Numbered from the stretch's first letter, positions 1-33,714 are shown. The stretch is 33,714 nt of DNA from Burkholderiales bacterium (GCA_031427395.1 JANPNJ010000342.1:1-33714); one strand, 5' to 3'. A program made the numbers and translations. Notes: generated from the letters alone by a model not told the origin.

Positions 1-94
1 CAACCGGCACATCCTTGGCCACTTCTTTGCTTGCACAGCCGCCCAGTGCGGCCAACAACAGGGCAAAAACGCCCGATAGTATTTTGTTTTTCAT
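1..94 (-). CDS. pal: Peptidoglycan-associated lipoprotein Pal, N-terminal part (gene runs off the left edge)
   Basis: Reverse complement of 1-94 reads MKNKILSGVFALLLAALGGCASKEVAKDVPV: signal peptide plus lipobox (LGG/C). AGGAG lies 6 nt upstream of the ATG (92-94). It sits directly downstream of tolB. Absent from the ORF track because it is open-ended. Confidence 0.75.
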   Translation of the reverse strand, partial: MKNKILSGVFALLLAALGGCASKEVAKDVPV

Positions 95-173
95 TTTGCA
101 CTCCTGAATGGACAGAAAAAGACACCGAGCCTACAAAAAAAACACCGCAATGACTTGCCACGTTACACCAAAA

Positions 174-1481
174 TCATCTGCCTGCGGCGGGGGAATAGGG
201 CCCCCACGCCGGCTCGCGCACGTCGCCGATTTGCGACGTCAGCCGCTGCTTGACGCGGCCATCCACCGACACCGATCCCAGGCTGCCGCGCCCGGACACC
301 TTGGATTCAAACAGGATGGTACGCCCGTTTGGCGAAAAGCTGGGCGAGTCGTCACGCGGCCCTTCGGTCAGCACGTTGATGATGCCCGTTGCCAATTCGA
401 GGGTGGCAATGCGCAACCGCCCTTCTTCACGGCTGACAAAGGCGACCAATTTGCCGTCCGGGCTCATGCGCGGGCTGGTGTTGTAGTTGCCTTCAAAGGT
501 GAGGCGTTTGGCGCTGCCGCCGGCCACCGGCACCGAATACAATTGCGGCCCGCCGGAACGATCGGAAAAGAAAACGATGGTTTTGCCGTCAGGCGTGAAG
601 GTCGCGCCGCTGTCGATGGCATTGCTTTCGGTGACGCGGCGCGGCTCGCCGCCGACGGCGGGAATCACATAGATCTGCGACACCGCGTCACGCGAAAGCG
701 CCACCAGCAATTGGCTGCCGTCAGGTGACCATGACGGCGCGTAATTGTCACCGCGGAAATTCGCCACCACGCGGCGTTGGCCGGTGGTCAAATCCTGCAC
801 CACCACGTTCGATTTGCGTGATTCAAACGTCACATAGGCGAGCCGGGTGCCGTCCGGCGACCATTTGGGCGAACCAATGGGCTCATTGGACGCCAGCACC
901 GTCTGCGGATTGAAGCCATCGGCGTCGGCCACCTGCAATTCAAAACGCGCCCCGCGTTTTTGCACATAGGCGATTTTGGTGGAAAACACACCGCGCTCGC
1001 CGCTGAGTTTTTCGTAGATTTCATCGGCAATGCGGTGGGCAGTGGCGCGAAACTGCGTCGGGCTGACATTAATCTGGCCTCCAGCAATCTGGCTTTGTTT
1101 GGCCACATCGAGCAAACGATAACGAATGTCATAACGGCCATCTGGCAAGGGCGTGATGCCGCCGATCAACAGCGCCTCCGCGGCGCGTGTGGTCCAATCG
1201 ACAAAGTTGATTTCCGAAGGCTCGGTCGGCAGTTGGCTGATGGCGCCGGTGGTGACGAGACGGAACAATCCGGTGCGGGCGAGATTGTTGGTGATGACGG
1301 GGGTGAGGTTTTGCAAGGCAGCGGCCTCGCCGCGAAATTCGACAATCGCAATCGGGATCTGTCTGCCTGCGCTGGTGGTGACGTCGATGGTGAGTTGGGC
1401 AAGGGCAACGCCGCCAGCCAGCAAATTGAGGCAGGCCATTGCGCAGAAAGCGGGCAATAGGCGGGAGAATTTTTTCATCAT
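174..1481 (-). CDS. tolB: Tol-Pal system periplasmic beta-propeller protein TolB
   Basis: Track ORF 174..1622 trimmed to ATGATG at 1481, giving signal peptide MMKKFSRLLPAFCAMACLNLLAGGVALA/Q. Repeated PD40-type blades are present (SPKWSPDGTRLAY, APSWSPDGSQL, TFTPDGKTIVF, SPRMSPDGKLVAF, SPSFSPNGRTILF). Lies between tolA and pal. Confidence 0.95.
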   Translation of the reverse strand: MMKKFSRLLPAFCAMACLNLLAGGVALAQLTIDVTTSAGRQIPIAIVEFRGEAAALQNLTPVITNNLARTGLFRLVTTGAISQLPTEPSEINFVDWTTRAAEALLIGGITPLPDGRYDIRYRLLDVAKQSQIAGGQINVSPTQFRATAHRIADEIYEKLSGERGVFSTKIAYVQKRGARFELQVADADGFNPQTVLASNEPIGSPKWSPDGTRLAYVTFESRKSNVVVQDLTTGQRRVVANFRGDNYAPSWSPDGSQLLVALSRDAVSQIYVIPAVGGEPRRVTESNAIDSGATFTPDGKTIVFFSDRSGGPQLYSVPVAGGSAKRLTFEGNYNTSPRMSPDGKLVAFVSREEGRLRIATLELATGIINVLTEGPRDDSPSFSPNGRTILFESKVSGRGSLGSVSVDGRVKQRLTSQIGDVREPAWGPYSPAAGR

Positions 1482-1506
1482 GGCTTCGTGGTTATGAGCA
1501 TATTGT

Positions 1507-2295
1507 TTATCGTTCGTGTTCAATACGCAGTATAAGTTCACGGCGGCCACCCAAAATGGTGGGGTCATCCGGCTGCGGCCATTGGCGGATGCCGTTGATG
1601 GCGCGTTCCACCGCCTCATCAAAGGTGCGGTTGCCGGATGGCCGCTGTATCTGTGCTTCCAGCACCGCGCCGTTGGTCAGGAGGCGCAGCCGCACTTCGA
1701 CAATCGGCTGGCCGCGAACCGAATCGGGAATGTTGGCGCGGTTGCGGATCAGCGCGCCGATCCTGGCGCCGTAATTTTCCACCGCCCGCTGCCGTGCGCT
1801 TTGCAACGCCGCCACCCGCGCCTCGGCTTCCGCGCGCGCTTTTTCAGTTTCGGCTTTCAGTTTCCTGTCCTCATCGGCCTTTTTTTTGTCATCAATGCGT
1901 TTTTGTTCCTCACGCTTTTGCTGCTCGATTTTTATTTTTTCGTCACGCTCTTTTTTCACCTTCAACGCGATGTCTGCCTTGCTTGGCACAACCGGCTCGG
2001 GCTTGATGGCGGGCGGCGGCGCTTCAGTTGGCGGCGGCGGCGCGGGGGCGGGGGCAGGCAAATCGACTGTGGGCAGATCACGCCAGATTTCGGCGTGCAG
2101 GGGGGCTTGCACCTTGACCTGCCAGGACACACCAAAAACAATCAGCGCAAAAAAACCGACGTGCAACACCAGCGCGAACAATGCCGAGGGCAACTTGCCC
2201 GGATCAGTGCGCCGCCTGAGCACCGAGCGGCCGGTGGCGGACAGCTTGAAGCCGGCGTGGTTGGGTGGAGGGGATGGTGGAATAGCAGCGGCCAT
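1507..2295 (-). CDS. tolA: Tol-Pal system protein TolA
   Basis: 262 aa with an N-terminal TM helix (LFALVLHVGFFALIVFGV) and a Pro/Ala spacer. A Lys/Glu/Ala-rich helical domain follows (KKERDEKIKIEQQKREEQKRIDDKKKADEDRKLKAETEKARAEAEARV), then a small C-terminal domain. Position tolR-tolA-tolB. Confidence 0.85.
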   Translation of the reverse strand: MAAAIPPSPPPNHAGFKLSATGRSVLRRRTDPGKLPSALFALVLHVGFFALIVFGVSWQVKVQAPLHAEIWRDLPTVDLPAPAPAPPPPTEAPPPAIKPEPVVPSKADIALKVKKERDEKIKIEQQKREEQKRIDDKKKADEDRKLKAETEKARAEAEARVAALQSARQRAVENYGARIGALIRNRANIPDSVRGQPIVEVRLRLLTNGAVLEAQIQRPSGNRTFDEAVERAINGIRQWPQPDDPTILGGRRELILRIEHER

Positions 2296-2307
2296 CAGAT
2301 CAACCTG

Positions 2308-2718
2308 TCAGTGCGCCGGCTTCACCAGCAAGCCCACGCGCTTCACCTGCCCCTGTTGCAGCGCGTCGAGCACTTCAATCACATTTTCATAGCGCAGTTT
2401 TTTGTCCGCCGAAATCACCACCGCCTGCTCGGGATGTTTGGCCTGGATGATGCGCACTGTGCGCAGCAGCTCGGCCTTGCTGACATTTTGTTCGCGCCCG
2501 CCCTGTTGGCGATCCACCAGTGTGATCAGCCCATCCTTGTCGAGCCGCACTTCCAGCGGCGCCATGGCCGGGTTGAGCGCCTGGCCGACACTCGGCAGAT
2601 CAATCTGGCCGGGCGTGATCAGGGGCGAGGCCACCATAAAAATAATCAGCAGCACCAGCATCACGTCGATGTAGGGCACCACGTTGATCTCGGCCATGGC
2701 ACGGCGCGGGCGGCGCAT
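2308..2718 (-). CDS. tolR: Tol-Pal system protein TolR (ExbD/TolR family)
   Basis: ExbD/TolR signature MAEINVVPYIDVMLVLLIIFMV. ATG at 2716-2718 chosen (1 nt after the tolQ stop at 2720-2722) instead of track start 2796, which would overlap tolQ. Confidence 0.9.
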   Translation of the reverse strand: MRRPRRAMAEINVVPYIDVMLVLLIIFMVASPLITPGQIDLPSVGQALNPAMAPLEVRLDKDGLITLVDRQQGGREQNVSKAELLRTVRIIQAKHPEQAVVISADKKLRYENVIEVLDALQQGQVKRVGLLVKPAH

Positions 2719-2719
2719 C

Positions 2720-3418
2720 TTAATGCACCGCCTGGCGTTGCAGGATGTTGGAGAATTCTTCGATGAAATTTTCGTAGCGGTTTGCCAGCCGATCAATTTC
2801 GGCGGTGTAGCGGTTGTAGGCGATCACCGCCGGAATGGCGGCGAACAGGCCAATGGCGGTGGCGATCAAGGCCTCGGCGATGCCCGGCGCCACCTGCGCG
2901 AGTGTGGCCTGGGCGACATTGGACAGCCCACGGAATGAATTCATGATGCCCCACACGGTGCCGAACAATCCAATATACGGACTGACCGAGCCGACCGTGG
3001 CGAGAAACGACAAATGCCGCTCGATGTAATCAAGCTCGCGCTGGAACGCCGCCTTCATGGCGCGGCGGGTGCCGTCCATGAGCGCGCCGACGTCCGACCC
3101 GGATTTGCTTTTCAGCTTCAGGAATTCCTTGAAGCCCGCCTCGAAAATGCGCTCCATGCCCTGGGTTTCGTATTCACCTGAGGTGGCGCGCTGGTACAGG
3201 CCGACAATGTCCGAGCCCGCCCAGAATTCATGTTCGAATTGTTCCGCCAATTTTTTGGCTTTGCGCAGCGTGAACATTTTGACAAAAATGTACCACCACG
3301 AATAAAGCGAGACCAGCGCCAGCAGCGCCAGCACGATCTTGACCACGATGGATGCCTGCAGCACCAGCGCCCATATGGCCATGTCCGGGTGAAGATTGAT
3401 TGCGGCGAGTGGATTCAC
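2720..3418 (-). CDS. tolQ: Tol-Pal system protein TolQ (MotA/TolQ/ExbB proton channel)
   Basis: 232 aa, three TM segments, motifs GLFGTVWGIMNSF and PGIAEALIATAIGLFAAIPAVIAYN. The GTG start at 3416-3418 overlaps the ybgC stop (GTGA). ATG at 3382 is an alternative start. Confidence 0.9.
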   Translation of the reverse strand: MNPLAAINLHPDMAIWALVLQASIVVKIVLALLALVSLYSWWYIFVKMFTLRKAKKLAEQFEHEFWAGSDIVGLYQRATSGEYETQGMERIFEAGFKEFLKLKSKSGSDVGALMDGTRRAMKAAFQRELDYIERHLSFLATVGSVSPYIGLFGTVWGIMNSFRGLSNVAQATLAQVAPGIAEALIATAIGLFAAIPAVIAYNRYTAEIDRLANRYENFIEEFSNILQRQAVH

Positions 3419-3861
3419 GGGCAGGTCGCTTCCATTTTGCGTTTGAGATCGGCAGGCAATTCAATCGGCCTGAAACTGTCGGCGGCCACCGTGGCCACTG
3501 TGACCCGCGCCTTCATCAGGATTTCATCGCCGCGCTTGATTTCCTGGTAAAACGTGCAGCGCACCCGCCCCATGGCTTCGATGGCGACAGTCACGTCGAG
3601 ATTGTCATCGAGGCGCGCCGGCTTGGCAAAGCTCATGGTGACTTCCGACACCACCCAGAGCATTTTATATTTGCGTTCGAGCTCGGTGTTGCTGAAGCCA
3701 AGATGCCGCAGCCACTCGGTGCGGGCACGCTCCAGAAAACGCACATATTGGCCGTGATAGACCACGCCGCCCGAGTCGGTGTCCTCGTAATAAATGCGCA
3801 GCGGAAAGGAAAACGAAAAAAGCTGGGTCTGCTGCGCATCTTTGAGGGTGAGTTTGGCCAT
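3415..3861 (-). CDS. ybgC: Tol-Pal-associated acyl-CoA thioesterase YbgC (4HBT hotdog fold)
   Basis: 148 aa with the hotdog thioesterase motif YYEDTDSGGVVYHGQYVRFLERARTEWL. First gene of the tol cluster. Its ATG (3859-3861) overlaps the ruvB stop by 1 nt. Confidence 0.85.
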   Translation of the reverse strand: MAKLTLKDAQQTQLFSFSFPLRIYYEDTDSGGVVYHGQYVRFLERARTEWLRHLGFSNTELERKYKMLWVVSEVTMSFAKPARLDDNLDVTVAIEAMGRVRCTFYQEIKRGDEILMKARVTVATVAADSFRPIELPADLKRKMEATCP

Positions 3862-4892
3862 CAGAACAATGCTGATGCCTGATTTTGGCTCGGCATCACC
3901 AGCCCGAAATGCTGATAGGTGAGCAATGTCGCCATGCGTCCGCGCGGGGTGCGCTGCAAATAACCTTGTTGAATCAAGTAGGGCTCCAGCACATCCTCGA
4001 TGGTGTCGCGCTCCTCGCCGATGGCGGCGGCGAGATTTTCCACACCCACCGGGCCGCCGGCGAATTTTTCGATGATCGACAGCAGCATTTTGCGGTCCAT
4101 CATGTCGAGACCCACGACATCCACATCGAGCATTTTCAGCGCCGCATCGGCGATGATTTTGCTGACGTTGCCGTCGTGTTTCACCTGGGCAAAATCACGC
4201 ACCCGCCGCAACAGGCGGTTGGCGATGCGCGGCGTGCCACGCGAGCGTTTGGCGATTTCGAGCGCACCATCCTCCTCAATGCCGACTTCGAGCAGCTTGG
4301 CCGAGCGCGTGACAATCAATTGCAACTCGGCGGGCGAATAAAATTCGAGGCGCGAGACAATGCCAAACCGATCCCGCAGCGGATTGGTGAGCATGCCCGC
4401 GCGGGTGGTGGCACCGACCAGCGTGAAAGGCGGCAGATCGAGCTTGACCGAACGTGCCGAGGGCCCCTCGCCGATCATGATGTCGATCTGGTAGTCCTCC
4501 AGCGCGGGATACAAAATTTCCTCGACCACCGGATTGAGCCGGTGGATCTCATCAATGAACAACACATCATTGGGCTCAAGATTGGTCAGCATCGCCGCCA
4601 GATCACCGGCGCGCTCCAGCACCGGGCCCGAGGTGTGTTTCAGGTTCACGCCCATTTCGCGGGCGATGATGTGGGCAAGGGTGGTCTTGCCCAAACCCGG
4701 CGGGCCAAACAACAGCGTGTGGTCGAGCGGCTCTTTACGACCACGGGCGGCGTCAATGAAAATCGACAACTGCTCGCGGATTTTTTCCTGGCCAATGTAT
4801 TCACCCAGCAATTTCGGCCGCAGCGCGCGCTCCTGCACGTCCTCGACAGTTGACGATTTTTCAGCGGAAATAATGCGGTCGGGTTCTAGCAT
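3861..4892 (-). CDS. ruvB: Holliday junction branch-migration helicase RuvB
   Basis: 343 aa with Walker [12 protein letters not shown] and Walker [10 protein letters not shown]. The characteristic RuvB C-terminus is present ([15 protein letters not shown] ... [17 protein letters not shown]). Confidence 0.97.
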
Positions 4893-5065
4893 GGCTGCAT
4901 TTTAGCCGACACCGCTGTCGTGGCGGGCATGTCGCGGGCAGAACACGGGCGAAATGACTGCGCTGTGGTCTTCCAACAAACGCATAAAAAAATCAACATC
5001 GCCTATTGGCGGCGTTTTTAAGGCAAAAATGTCTGGAGACGCTTGTCATTGCTGGTGTTTGGCAA

Positions 5066-5650
5066 TTATTTTGACAACGACTTCAACGCCAGCCGAATGC
5101 CGTCGGACACTGTGCCATCAGCGGGCAACGCCTTGACTGCCAGCAACGCCTCTTTTTCGCTGTAGCCCAGCCCCAGCAGCGCATTCAACACATCTTCATT
5201 GGCGGTGGGCTTGGCGGCAGGGTTGCCAAGCGTGGCCATGCTTGCATTCACCTTGAATTTGTCCTTCAACTCCAGCAACAAACGCTCGGCGGTTTTTTTG
5301 CCGATGCCGGGAATATTGGTCAGCCGCCCGGTTTCCTGCATCGCCACAGCCGTCGCCAGATCGTTCACGCTCAATCCCGACAACACCGCCAGCCCCACCT
5401 TCGGCCCCACCCCGCTGACTTTCAGCAACAAACGAAACGACGCGCGCTCCGCCTCCGTGGCAAAACCATACAACAACTGCGCATCCTCGCGCACCACCAT
5501 GTGGATGAACAGGCTCACGTTTTCACCCGTGCGCGGCAGGCCAAAAAATGTCGACATCGGCACGAAGATTTCATAGCCGACACCGTGGGCGTCCACCAGC
5601 AGTTGCGGGGGATTTTTTTCCAGCAGGGTTCCGCTGATGCGTCCGATCAT
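5066..5650 (-). CDS. ruvA: Holliday junction DNA-binding protein RuvA
   Basis: Track ORF 5066..5794 trimmed to ATG 5650. N-terminus is [35 protein letters not shown] (OB fold). Two helix-hairpin-helix motifs follow ([34 protein letters not shown]). Confidence 0.95.
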
Positions 5651-5706
5651 GTTTTGCTTTCTGTTTGTGTTTGGCTGCGGCACAATTGCAAGCGCACCCC
5701 CATCCC

Positions 5707-6225
5707 TCACTGCACCAACCTCCCACCCTTGACCCGATACCCGCGCGTGGTCATGCCGCCCAATTCCCCGCCATGTGCGTGGCAAATCGCGCAAGCCAGC
5801 GCGTCGGCGGAATCCGCTCCCGGCAGGCCGGAGAGTTTCAGCAGCCGTTTGACCATTTCCTGCACCTGCTCTTTTTCGGCGTGGCCGTTGCCGACCACCG
5901 CTTGTTTGACTTGCAGCGCGGTGTATTCGGCCACCGGCAAATTGTGCAACAGCGCGCCGCAGATGGCCGCGCCCCTGGCCTGCCCCAGCAGCAGGGTCGA
6001 TTGCGGATTGACGTTGACAAAAACTTTTTCCACCGCCACTTCATTTGGCGCAAACAGGCGGATGACTTCCTGGATTGAATTCAGGATATTTTTCAGCCGG
6101 TCGGGCAATTCGCCGTCAGGGGATTTGATGCAGCCGCTGGTCACATAGGCCAAGCCCGCGGGCGTTTTTTCGATGACACCATAACCGGTGACACGCAGAC
6201 CCGGATCAATGCCGAGGATTTTCAT
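5707..6225 (-). CDS. ruvC: Crossover junction endodeoxyribonuclease RuvC
   Basis: 172 aa starting [19 protein letters not shown] (RNase H-like fold with N-terminal catalytic Asp), with ...[12 protein letters not shown] near the C-terminus. The ATG overlaps the stop of the upstream GNAT gene (ATGA). Confidence 0.95.
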
Positions 6226-6815
6226 GCGATCACGCGTGCGTACATGCTGGCATCACATGGTTGGCTATCCACGCCAAGCAGGCTCATGCGGTGAATGCCT
6301 TCGAGCACAAAACCACAGCGCTCGGCCACCGCGCGGCTGCGGGTGTTGGTGGGCTGGCTGCGGATTTCGAGGCGCCTGGCGCCCAGCTCGGTGGTGGCAA
6401 ATTGCACCAGACCATTCACCGCCTCGGTGCAATAGCCGTGCCCGACAAACCCTTCGCCAAGCCAGTAGCCGATTTCAAATTTCGGAATGGCCCAGTCGAT
6501 ATGGTGAAAGCCGCCCTTGCCGATGAGCGCGCCCGTGGATTTTTCAATCCACTGAAAATCAAGCACGTCGCGGTTCTGCCATTTTTCCTCGATACTGGAA
6601 AAATATTTTTGCATGCTGTCCAAAAGTGGTGTCGGATGCGCCCACGGCATCCATTCGCGCAAGGTGGTGGCACTGGTTTGTGCCAGGGCAAAAGTGTCAT
6701 GCAAATCGGCCGCCACACCGGCACGGATCAGCAGCCGTTTGGTTTCAAACTGCGTGGCAATGGATGCCGCCTTGCGACTCGCCGCCAATGCCAATTGCGC
6801 GTCAAGCGCCGTCAT
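6222..6815 (-). CDS. GNAT family N-acetyltransferase (RimJ/RimL-like)
   Basis: Contains FETKRLLIR..., the [26 protein letters not shown] acetyl-CoA-binding core, and ...[18 protein letters not shown] at 6813-6815 overlaps the ybjQ-family stop by 1 nt (the track gives TTG at 6818). Confidence 0.8.
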
Positions 6816-7129
6816 CAAATATCCTCTATCACCACCGCCGTGCCGGTGACGGACACCAGCACCATGCCTTTGCCACTGCCGTGGACGATGTAGTTGACGC
6901 TGGTGCCGATGATGGCATTGGCGCCGACCTGCTGCGCGCCCTGCATGGCGCCTCTGAGCGCATTGTCGCGCACACCGGGCAGCACCTTGTGGTAGGCGTC
7001 GGCAAAACCCGCCACCGGTTTGTCGGAGACGAGTGCGACTTCCGCGCTGGCTTCGCCCGTGACCATGCCGAGGTAGCGGGCGATGCGTTTGCCCTCGATG
7101 TTGGAGGTGGTGGTGATGAGAATGTTCAT
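6815..7129 (-). CDS. YbjQ family protein (UPF0145, putative heavy-metal-binding domain)
   Basis: 104 aa. The N-terminus ([22 protein letters not shown]) and C-terminus ([13 protein letters not shown]...[15 protein letters not shown]) match the YbjQ pattern recalled from E. coli. The middle is divergent. Confidence 0.7.
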
Positions 7130-7857
7130 GTGGCTTCGTCCATCACCGCCGAGCTATAGACTTCCTGCACGTCGTCGAGCGCTTCAATGGCATCCAGCAG
7201 CTTTTGCATTTTCACGGCATCGTCCCCGGTGAGCTCAATTTCGTTGGTGGCTTTCATGGTGACTTCGCCGTATTCCGCCTTGAAGCCGGATTTTTCCAGC
7301 GCGGTTTTCACCTTGGAAAATTCATACGGCGCGGTGAGGACTTCAAACGAGCCGTCGGCGTTCGCGGTCACATCCTCCGCCCCGGCCTCGAGCGCGGCTT
7401 CCATCAATTTTTCCTCATTGGTGCCGGGGGCGAACAGCATGATGCCGCAGTGTTTGAACAAAAACGCCACCGAGCCTTCCGCACCCATGTTGCCGCCGAA
7501 TTTGGAAAAGGCGAAACGCACCTCGGCCACCGTGCGCACCCGGTTGTCGGTCATGCAGTCAACAATGATGGCCGCCCCGCCGATGCCGTAGCCCTCATAG
7601 CGGATTTCCTCATAGTTGACGCCATCCAGGCCGCCCGAGCCGCGCTTGACAGCGCGCTCGACGGTGTCCTTGGGCATGTTGTTGTCAAAGGCCTTGTCCA
7701 TCGCCAGCCGCAGGCGCGGATTGGCATCGGCGTCCCCCCCGCCGAGCCTGGCGGCGACGGTGATTTCCTTGATCAGGCGGGTGAATACCTTGCCGCGCTT
7801 GGCATCCTGGCGACCCTTGCGGTGTTGGATATTGGCCCATTTTGAGTGTCCTGCCAC
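7126..7857 (-). CDS. yebC: YebC/PmpR family DNA-binding transcriptional regulator
   Basis: The canonical N-terminus (M)[22 protein letters not shown] begins at GTG 7855-7857. The track start at 7947 adds 30 non-conserved residues. Confidence 0.9.
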
Positions 7858-8017
7858 GTCATGCCCCCGATTGTTCGATGCTGGCGGACCAAACGCATCG
7901 AAGCGCAAGTCCCGCAGCAAAACCAAAGATGCAATGTTAACATTCACTCACACCGCATCCACCCTGCCACACCACTCCCGCCACATGCCGTGGCTGCCCA
8001 TCAGACGAAAGTTTTTC

Positions 8018-9463
8018 ATGTCCGAGCCGTTGCTGATCGCCAAGACCCATGATAAATCAGCGGCTGATTTGCTGTTGCTTCCCGGTATGGCCAACCGCCA
8101 CGGGCTGATTGCCGGTGCGACCGGCACCGGCAAAACCGTCACCTTGCAGGTGATGGCAGAGCATTTTTCCCGGATCGGGGTGCCGGTGTTCATGGCCGAC
8201 GTGAAGGGGGATTTGACCGGCATTTCGCAGCCCGGCAAGCCGCATCCGAAAATCGACGAACGCCGCCAATTGCTGGGACTGGAGTTTGTGCCTGCGGGCT
8301 GCCCCACCACCCTTTGGGATGTGTTTGGAGAACAGGGACACCCGGTGCGCACCACGGTTTCCGAGATGGGCCCATTGCTGCTGGCGCGGATTTTCAATCT
8401 GAACGACATCCAGGAAGGCGTGCTGGCGATGGTGTTCAAAATCGCCGACGACAACGGCCTGCTGCTGCTGGATTTGAAAGATTTACGTGCGGCGCTGACC
8501 CATGTCGGCGAAAACGCCAGCCAATTCACCACAACCTACGGCAATGTCTCGGCGGCGTCGATTGGCGCCATCCAGCGCGGCCTGCTCACCCTGGAGCAAC
8601 AAGGCGGCGACAAATTTTTTGGCGAGCCCGCCCTCTCGCTTGACGACCTGATGCAAACCGATAACGGCCGCGGTGTCATCAATATCCTCGCCGCCGACAA
8701 GTTGTTGTCCAGCCCGCGCCTGTACTCGACATTTTTGTTGTGGATGCTCTCGGAGTTGTTTGAAAATTTGCCGGAAGTCGGCGACCGCGATAAACCGAAA
8801 TTGGTGTTTTTCTTTGACGAGGCGCATTTGCTGTTCAACGAAGCGCCCGCCGAATTGCTGGAAAAAATCGAGCAGGTGGTGAGGCTGGTGCGCTCCAAGG
8901 GCATCGGCGTGTATTTTGTGACGCAAAATCCGCTGGACATTCCCGACACCGTGCTGGGACAACTCGGCAACCGTGTGCAGCACGCCCTGCGCGCCTACAC
9001 GCCGCGCGACCAAAAAGCGGTGAAGGCGGCGGCGGAAACCTTCCGCGAAAATCCCAAACTGAATGTGTCCGCTGTCATCACCGAGCTGGGCGTGGGCGAG
9101 GCACTGGTGTCGTTTCTCGACGAAAAAGGCCGCCCCACCATTGTCGAGCGCGCCTATGTTTGCCCGCCGCAATCGCAAATCGGCCCCATCACCGCCAACA
9201 TGCGCGCCGCGCTGCTGGCGTCATCATTGGTGGCCGGCATCTATGAAAAAACCGTGGATCGGGAATCGGCATTCGAGAAGCTGGCGGCACGCCGCGCCAG
9301 TGAGGCCGCTGCCGCACCTGCGCCGGTCGAAGGCAGCGGCAGATCATCACGCGAGGGCGTGGTCGAAGCCATGATGAAATCGGCGGGACGGGCGATGGCC
9401 TCCGAAGTTGGGCGCAGAATCATCCGTGGGGTATTGGGCTCAATACTCGGCGGACGACGTTAA
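8018..9463 (+). CDS. yjgR: HerA-like ATPase YjgR (DUF853 family)
   Basis: Track ORF 7616..9463 trimmed to ATG 8018. N-terminal region is [11 protein letters not shown]...[49 protein letters not shown], collinear with E. coli YjgR as recalled. Walker B is [10 protein letters not shown]. Confidence 0.88.
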
Positions 9464-9492
9464 CCACATACAAACAAAGCAGGGAGACACAC

Positions 9493-10071
9493 ATGCCAAA
9501 ACCATTGCCAGGCGAACGCCGCCGCGCCATATTGCAGGCGCTGGCCGAAATGCTTGAACAACCCAAGGGCGAAAAAATCACCACTGCCCTGCTCGCCAAA
9601 AAACTCGATGTGTCGGAAGCGGCGCTGTACCGGCACTTTGCCAGCAAGGCACAAATGTTTGAGGGGCTGATCGAATTCATTGAGGAGACGGTGTTTTCAC
9701 TGGTGAACAAAATCCAGCTTGATGAAACCGACGGCCTCAAACAAGTGGAGGCGACGGTGGCCATGTTGCTGAATTTCGCGCAAAAAAACATCGGCATGAC
9801 GCGCGTGCTGATCGGTGATGCGCTGGTCAATGAGGATGACCGCCTGCAGGCGCGCATGAACCAACTGCACGACCGCCTGGAAGCCTCCATCCGCCAAAGT
9901 GCCCGTCTGGCGGGCACTTCCGGGCAATTGCACGCCTCGCTCGACCCCAGCGCCTATGCCAACACGGTCATGTCGTTTATTGTCGGCCGCTGGCACCAGT
10001 TCGCCAAATCCGGCTTCAAGCGCACACCCACCGAAATGTGGAAGGCGCAGTGGGCGGTGTTTGCTGGATAA
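9493..10071 (+). CDS. slmA: Nucleoid occlusion factor SlmA (TetR family)
   Basis: 192 aa. ITTALLAKKLDVSEAALYRHFASKAQMFEGLIEFIEETVF and DDRLQARMNQLHDRLEASIRQ align closely with E. coli SlmA as recalled. AGGGAGA RBS at 9481-9487. Confidence 0.85.
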   Translation: MPKPLPGERRRAILQALAEMLEQPKGEKITTALLAKKLDVSEAALYRHFASKAQMFEGLIEFIEETVFSLVNKIQLDETDGLKQVEATVAMLLNFAQKNIGMTRVLIGDALVNEDDRLQARMNQLHDRLEASIRQSARLAGTSGQLHASLDPSAYANTVMSFIVGRWHQFAKSGFKRTPTEMWKAQWAVFAG

Positions 10072-10074
10072 AAA

Positions 10075-10404
10075 ATGATTGATCCCGTGGCAGCACAGCT
10101 TGAAGCCTACAACGCGCATGATGTCAAGGCATTCATGGCCAATTACACCGACGACTGCATTGTCGAGGACGGCGCGGGCAACCGGCAACTCACCGGTGCC
10201 ACCGAGATGCGCGCGCGTTATGAGGCGCTGTTTGCCGCCTCGCCAACATTGCATGCCGCCATCGTCAGCCGCATTCGCATCGGCGAATATGTGATCGACG
10301 AAGAAGCCATCACCGGGCGGGTGCCCGATTTGCGCCGCGCGGTGGCGGTGTATCACCTGCGCGGCGACAAGATCGACCATGTGCGGTTTTACCGGGAAGC
10401 CTGA
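10075..10404 (+). CDS. NTF2-like (SnoaL/steroid delta-isomerase-like) small protein
   Basis: 109 aa. Size and pattern (AYNAHDVKAFMANYTDDCIVED ... VAVYHLRGDKIDHVRFY) are typical of nuclear-transport-factor-2 fold proteins. Function unknown. Confidence 0.6.
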   Translation: MIDPVAAQLEAYNAHDVKAFMANYTDDCIVEDGAGNRQLTGATEMRARYEALFAASPTLHAAIVSRIRIGEYVIDEEAITGRVPDLRRAVAVYHLRGDKIDHVRFYREA

Positions 10405-10409
10405 CGCGC

Positions 10410-10997
10410 GTGGCGGCATTGTCCCTGCTGAAACTCGAATCCGAACGGCTGTGGCTGAGTTTGCCGCGACCGGAAATGGCGGCGGCGGCACACGCTTTTC
10501 ATGTGCGGGCGTGGCCGCATCTGGCGCGCTGGTTCCCGCCGGTGCCGCCTGATTTTGAGCAACTCTCCTATTGGCAGGAGGCGGTCGTCAAGGCAAGCGA
10601 CGCGTTTATCCAGGGCAGCGCCGTGCGTCTGTGGTTGTCGCCCAAATCCGCGCCGGATGAGGTGATCGGCACCATCGGTTTCTCGCAAATATTCCGCGGG
10701 CCGTTTTGCAATGCGGTGCTCGGCTACCAAATCGATCAGGCGCACGAGGGACAGGGCCTGATGCATGAAGCGCTGTGCGTGGCGATTGACCACATGTTCC
10801 GCGAGCAAAAATTGCACCGCATCAACGCCAACTATCGCCCCGAAAACGCCCGCAGCGGCCGCCTGCTGGCCAGACTCGGCTTTCATATTGACGGCTACGC
10901 GCAAAAATATTTGTATGTGGACGGCGACTGGCGCGACCATATCCAGACTTCGTTGATCAACGACAGATTTCGGTCGGAGTGGTTGACGGTTAAATGA
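10410..10997 (+). CDS. rimJ: Ribosomal-protein-S5-alanine N-acetyltransferase RimJ-like GNAT
   Basis: 195 aa, GTG start. Collinear with E. coli RimJ as recalled (LESERLWL..., GYQIDQAHEGQGLMHEAL, HRINANYRPENARSGRLLARLGFHIDGYAQKYLYVDGDWRDH). Confidence 0.8.
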   Translation: MAALSLLKLESERLWLSLPRPEMAAAAHAFHVRAWPHLARWFPPVPPDFEQLSYWQEAVVKASDAFIQGSAVRLWLSPKSAPDEVIGTIGFSQIFRGPFCNAVLGYQIDQAHEGQGLMHEALCVAIDHMFREQKLHRINANYRPENARSGRLLARLGFHIDGYAQKYLYVDGDWRDHIQTSLINDRFRSEWLTVK

Positions 10998-11041
10998 AAT
11001 GTTTCAGACATTCAACCCTCACTGACAATTTTCGCCCCCAG

Positions 11042-11479
11042 TCAGAGAAACACCGCCGCTGACACACCGAATCTGTTTGCCAGCGCCTTCGCCTGCCGTG
11101 CATTTATGGCGCGCTTGCCATTCAAAATCTCACTCACCACCCCTTGTGAACCGATCTCGGCTTTCAAGTCGGATTGTGTCAGGTCGTGTTGCTCCATGAG
11201 AAATTTGAGAACAGCTCCGGATTCCACGTCAGGCACAGGCATCGCCTGATGCTCGTACTGCTCAATCAGCGCCGCCACGACATCAAGCAACTTGGAAAGC
11301 GGATGACGCTCATTGCCGCCGATTTCATCCACCAATTTATCAGCAACAGCCACTAAATTCCTGTACTGTTTTTGATTTTGCACCGGTCCAAGACCAAGCC
11401 TGCCATGCAGGACATTCCACGCGTCGTATAAATCGTGGAATTCCCGTGGACGAGATGCAGTCACCGAACTAATATTCAT
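11042..11479 (-). CDS. higA: Type II antitoxin HigA (C-terminal XRE helix-turn-helix)
   Basis: C-terminal HTH LTQSDLKAEIGSQGVVSEILNGKRAINARQAKALANRFGVSAAVFL. ATG 11477-11479 overlaps the higB stop (ATGA). An upstream in-frame ATG at 11491 is the alternative start. Confidence 0.85.
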   Translation of the reverse strand: MNISSVTASRPREFHDLYDAWNVLHGRLGLGPVQNQKQYRNLVAVADKLVDEIGGNERHPLSKLLDVVAALIEQYEHQAMPVPDVESGAVLKFLMEQHDLTQSDLKAEIGSQGVVSEILNGKRAINARQAKALANRFGVSAAVFL

Positions 11480-11763
11480 TTTGGTTTCCATTTTCCCCGA
11501 TCATACTCGACGTGGGTAAGCACATGACGGATATAGAGTATTTGCGCACGAAACTTGATCGCTGCCACAAGCCGACAAGACCTGCCAATATTAAAGACAT
11601 ACAGCCCATCAACCAAATCAACCTGAACAAAAGTTTTTTTGACATCACCCGGGTTTTGAAATTTTGAAAGCTTGACAATTTTGTACCAAGTTGTCAGTGC
11701 TGAACAAGTTTCCGGGTGAATATTGCAGAATTCCTGAATTCGACTTCTTGTAATTACTCGCAT
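11476..11763 (-). CDS. higB: Type II toxin HigB (mRNA interferase family)
   Basis: 95 aa from ATG 11763 (AAGGAG 7 nt upstream). Sequence MRVITRSRIQEFCNIHPE...WYKIV...FQNPGDVKKTF...VFNIGRSCRLVAAIKFRAQILYIRHVLTHVEYD matches the HigB-toxin family pattern. Toxin-first order is typical of higBA. Confidence 0.88.
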   Translation of the reverse strand: MRVITRSRIQEFCNIHPETCSALTTWYKIVKLSKFQNPGDVKKTFVQVDLVDGLYVFNIGRSCRLVAAIKFRAQILYIRHVLTHVEYDRGKWKPK

Positions 11764-11851
11764 TGCAAAACTCCTTACCGGCATGCCCGAAGCGGCGGCG
11801 ACCCACCGCACGGCAAAAATTAAATGGGTTCATGTCATCTCTCCGATTTTT

Positions 11852-11879
11852 CTTGTCTGGGTTTGCTTGTCTGGGTTTG
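11852..11879. repeat. Perfect 14-bp tandem direct repeat (CTTGTCTGGGTTTG x2) in the higBA leader
   Basis: Read directly: 11852-11865 and 11866-11879 are identical. Lies between the predicted higBA promoter and the higB start. Confidence 0.9.
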
Positions 11880-11908
11880 CACAAAATCACCTAAGTCATA
11901 CAAGATGC

Positions 11909-11937
11909 ATATTATCTCATAATGAGATTATTGTCAA
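11909..11937 (-). promoter_or_regulatory. Predicted sigma70 promoter of higBA with palindromic operator in the spacer
   Basis: Minus strand reads TTGACA (11937-11932), a 17-nt spacer, then TAATAT (11914-11909). The spacer and -10 are covered by the imperfect 21-bp palindrome ATAATCTCAT-T-ATGAGATAAT (11911-11931, 10+1+10 with one mismatch per arm pair). The layout resembles autoregulated TA operators. Confidence 0.6.
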
Positions 11938-11965
11938 TCGATATTTCAAGTCATGCCGCCTCCCC

Positions 11966-11997
11966 AAAAAAAAAGCCGCTAACCACAGCGGCTTTTT
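11966..11997 (-). terminator. Rho-independent terminator downstream of fccB
   Basis: Minus strand has stem AGCCGCT/AGCGGCT (7 bp, outermost an A-T pair; 11975-11980 pairs with 11987-11992, plus the flanking A/T), loop GTGGTT, then a 9-T run (A9 at 11966-11974 on plus). Begins 23 nt after the fccB stop. Confidence 0.8.
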
Positions 11998-12019
11998 CCC
12001 TATTGGCAAACAACCAATT

Positions 12020-13294
12020 TCACCCCAGCGTATCCGCCCAGATATTTTTCGCCCACGACATGGCGTATTGCGCTTCCAATTCATTGGCGGCACTGGACAC
12101 TCCACCCGAACCAGGAACGGCGCGCATGGTTTTGTCTTTCTCGTCGTATTTGTGGATGGAGGCGACGTGCACCACTTTGTCGGCGGAAACAAACGAATAA
12201 CAGGTGTTGTTGAGGGTCGGGCTTGGATTGGGCTGCTCCCCCGCCAACATTGCCACCACCGCCGCGGCACAGGCTTTGCCGTGGTTGTTGGCCATATGCG
12301 CCGATTTGGGCATGGCCGGGGCAATCTGCAAGGCATCGCCGAGCAAATGCACACCAGGCACGTTCTTGGCTTCATAGGTCAGCCAATTCACTTCACACCA
12401 ACGCTTGTTGGCGGTGATGAATGGGCTGGCAATGTTGCCCGCTTTCATCGGCGGCAGGGCGTTGAGCACATCGGCCTTGACATCGCCGAATTCGAGCTTG
12501 GCGGTGGATGTTTTGGTGTCCACATCGATCAACTTTGACGCACCGCGGTATTCGACCATGCCGGGATACATGTCGGCCCAGGCTTTTTTGAACAAGCCGG
12601 GCTTGGAGGTGACATCCATGTTGGCGTCGAGGATCAGCACCTTGGATTTTGGCTTGGCTTTTTTGAAATAACTGGCGACCTGGCAGGCGCGCTCATACGG
12701 GCCAGGCGGGCAGCGATACGGCGCCTCGGGAATGGCAATGGCATACACACCGCCATCGGGCATGTCTTCGAGTTGTTTGCGCAGGGCCAGCGTTTGCGGG
12801 CCGGCTTTCCAGGCGTGCAGATAACGCGCCTGGGCATCGGCGTTGTTCAGCCCCGGCAGCGCCTCGTACATGAAATCAATGCCAGGCGAGAGGATCACCC
12901 GGTCAAACGCAAGCGCTTGCCCACCCGCCAGCCGCACCACTTTCTTTTCCATGTCCACCGCGGTGGCTTCGCCGCGAATGACTTTCACCCCATATTTTTT
13001 TTGCAGTGTGTCGTAGCTGACGGTGATGTCAGCCATGGTTTGTGTGCCGCCCAGCACCAGGTTTGAGATCGGACAGGATATAAACGAGGCGTTGCGTTCA
13101 ATGATGGTGACATCGACATTGGGGCTCCACAGCTTGATGTATTTGGCCGCTGTCGCGCCACCATAGCCGCCACCAACTATGACCACTTTGGGGCCGCCGC
13201 CGCCCACCGCCGCACAACCGGCGAATGTGGCCACACCACCTGCCGCCGCCATCACACCACTGGCCTGGAGAAATTTTCTGCGATTGATTGTCAT
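12020..13294 (-). CDS. fccB: Flavocytochrome c sulfide dehydrogenase, FAD-binding subunit (FccB/SoxF type)
   Basis: 424 aa with Tat signal (INRRKFLQASGVMAAAGG) and Rossmann motif VVIVGGGYGGATAAKY. FCSD-like features follow (FISCPISN, YRCPPGPYERA, HLLGDA). GGAGAA RBS overlaps the fccA stop. Confidence 0.8.
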   Translation of the reverse strand: MTINRRKFLQASGVMAAAGGVATFAGCAAVGGGGPKVVIVGGGYGGATAAKYIKLWSPNVDVTIIERNASFISCPISNLVLGGTQTMADITVSYDTLQKKYGVKVIRGEATAVDMEKKVVRLAGGQALAFDRVILSPGIDFMYEALPGLNNADAQARYLHAWKAGPQTLALRKQLEDMPDGGVYAIAIPEAPYRCPPGPYERACQVASYFKKAKPKSKVLILDANMDVTSKPGLFKKAWADMYPGMVEYRGASKLIDVDTKTSTAKLEFGDVKADVLNALPPMKAGNIASPFITANKRWCEVNWLTYEAKNVPGVHLLGDALQIAPAMPKSAHMANNHGKACAAAVVAMLAGEQPNPSPTLNNTCYSFVSADKVVHVASIHKYDEKDKTMRAVPGSGGVSSAANELEAQYAMSWAKNIWADTLG

Positions 13295-13303
13295 GTTCTT
13301 CTC

Positions 13304-13690
13304 CTAGCGCTTTTGCGCGGCAAAATAATCGGCCAGGGCGGCGGTTTCGGCATCGCTGTAACCCTTGGCAATCTGGTGCATCAGCGTTGCCTCGCGTTTG
13401 CCGTCTTTGAACAATTTCATCTGGGCAACAAAATAATCCTTGTTGAGCCCGGCCAGCCCGGTTACGGCACCGCCCGCCGACACCCCATTGGTGCCGTGGC
13501 AGGCGGCACAGGTGGCGGCCATCGCGCGCACGCCATTGGGGGTCAGATTGGAGGCGGCAAATGCTGGCGCGGCGGGCGCGGGAGGTGCGGGAGGGGCAGC
13601 GGGTGCGGCGGGAGTTTGGGCGCCAGCCGGAATACCTGCCGTGCCCGCAACCAATAACGCCGTCAAATGCACCAATATTTTCTTTTTCAT
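13304..13690 (-). CDS. fccA: Monoheme cytochrome c subunit of flavocytochrome c (FccA/SoxE type)
   Basis: Track ORF trimmed to ATG 13690. Signal peptide MKKKILVHLTALLVAGTAGIPAGA/Q, then a Pro/Ala linker. Single CAACH heme motif with downstream Met (LMHQIAKGY). Immediately upstream of fccB. Confidence 0.75.
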   Translation of the reverse strand: MKKKILVHLTALLVAGTAGIPAGAQTPAAPAAPPAPPAPAAPAFAASNLTPNGVRAMAATCAACHGTNGVSAGGAVTGLAGLNKDYFVAQMKLFKDGKREATLMHQIAKGYSDAETAALADYFAAQKR

Positions 13691-13833
13691 GTTTCTCCTC
13701 GAATGGGTTGTATTGCTTGCCTGAAATGACGCGGCCATGGCCGGACGGAAATGGGCTGGTTGCCGCAAAAATCGGTGCCGCACTTTTTGAATTGAAACTG
13801 CCTTGCGCCAACTTTACGCCAAAAACGGGTGAC

Positions 13834-16101
13834 TCAACTCTCCTGCACCAGCGGCACTTTTTCCTCACTGATGTCGAGCCTGACTTTATCGTCCACCCCA
13901 ATATCAATGGTTACCTTGCCGCCACCCGCAAGACGGCCGAACAGCAACTCGTCGGCCAGCGCGCGGCGGATGGTGTCCTGGATCAGGCGCGCCATCGGAC
14001 GGGCACCCATTTGCACATCAAAGCCGTTTTTGGCGAGATATTTCTTGAGCGCTTCGGTAAAGGTGACCTCGACCTTCTTCTCCGACAACTGCGCTTCAAG
14101 CTGCATCAGGAATTTGTCCACCACCCGCAAAATGACCTCCTCATTCAGCGGCGCGAACGAAATCATCGCGTCCAGGCGGTTGCGGAATTCAGGCGTGAAC
14201 AGGCGCTTGATCTCGGCCATTTCATCGCCGGCTTTATTGTCATGGGTAAAGCCGATTGAGATTTTTGACAATTCCGCCGCGCCGGCGTTGGTGGTCATGA
14301 TGACGACCACGTTGCGGAAATCCGCCTTGCGGCCGTTGGTGTCGGTGAGCGTGCCATGATCCAGCACCTGCAGCAGCACGTTGAAAATGTCCGGGTGCGC
14401 CTTTTCGATTTCATCGAGCAGCAACACCGAATAAGGTTGCTTGGTGATCGCCTCGGTCAGGAGCCCGCCCTGGTCATAGCCCACATAACCGGGCGGCGCG
14501 CCGATCAGGCGCGACACCGCATGGCGCTCCATGTATTCGGACATGTCAAAGCGCAGCAGCTCGACCCCGAGCACAAACGCCAGTTGTTTGGCGACCTCGG
14601 TCTTGCCCACACCGGTGGGGCCGGAAAACAGGAACGAACCGATGGGCTTGGTGGTGCTGCCCAGGCCGGAGCGCGCCATTTTGATCGCGGAGGCCAGCGC
14701 GTCGATGGCCTTGTCCTGGCCAAACACCACCGATTTCAAATCGCGGTCGAGTGTTTTCAGCGCGCTGCGGTCATTGGAGGACACATTGCGCGCCGGAATG
14801 CGGGCAATCTTGGCAATGATTTCCTCGATCTCGGTCTTGCCAATGGTTTTTTTCTGTTTCGATTTGGGTGCGATACGCTGTGCGGCACCCGCCTCGTCGA
14901 TGACATCAATTGCCTTGTCGGGCAAGTGGCGGTCGTTGATGTATTTGGCGGACAGCTCCGCCGCCGTGGTCAGCGCGGTGGAAGTGTATTTCACGCCGTG
15001 GTGCGACTCAAAACGTGACTTCAGCCCCTTGAGGATTTCGATGGTCTCGGTGATCGAAGGCTCGTTGACATCGATTTTCTGGAAGCGGCGCGACAGGGCA
15101 TGGTCTTTTTCAAACACCCCGCGATACTCCAGATAGGTGGTCGCGCCGATGCATTTCAATTTCCCCGATGACAACGCCGGCTTCAACAAATTGGAGGCGT
15201 CCAGGGTGCCGCCGGATGCCGAGCCGGCACCAATCAGCGTGTGGATTTCGTCAATGAACAACACCGCATTGGGATTGTCGGTGAGTTGCTTCAGCACCGC
15301 TTTCAGGCGTTGCTCAAAATCGCCGCGATACTTGGTGCCGGCCAGCAACGCACCCATGTCGAGTGAATAAACCTGCGACTTTTCCAGGATTTCCGGCACC
15401 TGGCCATCCACAATGCGTTTGGCCAGGCCTTCGGCAATCGCCGTCTTGCCCACCCCTGCCTCGCCCACCAACAGCGGATTGTTCTTGCGGCGGCGGCACA
15501 GAATCTGGATCACCCGCTCGACTTCGAGTTCGCGGCCGATCAAGGGGTCAATCTTGCCGTCAATGGCGCTCTGGTTGAGGTTTTGGGTAAATTGCTCGAG
15601 TGCACCACCGGCTTCGGCGCCTTCGGCAGCCTCCCCTTCGGCTTCCGCTTTTTCGGGGTGTTGCGGTGCCGCCTTGGAAATGCCGTGGGAAATGAAATTC
15701 ACCACATCCAGCCGCGACACCCCCTGCTGGTGCAGGTAATACACCGCATGTGAATCCTTTTCGCCATAAATCGCCACCATGACATTGGCACCCATCACTT
15801 CTTTTTTGCCGGCCGACTGGACATGCAAGATTGCACGCTGGATCACCCGCTGGAAACCCAGCGTAGGCTGGGTATTCACCTCACCCGTGCCGGCCACAAT
15901 CGGCGTGTGCTGCTCGATGAATTCGGCAAGGTTTTTTCTCAGGTCATCGACTTTCGCCGAACAAGCCTTGAGCACCTCCTGTGCCGACGGGTTGTCGAGC
16001 AATGCCAACAACAGGTGCTCTACGGTGATGAACTCGTGGCGTTTGTGCCGGGCTTCGACAAACGCGGTATGCAGGCTCAGTTCGAGTTCATGGGCAATCA
16101 T
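13834..16101 (-). CDS. clpA: ATP-dependent Clp protease ATP-binding subunit ClpA
   Basis: 755 aa with a Clp N-domain ([35 protein letters not shown]). Two AAA+ modules are present ([13 protein letters not shown] ... LFIDEIH; [13 protein letters not shown] ... [10 protein letters not shown]). Preceded by clpS. Confidence 0.97.
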
Positions 16102-16229
16102 GTTGATCCTTTGCTTGGTTCATAGGCTGTGATGCGTTGCCGGAAATTTCTGCTTGACACCCGGCGGGTCCGGCCTTGCCCGCACAGTCATCACATTGGG
16201 GCAATCCAGCAATTATCATGCCCAATACA

Positions 16230-16562
16230 CTACACCTCTTCCATACTGCAACGCAGGGGATGCTCATGTTTTCTTGCCAAATCCATGACCTGCTCGACTT
16301 TCATGGCCGCCACGTCGCGGGGGAAAATCCCGCAAGTGCCGCGCCCTTCTGTATGCACCTGAAGCATTATTTGCGTTGCGCGTTCCTGGCTATGGCCGAA
16401 AATGCGGGTCAAAATATCGACTACAAACTCCATAGGCGTGTAATCGTCGTTATACATCAGCACCTGCCACATCGCCGGAGGCTTGGTTTTGGCGGGTTTT
16501 TCCTGCAACGCCGTGCCACCTTTGGCGGGGTTGGTATTGCCGTTTTGGGACTGGTTTGCCAT
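16230..16562 (-). CDS. clpS: ATP-dependent Clp protease adaptor ClpS
   Basis: 110 aa. Conserved core [48 protein letters not shown]. Upstream of clpA. Confidence 0.93.
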
Positions 16563-16720
16563 TTCAGGGTTCAGGTTAAAAACAGGTTGTCAGACGGAAA
16601 TTCCGTTTGCCAATAATATGGACAAGTGCCTCCACATTTCAACCCCGCTCCGGGAAACAGGCAAAATAAGGTCAAATTTGCAAATTCACCACGCTTTGTT
16701 GTGAAAAAGCCGGTAAAATG

Positions 16721-16749
16721 TTGACTAAGTTCACTTTAGTAAGTACAAA
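16721..16749 (+). promoter_or_regulatory. Candidate promoter for the cold-shock gene (would give a ~110-nt 5' UTR)
   Basis: TTGACT (16721-16726), a 17-nt spacer, then TACAAA (16744-16749), in the AT-richer 303-bp clpS/csp divergent region. Long 5' UTRs are typical of cspA-type genes. Weak -10, so low confidence. Confidence 0.3.
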
Positions 16750-16865
16750 GTGGACTTGGAGTTTAGCTTTAAGGTTTTCTGCATTTGCATCTGCGGTTGC
16801 GGGCCTTGAAAAGCGAAATATTTCCGGGGCTCTCCAACCCGTCTTTTCATTAAGGATGCATTTGT

Positions 16866-17069
16866 ATGGCAACAGGTACAGTTAAATGGTTCAACGACGC
16901 CAAAGGTTATGGCTTCATTACACCCGATGATGGCAGCGAAGATCTTTTCGCGCATTTCTCGGCAATCCAAATGAATGGCTTCAAGACCCTCAAAGAAGGT
17001 CAAAAAGTCGCATTTGAAGTGACACAAGGCCCTAAGGGCAAACAAGCATCAAATATCAACAACGGATAA
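16866..17069 (+). CDS. cspA: Cold-shock protein, CspA family
   Basis: 67 aa: [34 protein letters not shown], containing the RNP1 (KGYGFI) and RNP2 (LFAHF) motifs. Confidence 0.95.
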
Positions 17070-17092
17070 GTTTTTCCGTTCTTGTGTCCACC

Positions 17093-17130
17093 AAAAACCC
17101 CCTCAGTGAACCTGCGGGGGTTTTTGTTTT
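17093..17130 (+). terminator. Rho-independent terminator after the cold-shock gene
   Basis: AAAAACCCCC (17093-17102), a 13-nt loop, then GGGGGTTTTT (17116-17125) continuing GTTTT. Confidence 0.8.
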
Positions 17131-17166
17131 GGTGCCCGCTTGCTCCGTGACCGCCGGATTCGGCCC

Positions 17167-17721
17167 ATGCTGATTGCCTTCAACAAGCCCTATGGCGTGA
17201 TCAGCCAATTCAGCCCGTCAGGAAACAAGCCCACCCTCAAAGATTTCATCTCGCACCCCGACGTTTATCCGGCTGGCAGGCTGGATACCGACAGCGAGGG
17301 CCTGATGTTGCTGACCGACGATGGCATCCTGCAGGCGCGCATCACCAGTCCACGCCAACAATTGGCCAAGACCTACTGGGCAGAAGTGGAAGGCATTGCC
17401 ACCGATGCCGCGATGGCGTTGCTGCTGACACCACTGGATCTTGGCGACTTTGTTTCCGCTCCGGCTCTTGGTGCAAGCCTCATCGCGCCGCCTGATCTCT
17501 GGCCACGGACACCGCCGGTGCGTTATCGCGCCGCCATACCGACCACATGGATTGAAATCACCATCACCGAAGGCAAGAATCGGCAAATTCGCCGCATGAC
17601 GGCAATGGTGGGTTTTCCCACATTGCGCCTGGTGAGGGTTGCCATTGGCCGCATTGTCTTGCACTCTGCCGCGCTGTCACCGGGGAAATCGATGGTGGTT
17701 TTGCCGGAAAATCTGTTCTGA
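17167..17721 (+). CDS. rluE: 23S rRNA pseudouridine synthase RluE (RsuA/RluE family)
   Basis: ATG 17167 preferred to track TTG 17140. Matches include MLIAFNKPYGVISQF, catalytic AGRLDTDSEGLMLLTDDG, KTYWAEVEG and GKNRQIRRMTAMVGFPTLRLVRVAIG, collinear with E. coli RluE as recalled. Confidence 0.88.
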   Translation: MLIAFNKPYGVISQFSPSGNKPTLKDFISHPDVYPAGRLDTDSEGLMLLTDDGILQARITSPRQQLAKTYWAEVEGIATDAAMALLLTPLDLGDFVSAPALGASLIAPPDLWPRTPPVRYRAAIPTTWIEITITEGKNRQIRRMTAMVGFPTLRLVRVAIGRIVLHSAALSPGKSMVVLPENLF

Positions 17722-17931
17722 TGCGGGAATTTAGCCCCTCTTTACGCTAAAAACCGTGCAAAAAGAACAACTTAAACCGAAAATCGCAATTAATTAGTTC
17801 CATTTTCTTGTCAACCAGCTAAAATACCCGGCGTTAATTCCCGTGACAGGCAAAAGGATCACTGCCTTCAAAGCCAGTTCCAAGCTGCTGTCGTTAACGT
17901 TTACCACACTCACTCACCATTAGGAAACACA

Positions 17932-18267
17932 ATGAAAAAATTGTCCGCTATTGTTGCTGGTCTTTTCGCCGCTGCCGCATTGAATGCCGCCGCCCAAGCT
18001 CCTGCTGCCGCTCCAGCAAAAGCCGCTGAACCTGCCAAAGCTGCTGCACCTGCCGCTGCCGCACCTGCCAAAGCTGCCGCGCCTGCCGCTGCTGCAGCTG
18101 CACCTGCCAAAGCAGATGTGAAAAAAGAAGAAAAGAAAGCTGAAAAGAAAGCCAAAAAAGACGAAGCCAAAAAAGACGCGCCTAAGAAAGATGCACCAAA
18201 GAAAGACGCGCCTAAGAAAGACGAAGCTAAAAAAGACGACGCAAAAAAAGACGCGCCTAAGAAGTAA
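17932..18267 (+). CDS. Secreted low-complexity Ala/Pro/Lys-rich protein (hypothetical)
   Basis: 111 aa. Signal peptide [24 protein letters not shown], then (P)AKAAxPA-type repeats, then a [10 protein letters not shown] repeat tail. RBS AGGAAA lies upstream and a strong terminator downstream, which argues for a real gene. Confidence 0.65.
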
Positions 18268-18306
18268 TGCCAAGCAGGCCGCAAGCCTGCCTGCTGCTGC
18301 TTCAGC

Positions 18307-18337
18307 AAAAGGGCACCTTCGGGTGCCCTTTTTGTTT
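18307..18337 (+). terminator. Rho-independent terminator
   Basis: GGGCACC (18311-18317), TTCG loop, GGTGCCC (18322-18328), then TTTTTGTTT. A second hairpin GCAGGC-CGCAA-GCCTGC lies at 18274-18290. Confidence 0.85.
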
Positions 18338-18386
18338 CCGGCGAACATCGCCTATTCCTACTCCAACATTCCAGCATAATTTCCGC

Positions 18387-19508
18387 ATGTCATTGCATAA
18401 ACCCAATCGGGTCGTCGTTGGCCTTTCTGGCGGTGTTGATTCCGCTGTCACCGCCCTGTTGCTCAAGCAACAGGGCTGGGATGTCGTTGGCCTGTTCATG
18501 AAAAACTGGGAGGATGATGACGATGACGAATATTGCTCGACACGCCAGGACTTCATCGATGCCGCCGCCGCCGCGGATGTGATTGGCATTGATTTTGAGG
18601 CGGTCAATTTCGCGGCCGAATACAAGGATCGGGTGTTCGCCGAATTCTTGCGCGAGTATGCGGCGGGCAGAACACCCAACCCCGACGTGCTGTGCAACGC
18701 AGAAATAAAATTCAAGGCATTTCTCGATCATGCGGTGCGCATGGGCGCGGCCAAAATCGCCACCGGCCACTACGCCCGCATCCGCCAGGCCGACAGCCAA
18801 TTCGAATTGCTCAAAGGACTGGATGCCACCAAGGATCAAAGTTATTTTCTCCACCGACTGACCCAGGCGCAATTGTCGAAGGCGCTGTTCCCGGTAGGCG
18901 AATTGGAAAAACGCGAGGTGCGGCGCATCGCCCTGCAGGCGGGGTTGCCGAATCACGCCAAAAAGGATTCCACCGGCATTTGTTTTATCGGTGAGCGGCC
19001 GTTTCGTGAGTTTCTGGAACGTTATCTGCCAAGACAACCCGGTGCGATAGTCACCCCCGACGGCAAACCAGTGGGGCAACACCAGGGGTTGATGTATTAC
19101 ACCATCGGCCAGCGGCAGGGTCTGGGCATCGGCGGGAGAAAAAATGCCGCCGGCTCACCCTGGTTTGTCGTCGGCAAACATTTGCCCAGCAATGAATTGG
19201 TGGTGGTACAGGGCCATGACCATCCGCTATTGCAAAAATCGACGCTTGATGCCGGTGCCGTGTCATGGATTGCCGGTGCCGTGCCCGTCACGGACGACAA
19301 GGGTGGCACGAACGACAAAGGTGGTACATACGCCGCCAAGACCCGTTATCGGCAAGCCGATGCCCGCTGTTCCCTCACCCTTGCCACGCCTGGCAACAAC
19401 CATGATTTTTCCCTGAATTTTGTCCAGCCGCAGTGGGCCATCACGCCGGGCCAGTCGGCGGTTTTGTACCAAGGGGAAATTTGCCTGGGCGGCGGGATTA
19501 TTGTCTGA
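18387..19508 (+). CDS. mnmA: tRNA 2-thiouridine(34) synthase MnmA
   Basis: Track ORF trimmed to ATG 18387. PP-loop [13 protein letters not shown], then [40 protein letters not shown] and [19 protein letters not shown]. Confidence 0.95.
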
Positions 19509-19625
19509 CCCCACAATCAGGGGATTGGTGAGCGAGCTCGTTGATTTTGGCATCGGCACAAGATTGTCCCGCCTTCATGCGTTGGCTCAGGTAAGATTCC
19601 GCGAACAGCTCAAAGGATCCGGACA

Positions 19626-20378
19626 ATGGGAAAGCTTGGCGACATACTGAAAAAAGACGTAGGCAGCCTTGCCAACAAAGTGTTGAAGGCGGATGTCGGC
19701 GACCTGGTAAAAGGCGCGGGACGGATGCTCAACACCGACGTGTCCACCATCGCCAAAGGCGCAGGCAATGTCTTGACTTATGATTTGGGTGATCTCTTTG
19801 CCGGCGAAGTCAATCCATCCGGGCAACCTGCATCGCCAAGTCCGCAGGCAGGCGTCACCCCTTCCGCCAACCCGACGGCAGCGCCCACAGCCGCACCGGC
19901 TGTTTCTCCGCCGCCCGCCGAGAAATCGGCCACAGCGGCGACCCCTGCCGCCAACGCCAATCCCGCGCAGCGCGCCAAACTCACCGACGCACTGGTGACC
20001 CGTCGCACCCGCGCCATGCCTGACGGCAGCAAACTCACCACCCTGCTGCCGACCAAGGTCGGGACGTTTTCGCGCATGGTCAATGCGACGGAGGGAGAAA
20101 TTGCCAGCGACCCGGTGAGCGCCACCTACAGCAATGATATCGAAGCTGTCACCATCACACTCATCTCGTGCTGGGATGCCGAGGAGGCAAAAGGCCAGAT
20201 GCAACGGCGCCAGGGCACCCTCGAAAATGCACGTTCGACACCCGATAATGCGTGGGTGGCGGGCATCGACTCCCATGGCGTGATATTCATCTGGACGCGT
20301 GAGCAATATTGTTTTGAAGTGGCGTCACCACGCGGGGTGTCTGCGCTGGCGAGATTTCTGGCGGATTTTCCGTACTGA
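19626..20378 (+). CDS. Hypothetical protein (amphipathic N-terminal repeats, Pro/Ala linker, ~130-aa C-terminal domain)
   Basis: 250-aa ORF with AGGA upstream and no signal peptide or TM segment. No family recognised. Coding status supported only by length, RBS and non-overlap with better genes. Confidence 0.5.
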   Translation: MGKLGDILKKDVGSLANKVLKADVGDLVKGAGRMLNTDVSTIAKGAGNVLTYDLGDLFAGEVNPSGQPASPSPQAGVTPSANPTAAPTAAPAVSPPPAEKSATAATPAANANPAQRAKLTDALVTRRTRAMPDGSKLTTLLPTKVGTFSRMVNATEGEIASDPVSATYSNDIEAVTITLISCWDAEEAKGQMQRRQGTLENARSTPDNAWVAGIDSHGVIFIWTREQYCFEVASPRGVSALARFLADFPY

Positions 20379-20385
20379 ACAACCG

Positions 20386-21606
20386 TCACCATTTGCAGCC
20401 GTCGCCCTTTACAGCATCACGCAACAGCGGCACGATGGCAGCCAGCCCCAGGGCGGTGTATTCCTCCTTGCAATCGGGGCGCTTTAATGCCTTGTCAAAT
20501 ATTTTTTCCATTGGCCGCTTTGGTGACTCTTGTGCCACTGTCGGAAACGGCAACACAGTACGCGCCCCCGCCCCCTCGACCGCCAATTGGCGCGCACGCT
20601 GTCGCAGGCTGTCCAAATCAAGCGCCGGCATCGGTGGAACAACCGGCAACAACGACATTGCCGGGCTCGGAATGCCAGCCGAGGCGCCTGCCGGTGCCAG
20701 TGCGTCCTGGCCTGCCTGGCCCGACCGAGTTGTCGGCGGTGGCTGCCTGGATGGTGGCTTTGCTTCGACGCCACCGGTATCGGTTCTTGTCGGCACGGGT
20801 GCGGCTGGTTCGCCAGACACCATTTCACTCGCCGCCGCAGGCACGACAACAGGCTGGCTGTCAACACGTGCCAACGGTTTTTGATCGGCGGGTTTGGGCG
20901 GCGCGATTGGCATTGCGACAGGCGACACTGCCCGGACAATATCCGCAACGGCAGGCATCGGCTCAGGAGGTGCAGGGACTGCAACAGGCACGACAGGCGG
21001 TGGCGCGACAAATGTCTGCAATTCACGAATCGGCGGTATTTCGGTGAGCCTCGGCAACGCGGGCGTGGCGAATGGCTTGGTGTTTGATTCAACCGTGGTG
21101 CGCCCGTCCAAGGGTGCAACATAGATGGCAAATCCGCGTTCATCTGTCGCCGCAACCGGTGTTGCCTGCAGCCTCGGCATCAACACCACCGCAGGCTGCG
21201 CGGCGGACTCGGGTGCCGACAATGGCGCCAAATTGATCGGTGGCACCACAAAATCACCCACCGGCTTGTGCACTTCCACGGCCAGCAAGGCAAGCGGTGC
21301 AATCGGGGTTTGCGCCTCGGCGGCCAGCACTGGTTCTGGCTGTTGCACCACCGCCACAACCGGCGCAACAGTTGCCGCATCTTCGGGGAATGTGGTCGTA
21401 TTTTTTCGGCCTAGGGCCTCGGTTGTTTTTTTTGCAGGCGCACTGGCCGTCGGCGGCAGGAGACGCAAGCTGGCGAAAAACGCCGACCCCCGCAACACCG
21501 CACCACTACCCGCCCCCCCCGCTGCATCACCAAACAAAGTGACGGCCCAGACATGCAGCAACACCGACAACAAAACGAATTGCCGCATCGACGGCCGGTC
21601 GGTCAT
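20386..21606 (-). CDS. Membrane-anchored proline-rich protein with TonB/TolA-like N-terminal SxxxH helix and Cys-pair C-terminus (hypothetical)
   Basis: Track ORF 20386..21768 trimmed to ATG 21606 (ATG 21588 is an alternative). TM helix RQFVLLSVLLHVWAVTLFG, then about 300 aa of Pro/Ala/Val-rich sequence. C-terminus is KRPDCKEEYTALGLAAIVPLLRDAVKGDGCKW. Confidence 0.6.
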   Translation of the reverse strand: MTDRPSMRQFVLLSVLLHVWAVTLFGDAAGGAGSGAVLRGSAFFASLRLLPPTASAPAKKTTEALGRKNTTTFPEDAATVAPVVAVVQQPEPVLAAEAQTPIAPLALLAVEVHKPVGDFVVPPINLAPLSAPESAAQPAVVLMPRLQATPVAATDERGFAIYVAPLDGRTTVESNTKPFATPALPRLTEIPPIRELQTFVAPPPVVPVAVPAPPEPMPAVADIVRAVSPVAMPIAPPKPADQKPLARVDSQPVVVPAAASEMVSGEPAAPVPTRTDTGGVEAKPPSRQPPPTTRSGQAGQDALAPAGASAGIPSPAMSLLPVVPPMPALDLDSLRQRARQLAVEGAGARTVLPFPTVAQESPKRPMEKIFDKALKRPDCKEEYTALGLAAIVPLLRDAVKGDGCKW

Positions 21607-21832
21607 GTATGGCCGGTAAATGCGATGGGATGGGACGTGTCGGATTGGGAATGAGAGTCGCGGCATACCTGCCAAGCTGCGCAATGGCCAGCCGATAGCA
21701 TAGCGTATCCACCGGCTTGCCATCGATTTTGCCTTGCGGTGGCACAGCCACGATATGCGTGAAAACAATATTGTCCGACTGCGCGTATAGTTTCGGCTTC
21801 GCCTGCCGCGCCAACGTCTTTTCCCATATCAA

Positions 21833-24370
21833 ATGTTCAACAAGATTTTCAAAAGCAATGAGGCAGAGCCGGTGACGGCACAGGCCACCGCCGCTGACCC
21901 TTCCGACCAAACCGACTGGCTCGCCAAGCTACACGCCGCAGGCGGCGATGAGCAGGCGTTGCTGGCCATTGCCATGGACCGGGACAACGCCCCGCTCAAA
22001 ATCCGCCAGGCTGCGGTTGAGGCCATGCAATCCGAGGATGCCTTGAAAGCGGCGGAACGCGAATTTCGGGACCATGACCGCCGCATCCACCGCGAAGCCA
22101 AACTGCGCCTCGAAACTGTGGTCGCGCGGCGACTGGCCAGGGCCTTGGCCGACCAATTGATTGCCGATGCCCATGCCCTGTTTGCGCAAGCACACATTCC
22201 CGCCAATCGTTTTGTCGAAATTGACCGTGGCTGGCAGGCGCTGGACGCCGCCTTGCTGGACTCGGCGCAAATTGCCGGATTTGACACGGTCAGCACACAA
22301 ATTGCCCAGGTTTTGCGCTCGCGCGGCGATCAGCAATCGTTGATCAAACGCTGGACACACGAGGCTGACCTCGCCCTGGCCGAATTGCAGGCGGGCTCGA
22401 TTGCCGTGGCCGAAACCGGTCTGGAGCGGGACAAGCTCGCCGCCGCCTATGACGCCGTCAACCTGGCGCGGGAAAATGCGCCTCTGATGACTGACCAGGA
22501 TGCCAGGTCGCGCGACATCAATCACAAAATCATGCTGCTGGATGCCGCGCTGCAACTGGCGAGGGCGCTTGACGCCCGTCTGACCCACATCGACAAATTG
22601 GCTGCCGACGCCACCAACGCCAACGATGACCCGGCAGCCTGGCATGGCCTGCCGCCGGTCGCCGACACCAAAATCGCCGGCCTGCTCAGCGCACGCCACG
22701 ACGCCATTCGCCGCACCCGGCAACAGTCACGCGATGTCATGTCGCGCGCGGCAAAAGAAGCGGTGGACGAAAAAGACAAGGCCCGGCGGCAGGCCAAGCT
22801 GGCCACCCTGAATGAATTGCTGACGGGTGCCGAATCGGCCCTTGCAACAGGACAAGTGGTCGATGCCGCCGCCGCCCTCACCACCATCGAAGCCACACTC
22901 AAAGGTGCGCACGCCAACCCAAAATTGCTTGGTCGCGTGGATGCGCTGCGTGCCGAAATCACCCGCCTCAAAGGCTGGCAGCACTGGGGTGGCGGTCGCG
23001 CGCGTGAAGATTTGGCGGCGGAAGCCGAGACACTGGCCAAAGCCATCACCGACGAAAAACTGCATATCAAATCCCACGCCGATGCCATCGAAAAACTGCG
23101 CGAACGCTGGAAGGAACTCGACAAACTCGGCGGTGCCACCAGCCGTGATTTATGGGGAAAATTTGACGGTGCGCTGAAGACGGCGTATTTGCCGGTGTCC
23201 GCGCAACTGGCCAAACTCAAGGCAGTGCGCCAGGAAAACCTGGCGGCACGCAATCAATTGATCACCGCCCTGGACGCTGTCAGCGTGACCGCGGACGCGG
23301 CATCCACCGCCGCCACGCTGCGGGATTGGGCGCGCGCGCTGGAACACTTCCAGACCGAGTGGCGCAAACTGGGGCCGGTTGAACACACGGTTCCGCACAA
23401 GGCGCAGGCGGCCTTGCTGGAGCGCATGAAAGCAGCCATGGCGAGGCTGGAATCCCCGCTCAACGACAGCCGCCGTGTCGAGGCGCTCAAGCGCGAACAA
23501 CTGATTGCCCGCGCCAAGGCATTAAGCACCGACAGCCAGCAACGCGACACCATCATCAAAGTGCGGGAATTGCAAACCGAGTGGCAACAACACGCCAAGG
23601 CATTGCCGTTGCAGCGCAATGTCGAGAATCGGCTGTGGGCCGAATTCAAAGCCGCCACCGATGCCATATTCCACGCGCGTGATGCCGCAAACTCGGCCAG
23701 GGACGCGGTGTTTCAGACCAATGCCACATTGCGCACCGAGCTGATCAACAAGCTCACCGCCCTCACCGCCGACACCCCGCCCGGCGAAATCAAACGCACC
23801 ATTGCCGAGGTCGATAGCGCCTGGCGGCGCGCGGGCGAAGCACCGCGTGCACTGGAAGCCAAGCTGGAAGCGCGGTTCCGCCGTGCGCGTGATGATGCCC
23901 AACAATTTTCAGCGGGCAGCGCCAAACGCACTTGGCAAAAAACCTGCGAGAGTTTGCATGCCAAGCTGGCACTTTGTGTCGAGCTTGAAAACAACACAGG
24001 CAACGTCGGCAACACCCGCGAAAGTTGGCAGGCGCTGCCCGCCCTCGCTGACATCTGGGAAAAACCCCTGCACACCCGCTTTGATGCCGCCCTTGTCGGC
24101 CAGCCCGTCTCCGTGCCGCAAGACGAAACGTTGTTGAAACTCGAGGCCGCGCTGGATATGGAGTCACCGCCCGCTTTCCAGGCGGCGCGCCGTGAAATGA
24201 AATTGCGCGCGATGAAAAATGCCATCGAGGCGCGTCAGGCCGTGACTGTCACCAACGCCGACATTGAAAAATGGATCGCGGTGGTCATTGCCGCGCCACT
24301 GGGTGATGCCGTGGCGGCGGCACGTCTGCAAAATATTTTGGCGGCGCTGCCTGGCAAGCCTCTGCGTTGA
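21833..24370 (+). CDS. DUF349 domain-containing protein
   Basis: 845 aa, helical and Ala/Arg/Glu-rich. Repeated DUF349-type modules are present (LRERWKELDKLGG...LWGKFDGALK; HFQTEWRKLGPVEH; VRELQTEWQQHAKALP...LWAEFKAATDAIF; VDSAWRRAGEAPR...LEARFRRARD). Confidence 0.75.
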   Translation: MFNKIFKSNEAEPVTAQATAADPSDQTDWLAKLHAAGGDEQALLAIAMDRDNAPLKIRQAAVEAMQSEDALKAAEREFRDHDRRIHREAKLRLETVVARRLARALADQLIADAHALFAQAHIPANRFVEIDRGWQALDAALLDSAQIAGFDTVSTQIAQVLRSRGDQQSLIKRWTHEADLALAELQAGSIAVAETGLERDKLAAAYDAVNLARENAPLMTDQDARSRDINHKIMLLDAALQLARALDARLTHIDKLAADATNANDDPAAWHGLPPVADTKIAGLLSARHDAIRRTRQQSRDVMSRAAKEAVDEKDKARRQAKLATLNELLTGAESALATGQVVDAAAALTTIEATLKGAHANPKLLGRVDALRAEITRLKGWQHWGGGRAREDLAAEAETLAKAITDEKLHIKSHADAIEKLRERWKELDKLGGATSRDLWGKFDGALKTAYLPVSAQLAKLKAVRQENLAARNQLITALDAVSVTADAASTAATLRDWARALEHFQTEWRKLGPVEHTVPHKAQAALLERMKAAMARLESPLNDSRRVEALKREQLIARAKALSTDSQQRDTIIKVRELQTEWQQHAKALPLQRNVENRLWAEFKAATDAIFHARDAANSARDAVFQTNATLRTELINKLTALTADTPPGEIKRTIAEVDSAWRRAGEAPRALEAKLEARFRRARDDAQQFSAGSAKRTWQKTCESLHAKLALCVELENNTGNVGNTRESWQALPALADIWEKPLHTRFDAALVGQPVSVPQDETLLKLEAALDMESPPAFQAARREMKLRAMKNAIEARQAVTVTNADIEKWIAVVIAAPLGDAVAAARLQNILAALPGKPLR

Positions 24371-24378
24371 TTCGCGGA

Positions 24379-25323
24379 ATGAAATTCAGCCTGTCCATCG
24401 CCGCCCTGCTGTGTGTGTTCGGCAGTGCGCCCGCGCCACAAGCGTGGGCACAAACAGCAGAGTCCGCCGCGACAGCCACACTTCCCCAACCCTACAAAAT
24501 CGAACGTTTCAGCCGTCCCGGCCCCATGGTGGGTGTGGTTGCCGCCATCAATCTGGCGCACCCGCAGGTGAAAATAAAAGTGGCGCTCGCCGACGATGTG
24601 GATCCGGACGGTGATGGCCCGTGTGTCGGGCAGCTCGACACCCCCAGCAATACCGCCCGCAAAAATGAATTCGCAATCACGCTCAATGCCAGTTTTTTTG
24701 CCGCACCCCATGTCAAACAAATGGATGGGCAGAAAGTGCGTTATTACGTTGGCAATTGCACCATGCCGGTTGGCTGGCATGTCGCGTCCGGCAAAACACT
24801 GGCCACCCCCGCCAATGAAAAACTGCGCGCCACCATGTTGGTGATGGAAGACGGCAGTGTGGCGCTCAAGGCTGATGTGCAGGTGTTGCCGCCGAAAACA
24901 AAATATGCCGTCAGTGGCAATGTCATGGCGCTGCTGAATGGCGACATCGTCGCCCGGGACAAGAACGGGGTGCGTCATCCGCGCAGCGCGGTCGGCATCA
25001 GCGCCAACGGAAAAACCCTCTACCTGGTTGCCGTGGACGGCCGACAGGAAAAGCACAGTATTGGCGCCAACATGTTCGAGCTGGGGGAGTTGATGAAACA
25101 AATCGGCGCGCATGACGCCATCAACCTCGACGGCGGTGGCAGCACGGCGATGGTGGTCAAAGACGTGCGCACCGGCACCTACGCCCTCGCCAATCAGCCA
25201 TCAGAGTTGTCCACCGACGGCTTTGCGGTTCGCATGGAGCGTCCCGTTGCCGATGTCATCGGCATCATTCTGGAAACAGCGGAAAATTCCAAGCGGCCAG
25301 TCAATAGTAATACCCAAAAATAA
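24379..25323 (+). CDS. Exported phosphodiester glycosidase family protein (DUF2233/NAGPA-like)
   Basis: ATG 24379, 8 nt after the DUF349 stop. Signal peptide MKFSLSIAALLCVFGSAPAPQAWA/Q. Family motifs RSAVGISANGKTLYLVAVDGR and HDAINLDGGGSTAMV. Confidence 0.7.
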   Translation: MKFSLSIAALLCVFGSAPAPQAWAQTAESAATATLPQPYKIERFSRPGPMVGVVAAINLAHPQVKIKVALADDVDPDGDGPCVGQLDTPSNTARKNEFAITLNASFFAAPHVKQMDGQKVRYYVGNCTMPVGWHVASGKTLATPANEKLRATMLVMEDGSVALKADVQVLPPKTKYAVSGNVMALLNGDIVARDKNGVRHPRSAVGISANGKTLYLVAVDGRQEKHSIGANMFELGELMKQIGAHDAINLDGGGSTAMVVKDVRTGTYALANQPSELSTDGFAVRMERPVADVIGIILETAENSKRPVNSNTQK

Positions 25324-27679
25324 TGCCCATTTCATCATTGCTGGTCAGCCCGAAATTGACCATGTTGCCAGTGGTGTTGTTATAAGTGATTTCGGATGTC
25401 AGCCCTTCGCCCGCCTGCAACACCAGCGGCGGATCAAAAGTGGCCATGGCCGGGTGTGCCCACTCGGTGTTTTCATAGACAATCTGGCCGTGGCGCGCCC
25501 CGCCATTGATGCGTATGACAAAACGCTCGCCGAGTTGGTGGGTGTGCGAGGTCAACATCAAAATGCGCGTGGTGGCCGCGAAGGTGAACGACCTGGAATG
25601 GGTGGTGCGCTGGCGCGGTGGCAGGGGGATATTGGTGTTGGCCAGATTGAGCGTGCGGGCGACTTGTGTTACCTGCGCGGCATCAACCGTGTGCAGATTG
25701 GCATAGGCTTCGCCGGAAAGGTCGCTGGTGCCGTTGTTGACGTAATGCAAATTGAGATCCAGCCTCGCGTTGGCGGGCAATGGCAGCGCCACACCGGGAG
25801 GAAAGGCAAAGCCACCCTCTGGCGTCATCGACCCTGCAAAAAATGTGTGGTATCCCATTGGCAGCATATTCAAGAAATTCAGGCTGTTGTCGGCATTGCG
25901 AATATCCCGCACCAGATTTGGCGGGGGAATAACTGCCGACGGGATATTGTTTTGAAAAGTGTAAAGCAGGAAGTGGTGGCTGTTGGCGCGCATCCGGGTT
26001 TCGATGCGCGAGATGTAAATCGGCGCGGTGTTGCCCAATTCACGCATCACAAAAAACTCGCGCTCGAAATTAGGCCGCACCAGAAACGGCTCAACAACCA
26101 ATTGTATGCCGCGTGCCGGCGGTGCCAGCGCGACAAACGGCGCGTAGGCCGGCAGGGTTTTGTCGTCAAGCAGTGCCGCGTCGATGTTGTCACCCGTCTC
26201 AGGCGCGCCGGATTCGATCCAGCGTTTGATGTATTCAAGCTGTCCCACGCTGAGCGAGGTGGCACCCATCGGCATCGGGCTGCCGAAATGTTGCGGCCGG
26301 GACGGATCCCACAACAATAATTTCTGGTAGAGCAGACTGTTTTGCACATCGCGCGGCACCACCTGCTTCATGCCACGCGCGCCCGCCTCCGCCAGTTTCA
26401 CCGGGGCGTTGAACAAATTGCGATAGGACACCGCCGCATCCAGCACCAATGCGGATTGAACAGCATAGGGATGCCCGGCGCTGTGGCAACTGTTGCATGC
26501 CGGTGTCAGGATTTTTTCCTGGATGCGGGAAAAACTGGTCGCCGCCTGCACGGTGGCCACCACAGGCGTCACGCCGTGGAACACCGCGCCATTGTTGGTG
26601 CCCGCCGGTGCGCGGCCGACATCGTTGAATATGGTGGGGCTTGCCTGGTTGCGGTTCAACTGCCACAAATCCAACGTGCCATCACTGCGCAGCCAGAGCA
26701 CATCAAAAACGCCGTCGCCGTTGAAGTCGCCGGTGGCATAGAGTTGGCTCGCCGCATCACTGGCAGGCAGATTGACCAGAGCATTGGCAATCGCCCCCGT
26801 GGTGGCGGTGCAGGAGGCGTTCACATTGTCGGGGTCACCGATGAAATTTGGCAAATTGATCCCGGCCGCGTTCAGTGACATCAGCGCCATTTGTCCGGTG
26901 GCGGGATTGCGCAATAAAATGTCGCCGCGGCCGTTGCCGGTGAAATCCGCGAACGCATGCGCAAGAAAACCAGCGGGCACACTGCCCGCAGAATAATTGG
27001 CACAGGTGCGGTTTGGGGTGGCCATCAGCACCCTGATGCTGTTGTCGGGACTGACATACACCATGTCGGCGGCGCCATCGCCATTCAAATCCATCGCACC
27101 GAGCAATCTCCAGTCGAGCGGCGCACCGCCGCGCTTGCGCACCATGGGCGGTCCGCTGGCATTGGTGAACCAAATATAGGACACACCGGTGTCAGGCGAA
27201 TTGGCCACCACATACCGCCACACCAGGTCACCGCGGCCGTCGCCGTCGAGATCACCCACCGCCTGCACATCCCATACCTGCCGCACCTGCCGGAAGGTGC
27301 GCTCGTTGGTCGGCAGAAAATCGTGCCAGCCTTTGACATCTCCCAGGTCGCCTTGCGTGATGTTTTGGAAAGCCAGATCGGATTTGCCGTTGCCGTCAAA
27401 ATCCGTTACCCCCACCAGGCGAAAGTTGGCGCCAGGATCGATTTGTGACGTGAACACAAACCGGCCATTGACCAGCCGCCCCGCCTGCAATTGCGGCGCG
27501 GCCGCATTGGCCTGGGTGCGCACCAGCACCACACTTTTGTTGTTGCCGTCGATGTCAATGCCGCCGCGCTTGGACAAGGGCACGGCGGTTTGTGCCACGG
27601 CCATCGTGCCTGCCGCCACCAGGACGAATGTGATGGCGGTAGTCAACAACCTATGCAAAATCAGTCTGGCCTGCCGCAT
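25301..27679 (-). CDS. Exported multidomain protein: FG-GAP/VCBS repeats + PSCyt-like CXXCH heme-c module + PHM/DBH-type copper monooxygenase-like domain
   Basis: 792 aa from ATG 27679 (AGGA 8 nt upstream), with signal peptide ...AAGTMAVA/QT. Five DxDGDG-type repeats are present. CNSCH lies at 26483-26497. Copper-ligand motifs are SHHFLLY, LNLHY, SHTHQLG and NDEMGIIFGYYY. See findings. Confidence 0.8.
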   Translation of the reverse strand: MRQARLILHRLLTTAITFVLVAAGTMAVAQTAVPLSKRGGIDIDGNNKSVVLVRTQANAAAPQLQAGRLVNGRFVFTSQIDPGANFRLVGVTDFDGNGKSDLAFQNITQGDLGDVKGWHDFLPTNERTFRQVRQVWDVQAVGDLDGDGRGDLVWRYVVANSPDTGVSYIWFTNASGPPMVRKRGGAPLDWRLLGAMDLNGDGAADMVYVSPDNSIRVLMATPNRTCANYSAGSVPAGFLAHAFADFTGNGRGDILLRNPATGQMALMSLNAAGINLPNFIGDPDNVNASCTATTGAIANALVNLPASDAASQLYATGDFNGDGVFDVLWLRSDGTLDLWQLNRNQASPTIFNDVGRAPAGTNNGAVFHGVTPVVATVQAATSFSRIQEKILTPACNSCHSAGHPYAVQSALVLDAAVSYRNLFNAPVKLAEAGARGMKQVVPRDVQNSLLYQKLLLWDPSRPQHFGSPMPMGATSLSVGQLEYIKRWIESGAPETGDNIDAALLDDKTLPAYAPFVALAPPARGIQLVVEPFLVRPNFEREFFVMRELGNTAPIYISRIETRMRANSHHFLLYTFQNNIPSAVIPPPNLVRDIRNADNSLNFLNMLPMGYHTFFAGSMTPEGGFAFPPGVALPLPANARLDLNLHYVNNGTSDLSGEAYANLHTVDAAQVTQVARTLNLANTNIPLPPRQRTTHSRSFTFAATTRILMLTSHTHQLGERFVIRINGGARHGQIVYENTEWAHPAMATFDPPLVLQAGEGLTSEITYNNTTGNMVNFGLTSNDEMGIIFGYYY

Positions 27680-27714
27680 GAAATTTCCTTTCAAGACACA
27701 ACGTACAGCGTCAT

Positions 27715-28227
27715 TCAAGCCTGCAATTCTATCGCGTACAACGCAAGTTCATCCGGGTCATCACCCAACCGGATTTTGCGCGCAAACTTCATGCCGATTT
27801 TTTCCAGCAGCGCGACGGACGGCAGGTTGTCCGGCAGCGTGATCGCCACCATGCGGTTTTTGTTGAGCACATCGCGGCCATATTGCAGTGTGGCGCGCGC
27901 GGCCTCCAGCGCATAACCCTGCCCGCGGTACGCGGGCAAAAACGCGAAGCCAATATCCACATCATCGAGTGTGTCGCGCTTGATGATGCCGCACATGCCC
28001 ATCGGTGTGCCGTCCTTGCGTGTCGCCAGATACAGGCCGAAGCCGTGTTTCGCGTATTGGGGGATATAGGCTTTGTCCATGTAGGCAACCGCATCATCCA
28101 GCGAATGCACGTTGCGGTCGCCGATATTGCGGATCCAGTCGGGGTCAGTGAGCAGTGCCAGAAAAAACGCGGCATCATCGGGCGTGACTTCGCGCAGCAC
28201 CAAGCGTTTCGTTTCGATTTTAATCAA
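27715..28227 (-). CDS. GNAT family N-acetyltransferase (RimJ/RimL-like)
   Basis: Contains IKIETKRLVLREVTPDD ... GFAFLPAYRGQGYALEAARATLQYG ... LLEKIGMKF. Start placed at TTG 28225-28227 (GGAG 6 nt upstream). GTG 28239 and ATG 28266/28269 are alternatives. Track start 28563 is antisense to the deacylase gene. Confidence 0.75.
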   Translation of the reverse strand: MIKIETKRLVLREVTPDDAAFFLALLTDPDWIRNIGDRNVHSLDDAVAYMDKAYIPQYAKHGFGLYLATRKDGTPMGMCGIIKRDTLDDVDIGFAFLPAYRGQGYALEAARATLQYGRDVLNKNRMVAITLPDNLPSVALLEKIGMKFARKIRLGDDPDELALYAIELQA

Positions 28228-28267
28228 CGTAAACTCCACATATCGCCGCCCACAGGAAACCGCCATC

Positions 28268-29866
28268 ATGCGCCGGTTTGCCGCCATTTTATTGTTAGCC
28301 GCCGTCGCCGGTTGCGCCGGTGTTGACCACAGCGGCAGCGCCGATGTGCTGGTCACCAATGGCCGCATCGTGGACGGCACCGGCAACAACTGGTTTCGCG
28401 GCGATGTGGCCATCAAAAACGGCAGGATCACACACATCGGCAAACTCGCCGCCATGCCCGCGCGGCGTGTCATTGACGCCCAGGACAAAATCGTCGCGCC
28501 AGGTTTTATTGATGTCCACGGCCATATCGAATTCGGCCTGTTTGAGCGCACCACCGCGGACAACTACATCCACAATGGTGTCACCACCGTTATCACCGGC
28601 AATTGCGGCGGCTCCGCCGACAGCCTGAAGGATTTTTTTGCGCGCATCGACCGCGAGCGCACCTCCATCAATATCGCCTCGCTCGTCGGCCACAACACCG
28701 TGCGCCGCCAGGTGATGGGGCTCAACAACCGCGAGGCCACGGCAGAGGACCTGCAAAAAATGCAGGCGCGGGTGGATGAGGCCATGCGTGACGGCGCGGT
28801 GGGATTGTCCACCGGGCTGATTTACCTGCCGGGTGTGTACAGCAGCACGGCGGAGGTGGTGGCACTGGCCAAGACCGCGGCGGCGCACCACGGCGTGTAT
28901 GCCTCGCACATCCGCAACGAAGGCAGCAAAGTGGTCGTGGCCATCAACGAGGCGCTGGACATTGGCCGCGCCGCCAACATGCCGGTGCAGATTTCCCATT
29001 TCAAGGTCAGCGCCCCAGCCAACTGGGGGCGCGCCAACGAAACACTGGCGATGATCCAACAAGCAAGGCGCGATGGCCTGGATGTCACCATTGACCAATA
29101 TCCCTACACCGCCAGCAGCACCCAACTGGCGGTGTTGCTGCCGGATTGGGCGCGCGAGGGCGGCGACGAGGCCACCAAGGCGCGTTTGCTGGACCCCGCC
29201 GTGCGGCCAAAAATCGCCGCTGAAATTTTGGCCAGTGCGCGCGCCTCCAAGCGCCCCGACTTTGCCTTTGCGGTGGTGGCGAGGCACGCCGCCAATGCCG
29301 CGCACAACGGCATGAGCATCGCCGCCATCAACCAACAATCAAAACGTGCCGACAGCATGGAAGCCCAGATCGAAACCATCATGGATATTTTGGTTGCCGG
29401 TGGCGCGCAGATGGTGTTTCACGGCATGCACGAGAATGATGTAAAGGTATTCATGGCCTACCCGTTCAACATGGTCGGCACCGACGGCGGGGTGCAAAGC
29501 GGGCGCGGCATGCCGCACCCACGGAGCTATGGCACCCATGCCCGCGTCCTTGCCAAGTATGTGCGCGAGGAGAAAATTGTCACGCTCGAAGACGCCATCC
29601 GCCGCATGACCTCGCTCGCCGCGCAAAAATTCAGGCTCACCAATCGCGGCCTGCTGCGCGTGGGATATGCCGCCGATTTGGTGATATTTGACGAAAAAAC
29701 CGTGACCGACCGCGCCACCTATGAAAACCCGCACCAGTTTTCGGCGGGTTTCGACACTGTTCTGGTCAATGGCGTGGTCACACTCGACAGTGGCCGACAC
29801 AACGGCGGCAAGGCTGGCGTTGCCCTGCGTGGCCCGCGCGGCAGTGCGCGATCAAACACAGAATAA
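28268..29866 (+). CDS. N-acyl-D-amino-acid deacylase family amidohydrolase, predicted lipoprotein
   Basis: Track ORF trimmed to ATG 28268. Lipoprotein signal MRRFAAILLLAAVAG/C. D-aminoacylase pattern follows: VLVTNGRIVDGTGNNWFRGDVAIKNGRITHIG...VIDAQDKIVAPGFIDVHGH, ASHIRNEG, HFKV, GTDGG. Confidence 0.8.
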   Translation: MRRFAAILLLAAVAGCAGVDHSGSADVLVTNGRIVDGTGNNWFRGDVAIKNGRITHIGKLAAMPARRVIDAQDKIVAPGFIDVHGHIEFGLFERTTADNYIHNGVTTVITGNCGGSADSLKDFFARIDRERTSINIASLVGHNTVRRQVMGLNNREATAEDLQKMQARVDEAMRDGAVGLSTGLIYLPGVYSSTAEVVALAKTAAAHHGVYASHIRNEGSKVVVAINEALDIGRAANMPVQISHFKVSAPANWGRANETLAMIQQARRDGLDVTIDQYPYTASSTQLAVLLPDWAREGGDEATKARLLDPAVRPKIAAEILASARASKRPDFAFAVVARHAANAAHNGMSIAAINQQSKRADSMEAQIETIMDILVAGGAQMVFHGMHENDVKVFMAYPFNMVGTDGGVQSGRGMPHPRSYGTHARVLAKYVREEKIVTLEDAIRRMTSLAAQKFRLTNRGLLRVGYAADLVIFDEKTVTDRATYENPHQFSAGFDTVLVNGVVTLDSGRHNGGKAGVALRGPRGSARSNTE

Positions 29867-29938
29867 ATTTGCCGAATCCGTGTTGATGCCAATATTTTAA
29901 GAGTACGATAGCCAACGTCACTTACGAGGAAAACAATC

Positions 29939-30259
29939 ATGTCCGCTGCCGCCGCCACCGCCGCCCCTCCCCGCCCCGCCACCGCCGCTCCGGCCGCCGC
30001 CGCCGCCGCGCCGGTCAATCCGCTCGCGGACACCGCAGAAAAAATTTTCATCCAAATGGCAAGCAGTGCCACGGTCATCGCCAACAACACCGCCACCCTG
30101 CCGATGGACGCCAAAAATCTCGCGCAACTGTGCTTCGAACTGTCCAAGGCGTTTCATGAGGTGGAAATATCCAGGCGCACCAAGGTCGAACAAACCGTCG
30201 CCAATTTTGATGCCAACATGTGCGACTTTGACGCGTGGTCAACCAAGCCCGCCGCCTGA
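29939..30259 (+). CDS. Hypothetical small protein (Ala/Pro-rich N-terminus)
   Basis: 106-aa ORF with a good RBS (GAGGAAAACAATC-ATG). No family recognised. Confidence 0.5.
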   Translation: MSAAAATAAPPRPATAAPAAAAAAPVNPLADTAEKIFIQMASSATVIANNTATLPMDAKNLAQLCFELSKAFHEVEISRRTKVEQTVANFDANMCDFDAWSTKPAA

Positions 30260-30321
30260 TTGGCTGATGACGCGCAAAACAAACGTCATTCTTCCAGTGA
30301 ATGTCTGATCAAGTTACAAGC

Positions 30322-30413
30322 AGTCGTCATACCGGCGAAAGCCGGTATCCAGAGTCATTAAAAATCGACATGATATATACCGCTGGATTCCGGCTTTCGC
30401 CGGAATGACGACT
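30322..30413. mobile_element. MITE-like element: two 31-nt REP-type hairpin units in inverted orientation around a 30-bp AT-rich spacer
   Basis: Left unit 30322-30352 is AGTCGTCATACCGGCGAAAGCCGGTATCCAG. The reverse complement of the right unit 30383-30413 is AGTCGTCATTCCGGCGAAAGCCGGAATCCAG. That is 29/31 identical, and the two differences are a compensatory A-T to T-A swap in the 8-bp stem (GAAA loop). Confidence 0.7.
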
Positions 30414-30984
30414 TATTCAGAGTGTCCCTAGCCGGATTTTTTGATTTTTTCACCGATTTTTTGCCCGGCGCTTTTTTCACTTTTGCGGTTGATTTTTTGC
30501 CTGGTTTTTTTCCCGTTTTTTTTGCCTGCGGATCACGGTAAACCAGCACCGGCACGTCACACATTGCCTGCACCCTGGTGGTCACGCTGCCCAGAAATGT
30601 CTGCGCGAACACGCCACGCCCGTGTGAGCCGATAAAAACCAGGTCACAGGGTGCGTCAGTCGAACGCGCTGTGGCGACAATGGTTGCCGCCGGGCTTTTG
30701 TCTTCGATGCAAAGCGACGTACACACCACCCCGGCGGCGCGCGCCGCCTTGTCGATCACCCCCAGGATCCGCCTGGCCGCCGCGCGTTGCGCGCGGGCAT
30801 AGTCCGATTCGTTGATGAGGCCGGGTGCCACCGCAAGATGTTCGGTTATCACCAACTGAAACGGCGGATAGACATACAGCGACACGACTTCGGCATCCAT
30901 GAATTTGGCAAGCTCGATGGCGGCGCGTGCGGCGTGTTCGGCGCGTGCCGAGCCGTCGGTCGGGACAAGAATTCGTTTGAACAT
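30358..30984 (-). CDS. Universal stress protein (UspA family) with lysine-rich C-terminal tail
   Basis: Track ORF trimmed to ATG 30984 (GGGGGT RBS). N-terminus MFKRILVPTDGSARAEHAARAAIELAK, then ...DLVFIGSHGRGVFAQTFLGSVTTRVQAMCDVPVLVY. Tail is AKKTGKKPGKKSTAKVKKAPGKKSVKKSK. The last ~18 codons and the stop lie inside the MITE-like element. Confidence 0.85.
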   Translation of the reverse strand: MFKRILVPTDGSARAEHAARAAIELAKFMDAEVVSLYVYPPFQLVITEHLAVAPGLINESDYARAQRAAARRILGVIDKAARAAGVVCTSLCIEDKSPAATIVATARSTDAPCDLVFIGSHGRGVFAQTFLGSVTTRVQAMCDVPVLVYRDPQAKKTGKKPGKKSTAKVKKAPGKKSVKKSKNPARDTLNKSSFRRKPESSGIYHVDF

Positions 30985-31180
30985 GACACCCCCAGTTTGG
31001 TTGCAGATGCATTCGCCGGTTCGGCATGTCCAACATATCAAACCACGGCGGTGTGATGTTGATGCGCGTCAAGCGGCAGCAAATAATCGCGTCCTTTGTC
31101 GGTAAATCCGTGCATTTTTGACCACAACGATCCGACAAACACTTTGTCATGGCGATGTTGTTCGACATACTGTTGGCATC

Positions 31181-32509
31181 ATGTTTGACTCATTAAAGCT
31201 GTCTGCAAAATTATTGTCCGGGCGCGACCGCGCCGTCACCCGGCTGGTGGCGGCGTGTCGGCAGCTTCTCTCCGAAGAAGGCGAAGCCTCCGGTGCCACC
31301 CGCGCCAGGGAAACGCTGGCTTTGTACGCGGCACTCGATGCCACACAGCGGGCGCGTTTTTTCGATGCCCTCAAGCGTGATTTTTCACCGCGCCCGGAAG
31401 CGGTGCTGGAGGCGGCGCACGCCTATGCGCATGAGCCTTCCTCGCTGAATCTGGCGGTGCTGACGAATGTGGCAGAGCCCCCGCGGCAGGAATTGCTGCG
31501 CCGCCTGAATCGCACCGCCGGCGGCACCCATGCCATTGTCGGCATGCGTGTGAAACTGCTTGATGTCCTGCGCCGCGATCACGAGCTCACGCAGGTGGAC
31601 GACGACTTCCGCCACCTGCTGGCCTCCTGGTTCAATCCGGGGTTCCTTGAAATGCGGCGCGTGGATTGGCATTCACCGGCGGCCCTGCTCGAACAAGTCA
31701 TCCAGCACGAGGCTGTGCATGAGGTGCGCGGCTGGGGGGATTTGCGGCGGCGGCTGCAGCAGGACCGCCGTTGTTTCGCGTTTTTCCATCCGGCCATGCC
31801 CGATGAGCCGCTGATTTTTGTGGAAGTCGCGTTGCTGCCCGAGATGGCGCAGGAGATCGGCCCGTTGATCGACGCCAATGCCGCGCCCGGCGATCTGGCC
31901 GATGTCAAGACCGCCGTGTTTTATTCGATCAGCAATTGCCAGCCTGGCTTGCGCGGCGTGTCACTCGGCAATTTTTTGATCAAACGGGTGGTCGATACCC
32001 TGCAGCGGGACACACCCAGGGTGCGCACGTTCTGCACCCTGTCGCCGATCCCCGGTTTTCGTGAATGGCTGAAGCTGCGCGTCGCACAAGGCTTTGTGCA
32101 GGACTTTAGGCCCGGCGACAAACGCCTCAACGACAAATTGAAAAAAGCCCTGGCGGCGGTGCGCGCCACACTGGGCGAGGCGCTGGGTGGCTCCCTCGCC
32201 GAATTGCGCGCCAATGCGGCGGCCATAACCGGCCTCAAACGTGAATTGACCACACTGTGTGCGGCGTACTTGCTGGGCATCGGCGAGGCGGATGCCATGC
32301 CGCAGGATGCGGTGGCGCGCTTTCATCTCAACAACGGCGCCCGGCTGGATCGCCTCAATTGGGCGGCGGACGATTCGGACAAAGGCCTCAGGCAATCACT
32401 CGGCCTGATGGTCAATTATGTTTACGAGCCGCGCCGCATCGAACACAACCACGAACAGTTTGCACGCGGCCGGATCGCGGCGGGCAACGCTGTGACCGAT
32501 CTGGTCTAG
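31181..32509 (+). CDS. Malonyl-CoA decarboxylase
   Basis: Track ORF trimmed to ATG 31181. MCD family pattern: FLEMRRVDWHSPAALLEQVIQHEAVHEVRGWGDLRRRL, CFAFFHPAMPDEPLIFVEVAL, AVFYSISNCQPGLRGVSLGNFLIKRVV, FCTLSPIPGFREWL, RFHLNNGA. Confidence 0.88.
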   Translation: MFDSLKLSAKLLSGRDRAVTRLVAACRQLLSEEGEASGATRARETLALYAALDATQRARFFDALKRDFSPRPEAVLEAAHAYAHEPSSLNLAVLTNVAEPPRQELLRRLNRTAGGTHAIVGMRVKLLDVLRRDHELTQVDDDFRHLLASWFNPGFLEMRRVDWHSPAALLEQVIQHEAVHEVRGWGDLRRRLQQDRRCFAFFHPAMPDEPLIFVEVALLPEMAQEIGPLIDANAAPGDLADVKTAVFYSISNCQPGLRGVSLGNFLIKRVVDTLQRDTPRVRTFCTLSPIPGFREWLKLRVAQGFVQDFRPGDKRLNDKLKKALAAVRATLGEALGGSLAELRANAAAITGLKRELTTLCAAYLLGIGEADAMPQDAVARFHLNNGARLDRLNWAADDSDKGLRQSLGLMVNYVYEPRRIEHNHEQFARGRIAAGNAVTDLV

Positions 32510-32530
32510 CTGCCACACCAGTACAGCAGT

Positions 32531-32586
32531 CGTAGGGTGGGTGCAACCCACCGTTTGCGATGATGGTGGGCTACGCCCACCCTACC
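32531..32586. repeat. REP-type palindromic pair (GTAGGGTGGG ... CCCACCCTAC)
   Basis: Hairpin GGTGGGT-GCA-ACCCACC lies at 32536-32552 and hairpin GGTGGGC-TAC-GCCCACC at 32565-32581. The outer 10-nt arms 32532-32541 and 32576-32585 are exact reverse complements. Lies between convergent genes. Confidence 0.75.
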
Positions 32587-32607
32587 AAAAATTTGCGGCG
32601 TTCAGGT

Positions 32608-32650
32608 CATGTCAAAATTCAAAAAAGTTGTGACATGTTTCTTTTTTTAC
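32608..32650 (+). terminator. Possible Rho-independent terminator after the malonyl-CoA decarboxylase gene
   Basis: CATGTCA (32608-32614), a 16-nt A-rich loop, TGACATG (32631-32637), then TTTCTTTTTTT. The stem is AT-rich and short, so confidence is only moderate. Confidence 0.45.
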
Positions 32651-32661
32651 GGATTGCTTTA

Positions 32662-32838
32662 CTAGGCAGCGGGCGGCACGGGCGGGACAGGGTCTTCGCC
32701 CTCGGCGGATTCCGGAGCATCGGGATCGGCGGCGGCATCACCATGCCCGGCAGCCTTGCGCTGCTGTTTTTCTTCTTTTTTGGCTTTCTTGGCGAGCTCG
32801 CGCTGGCGTTTCGCAAAATTATAGTTTGGCTTTACCAA
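32662..32838 (-). CDS. Small charged hypothetical protein (58 aa)
   Basis: TTG 32836-32838 with GAGGG 7 nt upstream gives MVKPNYNFAKRQRELAKKAKKEEKQQRKAAGHGDAAADPDAPESAEGEDPVPPVPPAA. The 47 extra N-terminal residues of track ORF 32662..32979 have no RBS support. Confidence 0.45.
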   Translation of the reverse strand: MVKPNYNFAKRQRELAKKAKKEEKQQRKAAGHGDAAADPDAPESAEGEDPVPPVPPAA

Positions 32839-33145
32839 TGGATAACCCTCGAGTGTGGTGACGGGATCAAAATACGACGCGGCATTGCGTGGCACCGATC
32901 CGATGCCCGATTTTAACGCGAACACCGCGCCGACTGATAGCCGATCTTGCTGAAATGGACTTTTGGCGGATAACCACAACCCACATTAATAAAGCCAAAC
33001 TCCAGCAGGGACAAGCGTTTTCAGGCATAACATGCCCAAAGTCGGCTTGGATAAACGAGTTTGCCATAAGGGCGCGCCATGGCGGATTGACTCTGCCGAA
33101 ACAGCCATACTCGCGTAAACCAACTGGCAAACAAAGGGATGTCAC

Positions 33146-33714
33146 ATGAACCCAGCAAAAATAAACGCGCTGCTTGAGACTCTCCAGGCCGCCTGCAGTC
33201 GGCAATTTCGTTTTAACCCGCGCCGGGTCGCGGCGAACATGCGCTACAAGGGCAGCGAAGGCCATGGCGCCAGCGTGATCCATTTGTTTCGCGACAGCCA
33301 CAGCCATTCGATCATCGAGCTGAAATCAACTGTCGCCACACTGCGCGAGTCGGCGGAAAAAATCCATGGCACCCACCACGAAAAAGCCCACTGGACGCCT
33401 GCGGAAAAAGCGCGCTACCAACATTCCGATGCCGAGATCGACGCCGAGCTTGCGCAAAAACAAGCGACACTGGAATACACCCAAGCCTCCGCGTTATATC
33501 AGGATCACCGCGAACACCTGTTGTCGCATTACCCAAATTGGCCGAGCCACCAGGCCGGGGGTGTCACCGCCCGCGAGGCGGCGCGAACGTTGATTGCCGC
33601 GCTCAACGCTGCCAACGATGCGCGCCTCGCCGATTTTGCCAAACACATGCAAACCAGCGACAGTGAAGAGCTGGCGCATCTGTTGCTGGCACCTTGCCAT
33701 CTGGAGATTGAGCA
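33146..33714 (+). CDS. Hypothetical protein, 5' part (open reading frame continues past the right edge)
   Basis: ATG 33146 (AAGGGA 7 nt upstream). 189 codons without a stop, translated by hand: MNPAKINALLETLQAACSRQFRFNPRRVAANMRYKGSEGHGASVIHLFRDSHSHSIIELK... Not in the ORF track because no stop is reached. Confidence 0.5.
   Translation, partial: MNPAKINALLETLQAACSRQFRFNPRRVAANMRYKGSEGHGASVIHLFRDSHSHSIIELKSTVATLRESAEKIHGTHHEKAHWTPAEKARYQHSDAEIDAELAQKQATLEYTQASALYQDHREHLLSHYPNWPSHQAGGVTAREAARTLIAALNAANDARLADFAKHMQTSDSEELAHLLLAPCHLEIE

Follow-up and report, generated by a model that had tools for sequence, protein, structure and literature searches.

Peptidylglycine alpha-hydroxylating monooxygenase (PHM), dopamine beta-hydroxylase (DBH), and their relatives are known from textbooks as eukaryotic enzymes that depend on ascorbate, and the crossing of electrons over the gap of about 11 A between their two coppers is debated. 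PHM has several disulfides. Heme-assisted supply of copper enzymes is known for eukaryotes, in the DOMON domain of DBH with cytochrome b561 and in the cytochrome domain of cellobiose dehydrogenase (CDH) that feeds LPMOs.

A protein related to PHM and DBH is encoded within the window, the whole stretch of 33,714 nucleotides from a Burkholderiales bacterium that was analyzed. This protein shares with PHM (1PHM, 1OPM, and 4E4Z) and DBH (4ZEL) the two-domain beta-sandwich, the patterns His-His...His for CuH and His-x-His...Met for CuM at equivalent positions, the residues DEM around the Met, HY after the third His, and Asn/Gln two residues before the third His. The identity to PHM is about 15%, and unlike PHM the heme-copper module is free of Cys outside the CxxCH motif. 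The protein also differs from both enzymes in being bacterial and, as predicted, exported, and in carrying in front of the copper core a covalent heme c domain, which would replace soluble ascorbate. With the DOMON/b561 and CDH-LPMO systems it shares, by analogy, a heme domain that would give single electrons to an extracytoplasmic copper oxygenase of the mononuclear or non-coupled kind, but those systems employ b-type heme and unrelated folds, with the partners separate or differently arranged.

Gene, export signal, and propeller

An open reading frame is present at 25301-27718 on the minus strand, and its product, counted from the ATG at 27679, consists of 792 residues. The numbering of this product is used throughout; addition of 13 gives the 805-residue numbering of the sequence-only reading that was followed up here. 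The features are as follows.

27715..28250 (-), GNAT acetyltransferase gene (Pfam), upstream, 35 nt from the ATG of the target; start approximate
27686..27689 (-), ribosome-binding site AGGA, 6 nt 5' of the ATG, read from the sequence
25301..27679 (-), complete coding sequence, 792 codons and the stop at 25301-25303; protein span 25304-27679
27593..27679 (-), Sec-type signal peptide, residues 1-29, predicted cleavage AVA/QT, by-eye reading
26570..27592 (-), Ca-loop (FG-GAP/VCBS-type) beta-propeller, residues 30-370, from Pfam, AF2, and PDB matches
27539..27556 (-), sixth Ca-loop-like repeat DIDGNN, residues 42-47, from the sequence and the strand pattern of the model
26165..26542 (-), heme c domain, residues ~380-505, divergent PSCyt1 relative, helical in the model
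26483..26497 (-), CNSCH heme attachment motif, residues 395-399 (C395, C398, and H399)
26264..26275 (-), MPMG motif, residues 469-472, with M469 as candidate distal heme ligand
25655..26164 (-), copper domain 1 (equivalent of the PHM N-domain), residues ~506-675, with CuH-type ligands H568, H569, and H645
25961-25981 (-), SHHFLLY, residues 567-573
25742-25756 (-), LNLHY, residues 642-646
25304..25654 (-), copper domain 2 (Cu2_monoox_C, PF03712), residues 676-792, with CuM-type ligands H712, H714, and M784
25529-25549 (-), SHTHQLG, residues 711-717
25325-25339 (-), NDEMG, residues 781-785

The sequence-only reading had placed CNSCH, MPMG, SHHFLLY, LNLHY, SHTHQLG, NDEMG, and five DxDGxG loops along this frame, and all of them were found in place; the Pfam scores and the retention of the entire ligand set in homologues argue against a chance occurrence of the motif set. 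Among the profile families that it had suggested, FG-GAP_3/FG-GAP and Cu2_monoox_C matched the translated frame, and Cu2_monooxygen and PSCyt1 gave no match. As judged from sequence and models, the product of 25301-27679 was confirmed to be an exported fusion of a propeller, a heme c domain, and a PHM-like two-copper domain. The tRNA and Rfam scans of the window were both empty.

The N-terminus, as read by eye, shows the n-, h-, and c-regions of a Sec leader (R2, R5, and R10; LLTTAITFVLVAAGTMAVA; and AVA/Q, respectively), in agreement with the signal peptide proposed earlier, and the orthologues likewise begin with hydrophobic leaders. Stand-alone forms of the family carry lipoprotein leaders, and among 51 distant relatives, T9SS sorting domains were found in 19 and dockerins in seven. 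A location in the periplasm or the cell envelope is supported by the predicted signal peptide, the c-type heme, an invariant Cys pair of the propeller (C226/C290), and the export signals of the relatives.

The propeller was detected with Pfam (FG-GAP_3, 1e-16, in four stretches; FG-GAP, 7e-12), while NCBIfam gave only a sub-threshold propeller match, to the PA5033 family (25.8 bits, with the cut-off at 100). Its AF2 model is all-beta (pLDDT 88.4, pTM 0.88). The five Ca-loop repeats recognized earlier are all present, but the total is six (beginning at residues 42, 93, 143, 197, 245, and 318), the degenerate D42-I-D-G-N-N47 having been missed; six repeats fit the all-beta model of about 24 strands. 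The top PDB match of the model was the lectin UmbA4 of the Streptomyces umbrella toxin particles (PDB 9OEE_A; E 1.5e-11, TMq 0.72), which likewise consists of repeated Ca-loop blades and forms a six-bladed propeller that binds cell-surface teichuronic acid (PMC13274773). The identity between the two is only 17%, and the present propeller is N-terminal and fused to many different catalytic domains. Other Ca-loop propellers of the FG-GAP/VCBS type to which it may be likened are those of integrin alpha and CRTAC1. In related Burkholderiales, DUF1800, cyclophilin, peptidase, amidase, and other domains are joined to the same module (55-73% identity), which is absent from most members of the heme-copper family. 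The proposal that the propeller is the substrate-binding module was judged the less likely one, because its reuse on so many unrelated exoenzymes makes a general lectin-type targeting module more likely than a substrate pocket.

Copper and heme domains

The AF2 model of residues 375-792 (pLDDT 86.5, pTM 0.75) was compared with PDB structures by Foldseek. The best match was human DBH (4zel, E 7e-14), and about 30 PHM entries were also found (E 2e-12 to 7e-9, TM to the target 0.57-0.64), among which rat PHM gave E 2e-12 and TM 0.63 over 287-302 aligned columns of about 305; after DBH and PHM, only unrelated jelly-rolls appeared, at E of 6e-6 or above. The PHM/DBH two-domain fold, which had been claimed for the C-terminal ~270 residues from their motifs, was thus recovered with E of 7e-14 to 2e-12. 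Cu2_monoox_C (PF03712) scored 26.2 bits on the whole protein against a gathering score of 23, and 31.5 bits (E 1.4e-7) when the domain was searched alone, and was matched in 38 of 39 close and 36 of 51 distant relatives. PF01082 (Cu2_monooxygen) gave no match in residues 507-669 even at E<=10, nor did it appear in the lists of the 25 families matched most often by the 39 and by the 51 relatives; the homology of the N-terminal copper half therefore rests on Foldseek and hhalign. DBH also ranked first in a profile search against PDB, with the HxH and the Met aligned. A single-sequence search against PDB gave nothing useful, and a homologue search from a DBH fragment returned only exon-sized C-domain fragments and no full-length DBH or PHM.

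By hhalign, the profile of the 51 distant relatives (27-49% sequence identity, 46 of them heme-bearing) was aligned with the rat PHM core, a sequence 100% identical to PDB 4e4z_A, at 94.9% and E 4.5e-8 over 254 columns across both domains. H568/H569/H645 pair with CuH H107/H108/H172 of PHM, and H712/H714/M784 with CuM H242/H244/M314, so that all six ligands fall on their PHM counterparts, as the motif comparison had claimed. These six residues are invariant across 39 closer relatives; in the distant set, H568, H569, H645, and H714 are kept in 51 of 51, H712 in 50, and M784 in 47. The survey of orthologues bore out the listed ligands, since every Cys, His, and Met ligand is present in each complete full-length orthologue cluster. 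In three distant members the CuM Met is replaced by His, and the chemistry may accordingly vary within the family. H611 was considered as an extra ligand and rejected, being invariant in close relatives, yet kept in only 8 of 51 in the wider family. The residues of PHM that bind the carboxylate of peptidyl-glycine, R240, N316, and Y318, align with T710, I786, and F788 in the same comparison, and because they are missing, the window protein is not a PHM orthologue.

The CNSCH site that had been assigned to heme c at 26483-26497 is located there and is kept in relatives: C398/H399 and M469-P470 are invariant in the 39 closer relatives and C395 is found in 38 of them, while the 46 heme-bearing distant relatives carry CxxCH or CX4CH in 45 cases and M469-P470 in 44. 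We propose on this basis a His/Met-ligated c-type heme domain with ligands C395/C398/H399 and M469, the last being the candidate distal ligand. The window protein would be expected to bind both copper and heme.

The identification of the heme domain as PSCyt1 (Planctomycete cytochrome C, PF07635) stands at the family level, with matches in 10 of the 51 distant relatives (best E 1.2e-9) and weak ones in 15 of the 39 close relatives (best 0.0048), but not for the window protein itself, in which no match was found even at E<=10. The usual fusion partners of PSCyt1 are domains of the PSD/DUF1553 type rather than a copper monooxygenase. In the profile search against PDB, the nearest match of the heme domain was hydrazine synthase alpha (E 0.32, weak and not significant). 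The CxxCH motif is common to PSCyt1, the C-terminal heme domain of hydrazine synthase alpha (5C2V_A, 641-766), and the window protein, and the likeness extends to a V-P-G-x-x-x-x-S-L-L segment, an M-P motif, and W-I-x-x-G-A near the domain end.

Family, gene context, and split-gene variants

At a threshold of E<=1e-30, the heme c and copper module has 413 representatives after clustering at 50% identity; the species genomes that carry the module number at least 578. Its architectures include lipoproteins (Gemmatimonadota and Cytophagales), T9SS forms, and dockerin forms; distant relatives also carry Ig and PKD modules, and the minimal form is carried by cultured strains of Spirosoma, Larkinella, Fibrella, Nibrella, and Rudanella. 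The heme-copper core seems to be a large bacterial family that is apparently unstudied, and the novelty lies in this family, not in the particular three-part fusion. Nothing relevant to a bacterial heme c/PHM-type enzyme was found in the open-access literature, an absence that is not a proof.

No gene neighbor is conserved across phyla, as examined on five contigs and by all-against-all clustering of open reading frames from 80 genome loci. The target alone formed a cluster extending beyond one family in these 80 loci, except for a spurious antisense frame overlapping the target (38 loci), and the neighbors shared by 14-23 loci are housekeeping genes that show synteny within Spirosomataceae. 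A neighboring amidohydrolase was rejected as a partner, because its presence in the window lineage and one Gemmatimonadota locus is not general. Between the GNAT gene and the target, no terminator-like site was found in the gap, and the same gene order is repeated in loci L001/L002; the two genes are possibly co-transcribed.

In three independent heme-less members (L088, L089/L090, and L092), a small cytochrome c is encoded on the same strand, 22-145 nt upstream of the copper gene. The encoded cytochrome begins with a lipoprotein-type leader in L089/L090 and L092, while the copy in L088 ends at the contig edge. Two of the split cytochromes are 40% and 32% identical to the window heme domain by BLASTP (E 4e-33 and 1e-18), and all three finish at the same D..LL linker. 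The placement of a gene for a homologous cytochrome c directly upstream of heme-less copper genes lends independent support to the proposed role of the heme as a dedicated electron donor to copper. At L088, two further genes come after the cytochrome c and PHM-like pair: a small one for an outer-membrane-barrel-like protein and one of the MbnP family (PF20243, E 1.6e-12).

Proposed function and its alternatives

The reading that we consider probable is that of an exported propeller-heme c protein with a PHM/DBH-type non-coupled binuclear copper center, in which heme feeds a hydroxylation of a substrate other than peptidyl-glycine. The lectin-type propeller probably anchors the enzyme on a glycan or on a polymer of the envelope. 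The heme, reduced by a periplasmic electron carrier, would take the place of ascorbate and deliver two single electrons to CuH; upon electron transfer from CuH to CuM, O2 would be activated at CuM, where an extracytoplasmic substrate would be hydroxylated at a C-H bond.

The same cofactors might serve a different chemistry, and the protein would then not be a C-H hydroxylase but an oxidase, a dehydrogenase, or a redox enzyme for small molecules. Conceivable reactions are the turnover of O2, H2O2, NO, or superoxide and the oxidation of a substrate at copper, and electrons could in this case flow from copper to heme and into the respiratory chain. A His/Met cytochrome c is equally capable as acceptor or donor, the substrate-binding residues of PHM are not kept, His stands for the CuM Met in three members, and hydrazine synthase alpha, the nearest PDB match of the heme domain, performs small-molecule nitrogen chemistry. 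That match is, however, not significant, the full His3 and His2Met set of the O2-activating PHM/DBH enzymes is retained over 27-49% identity, and we know of no member of the PHM/DBH fold that acts as a dehydrogenase; a chemistry of this kind is regarded as unlikely.

Less credence still is given to copper handling, in which the module would bind Cu(II) or reduce it to Cu(I) in the periplasm for acquisition or delivery, with the heme as reductase. The MbnP-family gene of the split locus, whose product we take to be a periplasmic copper-binding protein, would suit this role, but it was found at L088 alone among the contexts examined. A weak profile match to the YcnJ copper-binding domain (E 1.1) is at chance level, and a catalytic fold with two distinct and strictly kept sites, one of which includes a Met ligand, suits an enzyme better than a chaperone. 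The PHM/PNGase F fold is found in binding modules too, and the PHM-like sandwich might be the binding scaffold of an adhesin or lectin whose heme domain is decorative, the propeller being lectin-like and the Ig, PKD, dockerin, and T9SS modules of relatives being typical of surface proteins. The essentially invariant six metal ligands, heme motif, and Met-Pro motif would be unexpected for a scaffold, and a non-catalytic surface protein of this kind is considered very improbable.

Returning to the heme-fed hydroxylase, a wider proposal is made more tentatively, a little short of what we would call probable: that the module represents a large, unrecognized class of bacterial, ascorbate-independent, cytochrome-c-driven copper monooxygenases of the periplasm or cell surface, acting on substrates unlike peptidyl-glycine or phenethylamines. 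The cytochrome c fused or adjacent to the copper module argues for a donor other than ascorbate, and, given the lectin, dockerin, and T9SS partners, a polymer of the envelope or of the extracellular space is a possible substrate. The hypothesis is directly testable, because cultured strains carry the minimal form. If it is true, the built-in heme would be a spectroscopic handle on the long-debated transfer from CuH to CuM, in a system that is probably expressible in bacteria and in which electron entry could be followed or triggered optically. PHM/DBH copper chemistry would then be in use outside eukaryotes without ascorbate, and the family would point to a new extracytoplasmic hydroxylation in soil and freshwater bacteria of the Gemmatimonadota, Cytophagales, and Burkholderiales.

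Gene, product and propeller

The target protein is encoded in an ORF at 25301-27718 on the minus strand, where an ATG at 27679 (minus strand) with AGGA 6 nt upstream gives a product of 792 aa. By inspection, the N-terminus resembles a Sec signal peptide, with basic residues, a hydrophobic run of 19 residues and the sequence AVA/Q. All motifs listed by the sequence-only reading were found in this product at the coordinates it had assigned, including its five Ca-loop repeats, to which a sixth, degenerate loop is added, raising the total from five to six.

Features of the target gene and product (minus strand throughout)
25301-27718, minus: ORF of the target
26570-27592, minus: propeller, with the five DxDGxG loops first listed
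residues 42-47: DIDGNN, the added sixth, degenerate Ca-loop
26483-26497, minus: CNSCH, residues 395-399
residues 469-472: MPMG
residues 567-573: SHHFLLY
residues 642-646: LNLHY
residues 711-717: SHTHQLG
residues 781-785: NDEMG

Among the Pfam families that had been proposed for the target, FG-GAP (FG-GAP_3, 1e-16; FG-GAP, 7e-12) and Cu2_monoox_C (26.2 bits vs a cut-off of 23) were matched, but PSCyt1 and PF01082 (the PHM N-domain family) gave no match, even when the segments were scanned singly at E<=10.

The model of residues 30-375 is confident (pLDDT 88.4, pTM 0.88) and all-beta with about 24 strands, and its best PDB match by far was UmbA4 (9oee_A, E 1.5e-11, TMq 0.72), from the umbrella toxin of Streptomyces, followed by CRTAC1, integrin alpha and Photorhabdus propeller lectins. 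UmbA4 has a six-bladed lectin propeller with Ca-loops, whose ligand is teichuronic acid on the cell surface (PMC13274773), and its six blades fit the six Ca-loop repeats of the target. Propellers of the target type were found at 55-73% identity in proteins of related Burkholderiales/Betaproteobacteria (P0035-P0120) with unrelated C-terminal domains, such as DUF1800, cyclophilin PPIase, S8 or trypsin-like peptidase, amidase_3, chitodextrinase-like and parallel beta-helix domains. Two of these proteins (P0042 and P0095) have the same 1.73-Mb longest contig in their records, which suggests several copies of propeller proteins per genome. C226 and C290 of the propeller are invariant, consistent with a disulfide formed in an oxidising compartment. 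The propeller had been proposed as a substrate-binding module; since it is carried by many unrelated proteins, it is read here as a lectin-type module that would serve to target or anchor exoproteins in general.

PHM/DBH-type copper domains and their predicted ligands

From 39 sequences, AlphaFold2 gave a confident model of residues 375-792 (pLDDT 86.5, pTM 0.75), and the dip in confidence at the MPMG loop is expected because the heme pocket was modelled without heme. By Foldseek against the PDB, human DBH (dopamine beta-hydroxylase) was at the top (E 7e-14), followed by about 30 entries of rat PHM (peptidylglycine alpha-hydroxylating monooxygenase; E 2e-12 to 7e-9, TM to target 0.57-0.64) and then by unrelated double jelly-rolls (E>=6e-6). 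The PHM matches include 287-302 aligned columns of about 305, and both PHM domains are therefore covered; the predicted fold of the C-terminal part agrees with the copper monooxygenase fold that had been proposed for it. The family profile against PDB sequences also ranked DBH first, weakly (E 0.12), with the HxH and Met aligned.

The catalytic-core sequence of rat PHM used for comparison is identical to PDB chain 4e4z_A and to residues 45-356 of 5wm0_A. Alignment of the 51-sequence family profile with this core by hhalign (94.9%, E 4.5e-8) included 254 columns over both domains. The motif-by-motif correspondence to PHM drawn from the sequence is correct, because all six ligands are paired in this alignment.

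Predicted copper ligands and heme residues of the target, PHM equivalents by hhalign, and conservation among 51 representatives of 27-49% identity or among members bearing the heme domain
H568, H569: H107, H108 of PHM; CuH; 51/51
H645: H172 of PHM; CuH; 51/51
H712: H242 of PHM; CuM; 50/51
H714: H244 of PHM; CuM; 51/51
M784: M314 of PHM; CuM; 47/51, with His in three and Val in one
heme Cys-Cys-His motif (CxxCH or CX4CH): 45/46 domain-bearing members
M469-P470: 44/46 domain-bearing members

Among 39 closer relatives (51-75% identity), C398, H399, M469-P470, H568, H569, H645, H712, H714 and M784 are invariant, and every motif is kept in all complete full-length orthologue clusters; the Cys, His and Met ligands first named are thus conserved at both distances. 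H611 was dropped as a core ligand, being invariant among close relatives only. Three distant members (P0291, P0296 and P0309) carry His in place of the CuM Met (..EH.. instead of ..EM..) and H-[FY]-H-S-R-G where others have H-x-H-x-x-G, and may be a subfamily of their own, whose second copper site would consist of His alone.

The target differs from PHM at R240, N316 and Y318, the peptidyl-glycine binders of PHM in the 1OPM literature, which are aligned by hhalign with T, I and F, respectively. On these alignments, the target is a PHM-type enzyme and not a PHM orthologue.

The heme domain, its split-gene forms and the family

PSCyt1 (PF07635), unmatched in the target itself, was matched by 10 of the 51 distant members (best 1.2e-9) and weakly by 15 of the 39 close ones, while other distant members match CTI or generic cytochrome c models. 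The PSCyt1 assignment thus holds only at the family level, where the heme domain can be classed by sequence as a PSCyt1 relative. Because M469 is the only conserved sixth-ligand candidate within the domain, we infer His/Met ligation of the heme. In many distant relatives (among them P0225, P0250, P0253 and P0263) CxxCH is replaced by C-x-x-x-x-C-H (e.g. CATSGCH), an uncommon spacing in heme attachment motifs.

The heme domain is absent from five of the 51 distant representatives. In the three of these five with enough contig, P0262 (locus L088), P0281 (L089 and L090) and P0289 (L092), a small cytochrome c is encoded by the adjacent gene, which lies 22-145 nt upstream on the same strand; this cytochrome has a lipoprotein-type leader at L089/L090 and L092 and is truncated by the contig end at L088. 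These split cytochromes contain CxxCH or CX4CH, V-P-x-x-x-x-S-F, M-P-x-G and W-I-x-x-G-A-P as in the fused heme domain, and their ends coincide exactly with the D..LL linker, at which the copper domains of fused proteins begin; by BLASTP, two of them align with the heme domain of the target at 40% (E 4e-33) and 32% (E 1e-18). This pattern of fusion and fission is independent evidence that the heme and copper modules work together.

The split genes lie in a small operon (L088 3-2813; L089 4421-6575; L090 1145-2600; L092 628-2409) in which the cytochrome c lipoprotein comes first, then a PHM-like lipoprotein of some 315 aa lacking the heme domain, and then a protein of roughly 196 aa that weakly resembles outer-membrane beta-barrels. 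The small gene after the copper gene gave OMP_b-brl matches below threshold at L088 and L089, and at L088 an MbnP-family gene follows this barrel-like gene.

When the whole protein was the query, about 18 homologous clusters with the architecture of the target were identified (58-98% identity); the few with named sources derive from MAGs of Rhodocyclaceae, Burkholderiales or Pseudomonadota. With residues 375-792 alone, more than 700 proteins were found, the majority being of about 445 aa with a lipoprotein-type leader and the module alone, chiefly from Gemmatimonadota; other N-terminal partners are an unannotated stretch of about 270 aa, DUF5648 repeats and DUF4214. The C-terminal 418 residues of the target form a single conserved module. 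When 1.84 billion cluster representatives were searched exhaustively with the profile, 413 matched at E<=1e-30; at E<=1e-10 the number rose to 3179, possibly including proteins matching a single domain only. With one genome scanned per species, the module was found in at least 578 species, and its cultured carriers include Spirosoma, Larkinella, Fibrella, Nibrella and Rudanella. The proteins are annotated at source as "hypothetical protein" or "T9SS type A sorting domain-containing protein", and NCBIfam contains no model for the heme c and copper module.

Location, gene context and possible function

The relatives include lipoproteins, and among the 51 distant members C-terminal T9SS sorting domains (Por_Secre_tail) occur in 19 and dockerins in seven, besides Ig or PKD domains. 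The whole module family is predicted to be extracytoplasmic. It would appear from these domains that Bacteroidota secrete a heme c protein of the family to their surface.

The target gene is preceded by a GNAT acetyltransferase gene with a 35-nt gap, in which no terminator-like site was found, and the order amidohydrolase, GNAT, target and DUF349 is retained in a Burkholderiales MAG with a 72%-identical protein. A convergent NAGPA-family (phosphodiester glycosidase) gene at 24367-25323 (plus) overlaps the target at the 3' ends by 23 nt (25301-25323), and is missing at the syntenic Burkholderiales locus L001. Gene context gives no clue to the substrate, because no neighbour is conserved across phyla among the examined loci.

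Within the divergent Amidohydro_3 (D-aminoacylase-like) ORF at 28112-29866 (plus), a lipoprotein-type leader (MRRFAAILLLAAVAGCAG) comes after an internal Met; this Met is probably the true start, and the product would then be exported. A divergent amidohydrolase adjoins the module also in one Gemmatimonadota genome (L003), but not generally. In 15 Spirosomataceae genomes (L038-L086), a conserved ORF of about 215 aa, which by eye looks like a SAM-methyltransferase, directly precedes the module gene on the same strand, at a distance of about 10-140 nt; it was not found outside Spirosomataceae among the compared loci. Elsewhere in the window, G+C is 0.51-0.53 at 10000-13000 and 15000-18000 vs 0.58-0.62 in the remainder, and the first of these stretches includes a gene for a TAT-signal flavocytochrome c sulfide dehydrogenase flavoprotein (12020-13294, minus). 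No tRNA or Rfam match was detected anywhere in the window.

On balance we favour, with some reserve, a periplasmic or envelope-tethered copper monooxygenase with heme c as the donor. The His/Met heme c would take the place of ascorbate as the one-electron donor to CuH, and O2 would be activated at CuM, leading to hydroxylation of a substrate other than peptidyl-glycine. Use of the same cofactors for oxidase or small-molecule redox chemistry, or with electron flow reversed, is rather unlikely; a role in copper handling, for which the one MbnP neighbour at L088 is the only hint, is more doubtful still, and a non-catalytic surface protein is very improbable.

The fold, the copper ligands and the type of heme domain of this putative monooxygenase are of known kinds, and no description of a bacterial heme c/PHM-type enzyme was found among the open-access papers searched. 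As far as databases and those papers show, what is new is the dedicated c-type heme partner to a PHM/DBH-type centre, the bacterial, extracytoplasmic setting of such a centre, and the size of the heme c and copper family.
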